Part shown: one piece after another, positions 1 through 15,374 of the stretch | How positions within the stretch are numbered: the stretch's first letter is position 1 | Layout of the letters: each line of letters starts with the position of its first letter | Origin: a virus | UHGV virus genome: UHGV-0080089 | DNA length: 15,374 nucleotides | Direction: 5' to 3' (one strand) | Translations under genes and position numbers: made by a program | Notes under the pieces: model-generated | The model's input: only the letters and a program-made list of their open reading frames with translations | What the model was told of the DNA's origin: nothing | The model's database searches: none

Positions 1-957
1 ACGAAATATCAGCTCCAGCTGGGAGCCATACTTCTCTTCAAATGCCACGGTATCCGCATGCAGCTCGTCGTGATGCTTTCTGCACAAAGGCAACACAAAG
101 AGGTCATGCGCTTTTGTACCCATTCCGCCCTGACCGTGACCTGTCAGGTGGTGGGGATCATCAGCAGGTTTTCCACAACATGCGCACGGCTGCGTCTTAA
201 CCCATCGCGTGTACTTTTCATTAACCCAGCGGCGACGTTTGGGGCGTAACATAAAAGACTCCGGCGACTCCGGATCCACTTTCAGCGCCAGCACCTTTTT
301 CGCTTTATCCTGGATGATGCTGGTGGCAGGAACCGAAGGCACAAGGTCACTTTCCCGGGTAACAGACGGCACAACAGGCTTCGGTAATCTCAGTGCCTTA
401 CGGGCTGCACTTTCCGGTAAGGCATCCGCCAGGTCATTACGAATCAGCCACCAGCACAGTTCCGGCATTGTCACAACGTGACTGTCATCAAAACCGAGAT
501 CCCGACGCACGACAGATAACACCCACCGGGCACAGTTATCCGTTGCCATTGATTCCAGCCGTTCCGTGAACTGATCGCGCAGTTGGTTATCACAGTGCCA
601 GCACAGACGGATTGCGCCCGGCGCGTGTCGCATTGTGGTCATATTCTCGCTGTGCCAGCCGGAATGAGGCCACTGGCAGCCTGTTTCACGAAGTAACCAG
701 CTCTCAAGGCATTCCACGCCCCCCGCCCGACGGATCACAGCCTCATTGCGGAACACGGCCCGAATGGCAGGATCATCCGCCAGCGGTTGTGATGCCGCCG
801 GAACGGCACCACTGGCAAAAGATGAATAACGTTCCGGCTCAGGCTCCAGCAGGACACGCCCCTGCATAAACAGGGGCATCAGCTCTGAACCTGGCCTGAA
901 CAATACGATCCCCATACGCGGGGCAATTTCAGGGGTCAGTAGTGCTCTCACGGTCAC
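1..957 (-). CDS. DUF968-like phage protein with HNH-like Cys/His motif; partial (C-terminus beyond left window edge); start uncertain (GTG 957 or ATG 915)
   Basis: Minus-strand frame is open from 981 down to position 1; absent from the ORF track only because no stop lies in-window. Translation of 252..1 reads MLRPKRRRWVNEKYTRWVKTQPCACCGKPADDPHHLTGHGQGGMGTKAHDLFVLPLCRKHHDELHADTVAFEEKYG (CxxC...HH...C..HH). Starts directly after the KilA-N gene stop (961..959). No convincing SD for any candidate start. Confidence 0.6.
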   Translation of the reverse strand, partial: MTVRALLTPEIAPRMGIVLFRPGSELMPLFMQGRVLLEPEPERYSSFASGAVPAASQPLADDPAIRAVFRNEAVIRRAGGVECLESWLLRETGCQWPHSGWHSENMTTMRHAPGAIRLCWHCDNQLRDQFTERLESMATDNCARWVLSVVRRDLGFDDSHVVTMPELCWWLIRNDLADALPESAARKALRLPKPVVPSVTRESDLVPSVPATSIIQDKAKKVLALKVDPESPESFMLRPKRRRWVNEKYTRWVKTQPCACCGKPADDPHHLTGHGQGGMGTKAHDLFVLPLCRKHHDELHADTVAFEEKYGSQLELIFR

Positions 958-958
958 C

Positions 959-1756
959 TCAATGAACGGTATCGAGCAGCTTTAACAGCTCAGGGAATCG
1001 GGATTCGAAGAAATGCGGCTGCGTCTCGCGCGGATTTGCAGGACTGGTGATGTTCTTGCCGAACATGCAGCCTTTCGCCGTCAGCGACCAGAATTTTTTG
1101 ATGTTGTTAATCGCGGTACGGCTGTATCGTTCGCGCTGCTCGACGATCCCCAGCTTCACCATCTGGTGATATGCCTGATTAGCTGTCAGGCGGATACCAT
1201 ACTGCTTCAGCAGTGCACTCAGTGACAGCGTGGGGCGGCTTGAGCCATCAGGCGCGTCAGCAGGAGCATCAATGGCATAGCGCGGTGCCAGATTCGGTAA
1301 GCCAACAGCCTCCTGGAGTTTCTGACAGGCACCAAGCACTGAAGAGTTAGACAGGTTTAATTCCCGGCGCATAAAGTCCAGCAGAATCACACCAGCCTGC
1401 ATCTTGTCAGCAGCCTGTCCGGATAATTTTTCCGGTGCGCTGGTTACCATGTCGAAAGTACGGATCACCTTCAGATGGAATGACGGGCTGATCCACATTG
1501 CATAGGCATACACCAGTTCTTTGCAGACATACGTCCCCTGGTTATTTCCGCCACGAATAACGTTAACTGACTCTATATTGACCGAGTTGCAAATCTGCAA
1601 CTCGCTTATTAAACGCTCAGTTTGCTCATTGCGGAGCCAGAATGCAGGCTTATGCTTATCCAGAGAACCAGCAGCCCTGTGCAGATCGTTCAGGCTGTAA
1701 CGCCCATAAGCATCACGACGAACTTCAATACCATCAATGACCATCAGATTATTCAT
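959..1756 (-). CDS. KilA-N domain protein (phage antirepressor-like/Bro-N-like)
   Basis: ORF track 959..1789; chosen start ATG 1756 (MNNLMVIDG...) preceded by strong SD (AGAGGAGAAACGAAGT-ATG). N-terminal region MVIDGIEVRRDAYGRYSLNDLHRAAG...YVCKELVYAYAMWISPSFHLKV fits the KilA-N/APSES pattern from memory. Confidence 0.7.
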   Translation of the reverse strand: MNNLMVIDGIEVRRDAYGRYSLNDLHRAAGSLDKHKPAFWLRNEQTERLISELQICNSVNIESVNVIRGGNNQGTYVCKELVYAYAMWISPSFHLKVIRTFDMVTSAPEKLSGQAADKMQAGVILLDFMRRELNLSNSSVLGACQKLQEAVGLPNLAPRYAIDAPADAPDGSSRPTLSLSALLKQYGIRLTANQAYHQMVKLGIVEQRERYSRTAINNIKKFWSLTAKGCMFGKNITSPANPRETQPHFFESRFPELLKLLDTVH

Positions 1757-1775
1757 ACTTCGTTTCTCCTCTTGA

Positions 1776-2165
1776 TCAGGCGGCTGCACCCGCCGTTTTC
1801 TCGTACTTACTGATAGTGATCTCGACCTTCCCTTCCGGGATAACCGGTCCCCACTCCACCAGCATTCTTTTCACCTGACTGTCGTCTTCCCACACCCCCG
1901 CGTGGGTCAGGGCGTCAAACAGCGCCTTGTTATAGTTGTCCAGATCGCGGATCCTGTTATCCGGAGGAAACAACACGATCTCCACTGAAGCAGGTGCCGA
2001 CGTTGGTTTCGGCAGACGACGTAACTGCTCAACTATTGCTGCGCACGCCGCGCTCTGGAATTTTCGCCCCGCCGCGCTTATCAGGCTCTTACCAGCAAAC
2101 GCCCCTTTGTTGGGGTGTCGCCAGTACGTGTTCACGCTGGGCGGAAAAGGCAGGATCAGCTTCAT
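1776..2165 (-). CDS. rusA: RusA-family Holliday junction resolvase
   Basis: 129 aa; LPFPPSVNTYWRH N-terminus and DNRIRDLDNYNKALFDALTHAGVWEDDSQV core match the RusA pattern (LPWPPSNNRYY...RRDLDN..KA.FDALT.AG.W.DD.QV). ATG 2165 overlaps upstream stop (ATGA). Confidence 0.85.
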   Translation of the reverse strand: MKLILPFPPSVNTYWRHPNKGAFAGKSLISAAGRKFQSAACAAIVEQLRRLPKPTSAPASVEIVLFPPDNRIRDLDNYNKALFDALTHAGVWEDDSQVKRMLVEWGPVIPEGKVEITISKYEKTAGAAA

Positions 2166-2488
2166 ACTTTCAGGCCCCTCTCATGTAACCAGTGGGTTGC
2201 ACGCAGCCTTGCGTTTTCCTCACCGGCAAGCAGTGAGCGGATAATCCCGACCGCCTCGCTGTCGTCGTCCTTCACCGCGGTATGAAGCGTGATGCCCCGG
2301 GCCACGCCACGCTTTATCGTGATGACGCCTTTTTTCTCCAGTGCGCGAAGATGCTCCACCGCTGCATTCACTGAACGGTATCCCAGCATGGTTGCCACCT
2401 CCTGATTGGTTGGCGGGAAGCCACGTTCTTTCTGATAAGAAATCAGCATATCCAGCACCTGCTGCTGGCATTGAGTTAACGTCGTCAT
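2162..2488 (-). CDS. LexA N-terminal DNA-binding-domain protein (winged helix only, no S24 peptidase domain)
   Basis: 108 aa; LTQCQQQVLDMLISYQKERGFPPTNQEVATMLGYRSVNAAVEHLRALEKKGVI closely parallels the LexA N-terminus ([53 protein letters not shown]); no Ala-Gly/Ser/Lys protease module follows. ATG 2488; stop overlaps rusA start. Confidence 0.7.
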   Translation of the reverse strand: MTTLTQCQQQVLDMLISYQKERGFPPTNQEVATMLGYRSVNAAVEHLRALEKKGVITIKRGVARGITLHTAVKDDDSEAVGIIRSLLAGEENARLRATHWLHERGLKV

Positions 2489-3138
2489 GCCGCCATCTCC
2501 CTGACCAGTTTTTCTGCCTGCTGGCGAACCTGCGCCAGAAAGGCCTCACCACATGCCTCAAGTTCATCGCGCCCGATGTAGCTGATTGCCGGTCCCTTCC
2601 AGGTCTTGTCGAAAACAGCAATAGCACCAGCGAAGAAAGCGCCTGTCGGCACCTGCTTCTCATCCTTCGGGATAAACCAGGCAGGCAGTTCAAAACCAAT
2701 ACGCCCGCGAATAAAAGCAATATGATCTGCATCTTCCGGCCACCACACTTCGCTGGTGGCAGCTTTGATCAGGAAAACATAGCGCCCGCCTTTATCACGC
2801 ATGGCACTGGCATGCTTCATGATGTAACGCATGCCGGTGATGTATTGCCCCTCATGCTGACTGGCGCGGCTGTATGGGGGATTACCAAAGGCAGCACCTT
2901 TAAGCTCCGCAAGGCGTTCTGACCAGTCATGCGCCAACGCGTTGTCTTCCGCCGTGTAATACGCAGCACATTTGGCGTTATCACCGTCAGTAAACAGATC
3001 CAGAACAAACGGGCCAAACAGAGTGTTAATTCCCCAGAAAATGTTGTCCGGCGTGCGCCACTGATCGCCCACTTCCTTCAGTTCATGGGCTGGTTTGTTC
3101 CGCAGTTCCGCCAGCGCCTGGCAATATTTATTACTCAT
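2485..3138 (-). CDS. Phage N6-adenine DNA methyltransferase (Dam-like, phage_N6A_met type)
   Basis: Catalytic FGNPPY motif and N-terminal WRTPDNIF...NAKC..YYTAED pattern. Start taken as ATG 3138 (MSNKYCQ...), overlapping the upstream TAA (TAATG); the track's longer 3171 start is GTG and overlaps the upstream gene by 33 nt. Confidence 0.8.
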   Translation of the reverse strand: MSNKYCQALAELRNKPAHELKEVGDQWRTPDNIFWGINTLFGPFVLDLFTDGDNAKCAAYYTAEDNALAHDWSERLAELKGAAFGNPPYSRASQHEGQYITGMRYIMKHASAMRDKGGRYVFLIKAATSEVWWPEDADHIAFIRGRIGFELPAWFIPKDEKQVPTGAFFAGAIAVFDKTWKGPAISYIGRDELEACGEAFLAQVRQQAEKLVREMAA

Positions 3139-3626
3139 TAAGCCCCCACGTAATTCCCTGAGAGATACCACTCTTCACCTGATGCAGCCCGCTTACTGCT
3201 TTTCCGTAAACACCGTTCACGACGTGCCAGAAAATTGTTTCGTTCTGGCTGGGAGTGGCTTTCACGGAATGCCGCCATCCACACCGTTGCAGCACGACGG
3301 TATAAGCCCCTGGACTCCAGTTCTTCCGCCTGGCGGGTCAGGCACAAAATCACCCGCGGGTCGTTAGTGCCGACATAGAAATTGCGCACAGGTCTGGTTT
3401 CACGAACTGGTTGTGGTTCCGGATCCTGCGCTCTCTCAGTCAGGCGCGGGAAATGTCTGTGTGTATCTCCTTCACAACGGTGAGCCACACGCCCACTCTG
3501 ACGTAACTTGCTTGCTGACTGCAGAACGCGCTGCCGTGAGTAACCTGCAAAAGCATCCGCAATGTCTCCGGAAGTACAGCCCGGATGGGCTTCAATGAAT
3601 TTCTGAACGTCATTCAAAAGACTCAT
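3138..3626 (-). CDS. Hypothetical phage protein, YfdN-like (~162 aa), putative N-terminal winged-helix
   Basis: ORF track 3138..3632 (GTG); preferred start ATG 3626 with SD GGGGGTG 6 nt upstream, 2 nt after the replication gene stop. Size and position (between replication gene and methyltransferase) match yfdN of CPS-53 as recalled. Confidence 0.6.
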   Translation of the reverse strand: MSLLNDVQKFIEAHPGCTSGDIADAFAGYSRQRVLQSASKLRQSGRVAHRCEGDTHRHFPRLTERAQDPEPQPVRETRPVRNFYVGTNDPRVILCLTRQAEELESRGLYRRAATVWMAAFRESHSQPERNNFLARRERCLRKSSKRAASGEEWYLSGNYVGA

Positions 3627-3628
3627 GC

Positions 3629-4570
3629 TCACCCCCTGAATCCTGCCGGGATCTGGCTGTAGTCCACATTGTCGTAACTGGCTTTGAAGTACGGGTCTTC
3701 GCGTTTTTCTGTGTACGTGCTGACGGACGGCGATAAGCGCAGGGAAAGCTCATCCCATTTTTCCCGCAGCTTCGACGGGCTGAGCACGTTACGGCACCAG
3801 AACGGATCGCGGCTGACGCGGCTGTACATCTCGCAGATTTGTTTGTGAGTACGACCATCCTGCACACACATCAGGCGAATTTCGTTTGCCCAGGCTGTCC
3901 AGTTCGGTTCTTTGGGACGAACCACCTCGCCGTCACATTCGGCAGCCTGCTCGTACAGGGCGATGATTTTTTTCCAGAGCCACTGTGCGCAGGTCAAATC
4001 ATCCTGCGTCCCCCACTGGCGCTTTTTAGGGCTGAATACAACCGCATCAGGATGGCGAGTTAAAAAATCCTGTTCAGCCGTCTGCGTGTCCGGTTGCGAA
4101 GCGTCCGGACGAGAAGGTTTTTTATCTGACGGATCATGTTTTGATTTTACTGACGGATCCCCGCCAGATTCTGACGGGTGAAAACCCGCTTTTTTGCCAG
4201 ATTTCGACGCATCAAATTTTGACGGGTCAGATTTTGATGCGTCAGATTTTGACGGGTCAGAATCTGACAGTTGAGAAAATGCCGCTGCCTGAAGCTTCGC
4301 AACGTTAAGCTGATAAACATTCGACGCATTGCGGTTACCCTGGCGACGCGCCTTACGCGTTAACCAGCCTTCTGCTTCCAGCCGTGCGATAGCCGTTCTG
4401 ACGGTACTCATCCCCGCGCCAATCTGACGGGCAATGGTTTCAATTGATGGCCAGCACACACCTTCGTCATTACTGAAATCAGCCAGGCGGGCCATAATTG
4501 CCACGCTGGATAACTTCATGCCTGATGCAGCGCAACCATCCCATACATAGCCGGTTAATTTAGTGCTCAT
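3629..4570 (-). CDS. Phage replication initiation protein (lambda O-like architecture: N-terminal HTH, internal iteron-encoded linker, C-terminal domain)
   Basis: 313 aa; ATG 4570 with SD AGAGGT; N-terminal wHTH (SVAIMARLADFSNDEGVCWPSIETIARQIGAGMSTVRTAIARLEAEGWL); central peptide repeats SDPSKSDASKSDPSKFDASKS encoded by 15-bp DNA direct repeats. Confidence 0.7.
   Translation of the reverse strand: MSTKLTGYVWDGCAASGMKLSSVAIMARLADFSNDEGVCWPSIETIARQIGAGMSTVRTAIARLEAEGWLTRKARRQGNRNASNVYQLNVAKLQAAAFSQLSDSDPSKSDASKSDPSKFDASKSGKKAGFHPSESGGDPSVKSKHDPSDKKPSRPDASQPDTQTAEQDFLTRHPDAVVFSPKKRQWGTQDDLTCAQWLWKKIIALYEQAAECDGEVVRPKEPNWTAWANEIRLMCVQDGRTHKQICEMYSRVSRDPFWCRNVLSPSKLREKWDELSLRLSPSVSTYTEKREDPYFKASYDNVDYSQIPAGFRG
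4122..4273. repeat. Iteron-like direct repeats (~15-bp units AGATTTTGACGGGTC / AGATTTTGATGCGTC) inside the replication gene; candidate replication origin
   Basis: Four contiguous 15-bp units at 4214..4273 (aaattttgacgggtc, agattttgatgcgtc, agattttgacgggtc, agaatctgacagttg) plus spaced copies at 4165..4180 and 4198..4213 and TGACGG cores at 4127 and 4152. Confidence 0.6.
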
Positions 4571-4918
4571 GACCGACCTCTATTTCCCTGAATTTACGAC
4601 GAAACTGTTCGAGCGGACTGAAGCATTCATGCTCATAACCTTCGCGGAGGTAGATAACCCGTTGTGTTTCCGGCTCCCAACGAATGACTCTGACGGGCAC
4701 TCCGTAGTGATCTTTGAACCAGCGGTTAACTTGTCGCAAAGGACTGTCTCCTTCTGCCGGTTGAAATCACCCACAGCCCACTCTGCAAAGCTGTGGGTTA
4801 CAATTTCCCTGTCACCTGGTACATTCACTGCATAGCAATATTCCACCTTCGCTTTTCCACCCGGAACAGGAAGCGCAATCAGTTGCGAGCGACGGTAGTG
4901 TGTTGTTAAACTGTTCAT
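4563..4918 (-). pseudogene. Frameshift-disrupted small phage gene (~115 aa if restored) between the cII-position gene and the replication gene
   Basis: Track ORF 4580..4918 starts protein-like ([55 protein letters not shown]) then turns into low-complexity sequence; a second frame open from 4766 to stop 4562..4560 reads [65 protein letters not shown] with no ATG. Frame switch lies within ~4750..4770, next to an 8-bp-stem hairpin at 4771..4798. Confidence 0.4.
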
Positions 4919-5523
4919 GCGTTAGTTTCTCCACAGTCACGACACGCTACGGCGCCCGGAGCTGCACACTCGCGGGCGTCATTACTTTCTGAAATGCAAA
5001 AAATTTTGTAGACCAGTGCTGCATGCTCCTGCAGCTTCGAAATTGAGAGGTAGAGCTCGTCATTAATTGCTGTCTTCTCATGCGGTTCCACTACACCGTC
5101 TTCGATTGCTGAACGAATCTGTTTTGAATAACTGCCGATCTGTTCAATGACTTCCAGCAGACGCTGGTTAATATCGGCGTTGTCCACATCCTCGACGTCA
5201 GGAAGAGACACAAAGACGCCATTTGCAGACTGCGCCACAGCATCAGCAATGAAGTGAGTTCCACCAGCACGTTGCAAAATCATTGCCCATCCCAGCGGGA
5301 AAATCTGATCGCCATCGGCACGAAGGCGGTTAAATAATGCGTTCTCTGTTACATCCAGCCAGTCAGCAGCTTCAGCGTAACCCCCCGGCAACGCTGCGAT
5401 AGTTTTTCTGACAGCTTTCACGTACCACTCAGGCTGTTTGTCTACTTTCCAGTGATGCTTACCCACGGTTAGCCTCATCGTTCTGTGGTTTCTGTTAATC
5501 GATTTATCCATTAGATTTTTCAT
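4915..5523 (-). CDS. Early regulatory protein in the cII position (possibly YdaT-like); C-terminal Cys cluster
   Basis: Track ORF 4915..5580 begins at GTG; first ATG at 5523 (MKNLMDK...) chosen, alternative ATG 5511 overlaps the cro-like stop. Weak SD for both. C-terminus [13 protein letters not shown]. Family assignment is by position after the YdaS-like gene, not sequence. Confidence 0.55.
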
Positions 5524-5704
5524 AAAGCTCAGGTTTAAATGGCAACCGTCCGCAAGTTCTATATGCAGCTTCTGCTGCACGTCCTTTTGGAATTAACTGG
5601 CCCGGACGGTTTCGCCACTGATAAACGGCTTCAGTTGTTATGCCGAAAAAAGCAGCAACTTTCTCAATACTGCCGAAGTAGCTTTCGATATCGTCAGTTG
5701 TCAT
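5504..5704 (-). CDS. Cro-like / YdaS-family HTH regulator
   Basis: 66 aa; ATG 5704 with strong SD (GGAGGG 6 nt upstream); HTH region VAAFFGITTEAVYQWRNRPGQLIPKGRAAEAAYRTCG; divergent from cI across a 97-bp operator region. Confidence 0.75.
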   Translation of the reverse strand: MTTDDIESYFGSIEKVAAFFGITTEAVYQWRNRPGQLIPKGRAAEAAYRTCGRLPFKPELYEKSNG

Positions 5705-5801
5705 ACGCCCTCCAAACTAAGTTTTATTAGATGCTAATTACAAATCTATCTTTGGTCAATAAAAACTAAGATTACTTAGTAATTAAAGAAATGGTGCTCC
5801 T
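5705..5801. promoter_or_regulatory. Immunity-region divergent promoter/operator region (OR-like)
   Basis: Perfect 16-bp palindrome ACTAAGattaCTTAGT at 5765..5780; related imperfect site ACTAAGttttATTAGa at 5716..5731. Minus-strand promoter candidate for the cro-like gene: -35 TTGACC (5759..5754), 17-bp spacer, -10 TAGCAT (5736..5731). Confidence 0.6.
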
Positions 5802-6428
5802 ATGGAAACGGTTGGTCAGCGTATAAAAGCTCTGAGAAGAGTTACCAGAACGTCCCAGAAAGAATTGGGTAAATTTTGTGGAGTAAGCGACGTTGCTGTG
5901 GGGTACTGGGAGAAAGACATCAATACCCCTGGTGGGGAGGCACTTTCGAAATTAGCGAAGTTCTTCAATACGTCAATAGATTACATTCTTTATGGTGCTG
6001 AGTTTGAAGGCAAACTCGTCACAAACATGCGCAGAGTTCCTGTAATATCGTGGGTTCAGGCTGGGCAGTTTACTGAGTGCAGGGCAGCAGAAGTGTTTAG
6101 TGAAGTGGACAAGTGGGTAGATACATCATTAAAGATTGGTGATAACTCATTTGCATTAGAGGTTAAAGGTGACTCCATGACTAACCCTAATGGCCTCCCA
6201 ACAATACCAGAAGGCGCAACAGTGATTGTAGATCCAGATGCAGAACCTCGTCATGGAAAAATAGTCATCGCTCGACTTGATGGAACAAACGAAGCTACAG
6301 TAAAAAAATTAGTCATCGATGGCCCTCAAAAGTTTTTAGTGCCATTAAATCCTCGGTATCCCAACATCCCTATCAATGGTAATTGCCTTATCATTGGTGT
6401 AGTCAAAGGAGTTCAATACGAACTCTAA
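5802..6428 (+). CDS. cI: CI-type prophage repressor (HTH_XRE + S24 LexA-like peptidase domain)
   Basis: 208 aa; N-terminal HTH (QKELGKFCGVSDVAVGYWEKD); Ala-Gly in VISWVQAGQF; Ser nucleophile in GDSM and Lys in VKKLV with S24 spacing. Confidence 0.9.
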   Translation: METVGQRIKALRRVTRTSQKELGKFCGVSDVAVGYWEKDINTPGGEALSKLAKFFNTSIDYILYGAEFEGKLVTNMRRVPVISWVQAGQFTECRAAEVFSEVDKWVDTSLKIGDNSFALEVKGDSMTNPNGLPTIPEGATVIVDPDAEPRHGKIVIARLDGTNEATVKKLVIDGPQKFLVPLNPRYPNIPINGNCLIIGVVKGVQYEL

Positions 6429-6439
6429 GACCTCTCTTC

Positions 6440-6510
6440 TCTAACTAAGGCACCGAACTAAGAAAAGTTTGGTGTTTTCTCTTGCCATAATAACTAAGTT
6501 AAGTTAGATT
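6440..6510 (+). promoter_or_regulatory. Second operator cluster downstream of cI (OL-like) with candidate plus-strand promoter
   Basis: ACTAAG half-site motifs at 6444..6449, 6457..6462 and 6493..6498; promoter-like -35 TTGCCA (6482..6487), 17-bp spacer, -10 TAGATT (6505..6510). Confidence 0.4.
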
Positions 6511-6675
6511 TTATGTCAAAGATAACGAACAGGCAGGACGCCCACGAAGTAGCCGCCTGGGGCATATGAAGTCCAGGATGATTCGTTAGCAACAAAAAAG
6601 CGCCCTACAGGACGCTTAGCTCTTTAACAATCTGGTCCCCATCAACAAGTAACTGATAACTTGAGGAGATGTGAA

Positions 6676-6882
6676 ATGCACAAAACAGAACCCAAAATCG
6701 TCGCGCCTGGCTACACAGATGAGGAAATTTATGAGTGGATGACAAAGAAGCTGGCAGCTATAAACCAGCTTCGTGAAGTGCTGTCTTATCGACAGGAAAC
6801 AATAGACTCCTTAAAAAAACTGGATCAGGAAATCACGGTTTTATCACAGGATGTTACTTTAGATATTGTGCAGACAAATTAG
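6676..6882 (+). CDS. Hypothetical small protein (68 aa), AT-rich accessory gene downstream of cI
   Basis: ATG 6676 preceded by GAGGAG (6663..6668) at 7-nt spacing; track ORF begins at TTG 6661. No recognisable motif and not arginine-rich; 3' end overlaps the convergent 144-aa gene by 29 bp. Confidence 0.55.
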   Translation: MHKTEPKIVAPGYTDEEIYEWMTKKLAAINQLREVLSYRQETIDSLKKLDQEITVLSQDVTLDIVQTN

Positions 6883-7288
6883 GATCCCATTCATTTTCGT
6901 CAAAATCATCAAAGTGATGAATTTGTGATCTCCAGTCTCGATAATCTAAAAATTTCTGGGCGGTTACGCTTATTTTATCAAGTGTGAGTTCATCCTGAAT
7001 TGAAAGAAGAAGTTCATCAAATTTCATCTCATTAATCTGTTTTGGCATCCAGTGATGCTTCATCAGAATAAGGTGAACCAGAGCCTTTTTCCCATTCAAC
7101 TGATTATAGGGAGTGCCGAATTTCTTCCGGTGCTCATGTAAGACAAGGTCCAAAAGAGTAAGTAATGTTGCCCTTGATTCAACTTTGCTTATTTCGACTG
7201 ATGACACTACCCCACTGATTTCAATGCCCCGATACTTTCCAACATTTTCACAGTGGGATTTGTACAGCGTATAGATATTACCGGACAT
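6854..7288 (-). CDS. Hypothetical protein (144 aa), AT-rich accessory gene convergent with the 68-aa gene
   Basis: ATG 7288 with AAAGGAAAAGAA upstream; about 35% GC versus about 52% in flanking phage genes; acidic C-terminus (HHFDDFDENEWDP); no family recognised. Confidence 0.6.
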   Translation of the reverse strand: MSGNIYTLYKSHCENVGKYRGIEISGVVSSVEISKVESRATLLTLLDLVLHEHRKKFGTPYNQLNGKKALVHLILMKHHWMPKQINEMKFDELLLSIQDELTLDKISVTAQKFLDYRDWRSQIHHFDDFDENEWDPNLSAQYLK

Positions 7289-7303
7289 TTCTTTTCCTTT
7301 TGC

Positions 7304-7352
7304 GTTGTTGGGGATAACCAGATTAACCGAATCCTTGTTGTTGGGGAATAAC
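7304..7352. repeat. Tandem imperfect direct repeat (GTTGTTGGGGATAAC at 7304..7318 and GTTGTTGGGGAATAAC at 7337..7352, ~33-bp period) just upstream of the 144-aa gene
   Basis: Read directly from the sequence; on the minus strand each copy ends in an AAGGA-like element, the second forming the RBS of the 144-aa gene. Confidence 0.5.
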
Positions 7353-7574
7353 TAGGTCCACCTCGCCTGATGTGGCTAAAAGCAGGCACATAACAGCTAA
7401 GTATTTTCAACCAGAGAGAATCCTTAGCGTTGTGGTGAATGCGGCTCAGCGCACGCGGGTTAAGGTTGAGGCTGACAGTCGACCTTCTGTGGATACCCAC
7501 CCGCCTGGTGTGCAACCTTCGCCAGGCACCGGGAGGCACCCGGCACCACAACTTTATGCTGTGTGTAGTCTTGG

Positions 7575-7619
7575 CGGTACCAGCTTGTACCCTTGCTTCC
7601 GGCTGGTACCGTCCTTTTT
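7575..7619 (+). terminator. Candidate intrinsic terminator / attenuator hairpin upstream of the yfdP-like operon
   Basis: 10-bp perfect stem CGGTACCAGC (7575..7584) / GCTGGTACCG (7602..7611), 17-nt loop, then TCC + TTTTT (7615..7619). The loop is long for a canonical terminator. Confidence 0.4.
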
Positions 7620-7756
7620 ACAAAACAGAGAAGAGCATCACCGGACGACGGGCTCATAACCCAATCCATCCGGGCGGCAGTCACCGCAGGTGTTCTTCTC
7701 TGTTTTGTGGAGAAACTAACCGACCTTGCAGGGTCGATATGATGAGGAGCAGCAAA

Positions 7757-8119
7757 ATGGCTAGCGAACGCAGTACTGATGTGCAGGCATTTATCGGGGA
7801 GCTGGACGGCGGCGTATTTGAAACCAAAATCGGCGCAGTTCTCAGTGAAGTCGCTTCCGGTGTGATGAACACGAAAACCAAAGGTAAGGTCTCGCTCAAC
7901 CTGGAAATCGAACCGTTTGATGAGAACCGAGTGAAAATCAAACACAAACTCTCATATGTTCGCCCGACTAACCGCGGGAAAATTTCCGAAGAAGACACCA
8001 CCGAAACGCCGATGTATGTCAATCGCGGTGGTCGCCTGACTATTCTGCAGGAAGACCAGGGACAGTTACTGACTCTTGCCGGTGAACCTGACGGAAAACT
8101 CCGCGCAGCAGGTCGTTAA
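7757..8119 (+). CDS. YfdP-like early-left phage protein (120 aa), function unknown
   Basis: Track ORF 7439..8119 is a long GTG-initiated extension; chosen start ATG 7757 (MASERSTDVQ...) has GAGGAG (7744..7749) at 7-nt spacing. Size and position before the YfdQ-like gene match CPS-53 yfdP. Confidence 0.65.
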   Translation: MASERSTDVQAFIGELDGGVFETKIGAVLSEVASGVMNTKTKGKVSLNLEIEPFDENRVKIKHKLSYVRPTNRGKISEEDTTETPMYVNRGGRLTILQEDQGQLLTLAGEPDGKLRAAGR

Positions 8120-8184
8120 TATCGTTTTTAATTAACTGATTATTTATCTCATCACTGAATATCTTTATATAGTGAGGACTTATT

Positions 8185-9009
8185 ATGTCTCAGAACTTAG
8201 ACGCAACCGCAATTAATCAAATCCATGCCCTTATTTCTGCTCAGGGTGTTAATGAAATTATCAGTAAGATTGGTGCCGATGCTGTGGCATTGCCTGAGAA
8301 TTTCCGCATTCATGATCTGGAAAAATTTAATTTAAATCGCTTCCGTTTCCGTGGTGCGCTTTCCACTGCCAGCATCGATGACTTTACCCGTTATTCTAAA
8401 GATCTTGCAGATGAAGGCACCCGCTGCTTTATCGATGCTGATAATATGCGTGCCGTCAGTGTGCTTAACCTGGGTACTATTGATGAACCAGGTCACGCAG
8501 ATAACACCGCCACACTCAAACTGAAAAAGACAGCACCGTTCTCTGCTCTGTTGTCTGTTAACGGCGAGCGTAACTCCCAGAAGTCACTAGCAGAATGGAT
8601 TGAAGACTGGGCCGACTATCTTGTGGGCTTTGATGCTAATGGTGACGCTATTCAGGCAACAAAAGCGGCTGCGGCTGTCCGTAAAATCACGATTGAAGCA
8701 AACCAGACCGCTGATTTTGAAGATAATGACTTCAGCGGCAAACGCTCCCTGATGGAGTCTGTCGAAGCGAAGACCAAAGACATTATGCCAGTGGCATTTG
8801 AATTTAAATGCGTTCCGTTTGAAGGTCTGAAAGAACGTCCGTTTAAATTACGCCTCAGTATTATCACTGGCGATCGTCCTGTACTGGTTCTGCGCATTAT
8901 TCAGCTGGAGGCGGTGCAGGAAGAAATGGCTAACGAATTTCGTGATCTGCTTGTTGAGAAATTCAAGGACAGCAAAGTAGAAACCTTTATTGGTACTTTC
9001 ACCGCCTGA
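8185..9009 (+). CDS. yfdQ: DUF2303-family protein, YfdQ-like (274 aa)
   Basis: ATG 8185 with SD GAGGA at 6-nt spacing; sequence and length recalled as matching E. coli CPS-53 YfdQ (memory only, not searched). Confidence 0.75.
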
Positions 9010-9021
9010 TTTCATTACTGC

Positions 9022-9043
9022 AAATGCCCCTGCGGGGGCATTT
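9022..9043 (+). terminator. Hairpin downstream of the yfdQ-like gene (possible partial terminator)
   Basis: 9-bp stem AAATGCCCC / GGGGCATTT with 4-nt loop, 13 bp after the stop; T-tract limited to the stem's own 3' TTT. Confidence 0.35.
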
Positions 9044-9136
9044 ATGGAAACGTAATTTACTCAATAATCGCCGGATGGTGAGGGATTCTTTTTGCCAGAA
9101 TTCAGCGCGGTGCAGCGCATATACGTGGAGAACAAA

Positions 9137-9673
9137 ATGTCATTTATTAAAACTTTTTCCGGGAAGCATTTTTATTATGACAGGATAAATAAAGACGACA
9201 TCGATATTAACGATATCGCGGTTTCCCTTTCAAATATCTGTCGCTTTGCCGGTCATCTTTCGCACTTCTACAGCGTCGCCCAACATGCGGTTCTTTGCAG
9301 CCAGCTGGTGCCGCAGGAATTTGCTTTTGAAGCGTTAATGCATGATGCAACAGAAGCGTATTGCCAGGACATTCCCGCACCACTGAAACGCCTTCTTCCT
9401 GACTATAAACAAATGGAAGAAAAAATAGACGCCGTAATCCGTGAGAAATACGGGTTACCCCCAGTTATGAGTACGCCCGTGAAATATGCCGATCTCATCA
9501 TGCTGGCAACCGAACGCCGCGATCTCGGGCTTGATGATGGCTCTTTCTGGCCTGTACTGGAAGGTATCCCGGCAACAGAGATGTTCAACGTGATTCCACT
9601 GGCACCGGGCCATGCCTACGGGATGTTTATGGAACGCTTTAACGAGTTATCGGAGTTACGCAAATGCGCATGA
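9137..9673 (+). CDS. yfdR: HD-domain phosphohydrolase, YfdR-like (178 aa; 5'-deoxynucleotidase family)
   Basis: Chosen start ATG 9137 (MSFIKTF...) with GGAGA SD; HD motif in ALMHDATEAY plus upstream His (FAGHLSHF..QH); length matches YfdR as recalled. Confidence 0.8.
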   Translation: MSFIKTFSGKHFYYDRINKDDIDINDIAVSLSNICRFAGHLSHFYSVAQHAVLCSQLVPQEFAFEALMHDATEAYCQDIPAPLKRLLPDYKQMEEKIDAVIREKYGLPPVMSTPVKYADLIMLATERRDLGLDDGSFWPVLEGIPATEMFNVIPLAPGHAYGMFMERFNELSELRKCA

Positions 9674-10026
9674 ATATTTTCGAAATGGAAGGGTTTCTTC
9701 GTGGGAGATGTGTACCGCGAGATCTGAAAGTAAATGAAACAGATGCTGAATACCTGGTGCGTAAATTCGATGCGCTTGAAGCTAAATGTGCAGCACAGGA
9801 AAACAAAGTAATACCAGTGTCAACTGAACTGCCACCAGCAAATGAAAGTGTTTTGTTATTCGATGCTAACGGAGAAGGCTGGCTAATTGGCTGGCGTTCT
9901 CTCTGGTACACCTGGGGACAAAAAGAAACCGGAGAATGGCAGTGGACATTTCAGGTCGGGGACCTTGAAAACGTCAATATCACTCACTGGGCAGTAATGC
10001 CAAAAGCACCGGAGGCTGGAGCATAA
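9664..10026 (+). CDS. YfdS-like protein (120 aa; DUF551-like), function unknown
   Basis: ATG 9664 with GGAG 8 nt upstream; overlaps the yfdR-like stop; Trp-rich C-terminal half. Confidence 0.6.
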   Translation: MRMNIFEMEGFLRGRCVPRDLKVNETDAEYLVRKFDALEAKCAAQENKVIPVSTELPPANESVLLFDANGEGWLIGWRSLWYTWGQKETGEWQWTFQVGDLENVNITHWAVMPKAPEAGA

Positions 10027-10331
10027 TGACCACTTTTACCGACAAAGAACTGATTAAAGAAATTAAAGAGCGTATCAGCAGCCTTGACGTGCGAGACGAT
10101 ATTGAGCGCCGTGCTTATGAAATCGCACTCCTATCTCTGGAAGTAGAACCAGATGAACGCGAAGCTTATGAATTATTCATGGAAAAGCGTTTCGGTGACT
10201 TAGTAGATCGTCGGAGAGCAAAAAACGGCGATAACGAATACATGGCATGGGATATGACTCTCGGTTGGATCGTCTGGCAGCAACGAGCTGGTATCCATTT
10301 TTCAACAATGTCACAGCAAGAGGTGAAATAA
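10026..10331 (+). CDS. YfdT-like small protein (101 aa), function unknown
   Basis: ATG 10026 overlapping upstream TAA (TAATG), GGAG upstream; size and position match CPS-53 yfdT. Confidence 0.6.
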   Translation: MTTFTDKELIKEIKERISSLDVRDDIERRAYEIALLSLEVEPDEREAYELFMEKRFGDLVDRRRAKNGDNEYMAWDMTLGWIVWQQRAGIHFSTMSQQEVK

Positions 10332-10681
10332 TGGAGCCATACAGCCTCACACTCGATGAGGCCTGTCATTTTCTCAAGATATCCAGACCGACTGCCATTA
10401 ACTGGATACGCACAGGGCGTCTTCAGGCAACACGCAAAGATCCCACTAAGAATAAATCTCCTTACCTCACAACACGACAAGCCTGCATTGCGGCTCTTCA
10501 GTCTCCGCTGCATACTGTCCAGGTGAGCGCGGGTGATGGCATAACAGAGGAAAGAAAATGTCACTCTTCCGCAGAGGTGAAATATGGTACGCCAGTTTCA
10601 CATTGCCGAACGGTAAAAGATTTAAACAGTCTCTTGGAACAAAGGACAAAAGGCAGGCGACAGAACTCCATGACAAGCTAA
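10331..10681 (+). CDS. xis: Excisionase-like HTH protein (Xis/AlpA type, 117 aa); 3' end overlaps int by 124 nt
   Basis: ATG 10331 (TAATG overlap with upstream stop), SD GAGGTG; [29 protein letters not shown]; lies directly upstream of int. C-terminal extent uncertain. Confidence 0.6.
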
Positions 10682-11721
10682 AGGCTGAAGCATGGCGGGT
10701 CAGCAAACTTGGTGAAATACCTGATATAACGTTCGAGGAAGCGTGTGTCAGGTGGCTTGAAGAGAAAGCACATAAAAAATCACTGGACGATGACAAAAGC
10801 CGGATCGGATTCTGGCTTCAACATTTCGCAGGGATGCAACTAAGAGACATCACTGAATCAAAAATTTATTCAGCGATGCAGAAAATGACAAACCGGCGTC
10901 ATGAGGAAAACTGGAAACTCAGGGCAGAAGCATGCAGAAAAAAAGGGAAACCTGTTCCAGAATACACGCCAAAACCAGCGTCCGTTGCAACGAAGGCTAC
11001 GCATCTTTCATTTATAAAGGCCCTGCTAAGAGCCGCAGAGCGTGAATGGAAAATGCTTGATAAGGCACCAATTATTAAAGTGCCTCAACCGAAGAATAAA
11101 CGTATCCGCTGGCTGGAGCCTCATGAAGCACAAAGGCTGATTGATGAATGTCCGGAGCCATTAAAGTCTGTTGTTGAATTTGCACTGGCAACAGGCTTAA
11201 GACGCTCGAACATCATCAACCTTGAATGGCAACAAATAGACATGCAGCGCCGGGTGGCATGGATAAACCCGGAAGAGAGTAAATCAAACCGCGCAATTGG
11301 CGTTGCGCTGAATGATACTGCATGTCGCGTATTGAAAAAACAAATCGGGAATCATCACCGTTGGGTATTTGTTTACAAGGAAAGCTGTACCAAACCAGAC
11401 GGAACGAAAGCGCCAACGGTCAGGAAGATGCGGTATGACGCAAACACAGCCTGGAAAGCGGCGCTGAGACGAGCAGGTATTGATGATTTCAGATTTCACG
11501 ACTTGAGACACACCTGGGCAAGTTGGCTGGTTCAAGCCGGAGTCCCGTTGTCAGTGTTACAGGAAATGGGAGGCTGGGAGTCTATCGAAATGGTTCGTCG
11601 ATATGCTCACCTCGCACCTAATCACCTTACCGAACACGCACGGCAAATAGACTCGATCCTGAACCCATCGGTCCCAAATTTGTCCCAGTCAAAAAATAAG
11701 GAAGGTACTAATGATGTGTAA
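10558..11721 (+). CDS. int: Tyrosine integrase (P22 Int / KplE1 IntS type, 387 aa)
   Basis: ATG 10558 with SD GAGGAA; N-terminus [34 protein letters not shown] typical of this integrase group; catalytic pattern ...LRRS..., HDLRHTWAS, ...RRYAHL; stop 14 bp from the tRNA-Thr 3' fragment. Confidence 0.9.
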
Positions 11722-11735
11722 CTTATTGATTTAAA

Positions 11736-11781
11736 TGGTGCCGATAATAGGAGTCGAACCTACGACCTTCGCATTACGAAT
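11736..11781 (-). other. 3' fragment (anticodon loop to CCA end, 46 nt) of a tRNA-Thr(CGU) gene; att core / junction remnant, not an intact tRNA
   Basis: Minus strand reads ATTCGTAATGCGAAGGTCGTAGGTTCGACTCCTATTATCGGCACCA: anticodon loop TTCGTAA (CGT), variable loop, T-arm GTAGG-TTCGACT-CCTAT, acceptor 3' strand TATCGGC-A-CCA. Upstream sequence (CTGGTCTCGCTA) does not continue as D-arm or acceptor 5' strand. Resemblance to E. coli thrW is from memory. Confidence 0.75.
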
Positions 11782-11946
11782 TAGCGAGACCAGTGATTCA
11801 AGATGTTCACAGCCGTTTCAGCATACAATAAAAAACATATAAAAATCAACAAAATATACATAAATGCAGTATCAAGATGTTTCGCCTTGTTTCTGATGAT
11901 ATCATGTTAAATGTGTACCCCGCTGTGTACCCAAAAGGCTGAAGAT

Positions 11947-13266
11947 ATGACTTTTACTATTACACAAGACAGACAATTGGCTTCATTGACCGTTACTAAA
12001 GAAGAAAAAGAAATCTTATTTGCTGTAAAATCTAAAGCTGGGGGAGGACTCTTTATACGTGTTCGTTATGGTAGCGACAATAAAAGCTGGATTTATCGTT
12101 ATCGAATAGCTCAAAAGCCAGCTAAATTAACACTAGGTAGTTACCCTGCCATGGGATTAGCTCAAGCTCGTAAAGCTCATGCGGATGCAATTGAATTAGT
12201 AAGAAAAGGTATAGATCCTCGTCATATTAGAAAAAATGAAAAACAAAAAAATGAACAAATGATTATTTACTCTGAATTATGGAAAGATTGGATAGAATTC
12301 AGAAAGACAAGTAAACCAATTAGCACCAGAACCCTTGCAGATTATGAAGGGACTTATCACCGCCACCTTGAAAAAGCATTAGGAAACCTTCGCATTGACG
12401 AACTTACCAAAAGCGTTATTTTTGAACATCTCAGTAATGTAAGAAAAACCAGTTCTGAAGCAGTTCGTAAAGGATTAATTATTCTAAATATGACTCTTGA
12501 TCATGCCAACTTACAGGGTATGCTTGAGCATAACCCAGCACGACTGCTCAAACCAGCAATGTTTGGTGCATCGATGAATAAACCTCGCGAGCGATGGCTT
12601 CCTGAGAATGAACTCCGGATGCTATGGAAGGCTTTGGATGATGCTACTGTTGGAGGAGGCTCCATTGCATCTGGTGGCTATGGAGTTTCCTCTAGTGTGG
12701 TATTATCTCATTCTGTCGCAAATGCACTCCGTTTGATTATTTTCACAGGAGTGCGCCGCTCTGAAGCGGCACAAATGCGCTGGGATCAAATTAATGGAGA
12801 GCGTTGGACCATACCAGCCACTAAAAATGGGAAAAGCCATATTGTTACTTTACATCCGTATATGCTTTCTTTAATAAAAACACAACGTGAATTCACTGAA
12901 GGTGCATATGTTTTTGGTTCTACTAGCAAACCTGGCTTTCCCATCACAAATGACGCTCTGACTCGCGCGTTAGAAAGGGTTCGCTCTAAGTATCTAGCTG
13001 AACTTACTCCATTTTCTCCTCATGATCTGCGTAGAAGTGTTGCGACTGGATGCGCTGAATACCTTGATGCTCCAGAGCGCCTAATAGAGTTACTGTTAAA
13101 TCATGTACCCAAAGACCGTTTAATACGAACATATCAAGTCGGACAACAAGCTGAAAAATTAAAAAATTTATTTATAGAATGGGGGAATTTTATTATGAAT
13201 AACGTCATTACTGTGCAGAAGAATGCTCCGGATAATGTTATTCATATAAAATTTGGGAACAGATGA
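11947..13266 (+). CDS. int: P4-family tyrosine integrase (DUF4102-type N-terminal domain), about 38% GC
   Basis: Track ORF 11911..13266; preferred start ATG 11947 (MTFTITQDRQ...) with AAAGG SD; N-terminal arm-binding-like region (GGGLFIRVRYGSDNKSWIYRYR...LGSYPAMGLAQARK); catalytic pattern ...GVRRSEA..., HDLRRSVATG, ...LIRTYQVGQ. Confidence 0.85.
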   Translation: MTFTITQDRQLASLTVTKEEKEILFAVKSKAGGGLFIRVRYGSDNKSWIYRYRIAQKPAKLTLGSYPAMGLAQARKAHADAIELVRKGIDPRHIRKNEKQKNEQMIIYSELWKDWIEFRKTSKPISTRTLADYEGTYHRHLEKALGNLRIDELTKSVIFEHLSNVRKTSSEAVRKGLIILNMTLDHANLQGMLEHNPARLLKPAMFGASMNKPRERWLPENELRMLWKALDDATVGGGSIASGGYGVSSSVVLSHSVANALRLIIFTGVRRSEAAQMRWDQINGERWTIPATKNGKSHIVTLHPYMLSLIKTQREFTEGAYVFGSTSKPGFPITNDALTRALERVRSKYLAELTPFSPHDLRRSVATGCAEYLDAPERLIELLLNHVPKDRLIRTYQVGQQAEKLKNLFIEWGNFIMNNVITVQKNAPDNVIHIKFGNR

Positions 13267-13358
13267 TAAAAATACATGCATGGTCTGAGATACCCTGTCT
13301 ACTCGACCATGCAGTATGGTTCAACTAAATCAGTCACAACAAGAAATGATTAGTTTTA

Positions 13359-14207
13359 TTAGATATTGTATGGGATTATTTCTGGATAATACTTCGCAAT
13401 GATGTCATTTAGCCGATCAATCAGTTCCGGTTTTCTGAACGTGATGTGCGCGGAGCCCTTCTTAAAGTATCTGATGCTGAACATCTCATCTTCATAGCAT
13501 GTTTTACCCTGAACAGACTGGATGTGCTCATCCAAACGAATGATGATGTTTTCCCGGTTGTCGGGAATGGGGTTGCCACTGAAGAGATGCAGCATCCTTT
13601 CCAGGTCGGCAACCCGGTCAGTCTGTTGCCCGGTGATAAGATGAAACCCCCACCGGTCCCACCTCACCAGGTTGTTGACGATAATTTTACTGCCAAATTT
13701 GCAGGGGCAATTGGTTTTGTAATTCCAGCTCAGTCCCCTGAAGACGTTGATCACCCCTCGCTCAAACACCTCATCCTTATTCTGGTGTAGTTGTTCGAAT
13801 GTGCTCAGAATGTTCGCTTCACTGATTTCCGGAAAATTATCGTACTCCAGTGACCGGTACCATGTATCACGGGCCTGTGCATCCATTAAGGAAAGTATCC
13901 CTGAACGTTGCATCAGGTCACGCCAGATTTCGCGGTCAAGGTTCCGGGTGATGGCTTTCATTGCCATTTCCGGTTTCTCCATCAGCCAGCAGCCGCAGCG
14001 AAAATCCTGTTTCATGGCCCAGTCCAGTGCAGTTTTACCTCCGATGCTTTCCGTCAGCACTGAAATTTCAGCCAGTTGCCGGATAAGCATTTCGGCTTGT
14101 TGCAGTGCTGCATACCGTACCGTCACAACGTGTCGGATACTGGTTGAGCCGATAACGTCCGTATGCCCGTTGACCACTTCCGGACGGGAGACTGTGATAT
14201 CAGACAT
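13359..14207 (-). CDS. Hypothetical protein (282 aa), island cargo of unknown function; two CxC motifs (FRCGCW, NCPCKFG)
   Basis: ATG 14207 with AAGGA upstream; no family recognised with confidence; convergent with int2 and directly downstream of the truncated Ag43 fragment. Confidence 0.6.
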   Translation of the reverse strand: MSDITVSRPEVVNGHTDVIGSTSIRHVVTVRYAALQQAEMLIRQLAEISVLTESIGGKTALDWAMKQDFRCGCWLMEKPEMAMKAITRNLDREIWRDLMQRSGILSLMDAQARDTWYRSLEYDNFPEISEANILSTFEQLHQNKDEVFERGVINVFRGLSWNYKTNCPCKFGSKIIVNNLVRWDRWGFHLITGQQTDRVADLERMLHLFSGNPIPDNRENIIIRLDEHIQSVQGKTCYEDEMFSIRYFKKGSAHITFRKPELIDRLNDIIAKYYPEIIPYNI

Positions 14208-14291
14208 AATCGATATTCCTTTTTGCAGATAAATGAAAATGCCAGACCTGTTCAGGCTGGCGTCAGTGGAATGAAGTCTGGTGAGTAAGAC

Positions 14292-15374: not shown

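Follow-up and report, generated by a model that had tools for sequence, protein, structure and literature searches.

The question raised by this locus is whether a cluster of short repeats inside a prophage replication gene marks the site at which the prophage begins its own replication. The stretch of DNA analyzed here, hereafter the window, comprises 15,374 nucleotides of the virus genome UHGV-0080089. The original prediction placed a candidate replication origin at 4122–4273, within what was taken to be the replication initiator gene, and likened it to the arrangement of the lambda O gene and its origin. The assignment of the gene holds up well: its 313-aa product matches PHROG 391, "replication initiation O-like" (E = 8e-136), its C-terminal part also matches PHROG 277 and 9773 ("O-like"), and its DNA shares 99–100% identity with phages Kati, SfII, and SfIV, the Kati gene being 100% identical. 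It is a homolog of the SfII and SfIV "replication protein" and of the truncated yfdO of prophage CPS-53 in Escherichia coli K-12; the prophage that carries it is a lambdoid of the SfII/SfIV/CPS-53 type. Across the window and the 46-kb Kati record, it is the only recognizable replication gene of the prophage. None of the GenBank records inspected annotates an origin around it, and our literature search found nothing relevant on SfII or SfIV replication or their origin; iterons are not mentioned in a paper on the Stx phage "Eru" replication region.

Read on the coding (minus) strand, the gene contains eight in-frame units between 4118 and 4270, five of them tandem and three degenerate, all lying within codons 101–151 at the junction of a winged-helix N-terminal domain and a C-terminal domain (Table 1). 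The extent of the array, its 15-bp unit, its expected six to eight copies, and its reading as peptide repeats were essentially correct as predicted; the units encode LSDSD-PSKSD-ASKSD-PSKFD-ASKSG ... PSESG ... PSVKS ... PSDKK. What is conserved among them is an 11-bp core, an imperfect palindrome (TCA-R-A-W-TCTGA) that is near-perfect in units 1 and 6. A variable 4-bp spacer separates successive cores in units 1–5; unit 6 follows unit 5 after an 18-bp gap (33 bp centre-to-centre), and a GATC precedes each of the two half-site units (at 4156–4159 and 4132–4135).

Table 1. Features of the replication gene and its internal repeat array, with window positions and the evidence on which each rests
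Feature	Position	Strand	Evidence
Replication initiator gene, 313 aa	3629–4570	minus	ORF listing and translation, PHROG 391, DNA identity
N-terminal winged-helix DNA-binding domain, aa 1–99, presumed iteron reader	4274–4570	minus	Pfam, AlphaFold2, Foldseek
Five tandem 15-bp iterons, units 1–5, codons 101–125	4196–4270		Repeat finding, pattern search, codon fixation, information content
11-bp cores of units 1–5, coding strand, in order: TCAGATTCTGA, TCAAAATCTGA, TCAAAATCTGA, TCAAAATTTGA, TCGAAATCTGG	4257–4267, 4242–4252, 4227–4237, 4212–4222, 4197–4207
Iteron unit 6, codons 132–136, core TCAGAATCTGG at 4164–4174	4163–4177		Pattern search, alignment
Two degenerate half-site units (CCGTCAG..), codons 139–143 and 147–151: CCGTCAGTAAAATCA at 4142–4156 and CCGTCAGATAAAAAA at 4118–4132	4118–4156		Sequence, codon conservation
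Candidate DNA-unwinding segment	4111–4150		AT content and duplex stability
C-terminal helical domain, aa 166–313, presumed replisome-recruiting module	3629–4075	minus	Homology to phi80 gp15 C-domain

The repeats are genuine and peculiar to this part of the replication gene. Tandem Repeats Finder recovers a 15-bp unit in 4.3 copies at 4198–4261, with 81% matches (88% when treated as a 30-bp unit), and the repeat search adds a related extra copy at 4150–4179. With up to two mismatches allowed, the pattern TCARAATCTGAC occurs 12 times in the 15.4-kb window against an expectation of 2.76 ± 1.7, a count reached in 0 of 200 shuffles, and 10 of the 12 matches fall within 4163–4268. The longer Kati record yields 17 matches, 10 of them in the same 105 bp of the replication gene; the other seven are scattered and close to chance level (6.55). 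Comparison with related genes, proposed alongside the original prediction as a check on repeat number, reveals shifts in 15-bp steps among otherwise near-identical genes, with products of 303, 313, 318, and 323 aa.

Selection on these repeats acts on the DNA, across 68 loci and many genera. The sample consists of 352 units, defined by their peptide only, from 68 homologous genes (67 genome loci from different species, together with phage phiNP). Serine at unit position 2 is written TCA in 324 of the 352 units (92%); at position 3, lysine is AAA in 203/203 cases and glutamate GAA in 72/72; and serine at position 4 is most often TCT (235 units), with TCC in a further 35. In the adjacent N-domain, by comparison, up to six codons are used in conserved serine and lysine columns. 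The residue at position 3 may be K, E, N, or D, including reversals of charge, but the DNA beneath it stays R-A-W. Mean pairwise identity of synonymous codons reaches 0.90 in the block formed by units 6–8, versus 0.42 over 74 N-domain columns. Unit 6 belongs to the DNA block that varies least in the family, where TTT, GAC, TCA, and GAA are identical wherever the residue is present, and the half-site codons are almost invariant across genera (GAT 68/68, TCA 58/58, GTA 67/67, TCA 63/63, GAT 59/59). The information content of 348 units from 67 loci is concentrated in a single contiguous block of 10–11 bp that runs without regard to codon phase; the conserved positions are the symmetric ones of the core, and the spacer codon varies in each of its three positions. 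This variability of the spacer codons argues against a very recent horizontal spread of the segment alone. Conservation of the peptide but not of the DNA had been named as the observation that would count against an origin here, and the opposite was found, with synonymous sites nearly frozen and residues flipping charge. Synonymous-site conservation proves selection on the nucleic acid, though not which ligand exerts it.

The domains on either side of the array suggest what such a ligand might be. The N-domain matches Pfam HTH_36 (E = 4e-11, 42.9 bits), with weak matches to DnaD_N and RP-C, and is modeled by AlphaFold2 as four helices and a beta-wing, with block-mean pLDDT of about 65–89. Foldseek relates it to winged-helix dimers of the MarR/ArsR type, some of them DNA-bound, with all E-values above 0.001. 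Proteins with a MarR/ArsR-like winged-helix fold typically bind palindromes as dimers. The C-domain, whose helical part covers roughly aa 186–280 in the AlphaFold2 model, shares 36% identity with the C-domain of phi80 gp15 (E = 4e-25). Between the two, the repeat-encoded segment (aa 103–167) is modeled with very low confidence (pLDDT < 50) and is probably a disordered linker. This linker appears to tolerate almost any residue, which would allow the repeats to sit inside an open reading frame; at the repeats, it is the DNA that constrains the protein sequence, and not the reverse.

Relatives of the gene share this three-part design—a winged-helix N-domain, intragenic repeats, and a C-domain—while exchanging its parts. 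The repeat sequence is inherited with the N-domain: a different N-domain brings a different repeat sequence, whereas exchange of the C-domain alone leaves it unaltered. The Rep protein of phiNP has the N-domain and repeats found here joined to a different C-domain (Phg_2220_C), and its repeat DNA is almost invariant relative to that of the window, whereas the N-domain coding sequence has diverged at many third codon positions. The converse case is the "primosomal protein I" of mEp460_4F5, in which the C-domain is as here but the N-domain is unrelated, and the six repeats are different and spaced at 23–24 bp. In an E. coli FORC_029 prophage, Rep is 57% identical overall with a diverged N-domain, and its 15-bp repeats have a different inner palindrome, GTCAA-N3-TTGAC; orf39 of SfV carries yet another repeat set, spaced at 21–24 bp. 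Repeat sequence and spacing sort by type of N-domain, with 15 bp shared by the present gene, phiNP, and FORC_029.

An origin lying inside its initiator gene is already known from lambda, and the present array would be a further case of that layout. In lambda and the Stx phages, the O gene carries the origin midway along its length, as iterons and an AT-rich tract; there are four iterons in lambda and six in Stx phages, the two extra iterons corresponding to 13 extra residues, and a segment of P27 has been cloned into a pir-dependent R6K vector (PMC7466680). The gene studied here resembles those of lambda and of the Stx phages 933W and P27 in several respects: an array of dyad-symmetric sites, here predicted to bind the initiator, lies mid-gene, with a candidate AT-rich tract following it in the direction of transcription; extra repeats lengthen the initiator, and their number differs between relatives; and in the early rightward operon the gene likewise comes after cro and cII. 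It differs from lambda in its abutting 15-bp units (an 11-bp core plus a 4-bp spacer, rather than 19-bp iterons), in its complement of five plus one full sites and two half-sites, in the modesty of its AT-rich tract, and in the lack of a P-type helicase loader. Its N-domain is also of another kind, HTH_36 rather than the Phage_rep_O of the lambda O family (PF04492), to which the Pfam search returned no match for the window protein. The proposed likeness to lambda stands for the arrangement, with dyad sites in a linker at a domain junction, but does not extend to membership of the O family.

Phi80 offers a comparison from the other end of the protein. Its gene 15 likewise follows cII and encodes the homologous C-domain, and its GenBank record annotates four gp15-binding sites inside the gene, between the N- and C-domains, at a junction equivalent to that occupied by the present array. 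However, the gp15 N-domain is Phage_rep_O (88 bits), its sites are 15–16 bp long at 21-bp spacing and unrelated in sequence (GGGAAnnnTTCCC-type), and gene 14, the P analogue, lies directly downstream. Dedicated helicase-loader or helicase genes lie immediately downstream in the known systems: lambda P, phi80 gene 14, and P22 gene 12. By contrast, the window and the Kati record yielded no helicase, loader, or primase gene, and the gene next to the initiator on the downstream side encodes a PerC-like regulator. The possibility that this regulator is a hidden analogue of P or gp14 was rejected, as it shows no similarity to phi80 gp14.

Taken together, these observations make it likely that 4118–4270 is the replication origin, or at least its initiator-binding part, situated within the prophage's own initiator gene. 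Upon induction, the promoter on the cro side would drive early transcription rightward and thereby expression of the 313-aa initiator. Its winged-helix N-domain, probably dimeric, would bind the 11-bp palindromes, of which five abut at 15-bp spacing and a sixth lies 33 bp away, followed by the two half-sites. The resulting nucleoprotein complex could then destabilize the adjoining AT-rich stretch, at about 4111–4150, which is strictly conserved and contains GATC. The C-domain may finally recruit the host helicase machinery, the phage encoding no helicase loader of its own. The candidate unwinding segment is the least stable and most AT-rich 40-mer of the gene (70% AT) and, following the direction of transcription, comes immediately after the iterons, but its AT-richness is modest, no higher than about the 95th percentile for the window as a whole, and is weak evidence by itself. 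This modest flank counts against an origin, as do the lack of a DnaA box in the gene (none at up to one mismatch) and of a helicase or loader gene. So does the geometry of the array: a spacing of 15 bp, about 1.4 helical turns, differs from the 21–24 bp of phi80, mEp460_4F5, and SfV, and it is not obvious that all sites could be occupied simultaneously.

The repeats have in fact been described before in another role. SrsR (YgfI), a host regulator of the LysR type, gives its strongest genomic-SELEX peak at the K-12 "yfdO/yfdP spacer," where a 66-bp DNase I footprint covers four boxes (TCAaATTTTGa, TCAGATTTTGa, TCAGATTTTGa, and TCAGAgTcTGa), and overexpression of SrsR raises yfdONMLK mRNA (PMC9181523). 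Published binding data on these repeats are confined to SrsR in K-12. That strain retains only the part of the gene corresponding to window positions 3629–4337, the first ~78 codons and everything upstream having been deleted, and is identical to the window over 4080–4337 except for two substitutions. The four published boxes are units 1–4, where K-12 differs from the window by one base, in unit 1. The SrsR-box array of CPS-53 is literally the same DNA as that described here; what was interpreted as part of a host regulon, a promoter element between two genes, is the internal array of a phage replication gene, truncated in K-12, and is conserved with the N-domain of that gene across many genera.

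It could be argued from the SELEX peak, the footprint, and the mRNA response that the repeats are primarily SrsR sites, serving transcriptional control of downstream prophage genes, by the host or by the prophage, instead of replication, and named SrsR orthologs do extend beyond E. coli, to Citrobacter, Kosakonia, Yersinia, Hafnia, and Sodalis. We regard this as unlikely. Intact phages carry the array some 300 bp into the replication ORF, and it looks "intergenic" only in truncated K-12; a search for an internal promoter found no sigma-70-like site in 3500–5000; and no single host factor explains why the repeat sequence tracks the phage N-domain. Prophages of Providencia, Proteus, Pantoea, Tatumella, and Rahnella conserve the array to the same degree, yet none of these genera contributes a named SrsR ortholog among 56 clusters, a weak argument in that only about a quarter of the database proteins have a named source. 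At other SrsR targets, no more than 7–8 of the 11 box positions match, and the footprinting employed 10–40 µM protein (PMC9181523). The same sites could nonetheless both bind SrsR and function as iterons, and a somewhat doubtful but conceivable arrangement is an array with two readers, at once a phage origin and the highest-affinity genomic target of host SrsR. If so, SrsR would compete or cooperate with the initiator; by occupying SfII/SfIV/CPS-53-type origins, it would link host physiology to the replication or early-gene expression of the prophage, and the top published target of the K-12 SrsR "regulon" would be a fossil phage origin.

Readings that do without an origin can also be framed around the initiator itself, or around no DNA-binding protein at all. 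The repeats may be bound by the phage initiator for autoregulation or copy control, acting as a roadblock to transcription of its own gene or through handcuffing, with replication starting elsewhere. All of the evidence for initiator binding fits such a role equally well; the AT-rich flank is weak, and DnaA-box-like 9-mers, of which the gene has none, are enriched elsewhere in the window, four of them at 7309–7714. Nevertheless, this seems improbable: no second cluster of the motif occurs anywhere in the 46-kb Kati record, the near-invariant AT-rich GATC block always accompanies the array whichever C-domain is present, and of the comparable intragenic sites, those of phi80 are annotated as gp15-binding sites and those of lambda and Stx phages are the origin (PMC7466680). 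Less probable still is the view that the repeats lack any function as DNA, being a slippage-made Ser/Asp/Lys linker kept for its peptide, for an overlapping ORF, or for mRNA structure. The segment is indeed of low complexity and of very low model confidence, and its copy number changes by slippage or recombination. But a role as peptide only predicts free synonymous drift, whereas the codons are nearly fixed and the amino acids vary; codon fixation, synonymous identity, and information content already largely refute a lack of DNA function. As for mRNA structure, the RNA folds far better than shuffled sequences (z = −5.8), as any palindrome array would, but RNAalifold, applied to 18 sequences, shows no covariation (term +0.18, one of 27 pairs compensated), the commonest central symmetric combination is A with C, which forms no base pair, and no Rfam family matches at threshold anywhere in the window; an RNA element was rejected on these grounds. 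Two alternative frames are open across the repeats, although ATG-initiated ORFs of at least 50 codons occur in only 30/67 and 42/67 loci, and an overlapping gene was dismissed as a by-product of repeat composition.

The likely placement of an origin within the initiator gene bears on several wider questions. The strongest "SrsR box" site of K-12 is reinterpreted here as the internal array of a truncated phage replication gene, which alters how that regulon is read. The array also illustrates cleanly, in a natural gene, how selection at the DNA level overrides the protein code, and the measure that reveals it, synonymous-codon identity in the repeats relative to a flanking domain, could be applied to the initiator genes of other phages as a way of locating origins. 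A replication module with no helicase loader may likewise be a useful case for how a lone initiator recruits the host helicase. More immediately, the array provides a specific origin candidate for a very common group of enterobacterial prophages, which includes the Shigella serotype-converting phages SfII and SfIV: the replication gene matches at least partly in 3357 of 5426 complete E. coli genomes, and near full length in 1576.

The window carries a lambdoid prophage's immunity and early region, and the repeats within its replication gene are very probably, to judge from sequence comparison, an initiator-binding iteron array which, with an AT-rich flank, forms the origin of SfII/SfIV/CPS-53-type prophages. 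The original prediction of iterons embedded in an initiator gene, as in lambda O, is well supported by comparative evidence: DNA-level conservation, covariation with the initiator's N-terminal domain, and a parallel in phi80 gp15. The candidate origin would act like ori-lambda or the phi80 ori. Phages Kati, SfII and SfIV carry replication genes 99-100% identical to this one in DNA sequence, and yfdO of E. coli K-12 CPS-53 is a truncated version of this intact gene; of 5426 complete E. coli genomes, 3357 match it at least in part.

Features of the prophage early region, with window positions
Feature	Position	Strand	Remark
cI-like repressor	5802-6428	+	
cro	5504-5704	-	
cII-like gene	4915-5580	-	
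DUF4222 gene	4580-4918	-	
Replication gene	3629-4570	-	
PerC-like regulator	3138-3632	-	directly downstream of replication gene
Dam methylase	2485-3171	-	phage-encoded
LexA-DBD protein, then RusA, then KilA-N protein		-	after Dam methylase in minus-strand gene order
yfdP-T-like genes and integrase			right of immunity region
Repeat units 1-5	4196-4270		tandem
Repeat unit 6	4163-4177		
Two half-site units	4142-4156 and 4118-4132		
DnaA-box-like 9-mers right of cI	7309-7317, 7371-7379, 7488-7496, 7706-7714	-	four on one strand within 400 bp
DnaA-box-like 9-mers, further notable	4927-4935, 5180-5188		

The repeats are as originally described: Tandem Repeats Finder reports 4.3 copies of 15 bp at 4198-4261, and eight in-frame units lie on the coding strand of the replication gene. 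A variable codon opens each unit and TCA RAW TCT GAC completes it; the 11-bp conserved core, TCA-R-A-W-TCTGA, forms an imperfect palindrome, and at 4256-4268 the palindrome is a perfect 13-mer, GTCAGAATCTGAC. The core pattern occurs 12 times in the window against 2.76 expected (0/200 shuffles reached 12), with ten of the 12 matches in 4163-4268, and in the 46-kb Kati record its sole cluster lies in the rep gene, the remaining matches being at chance level. A terminator-like hairpin (CGGGTGAAAACCCG then CTTTTTTGCC, 4175-4197, plus strand), antisense to rep, occupies the 18-bp gap between units 5 and 6; it may be there by chance.

To ask what is conserved, species-representative genomes were scanned with the N-domain, giving 80 loci, of which the 67 with intact genes were used (69-100% N-domain identity; Escherichia/Shigella, Citrobacter, Kosakonia, Buttiauxella, Yersinia, Pantoea, Tatumella, Rahnella, Providencia, Proteus and others); phage phiNP was added for most counts (68 genes). 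Units were defined by peptide alone, to avoid circularity (n = 352). The codons proved nearly fixed: serine at unit position 2 is TCA in 324/352, lysine is AAA in 203/203, glutamate is GAA in 72/72, and the second serine is TCT or TCC in 270/271. Conserved serine and lysine columns of the adjoining N-domain use mixed codons (column 42: TCC 23, TCT 14, TCA 12, TCG 10, AGC 5, AGT 3). In the unit 6-8 block, where many columns are invariant (for example GAT 68/68, GTA 67/67, TCA 63/63), synonymous codons reach a mean pairwise identity of 0.90, versus 0.42 over 74 columns of the N-domain. The informative positions run together as one block, TCA-R-A-W-T-C-T-G-A, at 1.0-1.9 bits, wobble positions included; the spacer codon is poorly conserved at all three positions. 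The encoded residues, meanwhile, vary across three successive unit positions (K/E/N/D, then S/F/T/P, then D/G/E/V).

Comparison across loci thus identifies nucleic acid, and not peptide, as the conserved entity, an unusually clear signal of selection on DNA over protein, and the predicted DNA-level conservation stands. A repeat maintained simply as a peptide linker is contradicted by the codon fixation, the synonymous identities and the phase-independent information block. Conserved RNA structure is unsupported as a function of the repeats, an overlapping ORF across them is not consistently present among the loci, and no internal promoter was found in the replication-gene region.

Copy number among relatives, the comparison originally proposed, does vary. 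Linker length shifts in five-residue steps among near-identical proteins (303, 313, 318 and 323 aa), and the 68 genes carry 2 to 8 peptide-defined units. Rare E. coli variants (proteins P0015, P0017 and P0019) have lost the array partly or wholly via recombination between repeats, and are probably decaying prophages; a 10-bp direct repeat, TTCGACGCAT, present once in the array (4203-4212) and once where the N-domain's wing is encoded (4320-4329), matches the end points of a 274-aa variant.

An AlphaFold2 model of the initiator, built on a 35-sequence alignment, comprises a winged-helix N-domain (aa 1-99) and a helical C-domain (pLDDT 83.7 when modelled alone), with aa 103-167 at pLDDT <50, a segment read as a disordered linker. 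It is this low-confidence stretch that the repeats encode. Assigned to Pfam HTH_36, the N-domain resembles MarR/ArsR-type winged-helix proteins, though every Foldseek E-value is >0.001; such proteins typically bind palindromes as dimers. The C-domain fold has no significant relative among solved structures.

Sequence mosaics indicate that the repeats travel with the N-domain and not with the C-domain. Citrobacter phage phiNP shares the N-domain and the same 15-bp array but has a different C-domain (Phg_2220_C); in the repeats its DNA hardly departs from that of the window, whereas its N-domain differs at many third codon positions. Phage mEp460_4F5 shares the C-domain (96.6% DNA identity up to 4128) but has an unrelated N-domain and six GGTCAAARTG-type repeats at 23-24-bp spacing. 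In an E. coli FORC_029 prophage the protein shows 57% overall identity and a diverged N-domain; there the 15-bp spacing is retained with the palindrome changed to GTCAA-N3-TTGAC. SfV orf39 combines a different HTH_36 domain with repeats of 21-24 bp. The C-domain of phi80 gp15 is homologous (E = 4e-25) but its N-domain, unlike that of the window, is a true Phage_rep_O domain; at the same N-/C-domain junction, gene 15 is annotated with four gp15-binding sites. The stretch 4092-4128 (..KKPSRPDASQP..), between array and C-domain, is common to phiNP-type and mEp460_4F5-type mosaics. With mosaic matches ending at 4092 and 4128, it looks like a recombination joint swapping N-domain-plus-origin modules and C-domain modules.

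A rival reading is that the repeats serve primarily as a site for the host LysR regulator SrsR (YgfI), whose strongest genomic-SELEX peak lies at the K-12 'yfdO/yfdP spacer', where a 66-bp DNase I footprint covers four 11-bp boxes (PMC9181523). By alignment, these boxes are units 1-4 (window 4212-4267; about 2083-2140 in the CPS-53 sequence L084), and the 'spacer' lies inside a replication gene lacking its first ~78 codons; the K-12 array was read as intergenic because of this N-terminal truncation. The 'SrsR boxes' are thereby reinterpreted as part of a phage replication-gene array, and, since the footprint falls on units 1-4, the repeats are a demonstrated in vitro protein-binding site, albeit for a host factor. 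However, footprinting required 10-40 uM protein (PMC9181523), and the SrsR reading explains neither covariation with phage N-domains nor the position inside an ORF. SrsR orthologue distribution did not discriminate cleanly between this reading and initiator iterons; SrsR binding is possible as a second function.

The arrangement is the one familiar from lambda and relatives, in which the origin lies mid-O gene and comprises iterons and an AT-rich tract (PMC7466680). A candidate for such a tract, placed as in lambda, directly follows the full sites: 4111-4150 is the least stable 40-mer of the replication gene (70% AT), though it is unremarkable window-wide, at about the 95th percentile. Two GATC sites (4132-4135 and 4156-4159) adjoin iterons there, and their Asp codon is GAT in all loci with that residue (68/68 and 59/59); the tandem units, by contrast, mostly use GAC. 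Together with the phage Dam methylase, these conserved sites hint that methylation or SeqA may control the candidate origin. Unlike lambda O, the initiator is not a Phage_rep_O member at its DNA-binding end, and the prophage, unlike lambda, has no P-type partner: the PerC-like gene that follows shows no relationship to phi80 gp14 and is not a P/gp14 analogue. Neither the window nor the Kati record contains helicase, helicase loader or primase genes; the replication module is the initiator alone.

The replication gene contains no DnaA box. Across the window, DnaA-box-like 9-mers (TTATCCACA, <=1 mismatch) number 13 against 3.6 +/- 1.9 expected (0/200 shuffles reached 13), spanning 169-14661. Two different tyrosine-integrase genes, one of them the prophage's own, lie adjacent in the same orientation (10558-11721 and 11911-13266), which suggests two elements integrated in tandem at one site.

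Follow-up and report, generated by a model that had tools for sequence, protein, structure and literature searches.

Two overlapping small genes, ymfM and a DUF4222 gene, and candidate opposite-strand regulatory DNA in an e14-like prophage

Whether a short stretch of phage DNA, along which protein-like sequence passes from one reading frame into another, represents a damaged gene or something more orderly is the question raised by positions 4560-4918 of UHGV-0080089, a viral genome of 15,374 nt (the whole stretch analysed, referred to here as the window) that, going by its sequence, is an e14-like lambdoid prophage. The initial annotation had described two protein-like segments in different minus-strand frames, which are indeed present as a 112-aa ORF in frame 0 and a 59-aa ORF in the -1 frame, and had favoured a 1-nt indel (a pseudogene or sequencing error) as their cause, a view refuted by homologs showing two separate short genes with starts of their own. 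It is highly probable that 4560-4918 holds two separately initiated small genes of the early-right operon rather than a damaged gene, and the best explanation overall, to which a probability of roughly 0.7 might be assigned, combines two overlapping small genes with regulatory DNA serving the opposite strand; established in this analysis are both frames, their selection patterns and starts, the conservation and covariation of an inverted repeat, and conserved -10 elements.

The minus-strand gene order at this locus is cro, ymfL (CII/CP76 family), ymfM, the DUF4222 gene and an O-like replication gene, and e14-like prophages of 1,909 E. coli genomes match the region at 97.6-99.9% identity; in a near-identical locus (L001), the RefSeq calls comprise ymfL together with a DUF4222 protein and an HTH replication protein. 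The CII-like regulator ymfL (4915..5466, minus strand; Phage_CP76 PF06892, E = 2e-13; NCBIfam NF041471 (YmfL), E = 9e-50) has a stop codon overlapping the ymfM ATG (ATGA), while the ATG of the O-like replication initiator (HTH_36, by profile match and RefSeq annotation; 3629..4570, minus strand) lies in the ymfM frame, 10 nt past the ymfM stop and 8 nt before that of DUF4222. The order ymfT-ymfL-ymfM is common to K-12 e14 and the prophage described here; in K-12, however, a deletion joins the e14 remnant to a terminase gene, whereas this prophage is intact downstream and retains a full O-like gene.

Two frames and two starts

The ymfM ORF (K-12 b1148, reported as sfiC; 4580..4918, minus strand; PHROG 1170, E = 7.6e-70) runs in frame 0 from an ATG at 4918 to a TAG at 4580-4582, and its 112-aa product, for which no Pfam or NCBIfam family match was found, is identical to the ORF of the K-12 derivative J53 at 111/112 residues (the single difference being in the tail) and has homologs of 108-117 aa at 47-65% identity. 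Amino-acid constraint within it is confined to an N-terminal domain of codons 1 to ~60 (YmfM-N; 4740..4918, minus strand), which is delimited by this constraint and by standalone homologs: among 47 E. coli haplotypes, 17/17 variants in 4740-4918 are synonymous in the ymfM frame, with 13 of the 14 polymorphic sites at codon position 3 (P = 6e-6). The domain is conserved across genera at 41-75% identity and occurs alone as proteins of 63-78 aa (Providencia, phiNP, Entomohabitans); in Providencia phages its stop overlaps the DUF4222 ATG (ATGA), elsewhere a rha gene sits between it and DUF4222, and PHROGs keeps separate 112-aa and 63-aa families. An AlphaFold2 model of YmfM (pLDDT 48.7) was too poor for a fold search, pLDDT per 10-residue block being 55-68 over residues 11-60 versus 30-45 in the tail. 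A HMMER search with YmfM-N returned a small family (56 representatives) together with multi-repeat surface proteins (Flg_new, DUF7507), the latter being regarded as summed weak repeat matches and not as relatives; a scan of genome contigs yielded 6 loci only. Translation of ymfM would start at ATG 4918, coupled to the ymfL stop, and would yield the ~60-aa conserved domain.

The second gene (59 aa, WP_001250269.1 in the PGAP annotation; 4560..4739, minus strand) occupies the -1 frame relative to ymfM, extends from a TTG at 4739 to a TAA at 4560-4562 (the latter overlapping the start of the O-like gene) and shares 160 nt with ymfM in a different frame. Only in the -1 frame is there a match to Pfam DUF4222 (PF13973), of 68.4 bits versus a gathering cut-off of 27 (E = 3.8e-19, model positions 1-52/53). 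The protein is identical to that of K-12, and its AlphaFold2 model (pLDDT 84) is a small beta-barrel, the product being predicted as SH3/Tudor-like. Its 139 homologs (those listed mostly 59-86 aa, save partial entries and P0053) all begin, where aligned, at the same residue, and the 59-aa ORF aligns with annotated family members over its whole length. As a start codon TTG is weak; a Shine-Dalgarno (SD) sequence AAGGAG (4748..4753, minus strand) is found 8 nt upstream of it, and nearly all the lineage sequences listed have a DUF4222 start (TTG, ATG or GTG) at the same aligned position, all but one with an SD-like sequence 7-10 nt upstream (in L089 it is further upstream). Independent initiation at TTG 4739 behind its own AAGGAG would be the expected mode of expression. 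A small predicted hairpin at 4736-4757 that pairs the SD and start was considered as a means of sequestering them and rejected, as it lacks conservation and the energies in ten other lineages are near the shuffle means. Members of the family in Providencia, phiNP, Serratia and Yersinia are not wholly overlapped by another ORF, unlike the one described here.

Selection, as read from the same 47 E. coli haplotypes, tracks the ymfM frame as far as 4740 and the DUF4222 frame thereafter: of the 16 polymorphic sites within the overlap, 12 change the ymfM but not the DUF4222 amino acid, these 12 falling at DUF4222 codon position 3 (P = 8e-4).

Against this background, three readings with one gene or one joint product can be weighed. 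The implicit RefSeq/PGAP view, which drops ymfM and would make the 112-aa ORF an annotation artefact with only DUF4222 being real, has on its side that PGAP lists the 59-aa protein only, even in a K-12 derivative, that ymfM lacks a Pfam or NCBIfam family, and that the 5' half of ymfM is dense with opposite-strand promoter elements; the three-base periodicity in 4740-4918, however, shows selection at the protein level, which promoter constraint alone would not yield, and, together with the ATGA overlap with ymfL, the retention of the N-domain across genera and the two PHROGs families, makes this view very improbable. A sequencing error or a frameshifted pseudogene, in which a 1-nt indel would have split an ancestral YmfM-N + DUF4222 gene of ~115 aa, could draw on public assemblies with ORFs of 102-119 aa that read both halves in one frame (P0031, P0053, P0060, P0065), and in this sense the intact homolog of about 115 aa that the initial annotation had envisaged does exist, but as rare indel variants: these clusters have 1-14 member sequences each, against 1,295 members for the P0004 cluster of the normal two-frame form, and their junctions are all different, as would be seen for independent indels or assembly errors. 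The two-frame layout is found in ~1,900 complete E. coli genomes and in at least 11 diverged lineages, down to ~45% protein identity; each half is under purifying selection in its own frame, DUF4222 proteins are standalone everywhere, and YmfM-N and DUF4222 are found separately in phiNP, YeP3 and Providencia phages, so that an indel as the origin of the layout has next to nothing left to recommend it.

A programmed -1 ribosomal frameshift fusing YmfM-N to DUF4222, with the hairpin as its stimulator, would fit the -1 frame of DUF4222 relative to ymfM and the presence of a stable stem-loop nearby. The frame switch had been placed at about 4750..4770, which is close to, if not the same as, the possible range, a TGA at 4767-4769 closing the -1 frame and thereby confining any switch to 4740-4768. 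The absence of a canonical slippery heptamer stood up to direct reading of 4737-4768, no X XXY YYZ heptamer being present in the codons GAT TTC AAC CGG CAG AAG GAG ACA GTC CTT TGC (4740-4768). Frameshift stimulators lie 3' of the slip site (5-9 nt downstream), whereas the stem-loop at 4798-4769 is 5' of the only stretch open in both frames. That stretch is, moreover, variable within E. coli, only 2 codons long in L091, where an in-frame stop lies that close to the DUF4222 start, and 10-15 codons long in the other lineages; the upstream TGA is often lost in E. coli haplotypes without consequence, DUF4222 has a conserved SD and start of its own, and the hairpin is kept where DUF4222 is not adjacent, all of which leaves frameshifting exceedingly improbable. 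A prfB-like +1 shift at CUU UGC was likewise discarded, being in the wrong direction and lacking an in-frame stop.

The inverted repeat and candidate promoters of the opposite strand

The hairpin noted at 4771..4798 is real, being formed by an inverted repeat, ACCCACAGC-N12-GCTGTGGGT, whose arms (4769-4777 and 4790-4798) are complementary at 9/9 positions with 12 nt between them, and which is proposed here as a YmfL site (4769..4798, assigned to neither strand) on account of its conservation, its covariation and a link to the YmfL helix-turn-helix. It is unique among such repeats in the 15-kb window (chance expectation 0.07). Although folding of 101 nt (-31.8 kcal/mol) predicts a stem of 11 bp, the fold energy alone is unremarkable (z = -1.7, with 9/200 shuffles folding as well), and the significance of the repeat comes from its conservation and covariation: the 5 core pairs are kept in 34/34 distinct sequences, one position has CG in 22 and UA in 12 of them, another AU in 16, CG in 12 and GU in 6, and the covariation score is 0.298 versus 0.170 for shuffled (0/500) and at most 0.086 for slid alignments. 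The half-sites are centred at ~4773.5 and ~4793.5, i.e., 20-21 bp apart, a spacing kept in all lineages, and 25-45 nt always separate the repeat from the start of the gene downstream.

A regulatory role for the hairpin, which the initial annotation had entertained, is supported, in that the repeat behaves like an activator site of an opposite-strand promoter; the proposed analogy to lambda tR1/nutR does not carry over, the repeat following the cII-like gene instead of lying between cro and cII. In lambda, nutR/tR1 lies between cro and cII, with a boxB of a 5-bp stem and a pentaloop and with a terminator U-tract, whereas here a stem of 9-11 bp with a loop of 8-12 nt is followed by GAUUUCAACC. 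No U-tract follows the repeat, a terminator scan did not call it, and a search of 4300-5800 against Rfam at a permissive threshold gave no match. Two further candidates were rejected: an antisense RNA terminator (neither strand has a conserved T-run) and a cI/cro operator (the cI-cro intergenic operators are palindromes of the CTAAG..CTTAG type, which the repeat, unique in the window, does not resemble).

Exactly 21 nt after the repeat, on the opposite strand, a -10-like hexamer is found in every lineage, which suggests a leftward promoter, P1 (4797..4825, plus strand), consisting of a -35-like GTTACA (4797-4802), a 17-nt spacer, a TG at 4817-4818 and a -10 TACATT (4820-4825). The constraint is visible in ymfM itself, where codon 33 is always a rare xTA and Arg32 always the rare AGA, preserving TAnnnT. 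With a predicted transcription start at ~4832, the repeat arms fall at about -38 and -59, two helical turns apart. P1 would fire on the plus strand of the window, in the direction of the cI-like repressor gene (cI, 5802) by way of ymfL and cro. The type of half-site follows the type of the neighbouring helix-turn-helix: CCCAC-type half-sites accompany one ten-residue YmfL helix-turn-helix sequence in 16 lineages, and CTACC-type ones the YmfL helix-turn-helix "S.xTF.N..Y" in 5, the latter including phages of Klebsiella and Providencia, which are not closest to one another in YmfM-N, albeit the link comprises few independent events and could partly reflect linkage.

This arrangement is reminiscent of the phage 186 pE promoter, where the CII half-sites are at -38/-58 (PMC6593788) and where inspection of the 186 sequence gave ATGTTTG-N14-CAAACAT, 21 nt from the -10. 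Both systems have an adjacent regulator of the Phage_CP76 family, inverted half-sites two helical turns apart, 21 nt from the proximal half-site to the -10 (here a conserved TGn plus -10 on the cI-sense strand) and a promoter, in our case a predicted one, facing cI against the lytic operon; in both, too, a division inhibitor follows cII or its counterpart (186 fil and, as reported, ymfM). They differ in the half-site (CCCACAG here vs ATGTTTG in 186) and in its location, as the site here is inside ymfM, 117-146 bp downstream of the ymfL stop, while those of 186 and lambda pRE are at the cII 5' end; and with blastp, neither YmfM nor DUF4222 resembled phage 186 Fil (E at least 0.5). By analogy, YmfL would bind the repeat and activate P1 in the way CII does at 186 pE. 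The candidate role of the repeat as a YmfL/CII-type operator of a leftward promoter is somewhat favoured, with YmfL binding, P1 activity and a part in lysogeny establishment being what we infer from the sequence and by analogy. P1 has an extended -10 and might be constitutive.

Of the two possible natures of the repeat, an operator in the DNA is the most likely. A stem-loop formed in the rightward mRNA (acting in pausing, as a decay barrier or in translation of the downstream gene) would equally be expected to show arm covariation, tolerates the G-U pairs seen in 6 sequences, which break DNA symmetry, and would account for the predicted 11-bp stem and for the constant position ahead of the next start. 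It is nevertheless unlikely, as the arms in "family-2" phages are only 4-6 bp with loops of 14-16 nt, too weak for a stable stem, yet these phages preserve exactly both the spacing of the half-sites and the 21 nt to the -10 of the opposite strand; the modest fold z-score, the want of a U-tract and of an Rfam family, and the correspondence between half-site and helix-turn-helix type also speak against an RNA stem.

A second opposite-strand promoter, P2 (4883..4912, plus strand), has a -35 TTGCGA (4883-4888), an 18-nt spacer and a TGt followed by a -10 TAAACT (4907-4912). Hardly any synonymous change is seen at ymfM codons 2-6, 11-12 and 14-15 among 11 lineage representatives, with Leu4 being the rare TTA in 11/11 of them. 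From within ymfM, P2 would make an oop-like antisense sRNA, the homolog of the K-12 sRNA candidate ECS003 (4916..4995, plus strand), which starts at the complement of the ymfM ATG and is antisense to the ymfM start and ribosome-binding site as well as to the ymfL 3' end. The oop RNA of lambda is a short leftward transcript from pO, just downstream of cII, and is antisense to the cII 3' end. ECS003 is similarly short (~70 nt) and leftward, with a promoter just downstream of a cII-like gene to whose 3' end it is antisense; it has, however, no sequence similarity to oop and, unlike oop, also covers the ymfM ribosome-binding site and has its promoter embedded in ymfM codons 2-12. The ECS003 sequence (Additional file 4, PMC3175480) identifies the homolog, and the RNA has been detected in K-12 (PMC3175480). 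According to fold prediction, it folds at 4951-4980 into a terminator-like hairpin with a U-rich tail behind it, and, as this hairpin lies between P1 and cI, P1 transcripts may never reach cI. A consensus promoter scan missed both P1 (8/12) and P2, presumably because their scores were under the threshold for reporting. Within its first 50 codons, ymfM would also encode two conserved opposite-strand promoters and a candidate CII-type operator.

The stop-free tail of ymfM

One feature is given no reason by the two-gene model, namely that the ymfM tail, which is the +1-frame reading of the DUF4222 gene (4583..4739, minus strand) and is marked by stop depletion and a pLDDT of ~33, stays free of stops in 11 diverged lineages. 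In each of 11 clusters the +1 frame has 0 internal stops where 2-3 would be expected (P(0) = 0.009-0.08 each), no lineage has a ymfM frame ending inside DUF4222, and other mosaics have this frame open over 383-553 codons, reaching into Ash/Rha domains. The next large gene, be it O or, in such mosaics, Ash/Rha, nearly always begins in the ymfM frame. With no stop after codon ~60, ribosomes reading ymfM would continue for 53 codons in the +1 frame of DUF4222 and stop 10 nt short of the ATG of the O-like gene.

The openness of the frame in the clusters, in every lineage and in the Ash/Rha mosaics would be in line with true dual coding, the tail being functional as, e.g., a disordered region for division inhibition or turnover. 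This is possible, if doubtful: the tail, predicted to be disordered (its low pLDDT agrees), shows no amino-acid constraint, DUF4222 is as diverse at synonymous positions within the overlap (12/53 codons) as ymfM is outside it (13/60), and the standalone YmfM-N proteins of 63-65 aa do without it. Just as tentatively, the tail might be kept open for the destination of the ribosomes instead of for coding, a corollary being that DUF4222 may be, or share, SfiC; in such a "ribosome conveyor", ribosomes started at ymfM would be carried across the nested DUF4222 gene to the start of the next large gene.

Lambda Rz/Rz1 and other nested out-of-frame phage pairs resemble this locus in having a small gene within another ORF, with separate starts. 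In Rz/Rz1, however, both frames are constrained and functional, whereas the overlap here is constrained in the DUF4222 frame only, the other being merely open. An overlap in which one frame is constrained in sequence and the other only to stay open, in at least 11 diverged lineages, makes ymfM/DUF4222 a clean natural case for asking why ORFs stay open.

SfiC and the YmfL family

It took 35 years until sfiC, an SOS-associated division inhibitor, was given a gene, the assignment to ymfM dating from 2020-21. The K-12 ymfM/sfiC and the ORF described here are the same ORF in the same position after ymfL. The report of ymfM as sfiC, an SOS-inducible division inhibitor (Ansari et al., bioRxiv 10.1101/2020.11.19.390815), takes ymfM to be a simple gene of 112 aa, with no mention of a DUF4222 gene nested in it. 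Both the published pBAD-ymfM and the library clone D1-8E include the DUF4222 domain together with its SD and start, and the attribution of the division block, through inhibited FtsZ-ring formation, to the 112-aa product is therefore putative: every construct behind the equation of sfiC with ymfM carries a complete, independently translatable DUF4222 gene, and it is this gene alone, without ymfM, that current RefSeq annotation retains. In place of the 112-aa YmfM, or alongside it, the protein from the nested DUF4222 gene could be the actual SfiC.

As for the opposite strand, the arrangement of repeat, P1 and YmfL suggests a 186-style lysogeny-establishment circuit in e14, SfII, SfIV, SfV and ST64B-like phages, and the candidate operator would provide the uncharacterised YmfL family with a testable function.

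Two nested genes in an e14-like prophage

The window is an Escherichia coli e14-like lambdoid prophage, with a cI-like LexA-family repressor gene on the plus strand (5802-6428) and, on the minus strand, cro (5504-5704), ymfL (4915-5466; Pfam Phage_CP76, the CII family of phage 186, and NCBIfam YmfL), ymfM as the classical K-12 open reading frame (ORF; 4580-4918), a DUF4222 gene annotated by PGAP (4560-4739) and an O-like gene (3629-4570). Of 5,426 complete E. coli genomes, 2,695 match a 701-nt query around the locus; in 1,909 the match covers 80% or more of the query, mostly at 95-99% identity, and RefSeq labels on the matching loci read ymfL, "DUF4222 domain-containing protein" and helix-turn-helix replication protein. 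One residue sets the YmfM of the window apart from that of K-12, and the DUF4222 protein is identical in both. The annotations conflict: on RefSeq E. coli D6 and J53 (loci L001 and L002) PGAP calls the 59-aa DUF4222 protein but omits ymfM, including in the K-12 derivative J53, whereas classical K-12 annotation, the literature and PHROGs handle ymfM as a 112-aa gene. An unsupported 90-aa GTG ORF antisense to DUF4222 and ymfM (4563-4835, plus strand) is probably a shadow of the opposite-strand genes.

The initial annotation had described two protein-like segments in different minus-strand frames, switching at approximately 4750-4770, and had preferred a 1-nt indel (pseudogene or sequencing error) as their cause. 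The segments are indeed there: the -1 frame carries a Pfam DUF4222 match (E = 3.8e-19), no Pfam family matches the 112-aa ORF, and a TGA at 4767-4769 shuts the -1 frame, so any switch would have to fall within 4740-4768. The observation was right and the preferred explanation wrong, as each frame is selected in its own segment, the starts are separate and the modules are separable. Comparison of 77 E. coli-type loci, representing 47 haplotypes, shows 17 variants within 4740-4918, every one synonymous in the ymfM frame, and 14 polymorphic sites there, of which 13 occupy codon position 3 (P = 6e-6). Over the 4580-4739 overlap, position 3 of the DUF4222 codons holds 12 of the 16 polymorphic sites (P = 8e-4), these 12 being synonymous for DUF4222 and nonsynonymous for ymfM, which means that the selected frame changes exactly at the DUF4222 start. 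This start occupies one aligned position in all lineages examined (TTG in E. coli types, ATG/GTG in others), a GGAG, GAGG or AAGG motif lies 7-10 nt 5' of it in nearly all of them, and one lineage has an in-frame stop just two codons 5' of it.

The two modules can also be found apart. The 139 DUF4222 homologs are standalone proteins, mostly of 59-86 aa among those listed, and YmfM-N (the conserved N-terminal domain, codons 1 to ~60) stands alone at 63-78 aa in Providencia phage PSTRCR_117lys and Entomohabitans, adjoins a mostly deleted DUF4222 remnant in Atlantibacter (75 aa), precedes rha and then DUF4222 in Citrobacter phage phiNP, and meets DUF4222 at a canonical ATGA stop/start junction in Providencia prophages. 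The intact single-frame ORF of about 115 aa that had been suggested as a check on homologs occurs only as rare fused variants of 102-119 aa with differing junctions. Programmed frameshifting is ruled out: a slippery heptamer is absent, as originally remarked, the hairpin lies 5' of the permissive window, and that window is not conserved.

An inverted repeat and a candidate opposite-strand promoter

The hairpin reported next to the frame switch is a real inverted repeat, perfect across 9 bp (4769-4777/4790-4798), occurring once in the window and with a folding energy unexceptional on its own (z = -1.7). It is not tied to the frame junction: every YmfM-N lineage keeps it, even where DUF4222 is not the neighbour. 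Across 34 distinct sequences, five core pairs are complementary in every one, two positions covary (CG/UA and AU/CG/GU), and the covariation score is 0.298, versus 0.170 for shuffled and at most 0.086 for slid controls; one of the two covarying positions is silent for the protein (Val49, GTG vs GTA). T4769 ends the Gly50 codon, supplies the T of the -1-frame TGA and belongs to the outermost pair; 17 of the 77 E. coli-type loci have G, C or A instead, leaving both that stop and the ninth pair unconserved.

Sequence comparison favours reading the repeat as a DNA operator, serving a promoter on the opposite strand, over reading it as an RNA stem. CCCAC(A/G) half-sites pair with one helix-turn-helix type of the adjacent CII-like protein, and CTACC half-sites with another ("S.xTF.N..Y"), a pairing shared by phages of the Klebsiella and Providencia types, which are not each other's nearest relatives in YmfM-N. 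The "family-2" phages (PhiR40_1, ST64B, Eeyore, YeP3) encode a very different peptide here, and their arms are complementary over only 4-6 bp, yet they retain CCCACA half-sites at an unchanged spacing and a -10 element 21 nt away. Arm centres lie 20-21 bp from each other, the unusual two-turn arrangement seen with phage 186 CII, which has its half-sites at -38/-58 of pE (PMC6593788), and the 186 sequence, which was also inspected, has an equal gap of 21 nt between arm and -10. In every lineage, a plus-strand TGn plus -10-like hexamer stands exactly 21 nt past the proximal arm (TACATT at 4820-4825 here; TATATT, TATTCT, TACTCT, TAATCT or TATCAT elsewhere), upheld by rare ymfM codons (codon 33 always xTA, Arg32 always AGA). 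The predicted promoter, P1, would start at ~4832 and read through ymfL and cro toward cI, and we infer that YmfL binds the repeat and activates it. AT-rich palindromes between cI and cro (5715-5790; ACTAAG....., CTAAGATTACTTAG) are presumably repressor/Cro operators, not related to the 4769-4798 repeat.

Conserved synonymous sites and the antisense RNA ECS003

At codons 2-6, 11-12 and 14-15 of ymfM, synonymous sites hardly vary among 11 lineage representatives, all of which have the rare TTA for Leu4. Read on the plus strand, these sites give a second promoter, P2 (4883-4912, TTGCGA-N18-TGtTAAACT), written in ymfM codons 2-12, with conservation that spans genera. Directly 3' of it starts a homolog of the sRNA candidate ECS003 (4916-4995, plus strand), antisense to the ymfM ribosome-binding site and the ymfL 3' end, with a terminator-like hairpin at 4951-4980, and matching lambda oop in position and orientation. 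The conserved YmfL C-terminal peptide (..DARECAAPG..) coincides with this hairpin on the other strand, and the RNA element may drive its conservation. The K-12 small-RNA survey of Shinhara 2011 ranked ECS003 first in abundance among cis-antisense sRNA candidates that have a predicted sigma-70 promoter, with a read region of 116 nt and a northern band of ~70 nt (PMC3175480). A small palindrome (4874-4887, CGCAACTGATTGCG) overlaps the P2 -35 element, and its synonymous positions at Ile14 (ATT) and Ala15 (GCG) do not vary between lineages, which hints at a further protein site or structure.

The stop-free tail and the division inhibitor

The ymfM ORF spans the whole DUF4222 domain in the +1 frame because it meets no stop there. 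Its tail is Ser/Thr/Ala-rich, poorly conserved and predicted to be disordered (pLDDT ~33, against block averages of 55-68 for N-domain residues 11-60). Among 11 clusters with <85% nucleotide identity over the domain, nine have no +1-frame stop within it and two only a terminal one, where synonymous resampling gives 2-3 (P(0) = 0.009-0.08 per cluster) and ~10% of 53-codon stretches in the window's long ORFs are free of stops by chance. That frame contains 2-7 stops where YmfM-N ends before DUF4222 (Providencia types, phiNP) and four in Serratia phage BZS1, where DUF4222 follows a KilA-N gene. The ymfM ORF lengths are bimodal (63-80 aa vs 108-117 aa and longer), none ending within DUF4222, and in other mosaics that frame continues without a stop into Ash and Rha domains (ORFs of 383 and 553 aa). 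At three such loci (L051 2501-4159, L101 1052-2203, L099 1058-2215), an ORF from a YmfM-like ATG is open for 383-553 codons through DUF4222 (+1 frame) into Pfam Ash/Rha and annotated as a single "Rha/Sb41" protein, that of L051 traversing an AT-rich insert of ~190 codons without a stop. No more than ~16 nt separate the ymfM stop from the start of the following gene, in most lineages both genes share a frame, and the most economical idea is that the openness serves ribosome delivery or translational coupling.

The nesting also bears on which product inhibits division. ymfM has been reported as sfiC: its expression from pBAD24 stops Z-ring formation, and its deletion lowers SOS filamentation in a sulA-deletion background, the nested DUF4222 gene going unmentioned (bioRxiv 10.1101/2020.11.19.390815). 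The cloned "ymfM open reading frame", however, necessarily holds the DUF4222 Shine-Dalgarno sequence, start and entire Pfam domain, minus the last six codons only, and both genes are complete in the original library clone, so the inhibitor may be YmfM or DUF4222. The DUF4222 protein is confidently predicted to form a small SH3/Tudor/KOW-like barrel (pLDDT 84). In phage 186, the cell-division inhibitor gene fil (locus L277, 1053-1280) directly follows cII, paralleling ymfL-ymfM of e14-like phages, though Fil has no detectable sequence similarity to YmfM or DUF4222. Residues 19-50 of YmfM-N gave summed weak matches to proteins with Listeria-Bacteroides (Flg_new) or DUF7507 repeats (entries P0214, P0231 and P0236), which may reflect a distant fold relationship or may be noise.

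While ymfM, the DUF4222 family, ECS003 and the CP76 family are all known, no description of their combined arrangement was found in the searchable literature: a nested pair with a stop-free yet unconstrained overlap, whose same codons would, judging by sequence, also accommodate a candidate 186-type operator/promoter and an oop-like promoter.

Follow-up and report, generated by a model that had tools for sequence, protein, structure and literature searches.

The closest described systems to the locus analysed here are P22 immC and the corresponding switch of coliphage 21. The P22 repressor binds 18-bp sites as a dimer that leaves the central 4 bp uncontacted, operator affinity depends on those central bases (PMC4267663), and repressor residue Val33 sits on the TpA step of TTAA (PMC5175364). 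The 15,374-nucleotide stretch of viral DNA examined here (UHGV virus genome UHGV-0080089, hereafter the window) encodes a repressor with helix-turn-helix and S24 domains that matches those of P22 and phage 21 almost equally (47-49% identical over the full length). Judged by sequence comparison, the ACTAAG motifs around its gene are, with a probability of about 0.87, the operators of a P22-immC-type lysis/lysogeny switch of this E. coli prophage, and the immunity type is very probably an ordinary one that had not been described before.

The order of elements is that of P22, with cro, OR and the repressor gene followed by OL/PL directly after the stop codon, and with an opposite-strand gene downstream where P22 has sieB. 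Operators are 18 bp long in both (7 + 4 + 7) with the TAAG...CTTA core in common, and OR aligns ungapped to P22 OR1-OR3, including CTTT(A/G)GTCAA (OR2 and the PR -35) and TAAGAT (OR3 and the PRM -10). OL1 stands in the same register with PL when compared by eye; automatic alignment of OL to P22 OL was uninformative. The two systems differ in the half-site, which is (A)ACTAAG here and A(T/C/G)T(T/A)AAG in P22, with C rather than T at base 3, and in the recognition helix (SDVAVGYWEK versus SNVAISQWER). They also differ in the 20-bp leader with a Shine-Dalgarno sequence found here, the annotated P22 PRM start being 4 nt before the ATG, and in OL, which has only two credible sites against OL1-3 of P22. 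No gene-24/N-like protein follows PL here, and the Cro-like protein is only 30% identical to P22 Cro.

The lambda-like OR/OL layout proposed in a first-pass annotation of this DNA is borne out, with P22 immC as its closest counterpart: a three-part OR, its sites about 24 bp apart, separates the divergent cI and cro genes, and PL has a second set of operators, here a pair of sites. This repressor and lambda cI have homologous C-terminal domains, with an Ala-Gly cleavage site and a Ser/Lys dyad, and the PL transcript begins with a related CAGGACGC sequence. In contrast, the N-terminal domain and the operators are unrelated to those of lambda, whose sites are 17 bp long, and lambda has rexAB between cI and OL. 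Lambda OR3 is also placed differently relative to PRM.

Repressor, operators and promoters

The cI/C2-type repressor gene (5802-6428, plus strand, 208 aa) encodes HTH_3 and Peptidase_S24 domains (S24 E = 9e-28). Its product is 47% identical to P22 C2 over 205 aa, the N-terminal part aligning ungapped, and residues 3-65 match the structures 2r1j and 3jxb, of the P22 C2 N-terminal domain, and 1adr (E about 5e-10). The C-terminal domain matches that of lambda cI (E = 7e-28), whose cleavage site and catalytic residues have aligned counterparts here in Ala87-Gly88, Ser125 and Lys168. The repressor thus carries a LexA-like C-terminal domain predicted to be self-cleaving, for SOS induction. Close relatives of the repressor are found in Salmonella, Citrobacter, Enterobacter, Klebsiella and others. 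The cro-like gene (5504-5704, minus strand, 66 aa; Pfam P22_Cro, E = 4e-11) is the first gene downstream of the predicted PR.

The operator consensus is 18 bp, AACTAAG-N4-CTTAGTT. All five sites described below fit a 7 + 4 + 7 arrangement in which the halves are conserved and the central 4 bp vary among sites and relatives, and CTAAG is present in most strong half-sites and their counterparts in relatives. Scores in bits are from a weight matrix trained solely on OR1 and OR3 sites of other genera, with no OL sites in it.

The three-part OR occupies 5715-5781 between the divergent cro and cI genes, overlapping PR and the candidate PRM -10. The first-pass annotation had seen two sites here. A palindrome at 5765-5780 (ACTAAGATTACTTAGT) has hexamers that are perfect inverted repeats around a central ATTA that is not itself symmetric, and an imperfect copy at 5716-5731 (ACTAAGTTTTATTAGA) has 2 mismatches; both were read correctly, but a third, weak site at 5739-5756 had been overlooked. 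The pair had also been said to overlap a minus-strand promoter. This is so for the imperfect copy, which overlaps the -10 by 2 bp, and not for the perfect site, which lies 5 bp upstream of the -35; the promoter is placed between the two.

OR1 (5715-5732, AACTAAGTTTTATTAGAT, 24.3 bits) is positioned as P22 OR1, and its CTAAG and TTAG columns show little or no variation among 17 relatives. The site takes in the final 2 bp of the PR -10 together with the predicted start near 5724. OR2 (5739-5756, TACAAATCTATCTTTGGT) is a putative weak operator, called by position and by analogy with P22 OR2; alone it scores 3.4 bits, which is chance level. Its centre lies 24 bp from that of OR1 and 25 bp from that of OR3, as for P22 OR2, and better versions occupy the same columns in Rahnella (TACTAATCTTTATTAGGT) and Yersinia (TGCTAAGTTATGTTGAGT), with CTTAGG in mEp460. 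OR2 covers the -35 and spacer of the PR-like promoter detected by promoter scan (5731-5759, minus strand), which has a -35 of TTGACC (5759-5754), a 17-bp spacer and a -10 of TAGCAT (5736-5731). The GGTCAA of this promoter is conserved, its -10 is TAATAT in most relatives, and it is collinear with annotated P22 PR.

OR3 (5764-5781, AACTAAGATTACTTAGTA, 23.1 bits) has perfect half-sites, adjoins the repressor gene and is positioned as P22 OR3. None of the 17 aligned relatives departs from TAAGAT or TTAG, and all but two or three also keep the C in each half-site. The hexamer TAAGAT (5767-5772, plus strand) is a candidate -10 of the repressor maintenance promoter, by analogy with the P22 record, where the PRM -10 is annotated on the same hexamer inside OR3. 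All six of its bases are invariant in the 17 relatives, including two in the spacer, outside the expected repressor contacts; no convincing -35 is present for this proposed promoter. The perfect palindrome thus lies over the repressor's own candidate maintenance promoter and not over PR.

Downstream of cI, three further ACTAAG motifs had been described as a cluster just past the stop codon (6426-6428) that overlaps a plus-strand promoter. The overlap is confirmed, with OL1 filling the spacer and -10 of PL, and the motifs are present at 6444, 6457 and 6493, but only the latter two belong to conserved full sites. OL2 (6456-6473, AACTAAGAAAAGTTTGGT, 13.6 bits) is conserved in relatives, and distant relatives such as Yersinia (GCTAAGTTTTATTAGA) have versions closer to the consensus. 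The gap between the end of OL2 and the PL -35 is 8 bp; for the corresponding P22 site, read from the sequence, it is 7 bp. OL1 (6492-6509, AACTAAGTTAAGTTAGAT) is the best matrix match in the window at 25.0 bits, is nearly identical in enterobacterial relatives, and lies 36 bp from OL2 rather than 24.

The PL-like promoter, also found by promoter scan (6482-6510, plus strand), has a -35 of TTGCCA (6482-6487), a 17-bp spacer and a -10 of TAGATT (6505-6510), with TTGAC(C/A) and TAGATT conserved in relatives. Its register is that of P22 PL, in which the -35 is followed by 4 nt and then by an 18-bp operator ending inside the -10, and it reads into the early-left genes directly after cI. The remaining motif is an isolated AACTAAG half-site (6443-6449, plus strand) with no matching second half. 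Considered as an OL3, it would form a full site sharing 5 bp with OL2; mEp460_4F5 and most relatives lack the motif, which is shifted by 1 bp in LLS and falls outside the top 16 matrix hits, and it is probably not a functional full operator.

In the proposed mechanism, a repressor dimer would sit on each 18-bp site with one helix-turn-helix per outer 7-bp half, leaving the 4 bp in the middle uncontacted. Between them, OR1 and the weak OR2 extend over PR from its start through the -10 and spacer to the -35, so transcription of cro and the early-right genes would be blocked; filling of OR2 is probably cooperative with that of OR1, which is 24 bp away. At PL, the -35 is flanked by OL1 and OL2, OL1 also lying over the -10, and repressor there would block the early-left operon. 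Since OR3 carries the candidate maintenance-promoter -10, repressor bound there would limit repressor synthesis. The Cro-like protein would be expected on the same sites, and for induction RecA would stimulate the repressor to cleave itself at Ala87-Gly88, with Ser125 and Lys168 as the catalytic dyad.

Clustering, conservation and alternative readings

ACTAAG occurs nine times in the window against 4.5 expected, a raw count that is unremarkable, nine being reached in 11 of 200 shuffles. This total, a loose 16-mer pattern (up to 3 mismatches) that is likewise not significantly above expectation, and an intergenic GC content of only 30% would fit motifs that are random repeats in AT-rich promoter DNA with no specific binding function. 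However, six of the nine copies sit within 344 bp flanking cI (binomial P = 1e-8), and none of 20,000 local Markov resamplings attained six copies there. Nor was a similar density found in unrelated AT-rich DNA: among 101 AT-rich 100-bp segments (GC at most 35%), ACTAAG is confined to those at the two clusters. OL1, OR1, OR3 and OL2 rank above everything else in the window by matrix score (next best 8.1 bits; random maxima average 7.3 bits, 95th percentile 12.6), and OL1 comes first with a matrix trained on OR sites only. In phage vB_EcoS-569R4 (37 kb), which carries the same region, the only strong matches are the same four sites, and a word count with no preset motif over repressor-gene flanks in 23 loci ranked CTAAG (25-fold enriched) and ACTAAG (87-fold) at the top. 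Together with the retention of the sites across genera although their flanks diverge, these results leave chance repetition scarcely credible, and we regard it as refuted.

The sites stay in place in twenty relatives from Escherichia to Proteus, which are not independent samples. Repressors 63-90% identical to this one occur in relatives from Enterobacter, Kosakonia, Kluyvera, Serratia, Rahnella, Yersinia, Rouxiella, Providencia and Proteus, in which the flanking DNA has diverged while the recognition helix GVSDVAVGYWEK is kept and the sites have not moved; wherever an SDVAVGYW-type helix is kept, so are the sites. Phage SfIV is 98.5% identical to the window over 3900-5490 and 6524-8200 and has an unrelated cro, cI and operators between, so that 5491-6523 (cro, OR, cI and OL/PL) is an exchangeable immunity cassette, and every clustered ACTAAG operator site falls inside the replaced block. 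The matches of SfV and the PhiR29/PhiR49 phages are likewise confined to the ends of the query.

These comparisons also bear on which protein reads the sites. They could be genuine sites for a CII-like YmfL protein, whose gene adjoins cro, or for a C protein of the C.Csp231I restriction-modification type, the published C-box of which has CTAAG half-sites identical to those here, read by a small XRE-type helix-turn-helix dimer (PMC9638921). The C-box spacer is 5 bp, however, and that of every site here is 4 bp; C-boxes belong to a restriction-modification context, with two boxes in the promoter of the C gene itself and no S24 domain in the protein, and no C protein, endonuclease or restriction gene adjoins this switch. 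The resemblance is one of sequence only, and the sites are not C-boxes. As to YmfL, SfIV keeps a YmfL-like gene at 98.5% identity yet has no ACTAAG sites, so the sites travel with cro and cI and not with YmfL. They track the cI recognition helix in the 20 relatives even where the sequence upstream of the operators differs, and another regulator is therefore very improbable.

Somewhat less improbable, but still unlikely, is a switch with the same sites and a different logic, in which OR3 is the primary high-affinity site (for tight autorepression or a Cro-first order), and OR2 is non-functional, so that two independent sites remain at each of OR and OL and there are no cooperative pairs, as reported for the 933W repressor. 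OR3 stands out as the sole perfect palindrome and the best conserved of the sites, which would be unusual if affinity were set by half-site match alone, and the chance-level score of OR2 and the 36-bp separation of OL1 and OL2 point the same way. Binding of the 933W repressor is reported to be non-cooperative (PMC3317979). Against this, the position of OR2, its 24/25-bp spacing and its CTTTGGTCAA block match P22 OR2, better OR2 sites exist in relatives, and OR1 is as symmetric as OR3 in several of them. About 35 bp also separates the two promoter-proximal sites in the P22 sequence, and because P22 affinity is set largely by central bases (PMC4267663), the order of affinity is not to be read from half-sites. 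A P22-type switch with a three-part OR remains the favoured reading.

Immunity specificity

The first-pass annotation proposed that this operator sequence implies an immunity specificity of its own. Comparison supports this through the half-site, the recognition helix, the conservation and the SfIV exchange; no published binding, footprint, transcript-start or immunity data on this repressor were found in the searchable literature. When that literature was searched for ACTAAG or CTAAG operators of prophages and lambdoid phages, nothing came up apart from primer sequences and the unrelated work on C.Csp231I/RacR, and the mEp460 papers do not cover the immunity region. A distinct immunity specificity is well supported by sequence comparison because the sites persist in the 20 relatives and SfIV exchanges 5491-6523.

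The half-site is CTAAG here and TTAAG in P22, and the recognition helix has Asp30 at its start where P22 has Asn32; the Val and the TpA step are both retained in this repressor/operator pair. A one-base half-site difference from P22 is no proof of heteroimmunity by itself, as P22 OR2 reads ACTAAAG. With C at base 3 matched by Asp30, the phage is predicted to be heteroimmune towards both P22 and phage 21, and we place it in their family as a member with a different predicted operator specificity.

Two sister classes, one P22-like in Photorhabdus/Xenorhabdus and one with ATGTAAG-N4-CTTACAT in Proteus/Morganella, have repressors 41-46% identical to this one and the same OR/OL layout, 4-bp spacer and TAAG core. 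They differ in having T or G at half-site base 3, and His (Asn in P22) or Arg at the residue equivalent to Asp30. Three sister subfamilies thus pair half-site and helix as TTAAG with S(N/H)VAISQW, CTAAG with SDVAVGYW and GTAAG with NRVTVTGW.

PL leader RNA and wider significance

The PL transcript begins with a structured RNA of about 64 nt (6524-6587) that is supported by covariation and common to many immunity groups; this leader is found in the PL transcripts of many other phages, many of which have other operator sequences preceding it. An rrn-type boxA (6619-6630) lies downstream of the leader RNA, and an N-like gene is absent. The structure is predicted from comparative evidence, single-sequence folding giving a different and non-significant structure (z = -0.37). 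Rfam gave no match over the whole window at gathering thresholds, and an E-value search of 6480-6720 gave only chance hits, on a minus-strand terminator. Likeness to the HK022 put RNA is limited to size and position just after PL. Covariance model R1 finds no match in HK022 or HK639, the annotated putL-like RNA of HK639 included; the leader is present once per phage, versus the usual put copies after PL and PR, and has a closing stem and hairpin versus the two long stems of put (PMC9378689). No second copy of the leader RNA or boxA was found on the PR side. A very short ORF within the hairpin loop (MKSRMIR, starting at the ATG at 6566) is not conserved, as many copies have ACG in place of this start codon. 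No tRNA was detected in the window by ARAGORN, and the tRNA-Arg beside int in strain D6 is inapplicable because the window diverges from D6 after 10833.

Two linked wider readings are offered jointly and tentatively: a residue/base code in the C2 family and an RNA-based early antitermination device. The code may pair Asn or His with T, Asp with C and Arg with G at half-site position 3, this locus being of the Asp/C class. Proteus variants with Gly at the Asp30-equivalent residue have ATATAAG at several half-sites, which fits a relaxed reading. Should the leader RNA act by modifying RNA polymerase or by recruiting host Nus factors, an undescribed RNA-based early antitermination device would be under the control of these operators. 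The switch itself will not surprise phage biologists; the leader RNA is the less expected item.

The cassette is common, with 513 of 5,426 complete E. coli genomes carrying at least 80% of the surrounding 1.3-kb query. Knowing the operator sequence would allow prophages to be assigned to this immunity group from sequence alone, and superinfection immunity and cross-repression between co-resident prophages to be predicted. The locus would also supply a new orthogonal repressor/operator pair that is close kin to the structurally solved P22 C2, and comparison of the three sister classes suggests a testable rule for specificity change in C2-type repressors.

Probable operators flanking the repressor gene

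The window derives from an E. coli lambdoid prophage; positions 1-10833 match strain D6 at 98.8%, and positions 1-10017 match phage vB_EcoS-569R4 at 98.2%. The D6 match ends within the integrase gene and no tRNA gene was found in the window; the right-hand part of the window thus differs from the D6 prophage, which adjoins a tRNA-Arg gene. A 1.3-kb immunity-region query was found at ≥80% coverage in 513 of 5,426 complete E. coli genomes. The minus-strand cro-like gene (5504-5704, 66 aa; Pfam P22_Cro) is followed by a YmfL-family CII-like gene and lies 97 bp from the plus-strand repressor gene (5802-6428, 208 aa; HTH_3 and Peptidase_S24). The N-terminal domain of the repressor matches the solved one of P22 C2, its C-terminal domain matches lambda cI, and Ala87-Gly88, Ser125, and Lys168 align with the lambda cI cleavage and catalytic residues. 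The same prophage carries a second "LexA family transcriptional regulator" gene (D6 annotation and ORF list; 108 aa, 2162-2488, minus strand) between adenine methyltransferase and RusA genes.

The first-pass annotation proposed ACTAAG operator clusters on both sides of cI, and the motifs lie where it placed them: ACTAAGATTACTTAGT at 5765-5780, ACTAAGTTTTATTAGA at 5716-5731, and ACTAAG at 6444, 6457, and 6493, directly 3' of the repressor stop codon. Operators were read as 18-bp units (7 + 4 + 7), giving OR1 (5715-5732), OR3 (5764-5781), OL2 (6456-6473), and OL1 (6492-6509). The copies at 6457 and 6493 belong to OL2 and OL1, whereas that at 6444 has no partner half, would overlap OL2 as an operator, is missing in mEp460_4F5 and most relatives, and is treated as a stray half-site. 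A promoter scan placed a PR-like promoter (TTGACC-17-TAGCAT) on the minus strand at 5759-5731 and a PL-like promoter (TTGCCA-17-TAGATT) on the plus strand at 6482-6510. At PR, OR1 overlaps the final 2 bp of the -10 and the predicted start, and OR3, the perfect copy, is upstream of the promoter; at PL, OL1 is within the spacer and -10, and OL2 ends 8 bp before the -35 (7 bp for the upstream OL site in P22). A degenerate site, OR2 (5739-5756; TACAAATCTATCTTTGGT), covers the PR -35 and spacer, with centre-to-centre distances of 24 bp to OR1 and 25 bp to OR3.

ACTAAG occurs nine times in the window versus 4.5 expected, a count unconvincing alone. Their placement decides the matter: six of the nine fall in the 344 bp that flank the repressor gene (P = 1e-8), a number never reached in local Markov resampling of the flanking AT-rich regions. 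The motif was present in 0 other AT-rich 100-bp windows, against the similar density in AT-rich DNA expected of chance repeats. An unbiased count of words across 23 related loci ranked CTAAG (25-fold) and ACTAAG (87-fold) as the most enriched beside the repressor gene. A weight matrix derived solely from OR1 and OR3 in other genera scored OL1 at 25.0, OR1 at 24.3, OR3 at 23.1, and OL2 at 13.6 bits, with all remaining scores in the window ≤8.1 bits (mean of random maxima, 7.3), and these four sites were the sole strong matches in the whole 37-kb genome of vB_EcoS-569R4, which carries the region. Chance repetition is rejected on the word enrichment, matrix scores, genome search, and AT-rich window test. 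The sites also resemble the C-protein box, CTAAG-n5-CTTAG (PMC9638921), but the spacer here is 4 bp and a restriction-modification context is absent, and this reading too is rejected.

Repressor relatives 63-90% identical were found in Enterobacter, Kosakonia, Kluyvera, Serratia, Rahnella, Yersinia, Rouxiella, Providencia, and Proteus. Their recognition helix is near-invariant (GVSDVAVGYWEK), and all those fetched have CTAAG-N4-CTTAG at the OR1 and OR3 positions amid otherwise diverged intergenic DNA; where a promoter follows the repressor gene, the OL2 and OL1 positions are occupied as well. Invariant columns in a 17-sequence OR alignment are TAA and TTAG in OR1 and TAAGAT and TTAG in OR3. 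Five fetched loci (L012, L013, L015, L016, L026; Rouxiella, a Serratia MAG, and a gammaproteobacterial MAG) keep OR1 and OR3, L016 being rearranged, and have a GC-rich hairpin then a T run after the repressor stop codon instead of OL/PL; upstream of the operators, too, their sequence looks different.

Comparison with P22 and the predicted switch

The best characterised repressor relatives are P22 C2 (47% identity) and phage 21 cI (49%). P22 is annotated in the same order as the window, with cro, OR1-3, c2, and, right after the stop codon, OL1-3 and PL. The window's OR aligns without gaps to that of P22, sharing CTTT(G/A)GTCAA (OR2 right half and PR -35) and TAAGAT-ACTTA (OR3), and the OL register is identical (TTGACC-ATTT-AATTAAGAAGTCTTAAAT in P22, TTGCCA-TAAT-AACTAAGTTAAGTTAGAT in the window). 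P22 repressor occupies each 18-bp site as a dimer that leaves the central four base pairs uncontacted (PMC4267663), and its Val33 lies over the TpA step within the TTAA half-site (PMC5175364); both valine (Val31) and TpA step are retained in the window. The P22 record places the PRM -10, TAAGAT, within OR3, and the same hexamer at 5767-5772 of the window is invariant in 17 of 17 relatives. Since this includes two "spacer" bases, a putative second role as the PRM -10 best accounts for the invariance.

In the proposed mechanism, repressor dimers on OR1 and OR2 would keep RNA polymerase off PR, and dimers on OL1 and OL2 would keep it off PL, with PRM limited via OR3, the same sites used by Cro, and induction occurring via RecA-stimulated self-cleavage. 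The sequences, their conservation, and the homologies are observed; we infer the binding, its cooperativity, the affinity order of the sites, and the transcript starts. OR2 alone scores 3.4 bits, chance level for the matrix, and better versions occupy the same columns in relatives (Rahnella TACTAATCTTTATTAGGT, Yersinia TGCTAAGTTATGTTGAGT, phage mEp460 CTTAGG). A variant with OR3 as primary site, a non-functional OR2, and non-cooperative binding, as in 933W, seems improbable.

A structured leader RNA behind PL

Homology to phage SfIV resumes at 6524, a few bases past the predicted PL start, and the predicted PL transcript begins with a structured leader RNA of about 64 nt (6524-6587, plus strand). 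The leader block (AGGCAGGACGCCCACGAAGTAGCC...) is common to at least 120 viral contigs, one copy per phage, and about 90 distinct copies lie directly behind promoters with many different operator sequences or immunity types. Forty non-redundant copies align without gaps, and the alignment supports a closing stem between 6524-6529 and 6582-6587, a hairpin between 6556-6560 and 6573-6577, and a small invariant stem; 90.8% of its cells are paired, and in ten pairs both sides have changed. Covariation scores 0.515 versus 0.130 for shuffled alignments (0 of 500 reach 0.515) and ≤0.107 for slid controls. The closing stem occurs in three wholly different sequences, and RNAalifold predicted the same structure, which single-sequence folding did not recover. 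Invariant single-stranded segments are AGGCAGGACGCCCAC, GUAGC, the loop GGCAUAYGAA, and GGAUGA. The RNA has no Rfam match and is unannotated in SfV, SfII, SfIV, ST64B, ZF40, SPN3UB, mEp237, SEN34, and phiNP; lambda and P22 leaders in the same place have only CAGGACGC in common with it (P22 also GTAGCC). Identity with the HK022/HK639 put RNA was rejected. The RNA may be an antitermination element that acts on polymerase or Nus, or else a stability element or translational operator. Two large Providencia phages of 109-119 kb, vB_PreS_PR1 (at 5200-5250) and PSTCR5, carry a stretch with 84% identity to some 48 nt of the leader, in one of them within an annotated repeat_region.

About 30 nt downstream of the leader is a boxA-like element, GCTCTTTAACAA (6619-6630, plus strand), present once in the window, near-identical to P22 nutL boxA and identical to a 12-mer of the E. 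coli rrnB leader that we take to be rrn boxA. The hairpin before it (6598-6617) is a good intrinsic terminator on the minus strand. No N-like gene follows boxA, the next ORF being phrog_1744 of unknown function, so early-left transcription may rely on Nus factors of the host, with no phage protein involved. The annotated P22 record continues with a leader with nutL and then the opposite-strand gene sieB. Where P22 has sieB, an ECs1072-family gene (6854-7288, minus strand, 144 aa; phrog_5286, unknown function) converges on the PL operon, its 3' end overlapping the 68-aa plus-strand phrog_1744 ORF (6676-6882), with minus-strand terminators at 6772-6747 and 6617-6598. This gene may be lysogen-expressed and antisense to early-left transcription.

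Predicted operator specificity and the exchangeable cassette

The half-site is A(T/C/G)T(T/A)AAG in P22 and AACTAAG in the window, where base 3 is C rather than T, and the recognition helices differ at Asp30/Asn32, Val33/Ile35, Gly34/Ser36, Tyr35/Gln37, and Lys38/Arg40 (window/P22). Two sister subfamilies among the fetched loci pair SHVAISQW with TTAAG-type sites (Photorhabdus/Xenorhabdus) and NRVTVTGW with ATGTA(A/G)G-N4-C(T/C)TACAT sites (Proteus/Morganella), so that Asn or His goes with T at base 3, Asp with C, and Arg with G. Because Asp-cytosine and Arg-guanine are common contacts, the residue at the Asp30 position is a plausible determinant of base 3. In two Proteus repressors of the window's own subfamily (L018, L019), Gly replaces Asp30 (GVSGVAVGYWEK), and the OR1, OR2, and OL1 left half-sites are ATATAAG instead of A(A/T)CTAAG while OR3 keeps CTAAG; this fits the pairing and could be a natural variant bearing on the base-3 reader.

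The window and SfIV (L209) are 98.5% identical over 3900-5490 and 6524-8200, whereas in place of 5491-6523 (cro, OR, cI, and OL/PL) SfIV has an unrelated cro, cI, and repeats of the TGTACC type. The cassette edges are sharp, 14 bp past the cro stop codon on the left and, on the right, exactly where the stem of the leader RNA starts, and all ACTAAG sites fall inside it. YmfL is an unlikely ligand because the YmfL-like gene shared with SfIV does not bring ACTAAG sites along. This exchange is the strongest support for the proposal that the operators confer their own immunity specificity, from which heteroimmunity would be expected. No descriptions of these operators were found in the literature searched, and database records annotate the switch genes only generically. 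Judged by sequence, the operators are a new specificity class, with predicted repressor binding, in a well-known family, a useful rather than surprising addition.

Follow-up and report, generated by a model that had tools for sequence, protein, structure and literature searches.

The stretch of DNA analysed here (the window, 15,374 nucleotides) is an SfIV/CPS-53-type E. coli prophage, in which cro (5504-5704, minus strand) and a cI repressor gene of the S24/HTH type (5802-6428, plus strand) are followed by a convergent pair of short genes; the prophage also carries the yfdP-yfdT genes and an integrase, and then a second island. The first member of the pair, a 68-aa ORF of the YdfC family, runs on the plus strand from an ATG at 6676 to a stop at 6882, and the second, a 144-aa ORF of the ECs1072 family, runs on the minus strand from an ATG at 7288 to a stop at 6854, the two 3' ends overlapping over 29 bp (6854-6882). 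The coordinates, strands and lengths assigned to both ORFs in an initial annotation made from the sequence alone proved exact. When the pair was compared with diverged homologues, dN/dS values of 0.05-0.23 were obtained (0.05-0.17 for the 68-aa gene and 0.225 for the 144-aa gene), with most substitutions in third codon positions, and homologues of both proteins span the full length at identities down to 22-40%. Both ORFs are therefore genuine genes under purifying selection. The dN/dS result, together with homology to YdfC, also led us to drop the reading of the 68-aa ORF as a spurious frame within the 3' UTR of the 144-aa gene.

The GC content of the pair is 0.393 (0.379-0.406 for the two genes), as compared with 0.485 for the early region of the prophage, which bears out the AT-richness noted at first sight. 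This feature is nevertheless less specific than had been supposed, since the immunity region is AT-rich throughout (cI 0.431, cro 0.433) and the gap between the pair and cI/cro (0.43) amounts to only about 4 points; the GC minimum of the region is the 144-aa gene (0.379). GRAVY values of -0.47 and -0.50 predict that the two partners, both of them conserved, are soluble proteins.

The initial annotation had recognised no family for either product. Both do belong to known families, of which the names are all that is on record. Aligned from end to end and without internal gaps, the 68-aa protein is 40% identical to the YdfC protein of Qin type (72 aa); it matches phrog_1744, and in tblastn searches its residues 1-66 hit annotated ydfC genes in 19 phage records (E=2e-9); it matched no curated model in Pfam or NCBIfam. 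By sequence comparison, then, it is a YdfC homologue. The N-termini of the 68-aa protein and YdfC have in common the motif EP.I.AP.YTD.E.YEW, followed by a long helix, and the AF2 model of this acidic protein (pLDDT 89.9) predicts a single long helix at residues 15-67. The gene has a strong Shine-Dalgarno (SD) sequence, GAGGAG (6663-6668), 7 nt 5' of its start codon, and contains an A7 run (6813-6819). Both E. albertii and about 5% of database contigs carry a frameshifted copy of it next to an intact 144-aa gene. Variant C-termini of the 68-aa protein were also considered as mosaic junctions, a reading that was rejected, as they are frameshifts at the A7 run. The ydfC gene lies near the promoter of the early-left operon dicBF, which DicA represses (PMC5069750). 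The homology yields a position and a timing and no mechanism.

The 144-aa protein scores 157.8 bits against the NCBIfam model NF033230, "ECs1072 family phage-associated protein" (curated cut-off 70), with residues 4-144 aligned to positions 2-142 of the 142 in the model, and is thus a member of that family; an identical gene bears the ECs1072 family name in RefSeq, and the protein also matches phrog_5286. An exhaustive profile search gave 71 ECs1072-family clusters at 50% identity, nearly all of 143-157 aa, and named members come from Escherichia, Shigella, Salmonella, Pectobacterium, Symbiopectobacterium, Lonsdalea and Pantoea. Among the 54 members compared, R54, L64, G66, A69, H72 and W134 are conserved. 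The AF2 model, a confident one, is all-alpha (pLDDT 82.5, pTM 0.81), and the protein is predicted to be cytoplasmic, with no membrane segments.

The homology searches recommended at the outset thus put family names on both genes (YdfC and ECs1072), whereas Foldseek, PDB, Pfam and PADLOC gave the 144-aa protein no functional match. A Foldseek search of its model against BFVD returned nothing at E<=0.001, a profile search over PDB sequences gave no match, and Pfam gave none for the family apart from single weak matches in 2 of the 54 members. With E values up to 1 admitted, PADLOC-DB 2.0.0 returned nothing for the 68-aa or the 144-aa protein. Across Pfam, PADLOC, NCBIfam, PHROGs, the PDB profile search and Foldseek, neither protein resembled known defence, exclusion, toxin or antitoxin proteins, and our literature search found no function reported for ECs1072, YdfC, SfIV gp36 or phrog_5286.

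The pL leader and the exchangeable slot

A promoter scan predicts a pL promoter on the plus strand between cI and the pair, with a -35 hexamer TTGCCA (6482-6487), a spacing of 17 and a -10 hexamer TAGATT (6505-6510). It is accompanied on the same strand by three OL operator-like sites of the ACTAAG-N4-CTTAGT type (6444-6459, 6457-6472 and 6493-6508), the first two being weaker copies. Apart from two copies at OR (5716-5731 and 5765-5780), the only match to the operator motif with up to two mismatches is the site at 6493-6508, which overlaps the pL promoter (6482-6510). Homology of the window to phages of other immunity types begins at 6513-6524, just past pL, and locus L004, of e14-type immunity, has the same layout with a cI terminator of its own, a TTGACA-16-CATAAT promoter, TGTACC operators in common with its OR and an identical leader. 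From these signals, pL/OL is placed directly 3' of cI (6444-6510), and the gene pair lies downstream of the predicted pL. It follows that the 68-aa gene would be the first gene of the early-left operon and not by design a co-transcript of cI, and that the correspondence first drawn with the position of lambda rexAB fails, the predicted pL/OL lying between cI and the pair. As the first ORF past the predicted pL/OL, and co-oriented with it, the 68-aa gene matches the order found in Qin (cI/dicA, ydfA/B, ydfC, dicF, dicB). The 144-aa gene lies antisense within the same operon.

In the window, no obvious terminator is seen between cI and pL. Transcription from pRM may for that reason also read the 68-aa gene in the lysogen.

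Past pL lies a conserved leader of about 65 nt (6524-6590, plus strand). Seven genera (Escherichia, Shigella, Salmonella, Klebsiella, Yersinia, Pectobacterium and Pantoea) are represented among the 54 phage records that carry it at 81-98% identity, and the putL site of HK022 occupies the matching position (PMC9378689). By conservation and position it is a putative put-like antiterminator RNA. Set against put-type RNAs (about 70 nt, two stems), the leader fits in position and length, but its fold has a z-score of -0.55, no better than that of shuffled sequence, and its sequence likeness to HK022 putL is weak. Rfam gave no match for 6524-6590, and blastn-short found no second, putR-like copy. 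With no Rfam match and a z-score of only -0.55, the leader is no more than a put candidate. Further along the pL leader, past a hairpin at 6598-6615, the plus strand reads GCTCTTTAACAA at 6619-6630, which we take to be boxA-like; L004 carries CGCTCTTTAACAA at the same place.

Breakpoints of blastn alignments against E. coli prophages carrying other genes at this place delimit an exchangeable cargo cassette that contains both genes (6636-7303). Where the alternative cargo is encoded on the minus strand, the left breakpoint falls at 6635/6644 and the right one at 7304, and the segment 6636/6645-7303 is replaced; where it is encoded on the plus strand, the breakpoints are 6587/7358 and 6588-7357 is replaced. 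The cassette is bracketed by inverted repeats (6629-6649 and 7305-7324/7334-7347). At least four alternative cargos are known in the slot among E. coli prophages: a 171-aa protein with a coiled coil and a zinc ribbon, a 159-aa protein with two TM segments, a convergent pair of 91 aa (plus strand) and 81 aa (minus strand), and a ClpX-type zinc-finger protein with the 91-aa protein. The last-named zinc-finger protein apart, none has a Pfam or PADLOC assignment, one PADLOC match being at chance level, and no ECs1072-like remnant was found in the other cargo types or beside Qin-type ydfC. Of 5,426 complete E. coli genomes, 1,928 match the flanks of the slot, 406 of them with the cargo of the window. 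The cI-proximal slot of the initial annotation is thus borne out as a variable accessory slot by the at least five cargos that alternate in it in E. coli prophages.

Minus-strand cargos keep two elements that plus-strand cargos do not have. The first is an intrinsic terminator (6598-6617), a hairpin AAGCGTCC-tgta-GGGCGCTT followed by TTTTTT, which is strong on the minus strand only and would end the transcript of a minus-strand cargo; it is kept, with altered loop and stem, in L009 and L011. Given its placement, we predict that the transcript of the 144-aa gene covers the whole 68-aa gene in antisense. A weaker hairpin, antisense within the 68-aa gene (6747-6772, minus strand) and present only in the window and L009, possibly provides a first stop for this transcript.

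The second is a 48-nt element conserved in comparative alignments (7351-7304, minus strand), just upstream of the SD sequence of the 144-aa gene, AAGGAAAAG (7299-7291, minus strand). In the diverged loci L009, L010 and L011 it immediately precedes the start codon of the ECs1072-family gene, and it is also present upstream of the unrelated 171-aa and 159-aa cargo genes (types B and C). Within it, the window has a promoter-like sequence, TTCCCC (7348-7343)-17-TAATCT (7325-7320), with 6 of 12 matches to consensus; L004 and Sakai have a perfect TATAAT at the -10 place (in Sakai, TATAATCTG), and more distant loci have TTCACC-17-TATCTT instead. Because a standard promoter scan returned no minus-strand promoter upstream of the 144-aa gene, promoter function here is a matter of inference, and we infer that the element probably serves as a weak promoter together with a 5' UTR.

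Outside the gene pair, the conserved right flank of the slot corresponds to a candidate prophage sRNA like STnc100/PasD (7399-7622, plus strand; Rfam RF02076, 43.4 bits against a gathering score of 47, E=1e-6).

Recurrence of the pair in other phages

A convergent, 3'-overlapping pair of a YdfC-like and an ECs1072-like gene recurs in four unrelated sites, at 22-72% identity (all identities given for individual loci are those of the ECs1072-like protein to that of the window, taken as 100%). In the window itself, in L009 (E. albertii, 72%) and in L027 (58%) the pair lies in the pL leader, and L011 (52%) is a short metagenome contig whose neighbours are not known. In prophage Sp4 of strain Sakai, the source of the founding ECs1072, a distant relative, the pair lies in the pR operon between cII and O. 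Three P2-like Pantoea prophages (L021, L022 and L025; 22-26%) hold it within the cox-B-A early operon, and in ST64B and Klebsiella phage KPP5665-2 (about 30% each) it is flanked by Q and the holin gene. The large gene of ST64B has no annotation, and its YdfC-like partner is sb50; in KPP5665-2 the partner is GP45. The partners have in common the motif (E/Q)P.(I/F)..(P/G)G.(T/S)D.(E/Q)(I/L).(E/D)W, followed by a long helix.

In all paired loci the YdfC-like gene is oriented with the lytic operon and the ECs1072-like gene is opposed to it. The latter is antisense to its neighbours in 13 of 13 contexts whose neighbours are known, loci with no partner included (1.2e-4 under a coin-flip null). Our literature search found no description of the pairing, of this orientation rule or of the common expression platform of the slot; as both families had already been named, the genes themselves are not new.

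Pairing is frequent, yet not obligatory, each gene being found alone as well: searches of L010, L018, L019 and L026 revealed no YdfC-like partner and that of L023 a weak one only, and an ECs1072-like gene is missing from 19 of the 25 phage records in which a YdfC-like gene occurs. That either gene can occur by itself would be expected if the two were simply neighbours, an ordinary YdfC-like early-left gene beside an independent lysogenic-conversion gene with no functional link. We regard this as rather unlikely, for the convergent overlap is kept at protein identities as low as 22-30% in four unrelated sites, and a recurrence of that kind is not explicable by descent at a single locus. The treatment of the two genes as one module in the initial annotation is accordingly upheld by a convergent overlap preserved at 22-72% identity in four insertion contexts, and on the sequence comparisons the two genes behave as a single mobile evolutionary unit.

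The invariable antisense placement (13/13) also fits a different idea, namely that the cargo is above all a transcriptional device, a promoter firing head-on into the lytic operon in the manner of lambda oop, P22 sar and the face-to-face promoters of 186/P2, the protein being secondary. Such a device would hold down leaky or read-through transcription of lytic genes during lysogeny and would make a long antisense RNA to the YdfC-like mRNA. In lambda, oop is located between cII and O, and this is exactly the place of the Sakai copy; in addition, the terminator is sited such that the transcript spans the entire 68-aa gene, and the cI-pL interval of the window has no terminator. The dN/dS of 0.225, together with a family of about 145-155 aa with invariant residues across Enterobacterales, argues otherwise, because a device made of RNA only would not keep a protein, and some other cargos of the slot are encoded on the plus strand. 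We therefore consider it unlikely that the protein is secondary.

The toxin-antitoxin system first entertained for the locus is not supported: the arrangement is convergent, unlike that of type II operons, and either gene is found without its partner as well. In its classical form this reading would have the 144-aa protein arrest growth as the toxin and the acidic, helical 68-aa protein act as its antitoxin, the two serving prophage stabilisation or an abortive-infection switch that is independent of the lysogenic or lytic state. It draws on the tight and conserved association, in distant lineages, between a larger protein and a small one that is acidic and helical, on the mobility of the unit and on the A7 run, which makes frameshifts of the small gene frequent. 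Those frameshifts, however, leave the large gene intact, and four contexts carry the 144-aa gene with no detectable partner, which counts against the reading because an unopposed toxin should not persist. As regards type II systems, the genes lie convergently on opposite strands and do not form a co-oriented, bicistronic operon, neither protein contains a domain known from toxins or antitoxins or belongs to a known superfamily, and the model of the 68-aa protein is a single long helix with no DNA-binding domain. As regards type I systems, an overlap of antisense transcripts is predicted, but both strands are coding and both partners are conserved soluble proteins. On balance, a classical toxin-antitoxin system is improbable here.

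Proposed roles in lysogenic and lytic states

The explanation that we prefer, tentatively and at somewhat less than even odds, is that a mobile YdfC/ECs1072 unit occupying the pL slot encodes an exclusion or abortive-infection protein expressed in the lysogen together with an antidote partner expressed in the lytic state. In the lysogen, pL would be repressed and the ECs1072-like gene would be transcribed from its own weak promoter, its transcript running antisense over the whole YdfC-like gene up to the terminator at 6598-6617. Upon induction, or upon infection by a phage that carries the unit, transcription of the lytic operon would meet the ECs1072-like gene head-on and silence it, and would yield the YdfC-like protein. 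The cytoplasmic ECs1072-like protein made in the lysogen would act in phage-phage conflict, by exclusion or abortive infection, and the helical YdfC-like protein made in the lytic state would be its cognate partner or antidote, conferring self-immunity on the prophage. A role in phage-phage conflict is the simplest reading of a cytoplasmic, fast-diverging lysogen protein encoded in a swap-prone slot.

A check of both genes for lysogen expression had been suggested initially. For the large gene the idea gains from a microarray study of the Sakai lysogen, in which ECs1072 was detected as expressed and growth-phase-regulated, being among the genes that changed significantly in culture (-2.13 at a growth transition; PMC2241611). 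For the 68-aa gene, the place in the predicted early-left operon points to expression in the lytic state.

A stronger version of the preferred explanation would hold that the two genes form a defence unit wired by orientation, with an ECs1072-like effector and a YdfC-like antidote, the latter made from whichever lytic operon has received the unit, restricted to mutually exclusive states by head-on transcription and the full-length antisense overlap, and that the lone ydfC genes of Qin/dicBF type are orphan anti-defence genes. We offer this as a speculation with little probability behind it. If the effector-antidote reading is true, however, it would establish a new defence family and a first function for the K-12 y-gene ydfC.

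The locus has a wider bearing. This exact cassette is held by about 7% of complete E. coli genomes (406/5,426), and the families reach into prophages of Shigella, Salmonella, Klebsiella, Pantoea and Pectobacterium, including SfIV, ST64B and Sp4 of O157 Sakai. The orientation rule predicts that one gene is expressed in the lysogen and the other in the lytic state, and that the two act on each other. The pL-leader slot, with its common upstream element and terminator, is also a place in which to seek further prophage accessory or defence genes.

Comparison with known systems

The closest parallels for the two genes are found in their own families. In the K-12 operon ydfA-ydfB-ydfC-dicF-dicB-ydfD, Qin YdfC is, like the 68-aa gene, promoter-proximal in an early-left operon under repressor control; unlike the 68-aa gene, Qin-type YdfC is faced by no ECs1072-family gene. 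The ECs1072 gene of Sakai Sp4 (E=6e-17 to the family profile built here) resembles its counterpart in the window in lying antisense to a lytic operon and facing a YdfC-like ORF. It differs in its location within the pR operon between cII and O, in its length of 151 aa and in its distant relationship, and the partner ORF, which in Sakai has no early stop, continues for about 170 codons.

In its general layout (cI, pL, a leader of about 70 nt, a hairpin, and then the first gene), HK022 resembles the window. The sieB gene of lambda and P22 and the nun gene of HK022 lie just 3' of pL and act in the lysogen although their operon is silent there; both are co-oriented with pL. The 144-aa gene, in contrast, is antisense to pL and has no sequence or fold likeness to either, its product having neither the membrane segments of SieB nor the arginine-rich motif of Nun. 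With lambda rexAB the pair has in common an accessory function near cI and a proposed role in the lysogen. The rexAB genes, however, occupy the interval from cI to pL and share with cI a transcript from pRM, whereas here the predicted pL/OL separates cI from the pair, and searches of PADLOC and Pfam gave no RexA or RexB homology for either gene.

The logic proposed for the pair has an analogue in BstA, a prophage defence protein made in the lysogen and accompanied by the self-immunity element aba (PMC8585504). There a linked element spares the lytic cycle of the prophage itself, and by analogy one would do so here. The two differ in that BstA is a large protein countered by a DNA anti-BstA element inside its own locus, whereas the antidote proposed here is a protein encoded by a convergent gene; there is no homology between them.

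Finally, the pair resembles the lambdoid morons (lambda bor and lom, for example) in its presence or absence among close relatives, its lower GC content, its own terminator and its candidate promoter, and bor, like the 144-aa gene, is opposed to the surrounding lytic operon. Three of the four features that define a moron are present in the pair, and for the fourth, a lysogen-active promoter of its own, there is a candidate. The pair differs from known morons in being a convergent two-gene unit, one member of which is oriented with the lytic operon, in having a predicted cytoplasmic rather than a surface product, and in a predicted expression of its two genes in opposite states.

Members of the convergent pair in related phages and a homopolymeric run

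The Salmonella phage ST64B carries a full-length ORF of the ECs1072 family (L028 ~2345-2776, plus strand; ~36438-36870 of the record; profile E=1e-42), which is unannotated in the record; the sole annotation there is sb50, a gene on the opposite strand that is the YdfC-like partner of this ORF. In the O157:H7 Sakai prophage Sp4, an unannotated YdfC-like ORF (L024 19117-19677, plus strand) faces ECs1072 and, having no early stop, continues for ~170 codons antisense through most of that gene. The 68-aa gene of the window contains an A7 run (6813-6819), and frameshifted forms of its product, of 80, 61 and 55 aa and including the E. albertii copy, occur in the databases, their divergence beginning exactly at this run. 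Sequencing error, decay or slippage could account for these frameshifts.

Ends and alternative cargos of the cassette

The exchangeable cassette is flanked by inverted repeats of the TTGTTGGGGA(T/A)AAC type, with one copy at 6629-6649 on the left and a duplicated copy at 7305-7324 and 7334-7347 on the right, which could mediate either cassette exchange or pairing between the 5' and 3' parts of the transcript. Other E. coli prophages hold in this slot a 171-aa coiled-coil and zinc-ribbon protein (L002, 1427-1942, minus strand), a 159-aa protein with two TM segments (L004, 1526-2005, minus strand), a convergent overlapping pair of 91 aa (L005, 1406-1681, plus strand) and 81 aa (1599-1844, minus strand; without annotation), and a ClpX-type zinc-finger protein plus the 91-aa protein (L007, 1292-1779, plus strand). 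PADLOC returned no match above chance level for these alternative cargos.

A putative sRNA gene and other features of the window

To the right of the slot, 7399-7622 (plus strand) matches the prophage sRNA family STnc100 (RF02076) over the full model length, with a score (43.4 bits, E=1e-6) slightly below the gathering score of 47. RefSeq labels this DNA 'frameshifted hypothetical protein'. A 2026 preprint links STnc100 with PasD. In the O-like replication gene, short tandem repeats (4141-4330) that encode a PSKSDASKSD repeat are probably iteron-type origin repeats; a mir-5880 Rfam match in this gene (4195-4269) is at chance level. Beyond the prophage integrase (10558-11721), a second, AT-rich integrase (11911-13266), a 282-aa ORF (13359-14207, minus strand) without a match in a PADLOC search and, at 14292-15374 on the minus strand, the start of an Ag43-like autotransporter lie in what looks like a separate island adjoining the prophage (11911-15374).

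The conserved pL leader

Directly after a hairpin at 6598-6615, the pL leader contains the boxA-like sequence GCTCTTTAACAA (6619-6630, plus strand), which we take to be the boxA consensus; the e14-immunity relative L004 has CGCTCTTTAACAA in its place. This site suggests that the long pL leader is subject to NusB/NusE-type antitermination. Upstream, ~65 nt of the leader (6524-6590, plus strand) are shared, at 81-98% identity, by 54 phage records that span seven genera and include SfII, SfV, ST64B, mEp237, Yersinia YeP1-3, Pectobacterium ZF40 and Pantoea AH07. An Rfam search with this segment returned no family, its predicted fold was no better than those of shuffled sequences, and a search of the window turned up no further copy. 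Its position, directly after pL, matches that of putL in HK022.

Follow-up and report, generated by a model that had tools for sequence, protein, structure and literature searches.

A terminated, pseudoknotted RNA with an STnc100/PasD-type core in the probable early-left leader of an SfV-type temperate phage

Results and discussion

Genetic context of the non-coding stretch

The window analysed here is the whole 15,374-nucleotide stretch of the virus genome UHGV-0080089, a temperate phage or prophage of the SfV/SfIV/ST64B type. Its gene layout was read from an annotated twin locus (PGAP, identical E. coli locus), from Pfam matches and from the raw sequence, and the features are collected in Table 1. 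A cro-like gene and a LexA-type repressor are followed by a putative early-left promoter PL, a 68-aa open reading frame and a reverse-oriented 144-aa moron; then comes a structured stretch of 468 nt, and behind it the operon that begins with yfdP and yfdQ and runs to xis and int. From this arrangement (repressor side, PL and yfdP–int on the + strand) it follows that the + strand is the early-left, or PL, direction. The putative PL at 6482–6510 is the sole consensus-like promoter upstream of the region on this strand, and SfV has its PL at the equivalent position. The stretch 7289–7756 is most likely a transcribed, non-coding leader of the early-left operon that leads from the repressor side into yfdP, yfdQ and on to xis and int.

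The 468-nt stretch is common in E. coli. Copies that are 100% identical occur in many chromosomes, at least part of it is carried by 2782 of 5426 complete genomes, and identity to the phages Kati, vB_EcoS-569R4, vB_EcoM-689R6 and SfIV ranges from 97.7 to 99.8%. In CPS-53 of K-12 the leader is deleted, which makes K-12 transcriptomics uninformative for the present purpose. A first-pass annotation had described the region as GC-rich, in agreement with a GC content of 0.55 at 7351–7800 as compared to 0.36–0.41 in the flanks. No tRNA or tmRNA was found. The stretch divides into four parts, namely the upstream region of the moron, an RNA unit at 7399–7619, a second folded domain denoted module B, and hairpin C together with the yfdP ribosome binding site. 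Three features had escaped the earlier reading, namely the pseudoknot, P1 as the closing stem, and module B (7617–7711) with its large fold.

Table 1 Features of the window in and around the structured non-coding stretch
Feature	Position	Strand	Remarks
cro-like gene	5504–5704	−	
LexA-type repressor	5802–6428	+	
Putative early-left promoter PL	6482–6510	+	TTGCCA-17-TAGATT; flanked by ACTAAG-type operator repeats
68-aa ORF	6676–6882	+	
144-aa "ECs1072 family" moron	6854–7288	−	
Structured non-coding stretch	7289–7756		
Upstream region of the reverse-oriented 144-aa moron	7289–7357		Holds the two 16-nt repeats
Two 16-nt direct repeats	7304–7319, 7337–7352	.	GTTGTTGGGGAWWAAC; upstream region of the minus-strand 144-aa gene
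RNA unit	7399–7619	+	~193–220 nt; P0, core, linker, terminator
P0 hairpin	7399–7425	+	GCUAAG...CUUAGC; immediately 5′ of the core; MFE fold
Pseudoknotted core (module A)	7429–7552	+	
P1 closing stem	7429–7437/7544–7552	+	
J1/2		+	AAU; between P1 and P2
P2	7441–7456	+	
Pseudoknot	7463–7469 with 7513–7519	+	AAGGUUG with P4 loop CAACCUU
Small hairpin	7489–7500	+	
P4	7503–7527	+	
P5	7529–7543	+	CCGGGAGGCACCCGG
Single-stranded linker	7553–7572	+	UUUAUGCUGUGUGUAGUCUU; 20 nt
Intrinsic terminator T	7573–7619	+	13-bp stem 7573–7585/7601–7613; U-run 7615–7619
Module B	7617–7711	+	Three-way junction
Module B outer stem	7617–7639/7689–7711	+	~23 bp, near-perfect duplex
Module B arm Ba		+	Apex GGGCUCAUAACCC at 7650–7662
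Module B arm Bb		+	Variable
Hairpin C	7721–7726/7731–7736	+	
Shine–Dalgarno sequence	7744–7749	+	GAGGAG
yfdP start codon	7757	+	ATG; PGAP annotation of the identical E. coli locus
yfdP, yfdQ ... xis, int	from 7757	+	

Coding potential

No credible open reading frame had been recognised in the region at first, and comparison with related phages leads to the same result. The window and ST64B differ by insertions and deletions of 1, 1, 1, 6, 13, 1, 1 and 1 nt, with 1-nt events on either side of the conserved core, so that the core would be read in different frames in the two phages. In phiNP, a stop codon lies 5 codons upstream of yfdP. Moreover, the helices covary, and conservation tracks base pairs, not codons. 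A decayed or N-terminally extended protein-coding gene would account for the open frame that precedes yfdP (106 codons in the window, 126 in ST64B and 81 in mEp460), for SfIV gp34, annotated at 226 aa, and for the "frameshifted" pseudogene that PGAP places here. This reading conflicts with the frame-breaking changes inside the conserved core, with the phiNP stop, with the conservation of pairs rather than codons, and with the PHROG profile of YfdP, which reaches only ~17 residues further towards the N-terminus; we give it almost no credence. The SfIV ORF annotations and the PGAP pseudogene are best read as artefacts. The first-pass annotation had named an intact coding gene in relatives as the observation that would speak against a non-coding region; what the SfIV and PGAP annotations offer in this respect is contradicted by the indels and the phiNP stop.

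Architecture of the RNA unit

Folding of 7399–7625 gave a minimum free energy with z = −3.1 on the + strand versus −1.3 on the minus strand. Two hairpins separated by a single base, as pointed out in the first-pass annotation, are indeed present and correspond to P4 and P5 of a larger closed fold. The three GGCACC copies (at 7525, 7535 and 7542) are all there as well, but they are not independent repeats, since they constitute the P5 stem and the 3′ strand of P1. Covariation was analysed over 96 distinct sequences of the core: 98.8% of cells are paired, 10 of the 19 pairs show double (compensatory) changes, none of 500 shuffles was as good, and no slid register came close. The covariation supports P1, P2 and P3. 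Compensatory base changes across relatives had been proposed as a check on the structure, and a lack of conservation of the paired regions as evidence against it; on both points, the strong covariation of the core helices supports a conserved fold.

The P4 loop pairs with the stretch that directly follows P2 on its 3′ side. In 71 of 94 unique copies, as compared to ~14.5 expected by chance, the two segments are complementary over at least 6 nt, with differing sequences, and the presence of a pseudoknot in the core is thus well supported by sequence comparison. The pseudoknot is not part of the Rfam consensus structure line printed by cmscan, a line that is unable to display pseudoknots.

The 3′ end of the unit is formed by a strong intrinsic terminator. 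The hairpin initially described as a 10-bp stem followed by TTTTT has fully complementary arms (100% over 7575–7584/7602–7611), and the pairing in fact extends to 13 bp. With an energy of −23 kcal/mol and z = −5.0, the assignment of a terminator on the early-left (+) transcript can be maintained. Between this terminator and yfdP, no consensus-like promoter was found. The linker that connects core and terminator is kept in ST64B, phiES15 and phiNP despite different terminator stems, and it is a candidate seed or Hfq-binding region. Scanned against the phage's own genes, its best duplex (−30.8 kcal/mol) was within the range of shuffles (down to −32.3), and the downstream start sites in six phages yielded no significant target (p = 0.4–0.8).

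Relation to the STnc100/PasD family

At its curated gathering thresholds, Rfam gave no match for the region. A permissive scan aligned the full STnc100 model (RF02076) with 7399–7622 on the + strand at 43.4 bits and E 9.4e-8, a score below the STnc100 gathering cut-off of 47 bits; this full-length, sub-threshold match is the outcome of the covariance-model search suggested in the first-pass annotation. A covariance model of our own, R1, built from 34 diverse copies of the core, scored 75.8 bits on the window, on the + strand only. PasB was also tried as an identity and rejected because it lies in structural operons. In the spacer between yfdQ and yfdR there are weak model matches (E 0.03–0.07) that we treated as chance.

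Pattern scans covered IMG/VR and a GTDB set with a single genome for each species. Among the genome-scan matches listed, almost all belong to Enterobacterales, including Escherichia, Salmonella, Klebsiella, Citrobacter, Enterobacter, Pantoea, Erwinia, Rahnella and other genera; a few MAG contigs among them carry other labels (Acidobacteria, Mucilaginibacter), which are taken to be contamination. A terminator follows 20–40 nt past the core in 112 of 130 distinct family copies. In canonical copies, a sigma70 −10 element ends 6–10 nt before GGUGAAU, and a strong promoter at this fixed position was found in 48 of 68. With their own promoter and their own terminator, the canonical copies are stand-alone, self-terminating sRNA genes, often arranged in arrays of 2–5 between a Q-like ORF and the lysis genes. 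STnc100 copies are expressed in EHEC, one of them confirmed by Northern blot (PMC5331693), and the related PasD of lambdoid prophages is an abundant, Northern-validated RNA recovered by Hfq RIL-seq with many mRNA partners (bioRxiv 10.64898/2026.05.13.724894).

The window core has the P1, P2, P4 and P5 helices of STnc100/PasD, is likewise closed by P1, and retains the invariant GGUGAAU and CACCGGGAGGCACCCGGCACC as well as the 3′ intrinsic terminator 20–40 nt after the core and the overall length of ~200 nt. Conversely, its P2 is GCGGCUCAGCGCACGC where STnc100 has CCCCC...GGGG, it contains an extra internal hairpin, and it is located in an early-left leader, not between Q and lysis genes. A promoter survey revealed that P0 occupies the place of the sigma70 promoter that abuts P1 in canonical copies. 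Copies of the window type form a promoter-less subfamily with P2 = GCGGCU.AGCGCACGC that resides inside early operons: upstream of yfdP in SfV, SfIV, ST64B and 118970_sal3, upstream of kil and gam in Cronobacter phiES15, and in phage P1 within the C1-controlled ban operon, where 29 nt separate it from the downstream tciA. The position of the element is thereby conserved across unrelated immunity types. None of 41 window-type copies reached 9 of 12 promoter consensus matches, and since the subfamily is promoter-less, its 5′ end would need processing or a weak promoter. The copies of the phage P1 type have no terminator and run straight into tciA, which fits a cis-acting role in a 5′ UTR better than a released sRNA.

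A resemblance to DicF of the Qin prophage and StxS of Stx phages is found at the level of organisation. Both are sRNAs that arise when the transcript of a phage operon is terminated or processed; like the window element, they lie at the start of an operon under repressor or antiterminator control and end at an intrinsic terminator that precedes toxic or late genes. The large structured 5′ domain of the window element distinguishes it from both. Linker and terminator (7560–7614) gave a weak match to DicF (RF00039; 19.4 bits, E 0.26), and membership in this family was rejected because the score is far under the cut-off of 48 and the seed is different.

Relation to sRNA-17

A positional homologue has been characterised experimentally. 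In E. coli K1 RS218, an mEp460-like prophage encodes sRNA-17, whose 193 nt were defined by RACE and Northern blot; it was reported to lack an Rfam relative and was connected with survival of E. coli K1 in blood (Sun et al. 2020, PMC7719688). We located it on mEp460 by means of the full-length, RACE and Northern primers given there (PMC7719688). The primers place it at 3855–4048 of mEp460 (L009) on the yfdP strand, an interval that spans CGUUGUGGUGAAUGCG, the start of P1, to the U-tract of the terminator. By this mapping, the terminator at 7573–7619 is the counterpart of the sRNA-17 3′ end in the mEp460-type allele. Positions 7428–7619 of the window align end to end with sRNA-17, with 140 of 194 positions identical (72%).

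The two RNAs are encoded on the yfdP strand and share their genomic slot, which is bounded by yfdP on one side and by the immunity region or moron on the other. Both start with CGUUGUGGUGAAUGCG, with the first 16 nt identical, and have the same P1 closing stem, essentially the same terminator and the same length of ~193 nt. They differ in the interior. The "A2" core of sRNA-17 features complementary P2 and P5′ loops (GCUGAU/AUCAGC), and the A2 core of mEp460-type prophages reaches only 19.6 bits with the family model, whereas the window has an STnc100-type core with P5 CCGGGAGGCACCCGG and the P4-loop pseudoknot; the linker differs, too. The two alleles do not have the same internal sequence: in the window, the core is replaced by one of the STnc100 type. 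The window allele may be expressed as a discrete RNA of ~193 nt, as sRNA-17 is.

Replacement of the sRNA-17 interior increased yfdP ~95-fold, and yfdR was also up (PMC7719688). As this mutant kept the terminator hairpin and additionally carried a resistance cassette, the de-repression of yfdP is ambiguous, and it may be re-read as a possible cis effect.

In summary, the central unit (7428–7619) represents a known kind of prophage sRNA, here as an allele that is embedded in an operon and has an STnc100/PasD-type core. The kind itself is already described as Rfam STnc100, PasD and sRNA-17. To our knowledge, the hybrid make-up of this allele, which links sRNA-17 and STnc100, is new, as are the pseudoknot, the promoter-less early-operon subfamily, and a module B with an apex that equals the anticodon stem-loop of the initiator tRNA.

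Module B and the start of yfdP

Module B is located directly after the terminator U-tract and before yfdP, an arrangement found in more than 100 phage contigs. Its fold has a predicted energy of −49.3 kcal/mol (z = −7.3), and compensatory changes are present in 9 of 38 pairs. Comparison with metZ showed that the apex, CGGGCUCAUAACCC, matches the anticodon stem-loop of the E. coli initiator tRNA exactly. In P1-like phages, a shorter module B is found upstream of the core. Module B probably serves in processing or in translational control; any role of this module is one that we infer.

The long outer stem bears on the question whether the whole arrangement is a purely cis-acting processing or stability element, with folds that represent RNase III/E sites or 3′/5′ protective structures on the early-left transcript and a released RNA without a function of its own. 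A near-perfect duplex of ~23 bp is the kind of structure cut by RNase III, an enzyme that prefers such long duplexes. The core of phage P1 is found among RNAs processed from the ban transcript (dicF-like region, tRNAs, trnI), and the window subfamily is without its own promoter, both in line with this explanation. On the other hand, conservation of P5 and GGUGAAU across a bacterial order exceeds the needs of a processing site, and the relatives are abundant, Hfq-associated RNAs with many partners. We therefore consider a mere processing element unlikely, albeit worth keeping in mind.

The minus strand and the 144-aa gene

The tandem repeats of ~33 bp proposed in the first-pass annotation were only partially reproduced. 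Two 16-nt motifs are present at a spacing of 33 nt start to start (2 matches versus 0.03 expected by chance), but Tandem Repeats Finder did not find a tandem array. Homology to SfV begins only at ~7358, and the repeats are therefore assigned to the moron cassette rather than to the RNA unit. For the 144-aa protein, the sole matches were NF033230 ("ECs1072 family") and phrog_5286, a group of unknown function; searches against Pfam and PADLOC (defence/toxin) gave no match.

The location of the two repeats, just upstream of the 144-aa gene on its strand, is what could suggest a minus-strand RNA acting as leader or antitoxin-like partner of this gene in a type III TA-like arrangement. Type III systems of the ToxIN kind are characterised by a tandem array of ~34–36-nt repeats upstream of the toxin, on the strand of the toxin, and by a toxin of a known endoribonuclease family. 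Here, no tandem array is found, and the 144-aa protein belongs to no Pfam family and has no match to a defence or toxin model. The covariance models match the + strand only, the minus-strand fold is no better than shuffles (z = −1.3 to −1.4), and the aligned G–U pairs, which fit the + strand, would become C–A mismatches on the minus strand. Furthermore, the modules exist without the 144-aa gene in SfV, ST64B, phiES15, mEp460 and P1. The type III TA reading is contradicted by these data, and a minus-strand partner RNA of any such kind appears extremely improbable. The structured RNA is on the early-left (+) strand, as the first-pass annotation had offered as the other option.

Candidate functions of the leader RNA

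With moderate confidence, we prefer to read the unit as a terminated leader sRNA with a second role as attenuator of early-left transcription entering yfdP–int. In transcripts from PL or from a weak local promoter, the core would fold while synthesis is under way, and most of these transcripts would end at the terminator (7619), which would release a stable RNA of ~190–220 nt. The released RNA would probably act in trans, as its relatives do (PasD: Hfq, many mRNA partners). In cis, the same terminator would serve as an attenuator that holds yfdP–int low unless read-through occurs. The minority of read-through RNA would form module B and express yfdP through int, with the module B duplex just ahead of the yfdP ribosome binding site probably engaged in processing or translational control. 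Release of a discrete RNA from the window allele, its action in trans and attenuation are all inferences, with DicF and StxS as precedents for the concept.

Several observations do not fit this explanation well. The subfamily is promoter-less (0 of 41 copies at 9 of 12 matches), the phage P1-type copies continue without a terminator into tciA, the Rfam score is under the curated cut-off, and the de-repression in the sRNA-17 mutant is ambiguous. No base-pairing target of the linker was found in the phage's own genes or at the downstream start sites. Finally, the terminated leader sRNA offers no account of how yfdP–int is expressed past so strong a terminator.

Expression of the early-left operon in an N-less phage would be explained by a cis-acting, put-like antiterminator, in which the nascent core makes RNA polymerase resist the terminator at 7573–7619 and later ones. 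The element has several properties in common with HK022 put. It is a nascent structured RNA of an early operon in a phage without a recognisable N gene, has two adjacent hairpins one nucleotide apart, and is followed by a terminator. It is found in leaders of long repressor-controlled early operons of phages without recognisable N, where a strong terminator comes directly after it and no promoter follows, and P5 is almost invariant across Enterobacterales, suggesting binding of a conserved host machine. However, there is no similarity to put in sequence or structure. The window core is a P1-closed, pseudoknotted fold of ~125 nt located ~900 nt downstream of the putative PL, whereas put comprises two open stems in ~70 nt adjacent to its promoter. 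Another difference is that relatives of the window core terminate right after the element.

We built a covariance model, R2, from putL and putR of HK022 together with four homologues; it recovered putL at 96.6 bits and putR at 55.9 bits. When R2 was run over the window with filters off, the best match had an E of 7.7 and was located at 12483–12548 on the minus strand, outside the region; the put-like antitermination suggested in the first-pass annotation thus finds no counterpart in the window. The PL-proximal leader (6517–6600), suspected as a put site for CAGGAUGA, did not match R2 either. Canonical relatives, with their own promoter and their own terminator 20–40 nt downstream, are stand-alone and self-terminating, which argues against a core that prevents termination; where they form arrays directly ahead of lysis genes, read-through would kill a lysogen. 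By analogy, this indirect evidence from relatives argues against factor-independent antitermination through the zinc-binding domain of the RNA polymerase beta′ subunit. The positional homologue sRNA-17 is a discrete RNA that ends at this very terminator, and removal of its core raised downstream yfdP instead of lowering it. Consequently, we regard a put-like function as improbable.

A sensor-type, riboswitch-like attenuator would have the core as aptamer for a small molecule or for a host or phage factor, with its occupancy setting terminator formation. The closed multi-helix pseudoknotted fold with invariant junction and loop nucleotides and variable peripheral helices is compatible with this notion, as is the position directly ahead of an intrinsic terminator and an operon, and the phage P1-type copies are found in a 5′ UTR. 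Inspection of the window, ST64B and phiES15, however, revealed no consistent alternative pairing between core or P1 and the terminator; most family members are stand-alone with no regulated gene after them, and there was no match to an Rfam riboswitch. A sensor of this type is therefore rather unlikely.

Conclusions

The analysis joins two literatures that have so far been separate, as sRNA-17 belongs with STnc100/PasD. The element is widespread, with a core family that extends across Enterobacterales among the matches listed, and it includes a promoter-less, operon-embedded subfamily at the head of early operons. Annotation pipelines nevertheless skip it or place spurious ORFs over it.

A further interpretation, to which we assign a small share of probability, sees the core not just as the scaffold of an sRNA that acts by base pairing but as a compact pseudoknotted receptor for a conserved host component in the leaders of repressor-controlled early operons, working together with module B. 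This component could be, for instance, RNA polymerase, the ribosome or an RNA-binding protein, and lambdoid, SfV-like and P1-like phages could have built the core into their leaders to set read-through or translation. The apex of module B could engage the 30S P site or IF3, or it could be a decoy for a toxin that cleaves initiator tRNA (VapC). If the core does bind a host machine, it would represent a new class of regulatory RNA in temperate phages; otherwise, it would be one more prophage sRNA allele.

Related core RNAs in other phages

The pseudoknotted STnc100-type core is also present in phage P1, where the covariance model of the core recovers it in an unannotated spacer between upl, an ORF on the opposite strand, and tciA, which starts 29 nt downstream. 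The P1 core lies within the C1-controlled ban operon, past a dicF-like region and two tRNAs. In the P1-like RCS47, an A2-like copy (see below) and a hairpin resembling module B sit 5' of the core, and the counterparts of both are covered in P1 by the annotated ORFs upl and plp. On account of this overlap, upl and plp may be spurious annotations.

The second core type, denoted A2, shares helix P1 and the GGUGAAUGC start with the main core. Its P2 and P5' loops are complementary to each other (GCUGAU/AUCAGC), and this mutual complementarity suggests a kissing interaction. The A2 core of mEp460 is the published sRNA-17. Canonical, stand-alone STnc100 units are found as head-to-tail arrays of 3–5 copies (IMG/VR loci L018, L027, L039, L076 and others), spaced mostly by ~240–260 nt, in some cases by more, in the ~1.5-kb spacer leading from a Q-like ORF to holin/lysozyme. 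Of the 130 distinct copies collected, 112 are followed by a terminator of their own, and a promoter adjoins P1 in many of the canonical ones. The conserved yfdQ–yfdR spacer, which contains the hairpin AAAUGCCCCUGCGGGGGCAUUU, gave a weak match when searched with the model of the core, at 14.7 bits (E 0.07), with equivalents in K-12, mEp460, SfV and SfIV; this match is probably due to chance.

Coordinates of features (positions in the window unless a locus is named)
Feature	Position	Strand	Remark
Core in phage P1	L363 8072-8205 (record 70071-70204)		core model, 78 bits
A2 core, mEp460	L009 3855-4048		second core type
A2-like copy, RCS47	L004 ~3740-3830		5' of main core
Post-PL stretch	6517-6590		SfV: L237 1870-1940
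Hairpin 5' of boxA	6598-6617		terminator-like on minus strand (6617-6598)
boxA, GCTCTTTAACAA	6619-6630		exact, rrn-type; ~100 nt 3' of putative PL
68-aa ORF	6676-6882	+	
Terminator-like hairpin	6772-6747	-	
144-aa gene (moron)	6854-7288	-	ECs1072 family
Apical hairpin GGGCUCAUAACCC	7650-7662		inside module B (7617-7711); identity to metZ anticodon stem-loop
yfdQ-yfdR spacer	9007-9122		

The early-left leader and the moron

The ~70 nt immediately following the putative early-left promoter PL are conserved between the window phage and SfV, despite their different operators and immunity. This stretch contains CAGGAUGA, also present in the put stem II loop; the put covariance model did not match it. 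Further downstream, a hairpin directly precedes boxA, an order resembling that of rRNA antitermination leaders. Chance matches to this boxA are estimated at ~0.002 for the window, and none was found in the leaders of SfV, ST64B, phiES15 or mEp460. The boxA could recruit NusB/NusE and thereby render early-left transcription Rho-resistant. The moron lies antisense to the PL transcript, convergent with the 68-aa ORF (29-nt overlap). Each protein was assigned to a PHROG of unknown function, and PADLOC returned no match for either.

Likeness of module B to initiator tRNA

The module B apex shares a 14-nt identity (CGGGCUCAUAACCC) with the anticodon stem-loop of metZ, an initiator tRNA of E. coli; the three G–C pairs fall within the identical stretch. 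The motif ACGGG-YUCAUWW-CCC-AAUC recurs in >120 phage contigs, flanked by covarying stems. Among the possible roles of the apex are mimicry directed at the P-site or IF3 and that of a decoy for VapC-type toxins.

Follow-up and report, generated by a model that had tools for sequence, protein, structure and literature searches.

An intact yfdP-yfdQ-yfdR-yfdS-yfdT block in the early-left arm of a lambda-like prophage of the SfV/SfIV/CPS-53 type

Which genes occupy the early-left arm of the prophage carried by UHGV virus genome UHGV-0080089, and what may they do for the phage or for its host? In the window, i.e., the whole stretch of 15,374 nucleotides that was analysed, the open reading frame list and its translations give five consecutive plus-strand genes at 7757-10331, coding for 120, 274, 178, 120 and 101 amino acids. 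A first-pass annotation had recognized in their sizes and order the yfdP-yfdT genes of prophage CPS-53, and among their products an HD-domain, YfdR-like protein and a DUF2303 protein. Database searches of each protein upheld membership of the yfd families, as opposed to unrelated ones:

7757..8119, plus strand: yfdP, 120 amino acids, Pfam YfdP family (PF27127); phrog_204, 1.2e-49
8185..9009, plus strand: yfdQ, 274 amino acids, DUF2303 (PF10065, 2e-92 over the full length); PDB 9o7m, 'YfdQ Protein', 1.2e-44
9137..9673, plus strand: yfdR, 178 amino acids, predicted member of the HD-domain 5'-deoxynucleotidase family; phrog_318, 2.7e-110; PDB 2gz4, 3.3e-14
9664..10026, plus strand: yfdS, 120 amino acids, C-terminal DUF551; phrog_583, 2.4e-82; start overlapping the yfdR stop by 10 nt
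10026..10331, plus strand: yfdT, 101 amino acids; phrog_660, 6.8e-31; ATGA start/stop overlap with yfdS

In global alignments, the five proteins have the same lengths as those of CPS-53 in E. coli K-12 MG1655 and are 98.3% (YfdP), 99.3% (YfdQ), 97.8% (YfdR), 95.0% (YfdS) and 96.0% (YfdT) identical to them; at the DNA level, window positions 7738-10384 correspond to K-12 2473585-2476231 with 96.6% identity. Such near-identical homology to annotated genes puts the assignment far beyond chance, and on this alignment evidence the five genes are confirmed as an intact yfdP-yfdQ-yfdR-yfdS-yfdT block of the known SfV/SfIV/CPS-53 type. The profile matches agree: YfdQ scores 309.7 bits against DUF2303 (cutoff 26.6; residues 7-272 of 274), the precomputed annotation gives PF27127 for the YfdP cluster representative (98% identical) and for every homologue listed, and YfdS matches DUF551 (PF04448) marginally (22.2 bits, cutoff 22; residues 50-117). 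The program-made list also holds longer versions of yfdP (7439-8119, 226 aa, ATG) and yfdR (9092-9673, 193 aa, TTG); the shorter starts are the RefSeq starts in near-identical genomes and have ribosome-binding sites. In fact, a Shine-Dalgarno-like GGAG/GAGG motif is present 5' of each of the five genes, and start/stop overlaps connect yfdR with yfdS, yfdS with yfdT, yfdT with xis and xis with int. That these are functionless, decaying remnants, as the location of the K-12 copy in a cryptic prophage might suggest, is extremely improbable: none of the five is shortened, their identity across hosts is 95-99%, they have ribosome-binding sites and they occur in plaque-forming phages, and this conservation already effectively refutes the idea.

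In the early-left arm, the block is flanked by the immunity region (cI, 5802-6428) on one side and by xis-int on the other. Its linkage to cI/cro, operators and a replication module, which had also been claimed for it, agrees with the Pfam matches, the operator-like sites and the full O-like gene:

3629..4570, minus strand: O-like replication initiator (HTH_36; Pfam, 4.3e-11); related phages have it annotated as replication protein O/primosomal protein
5504..5704, minus strand: cro (Pfam P22_Cro, 4.4e-11; RefSeq 'Cro/CI family transcriptional regulator' in a near-identical genome)
5705..5801: cI-cro intergenic region, with a pR candidate (TTGACC-17-TAGCAT, 5759-5731, minus strand) and operator-like palindromes at 5716 and 5765 (ACTAAGATTACTTAGT); consensus matches, with a putative function suggested by position
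5802..6428, plus strand: cI repressor, with HTH_3 (1.2e-9) and S24 self-cleaving peptidase (Peptidase_S24, 9.2e-28) domains
6440..6510, plus strand: candidate OL/pL, with ACTAAG half-sites at 6444, 6457 and 6493 and a promoter-like TTGCCA-17-TAGATT at 6482-6510, directed toward the yfd genes
6676..6882, plus strand: 68-aa open reading frame, first gene past the pL candidate; phrog_1744, 6e-35; annotated as hypothetical protein
6854..7288, minus strand: ECs1072-family phage-associated gene (NCBIfam NF033230, 1.7e-46), in a variable insert slot
10331..10681, plus strand: xis, excisionase (HTH_17, 7.3e-9; phrog_2907 excisionase, 4.9e-30)
10558..11721, plus strand: int, tyrosine integrase of 387 aa (Phage_integrase, 3.2e-48)
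11736..11781, minus strand: tRNA-Thr 3' fragment (att core), end of the prophage; identical to the 3' part of tRNA-Thr by proA in strain YZ3E2001, with divergence from 11782

The divergent cI (HTH and S24 peptidase) and cro genes, with a CII-like CP76 gene downstream of cro, make up a lambdoid immunity layout. Sites resembling ACTAAG-N4-CTTAGT lie at 5716, 5765, 6444, 6457 and 6493, on both sides of cI. Window-wide, neither promoter-like sites (7, against 9.8 expected from shuffled sequence) nor operator-like sites (7, against 6.7) exceed chance, and it is only their clustering around cI that is suggestive of these putative elements. The insert slot carries another gene in place of the ECs1072-family one in strain CAVP814. 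At the other end of the block, xis starts at 10331, where it shares 1 nt with the yfdT stop, and the end of xis overlaps int; a longer in-frame xis frame (10247-10681) is listed, with a ribosome-binding site only at start 10331. Searches for complete tRNAs in the window (ARAGORN), for Rfam families in the whole window, including the GC-rich stretch at 7290-7756, for DnaA boxes near the yfd cluster or the replication gene, and for PADLOC defence models among the five Yfd proteins and their neighbours gave no match. The window prophage ends at the tRNA-Thr fragment, and thrW/proA is the attachment site of Shigella phages SfIV, SfV and SfII. As judged from these features, it is a prophage of the SfV/SfIV/CPS-53 lambda-like type, integrated at tRNA-Thr (thrW/proA).

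Compared with its closest relatives, the prophage shares the block but differs in what surrounds it. CPS-53 (KpLE1) contains the same five genes in the same order (b2359-b2363), 95-99% identical in protein and 96.6% in DNA over 2.6 kb. Homology to K-12 is restricted to window positions 2872-4337 and 7738-10384, so K-12 is left without a counterpart of 4338-7737, the stretch with the pL region, cI, cro, the cII-like gene and a portion of the O-like gene. The K-12 yfdO gene, to judge from the end of the homology at 4337, is a truncated remnant of the O-like gene at 3629..4570. CPS-53 also differs in being located at argW, with another integrase (intS) and excisionase (torI), and the homology ends inside xis, at 10384. 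In SfIV, SfV and SfII, the cluster is 99.2-99.7% identical and located likewise between cI and xis-int; SfIV and SfV have it together with their own cI/cro, and the alignment to SfIV spans 84% of the prophage arm (97.6% identity). SfV, by contrast, covers just 35% of window 6429-7756, having orf33 where the window has the 68-aa frame and the ECs1072-family gene, and its replication gene set is unlike that of the window.

The same cluster is found between cI and xis-int in SfV (orf32-28), SfIV, Kati, PhiR29/49 and Stx2c phages, and the SfV homologues were already pointed out by Noguchi and Katayama (2016; PMC4776307). At least 80% of the cluster is present in 1942 of the 5426 complete E. coli genomes. 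The cluster is thus an ordinary one, since more than one third of these genomes and several isolated phages have it, and the first-pass annotation went too far in implying that an intact cluster linked to a complete immunity region is rare: this is the normal arrangement in viable SfV, SfIV, SfII, Kati, vB_EcoS-569R4 and Stx2c phages. The block, its order, its linkage to the immunity region and the interaction of YfdR with DnaA have all been published or annotated before, and hence are already known.

What the block may do is best approached from YfdR. The HD metal-binding residues are present (H50, H69-D70 and D119) and align with conserved positions of Atu1052 (PDB 2gz4), and the protein matches PHROG families described as 'deoxyribonucleoside 5' monophosphate phosphatase'. 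It scores 25.2 bits against Pfam YfbR-like (PF12917), just under the curated cutoff of 25.9, and 17.5 against HD_3 (cutoff 22.5); it is not a YfbR orthologue, since it reaches 20.5 against the NCBIfam YfbR equivalog, whose cutoff is 122. A report that YfdR interacts with DnaA, mentioned with reserve in the first-pass annotation, does exist (Noguchi and Katayama, 2016; PMC4776307). In that work, K-12 YfdR had a weak 5'-deoxynucleotidase (dNMP phosphatase) activity, and purified YfdR bound DnaA domain I in a Phe46-dependent manner, competing for the site with DiaA and the DnaB helicase. Moreover, multicopy yfdQ and yfdR, together with yfdS or yfdT, inhibited initiation at oriC, yfdP being dispensable. 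The phenotype was obtained on multicopy plasmids only, deletion of yfdQRST being without effect on initiation, and the authors concede that it may be an overexpression artefact (PMC4776307).

It is possible, although we lean against it, that the main job of YfdR is remodelling of the nucleotide pool, as a 5'-deoxynucleotidase in lytic growth, and that the binding to DnaA arises as a by-product when it is overexpressed. The intact metal-binding residues and the homology to YfbR-like/Atu1052 HD hydrolases and PHROG phosphatases fit such a role, as do the YfdR homologues of 333 phage genomes, some of which belong to large virulent phages infecting Bacillus, Caulobacter and Stenotrophomonas, in which an E. 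coli-specific contact with DnaA domain I is unlikely to be conserved. Nevertheless, binding by the purified protein depends on a defined residue, Phe46 (PMC4776307), which speaks against a mere by-product.

We consider it probable, with some confidence, that the region is the int-proximal part of an early-left (pL) operon from which YfdQRST damp host initiation in favour of phage replication. Gene identity, order and integrity are established here; DnaA binding and inhibition of initiation were described for the 95-99% identical K-12 proteins, the latter in multicopy. In the lysogen, pL would be repressed by cI; after cI self-cleavage upon DNA damage, or upon infection, the five genes would be transcribed, and xis-int after them, starting at the pL candidate (6482-6510). 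YfdR, acting on DnaA domain I through Phe46 together with YfdQ and YfdS or YfdT, would then damp initiation at the host origin, from which phage replication may benefit. Noguchi and Katayama (2016; PMC4776307) drew the analogy with lambda P, also an early phage protein that binds DnaA and depresses initiation at oriC. Nonetheless, P is a helicase loader that binds DnaA domain III, whereas YfdR is an HD hydrolase that binds domain I and has no homology to P.

The genes could instead be retained for the stress tolerance of the lysogen and not for any gain to the phage. K-12 becomes more sensitive to H2O2 or acid when CPS-53, yfdQ or yfdS is deleted (Wang 2010, cited in PMC4776307), and the cluster persists both in the otherwise decayed K-12 prophage and in the 1942 genomes counted above. 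We regard this as quite improbable: in intact phages the genes belong to a repressed pL operon, translationally coupled to xis-int, which is the place of lytic or early functions, and the same genes occur in virulent phages, which have no lysogenic state.

The distribution of the individual genes adds a second aspect. Judged by homology searches, the block is a mosaic, made of a tight yfdP-yfdQ pair, an independent and widespread yfdR, and yfdS and yfdT as replaceable accessories. With tblastn against a phage collection, YfdP matched 180 and YfdQ 184 records with a nearly identical host spectrum, and yfdP was directly upstream of yfdQ in every record found in both match tables; YfdR matched 333, some of them from phages of Bacillus, Caulobacter and Rhizobium. 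Two distant prophages, of Klebsiella and Yersinia, were examined; in both, YfdP-DUF2303-YfdR are kept at 60-64% identity and other genes replace yfdS and yfdT. The pair ranges from temperate lambdoids of enterobacteria to Vibrio, Pseudomonas, Acinetobacter and virulent Xanthomonas phages, and the DUF2303 profile collects 1819 clusters at 50% identity, nearly all of 265-285 aa. A separate scan of IMG/VR for distant DUF2303 loci yielded 80, of which 79 were 100% and one was 99% identical.

A structure of a YfdQ homologue, PDB 9o7m, is deposited with 36 chains, and the YfdQ fold has no other solved relative. We found no paper that mentions the code; a cryo-EM preprint on Xanthomonas phage PhiXacm4-11 was considered as its source and rejected, as it gives other accession codes and never mentions YfdQ. 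A scan of genome contigs with the 9o7m sequence gave no match, and in the phage collection the sequence was located in Xanthomonas phage MET23-P3 and CP2-type phages. We tentatively propose, with the balance still against it, that yfdP-yfdQ form an obligate two-gene module with an undescribed function, more than an accessory to YfdR, possibly a large oligomeric machine that works on the DNA of the phage or of the host (e.g., in DNA-end handling or replication takeover).

One specific version, in which the pair serves DNA recombination or DNA ends as an accessory module and takes the slot of a missing Red/Erf/RecT module, seems to us rather doubtful. No Rec module component (strand-annealing protein, exonuclease or RecBCD inhibitor) was found among the cI-int products with Pfam, PHROGs and NCBIfam, and the prophage part of the window (11.8 kb) contains six Chi octamers. 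The 'No Rec module, high Chi' lambdoids (LLS, ST64B and phiNP; Zheng et al., 2025) similarly carry an early-left yfdP/yfdQ/HD-phosphatase trio and lack Red/Erf/RecT/Gam, although the LLS proteins are 76-90% identical to those of ST64B and the ST64B YfdQ and YfdR are 57-69% identical to those of the window. The pair lies inside or beside recombination genes in three unrelated phage lineages: Stx phage PA2 (gam-RecT-exo-SSB-YfdP-DUF2303), Xanthomonas phage MET23-P3 (YfdP-YfdQ, two genes, then Erf-exonuclease-SSB) and Vibrio phage VvAW1 (exonucleases-HNH-YfdP-DUF2303-x-SSB). Deletion of yfdQ raises sensitivity to MMS and H2O2, as cited in PMC4776307, and the 36 chains of 9o7m suggest a large oligomer. 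Gene neighbourhood is, however, circumstantial, and Zheng et al. (2025) rejected a cryptic recombinase role because the yfd genes co-occur with complete Rec modules; AF2 models, moreover, do not resemble Gam or any known annealing protein or exonuclease. A hidden recombinase role of YfdQ, raised by a beta-beta-beta-alpha element in the model, was also rejected, as neither fold search supported it.

The finding in the window itself carries little weight, since the genes, their order, their immunity link in viable phages and the YfdR-DnaA interaction were already on record. Its value lies in the system: a relative of CPS-53 that is intact and probably inducible (or SfIV/SfV) would be a natural one in which the shutdown of host initiation by YfdQRST may be tested under native expression, and it would open the first search for the role of the widespread YfdP-YfdQ pair, neither of which the decayed K-12 prophage can settle.

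Five consecutive plus-strand genes, with exactly the sizes proposed by the first-pass annotation, were identified in the window:

7757-8119, plus strand: yfdP, 120 aa
8185-9009, plus strand: yfdQ, 274 aa
9137-9673, plus strand: yfdR, 178 aa
9664-10026, plus strand: yfdS, 120 aa
10026-10331, plus strand: yfdT, 101 aa

A GGAG/GAGG-type ribosome-binding site is present at the start of each. The five proteins have the same lengths as their counterparts in CPS-53, the cryptic prophage of E. coli K-12 MG1655 (b2359-b2363), and are 95.0-99.3% identical to them (YfdP 98.3%, YfdQ 99.3%, YfdR 97.8%, YfdS 95.0% and YfdT 96.0%), with 96.6% DNA identity to K-12 over 7738-10384; the proposed match to yfdP-yfdT also agrees with the RefSeq names of the five ORFs in near-identical genomes (yfdP, yfdQ, yfdR, 'phage protein' and yfdT). 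The cluster is already known and annotated, is very common and occurs here in its usual context: at least 80% of it is carried by 1942 of 5426 complete E. coli genomes, it is 99.7, 99.2 and 98.4% identical to the clusters of the Shigella flexneri phages SfIV and SfV and of phage Kati, respectively, and it is also found in PhiR29/PhiR49 and Stx2c phages. SfV has the same layout (cro-operators-cI-orf33-orf32..orf28-xis-int), and 84-85% of the window prophage arm is matched at ~98% identity by vB_EcoS-569R4 and SfIV, both isolated phages.

The yfdP-yfdQ and yfdQ-yfdR spacers are 65 and 127 nt long, respectively. The yfdR stop and yfdS start overlap by 10 nt, yfdS and yfdT share ATGA, yfdT and xis share TAATG, and the xis ORF extends to 10681, overlapping int (start 10558) by 124 nt in a different frame; yfdR through int therefore constitute a translationally coupled string. 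Records differ in how they annotate xis and int: the RefSeq HTH/excisionase start (10247) is without a ribosome-binding site and the RefSeq int start is a TTG at 10603; the xis start at 10331, coupled to the yfdT stop, and the int start at 10558 (ORF 10558-11721, 387 aa, as in SfV) both have good ribosome-binding sites.

The 15.4-kb window is E. coli DNA, with megablast hits for 5425 of 5426 complete genomes of the species, and over positions 1-11781 it shares 99.6% identity with a strain YZ3E2001 prophage that ends at tRNA-Thr, adjoining proA. The plus-strand order is cI, a 68-aa ORF, yfdP-yfdT, xis and int. Around the cluster we identified the following genes, those of the minus strand being given leftward from cro:

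5504-5704, minus strand: cro (P22_Cro family)
next leftward, minus strand: CII-like CP76 gene
leftward of the CP76 gene, minus strand: DUF4222 gene
3629-4570, minus strand: O-like replication initiator (HTH_36)
leftward of the initiator, minus strand: PerC-like gene
leftward of the PerC-like gene, minus strand: Dam methyltransferase
2162-2488, minus strand: LexA DNA-binding-domain-only protein, 108 aa
leftward of the LexA-domain protein, minus strand: RusA
leftward of RusA, minus strand: KilA-N protein
leftward of the KilA-N gene, minus strand: DUF968 gene, start only
5802-6428, plus strand: cI (HTH_3 and Peptidase_S24)
6676-6882, plus strand: 68-aa ORF (phrog_1744)
6854-7288, minus strand: ECs1072-family gene, between the 68-aa ORF and yfdP

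Two elements lie in tandem at thrW (11736-13266, on to 15374), an arrangement found whole in only 3 of 5426 genomes. At the end of the prophage only a 46-bp 3' piece of tRNA-Thr is present (11736-11781), an intact copy being absent, and right after it begins the second element, similar to CP4-type islands of K-12, with its own 451-aa integrase (11911-13266) and:

13359-14207, minus strand: DUF4942 gene
from 14292, minus strand: Ag43/Cah autotransporter

The cluster had been described as retained with a complete immunity region; cI and cro are indeed present here and absent from CPS-53, but their linkage to the cluster is not unusual. K-12 homology is limited to 2872-4337 (yfdM/N/O) and 7738-10384, and CPS-53 is therefore without the intervening 3.4 kb, which here encompass the remainder of the O-like gene, the cII-like gene, cro, cI and sequence downstream of cI. 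The deletion boundaries in K-12 correspond to 4337/4338 and 7737/7738; what is left of the O-like gene (yfdO) there abuts sequence immediately 5' of yfdP, and the cII-like gene, cro, cI and the pL candidate are lost. The deletion would explain the release of yfdP-T from repressor control in K-12.

A pR-like promoter (5759-5731, minus strand) and a pL-like promoter (6482-6510, plus strand) were observed, as were ACTAAG-N4-CTTAGT-like palindromes between cro and cI (5716 and 5765) and directly after cI (6444, 6457 and 6493). Promoter-like and operator-like pattern counts in the whole window are not above shuffled expectation, and the one point that supports an operator reading is the clustering of these patterns around cI.

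The region between cI and yfdP (6429-7756) is a variable slot, occupied by a different gene, of 171 aa, in strain CAVP814 and by orf33 in SfV; the insert genes gave no match in PADLOC. The 3' end of the 68-aa ORF overlaps the convergent ECs1072-family gene, and a terminator-like hairpin lies at 6617-6598 on the minus strand. Just upstream of yfdP, 7290-7756 has a GC content of ~53% vs ~44% nearby, is a 'frameshifted hypothetical protein' in RefSeq records of near-identical genomes and gave no Rfam match; an ATG at 7439 is in frame with yfdP, and the translation is Arg/Cys-rich and appears non-coding. K-12 homology near yfdP begins only at 7738.

The yfdP-yfdT block is a mosaic. In a tblastn search of 50,697 phage records, YfdP and YfdQ were found in 180 and 184 records, respectively, with practically equal host spectra (Escherichia/Stx phages, Vibrio, Xanthomonas, Salmonella, Shigella, Pseudomonas and Acinetobacter), and YfdP is directly upstream of YfdQ, on the same strand, in every record common to both; even Xanthomonas phage MET23-P3 has a YfdP homologue ahead of YfdQ (hhalign probability 99.2%). 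YfdR, found in 333 records, has a wider and very different spectrum, comprising phages of Bacillus, Caulobacter, Rhizobium, Stenotrophomonas and Ruegeria. In prophages of Klebsiella and Yersinia the order cI...YfdP-DUF2303-YfdR is preserved (64 and 60% identity, respectively), with other genes in place of yfdS and yfdT.

No Rec module, the recombination genes of lambdoid phages, was found among the products of the early-left arm in Pfam, PHROG and NCBIfam searches, and no Red/Erf/RecT/Gam genes in the 11.8 kb of prophage, which contain six Chi octamers (GCTGGTGG; 319, 448, 1856, 2752, 5261 and 9832; two on the plus and four on the minus strand). The prophage would thereby fit the 'no Rec module, many Chi' lambdoid class; yfdP, yfdQ and HD-phosphatase genes occur frequently, though not exclusively, in lambdoid phages that have no Rec module (Zheng et al., 2025). 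In Stx phage PA2 the YfdP-YfdQ pair is preceded by gam-RecT-exo-SSB, with no HD-phosphatase gene annotated adjoining it, in MET23-P3 two genes separate it from an Erf-exonuclease-SSB group that follows, and in Vibrio phage VvAW1 it lies among exonuclease, HNH and SSB genes. This recurrent neighbourhood is a circumstantial hint at a DNA-transaction role, a live alternative for YfdP-YfdQ.

The domain assignments made at first reading hold for both proteins concerned. YfdQ is a full-length DUF2303 protein (E 2e-92), and a profile search of 1.8 billion representatives returned 1819 clusters at 50% identity, nearly all single-domain and of 265-285 aa. A PDB sequence search with YfdQ retrieved entry 9o7m ('YfdQ Protein', E 1.2e-44), with 36 chains of a single sequence, 98.8% identical to a MET23-P3 protein; the sequence originates from a CP2/MET23-type Xanthomonas phage, and a literature search for the entry found no publication. 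At this MET23-P3 locus (6532-7786) the gene directly upstream of YfdQ is annotated as 'translation elongation factor', probably wrongly, since it is the YfdP homologue detected by hhalign. YfdP is a member of a recent Pfam family, PF27127 ('YfdP'), YfdS has a marginal match to a C-terminal DUF551 domain, and YfdT has only PHROG matches, all of unknown function; PADLOC defence models gave no match to the five proteins. YfdR has the HD metal-binding residues (H50, H69-D70 and D119) and matches Atu1052 (PDB 2gz4, E 3.3e-14) and the PHROG 'deoxyribonucleoside 5' monophosphate phosphatase' family (2.7e-110), and a nucleotide-pool role is a live alternative for this protein. Its Pfam YfbR-like score is slightly under threshold (25.2 vs 25.9 bits); a YfbR equivalog was ruled out.

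The interaction of YfdR with DnaA that was mentioned at first reading matches a published study (Noguchi and Katayama, Front Microbiol 2016, PMC4776307), in which yfdQRST was recovered as a multicopy suppressor of hda-185, DnaA binding by purified YfdR depended on Phe46 and extracts inhibited oriC replication in vitro. Deletion gave no phenotype, and the authors left an overexpression artefact possible; they named SfV ORFs as homologues and proposed that, in the ancestral phage, the genes acted in host takeover in the manner of lambda P (PMC4776307). Among the genes scanned in the early-right arm (959-5580, minus strand), no P/DnaC/DnaB-like Pfam match, that is, no recognisable helicase loader or helicase, was found, which may bear on YfdR choosing the DnaB-binding face of DnaA.

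The finding of the first-pass annotation is real and its interpretation right, for a gene block that was already known. The best-supported reading is that the five genes belong to the pL operon and act early, on induction: with the help of YfdQ and of YfdS or YfdT, YfdR would bind DnaA domain I and damp host initiation.

Follow-up and report, generated by a model that had tools for sequence, protein, structure and literature searches.

The 15,374-nt sequence UHGV-0080089 (referred to in full as the window) carries a fragment of a tRNA-Thr gene between two integrase genes, and this raises the question of whether the fragment is the attachment site of a single element or the point at which two elements meet. 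A preliminary description, made from the sequence alone, proposed two elements integrated in tandem at one tRNA site. The comparisons described here indicate that the fragment is very probably a hybrid att site in the middle of a tandem array at the Escherichia coli thrW hot spot, and not an attP. The features of the locus are collected in Table 1.

Table 1. Features of the window and of the phage attachment region compared with it (window coordinates).
Feature	Position	Strand	Description	Source
Lambdoid prophage early/regulatory region	1..10246		DUF968, KilA-N, RusA, methyltransferase, replication, Cro/CI, yfdP-yfdT homologues	Pfam
xis, prophage excisionase	10331..10681	+	Overlaps int1 start	HTH_17, TIGR01764
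int1, predicted thrW-specific tyrosine integrase, SfII/SfV/P22 family	10558..11721	+	387 aa	
GTCCCA repeats (two)	11671-11676, 11682-11687 (span 11671..11687)	+	int-proximal phage arm	
Spacer, int1 stop to core	11722..11735		14 bp; resembles natural thrW 3' trailer	
46-bp att core	11736..11781	-	Last anticodon-stem base of thrW to CCA; equals K-12 thrW and the attP cores of SfI and phage L	
"P22 attP site"	11752..11774	-	23 bp, wholly within the 46-bp core	Phage L record
int2-proximal island att arm and int2 leader	11782..11946		No homology to phage attP arms	
Tandem TGTGTACCC repeats	11912-11920, 11924-11932 (span 11912..11935)	+		
int2, P4-type tyrosine integrase of the island	11947..13266	+	439 aa	
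Island cargo	13359..15374	-	DUF4942 gene, 13359-14207; Ag43/AIDA autotransporter N-terminal fragment, 14292-15374	Pfam
Phage P arm			Sequence TATAAGAATCCGC...	

The preliminary description had placed a 46-nt tRNA-Thr 3' fragment 14 bp after one integrase stop codon and about 165 bp before a second integrase gene, with no 5' half adjacent, and both the coordinates and the match to thrW bear this out. The reverse complement of 11736-11781 is exactly nt 31-76 of thrW, the tRNA-Thr(CGU) gene of E. coli K-12, and its CCA end points toward the 3' end of int1. This copy is the only one in the window, where none is expected (200 shuffles); the 5' half of the tRNA is absent beside it, and the sequence immediately to its right reads TAGCGAGACC rather than the GCGCTGCTCTACC expected from thrW. 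ARAGORN and Rfam (at gathering thresholds) called no tRNA in the whole window, as expected because the fragment is only 46 nt long. The fragment lies on the minus strand, a detail that the preliminary description had left unstated.

The 14-bp distance between integrase gene and core is the same in SfI and phage L, and the spacer together with the int1 stop codon is identical over 17 bp to the thrW-proximal arm of the island that begins with int2. On the other side, 165 bp separate the core from the RefSeq-annotated start of int2 (ATG 11947), while the first in-frame ATG (11911) lies 129 bp past the core. A scan of 11500-12100 for promoters and terminators found nothing, including no promoter-like site upstream of int2.

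The left side of the core is phage DNA. The xis gene, whose mechanically called ORF begins at 10247, is co-linear with the annotated xis genes of SfI and phage L. The int1 product contains a full-length PF00589 domain (3.2e-48, residues 184-355), and the gene is 98.1-98.8% identical at the nucleotide level to the int genes of SfII, SfIV, SfI and SfV (98.5% for SfI) and approximately 80% identical to those of ES18, L and ST64T. The same protein (WP_001132557.1) adjoins an intact thrW in genomes YZ3E2001 and FORC_081. In YZ3E2001 the same early region also lies against intact thrW-proA, and positions 1-11781 of the window are 99.6% identical to this prophage. We assign int1 to the SfV/P22 family as a thrW-specific integrase, with catalysis at the core predicted from sequence. 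The two GTCCCA repeats are candidate arm-type sites for Int1, and the sequence TTTGTCCCA is common to the int-proximal arm of the window and the other phage arm, as represented in LH13-b (L008 8420-8428).

An alternative account of this geometry would be a simple attP, that is, one unintegrated or circular element whose two integrase genes flank its own attachment site. It would be consistent with the single core copy in a 15.4-kb window and with the arrangement of int stop, 14 bp and core, which is exactly that of phage attP sites: P22, L, ES18 and SfI/SfII/SfIV/SfV share with the window the int stop, the 14-bp spacer and the 46-bp tRNA-Thr core, and the window reproduces exactly the 23-bp sequence that is annotated as the attP site of P22. 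However, in the free phage genomes the core is followed by a conserved P arm and gtrA, and sequenced phages match the window only to 11783 before running into gtrA. The far side of the window's core instead consists of the island arm and then int2, as in an attL-type hybrid site. In addition, no integrase of a sequenced phage is more than 25% identical to Int2, and the 206 places at which int2 occurs, in 202 of 5,426 complete E. coli genomes, are all chromosomal. The two flanks of the core also occur apart from each other, as detailed below. A simple attP is thus extremely improbable, in agreement with the preliminary description, which had named it as the alternative to a tandem array.

The same 5,426 genomes were surveyed for the junctions that the array implies, and every predicted genotype exists among them. 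The empty site, yagP/thrW/proA, is present in 948 genomes. The int1 side is joined to intact thrW and proA in 1,210, and in at least 99 the same core links the int2 side to yagP, with no phage at that junction. The latter number is a lower bound, as the 80% coverage criterion misses diverged chromosomal flanks; EC1515, for example, has the same island-only junction but fails the criterion. The junction of island arm, core and yagP was also observed in four further sampled genomes; L73 and C311 are examples of island-only strains. The junction of the window itself (int1/core/int2) occurs in 25 genomes, and the opposite order of the two elements in 19, confirmed in FORC_081. The existence of the opposite order implies that both core copies are used. 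Each of the two elements is thus also found alone at this site. Two integrated elements sharing a tRNA-Thr core are what the preliminary description had proposed.

Individual relatives supply what lies outside the window, which itself contains the middle core copy only; the outer copies are known from relatives alone. Strain LR-27 is 99.96% identical to window positions 10290-15374, and 100% identical at the junction, and, 29 kb farther right, contains an intact thrW, so that the intact tRNA gene presumed to lie beyond the right edge is present there in this relative. The LR-27 prophage has been reduced to xis-int, and its left core copy is deleted. This left copy is found in LH13-b, in which yagP, a core, a 40-kb prophage, a second core and int2 follow one another; the further core copy that the preliminary description called for is thus located, in a relative, at the opposite end of the prophage. 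FORC_081 is the sole genome in which all three copies were seen directly, and its two elements are in the opposite order. Among single genomes, CAVP814 matches the entire window best (96% coverage, 96% identity). No left core copy was found in CAVP814, where IS elements and a type I restriction-modification locus interrupt the end of the prophage, and its island was followed for 95 kb without reaching thrW. The phage structural modules beside the same junction differ between these genomes, with lambda-like tail genes in CAVP814 and contractile-tail genes in LH13-b.

On the right side of the core, int2 encodes an N-terminal PF13356 domain (P4-type arm-binding; 1.2e-18, 67.5 bits) and a C-terminal PF00589 domain (1.7e-16), with a score of 26.3 bits against Phage_int_M PF22022 (cutoff 27). 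Candidate R, K, HxxR, H and Y residues, assigned by eye on the translation, occur in GVRRSE, TKNGKSH, PHDLRRS, LLNHVP and IRTYQ. There is no meaningful similarity between int1 and int2 (best local match 16/59 identities, E 0.002). Identification of int2 as K-12 intF was ruled out, as the proteins are 25% identical. The gene is 99-100% identical across 192 genomes. The island is IS-ridden and partly deleted, with pseudogenes and a truncated Ag43; the AIDA gene is annotated as truncated in LR-27 as well. Its other end carries CP4-57-type genes (an HTH regulator, YfjI and YfjJ-like), which would flank attP in the circular form. The int2 gene begins a CP4-like genomic island unrelated to the prophage, and Int2 is predicted to be active and to recognize the core.

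P4-type integrase genes are usually located directly downstream of an intact tRNA gene and transcribed in the same direction. The int2 gene departs from this layout, being located at the thrW-distal end and transcribed away from the displaced core. It could accordingly be a passenger or relic, in which case the island would not be an independent thrW-specific element and the core would be the scar of an event catalyzed by another integrase. Besides the unusual position and orientation, a score of 79.6 bits against the P4-like NCBIfam integrase model NF007246, far under its cutoff of 434, would be compatible with such a relic. Against it, int2 is an intact ORF with candidate catalytic residues, keeps the same 165-bp distance to the core in all genomes examined, and has a counterpart in K-12 CP4-6, where another integrase gene likewise occupies the thrW-distal end; the CP4-57-type genes of the opposite island end likewise argue for an element with its own circular form. 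The TGTGTACCC repeats are also difficult to reconcile with a relic, being rare, present in both island arms and found nowhere else nearby. The window contains just the two occurrences (0.05 expected), the second of which extends to TGTGTACCCAAA (11924-11935), and in 49 kb of LR-27 the sole TGTGTACCC(AAA) belongs to the other arm of the island, 56 bp away from the thrW core and in the same orientation. These repeats are candidate arm-type sites for Int2, or possibly an int2 operator. On balance, we consider a relic int2 improbable.

Taking the core as the middle site of an array, the full order would be yagP, core, prophage (xis-int1), core (the window copy), int2, island, intact thrW and proA. 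The prophage to the left of the core would have entered by means of Int1, an SfV/P22-family integrase that recombines within the 3' part of thrW, and the CP4-like island to the right would carry its own P4-type int2 beside its distal core copy, the array having been formed by site-specific recombination within the shared core. Any core copy should serve Int1 as attB, because the 23-bp P22 attP site is wholly inside the 46-bp core. Because the core in the window is flanked by a phage arm on its left and an island arm on its right, each element should be able to excise alone. Int1 and Xis should remove the prophage through the left and middle copies, leaving the island-only state, while Int2, with the AlpA-like factor of the island's other end, should remove the island by recombination between the middle copy and thrW, after which the prophage would adjoin the intact tRNA gene. 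The preliminary description had also allowed for excision of the composite. This part of the proposal is not supported: joint excision is not predicted under the lambda model, since the arms at the two outer sites belong to integrases that are unrelated to each other.

Two histories are possible and lead to the same product, which does not reveal which element came first. The history that we favor, with some confidence, is that the island was already in place and the phage entered through the displaced core at its distal end. The reverse, in which the island arrived second by Int2-mediated integration into the intact thrW (attL) of a lysogen and pushed the prophage and the int1-side core away from the tRNA, appears less likely but has points in its favor beyond the identical outcome. 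The very numerous lysogens that have int1 at thrW (the 1,210 genomes above) would be frequent recipients, and in a single experimental case the incoming phage SfI used attL (the intact tRNA) of the resident SfX (PMC3306764). Several observations speak against a late island, however. The island looks old and immobile, based on its IS elements, pseudogenes and truncated Ag43 and on the near-identity of int2 across the 192 genomes; the differing structural modules of the prophages in CAVP814 and LH13-b suggest repeated phage arrivals beside a resident island; and the opposite order exists with the same island in FORC_081.

The tRNA fragment displaced to the distal end of the island could be a fully competent second landing pad, used by SfV-type phages approximately as often as intact thrW when the island is present. 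The 25 arrays in the window order and 19 in the other order underlie this suggestion, which we nevertheless regard as unlikely. Were it correct, islands would multiply attachment sites; in the window order, excision of island or phage would interconvert three genotypes; and phage induction might mobilize the neighboring island by way of cross-talk at the hybrid site. Based on genome counts, intact thrW and the displaced core of the island are both occupied by the same phage family, which indicates that a resident island does not block the thrW hot spot and may duplicate it. The tandem arrangement accounts for an odd-looking tRNA fragment between two integrase genes and sets the correct boundaries of two mobile elements left unlabelled by annotation pipelines. 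Otherwise it is what site-specific integration at a tRNA hot spot ordinarily produces, and it leaves current views unchanged.

Tandem integration at thrW is already documented, and the arrangement in the window is of this ordinary kind. Literature searches on ptwF returned unrelated papers only, and those on excision of thrW/CP4-6 elements returned nothing useful. Tandem prophages at thrW in O157:H7 clade 8 have been described, with later decay by deletion of one partner (PMC9997748). They resemble the window in having two elements at one site, thrW being among the sites involved, and LR-27 shows similar decay; the likeness of the O157:H7 elements to the window is one of category only.

For the island, the nearest parallel is CP4-6 of K-12 (thrW ... 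intF/core/yagP), which occupies the same site, with the integrase gene at the thrW-distal end and divergent from a displaced core. Its cargo belongs to the same family as that of the island, including a YeeP-like GTPase, DUF932, antirestriction, RadC and a CbtA-type toxin-antitoxin. However, IntF is only 25% identical to Int2, the core-adjacent arms differ, and K-12 has no prophage beyond the distal core copy of CP4-6. The island of the window shares the site and geometry of CP4-6 but is a different element.

The closest precedent for the array as a whole is the experimentally demonstrated tandem integration of SfI and SfX at thrW in Shigella flexneri (PMC3306764). That system has the same integrase family (int1 being 98.5% identical to SfI int at the nucleotide level), the same 46-bp core, and head-to-tail elements with a core copy between them that lacks the tRNA 5' half. 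The two systems differ in their partners and in their placement: SfI and SfX are two phages sharing one type of integrase, and the newcomer took the intact-tRNA site, whereas the window pairs a prophage at the tRNA-distal site with an island that is not a phage and whose P4-type integrase is unrelated.

A 46-bp sequence (TGGTGCCGATAATAGGAGTCGAACCTACGACCTTCGCATTACGAAT) separates the prophage integrase gene, int1, from a second integrase gene, int2, and its reverse complement is identical to nucleotides 31-76 of K-12 thrW, encoding tRNA-Thr(CGU), a stretch that starts with the final base on the 5' side of the anticodon stem and includes the terminal CCA. This core lies on the minus strand, 14 bp past the int1 stop codon with its CCA end pointing toward the int1 3' end, and occurs once in the window (0 copies expected by chance). 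To its right the window reads TAGCGAGACC where thrW reads GCGCTGCTCTACC, and because of this departure neither ARAGORN nor Rfam detects a tRNA in the window. The int2 start annotated in RefSeq relatives is an ATG 165 bp past the core, and a further in-frame ATG is found upstream. The preliminary description of a 46-nt tRNA-Thr 3' fragment without a 5' half, 14 bp after one integrase gene and about 165 bp before another, is therefore accurate.

The int1 gene encodes 387 aa (PF00589 at 3.2e-48). Its DNA identity to phage integrase genes is 98-99% for SfII, SfIV, SfI, and SfV of Shigella and about 80% for the P22-group phages ES18, L, and ST64T. The phage records share the window's layout, in which xis overlaps int and the int stop is followed by 14 bp and the 46-bp feature, labelled "attP core" in SfI and "tRNA-like fragment / P22 attP site" in phage L; gtrA then follows in the phages. 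The annotated 23-bp P22 attP site recurs unchanged in the window, entirely within the 46 bp, and homology to every phage genome ends at 11783, two bases beyond the core. A prophage of YZ3E2001 matches window 1-11781 at 99.6% identity, and there an intact tRNA-Thr gene and then proA-proB lie beyond the gene for the same Int protein. This layout and the YZ3E2001 match identify the left 11.7 kb as the int-side portion of a lambdoid prophage from the thrW-integrating family.

The same early region and integrase are joined to differing morphogenesis modules (L002 7664-31355 in CAVP814 versus L008 12452-31616 in LH13-b and L006 1-15285), with lambda-like tail genes (gpJ, tape measure, Lom) in CAVP814 and contractile-tail and baseplate genes in LH13-b, YZ3E2001, and FORC_081. 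These differences are ordinary lambdoid mosaicism, yet they show that several distinct phages use one int/att module. Nine genomes resemble the window left of the junction only from 11563/11564 (region 11563-11781); their integrase gene is more divergent and matches int1 only over the final 160 bp, which form the att arm region. This suggests that the arm is swapped as a module.

In the int2 product (439 aa), a tyrosine recombinase domain accompanies PF13356, the arm-binding domain of the P4 type, and inspection shows candidates for the R, K, HxxR, H, and Y residues. It is unrelated to Int1, 25% identical to K-12 IntF, and at most 25% identical to integrases of sequenced phages, in keeping with its earlier assignment as a second, unrelated P4-family integrase. 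In the window int2 is followed by genes for DUF4942 and an Ag43-type autotransporter fragment, while relatives carry a CP4-type set (DUF957, CbtA/YeeU toxin-antitoxin, RadC, antirestriction, DUF932, Ag43, and a YeeP-like GTPase). The int2 segment is found in 202 of 5,426 complete E. coli genomes, chromosomal in all, and is 165 bp from a core copy in every genome examined. The window's island is internally deleted: DUF4942 directly precedes a 360-aa N-terminal Ag43/AIDA autotransporter fragment, and about 7 kb of the relatives' island (DUF957, CbtA/YeeU, RadC, antirestriction, DUF932, DUF905, and the Ag43 C-terminus) is absent, as in LR-27 (L001 21960-24035). Past int2, the CAVP814 island extends for more than 95 kb (L003-L004, record 1728396-1824000) versus 29 kb in LR-27. 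It contains numerous IS elements, defence genes, an additional lsr operon, and multiple sets of C4-dicarboxylate/aspartase genes.

Features of the window, and junction types among 5,426 E. coli genomes, counted with synthetic probes made from fetched loci (at least 80% of the probe covered)
Feature or junction	Window position	Genomes
int1	10558-11721	
int1 stop and 14-bp spacer	11719-11735	
Core (minus strand)	11736-11781	
P22 attP identity	11752-11774	
Alternative int2 ATG	11911	
Candidate Int2 arm repeats	11912-11932	
Annotated int2 ATG	11947	
Region of the island's internal deletion	14208-15374	
Empty site: yagP, thrW, proA		948
int1, intact thrW, proA		1,210
yagP, core, int2 (island alone at junction)		at least 99 (a lower bound, because diverged chromosomal flanks miss the coverage criterion)
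int1, core, int2 (the window's junction)		25
Opposite order: island's thrW-proximal arm, core, phage P arm		19

Arrays were followed in single genomes, with all three core copies present together in FORC_081 alone. LH13-b reads yagP, core, a 40-kb prophage with xis-int1 at its end, core, and int2, and its left junction has the conserved phage P arm (the gtrA side of the core), identical to SfI over about 165 bp. In LR-27, identity to the window reaches 100% at the junction and 99.96% across window 10290-15374, and intact thrW-proA lies 29 kb right of the junction. FORC_081 encodes the same Int1 protein, but its order is reversed, running from yagP through a core, the island, a second core, and the prophage to thrW and proA. 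The junction counts and these arrays indicate that the two elements are independent insertions into one att sequence; by the same comparisons, the window's core is a hybrid site between prophage and island, with both core copies used in nature. The claim of tandem elements at one tRNA site is thus supported, as is the placement of the intact tRNA beyond the right edge (in LR-27), and the further core copies sought are present in relatives, one on the left in LH13-b and two besides thrW in FORC_081. Of the LR-27 prophage (L001 17241-20322), xis-int1 and one fragment remain, joined to a truncated paoC, and the left core copy, yagP, and paoD have been lost; here the same array has decayed, and its phage is no longer able to excise.

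The core is flanked by the phage int-proximal arm on the left and the island int2-proximal arm on the right. Under the lambda/P22 model of arm-dependent recombination, Int1 and Xis would act between the left copy, which carries the phage P arm, and the window's copy, which carries the P' arm; the phage would leave, and the island would again stand alone at the junction. A crossover by Int2 between the window's copy and thrW would free the island, and the prophage would then abut an intact thrW. For this Int2 probably needs a small HTH protein, whose gene neighbours the YfjI-like and YfjJ-like genes at the thrW-proximal end of the island. All three genotypes resulting from the predicted excisions occur in the genome collection. 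The preliminary description also allowed for excision of the composite; the model predicts excision of each element alone but not jointly, because the outer sites bear arms of different integrases, the exception being rare homologous recombination across the short repeat.

Candidate Int2 arm sites are two tandem copies of the 9-mer TGTGTACCC, 12-35 bp upstream of the int2 start, with none elsewhere in the window (0.05 expected); in 49 kb of LR-27 the sole copy lies in the opposite arm of the island, 56 bp away from the thrW core and in the same orientation. Arm-type sites flanking an attP would be distributed in this way, which supports use of the site by Int2. The repeats could also serve as an autoregulatory operator; they end 12 bp short of the annotated int2 start codon and overlap the in-frame ATG at 11911 (region 11912-11946). 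A consensus scan of 11500-12100 finds no sigma-70-like promoter.

The int1 stop and spacer (TAACTTATTGATTTAAA) are identical to the 17 bp beside thrW in the island's proximal arm (L007 8520-8536), so the unrelated elements have about 63 bp in common, beyond the 46 bp. TAACTTATTGATTTAAA is also similar to the native thrW trailer TTAAAATCAAAGAGTTA (tRNA sense). Core copies vary just past the CCA end (GATTTAAA versus GATTTTAA), even among int1-proximal copies of different strains (window 11730-11735 and equivalent positions in L002, L008, L010, L011, and L012), which may reflect plain polymorphism or else crossing over or conversion beyond the 46 bp.

Either order of arrival would leave the same structure. 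We favour a phage landing at a resident island, because the island is degraded, the int2 segment (arm and gene) is nearly invariant across genomes, and prophages at the same junction differ in structural modules.

Overall, the observation is confirmed and its interpretation supported, save for composite excision. thrW is listed as one of the tRNA genes most often used for integration in E. coli (PMC7545054). SfI, whose integrase belongs to the int1 family, has been integrated beside SfX at thrW in the laboratory with an att site between them (PMC3306764), and tandem prophages at this site are reported for O157:H7 (PMC9997748). K-12 CP4-6 has the same geometry as the window's island (thrW ... 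intF, core, yagP); its second copy of the 46 bp, also exact, spans record position 297209-297254. The arrangement is a further instance of a well-known kind, differing from documented thrW tandems only in its pairing of an SfV-type prophage, in the tRNA-distal position, with an Int2-type island.
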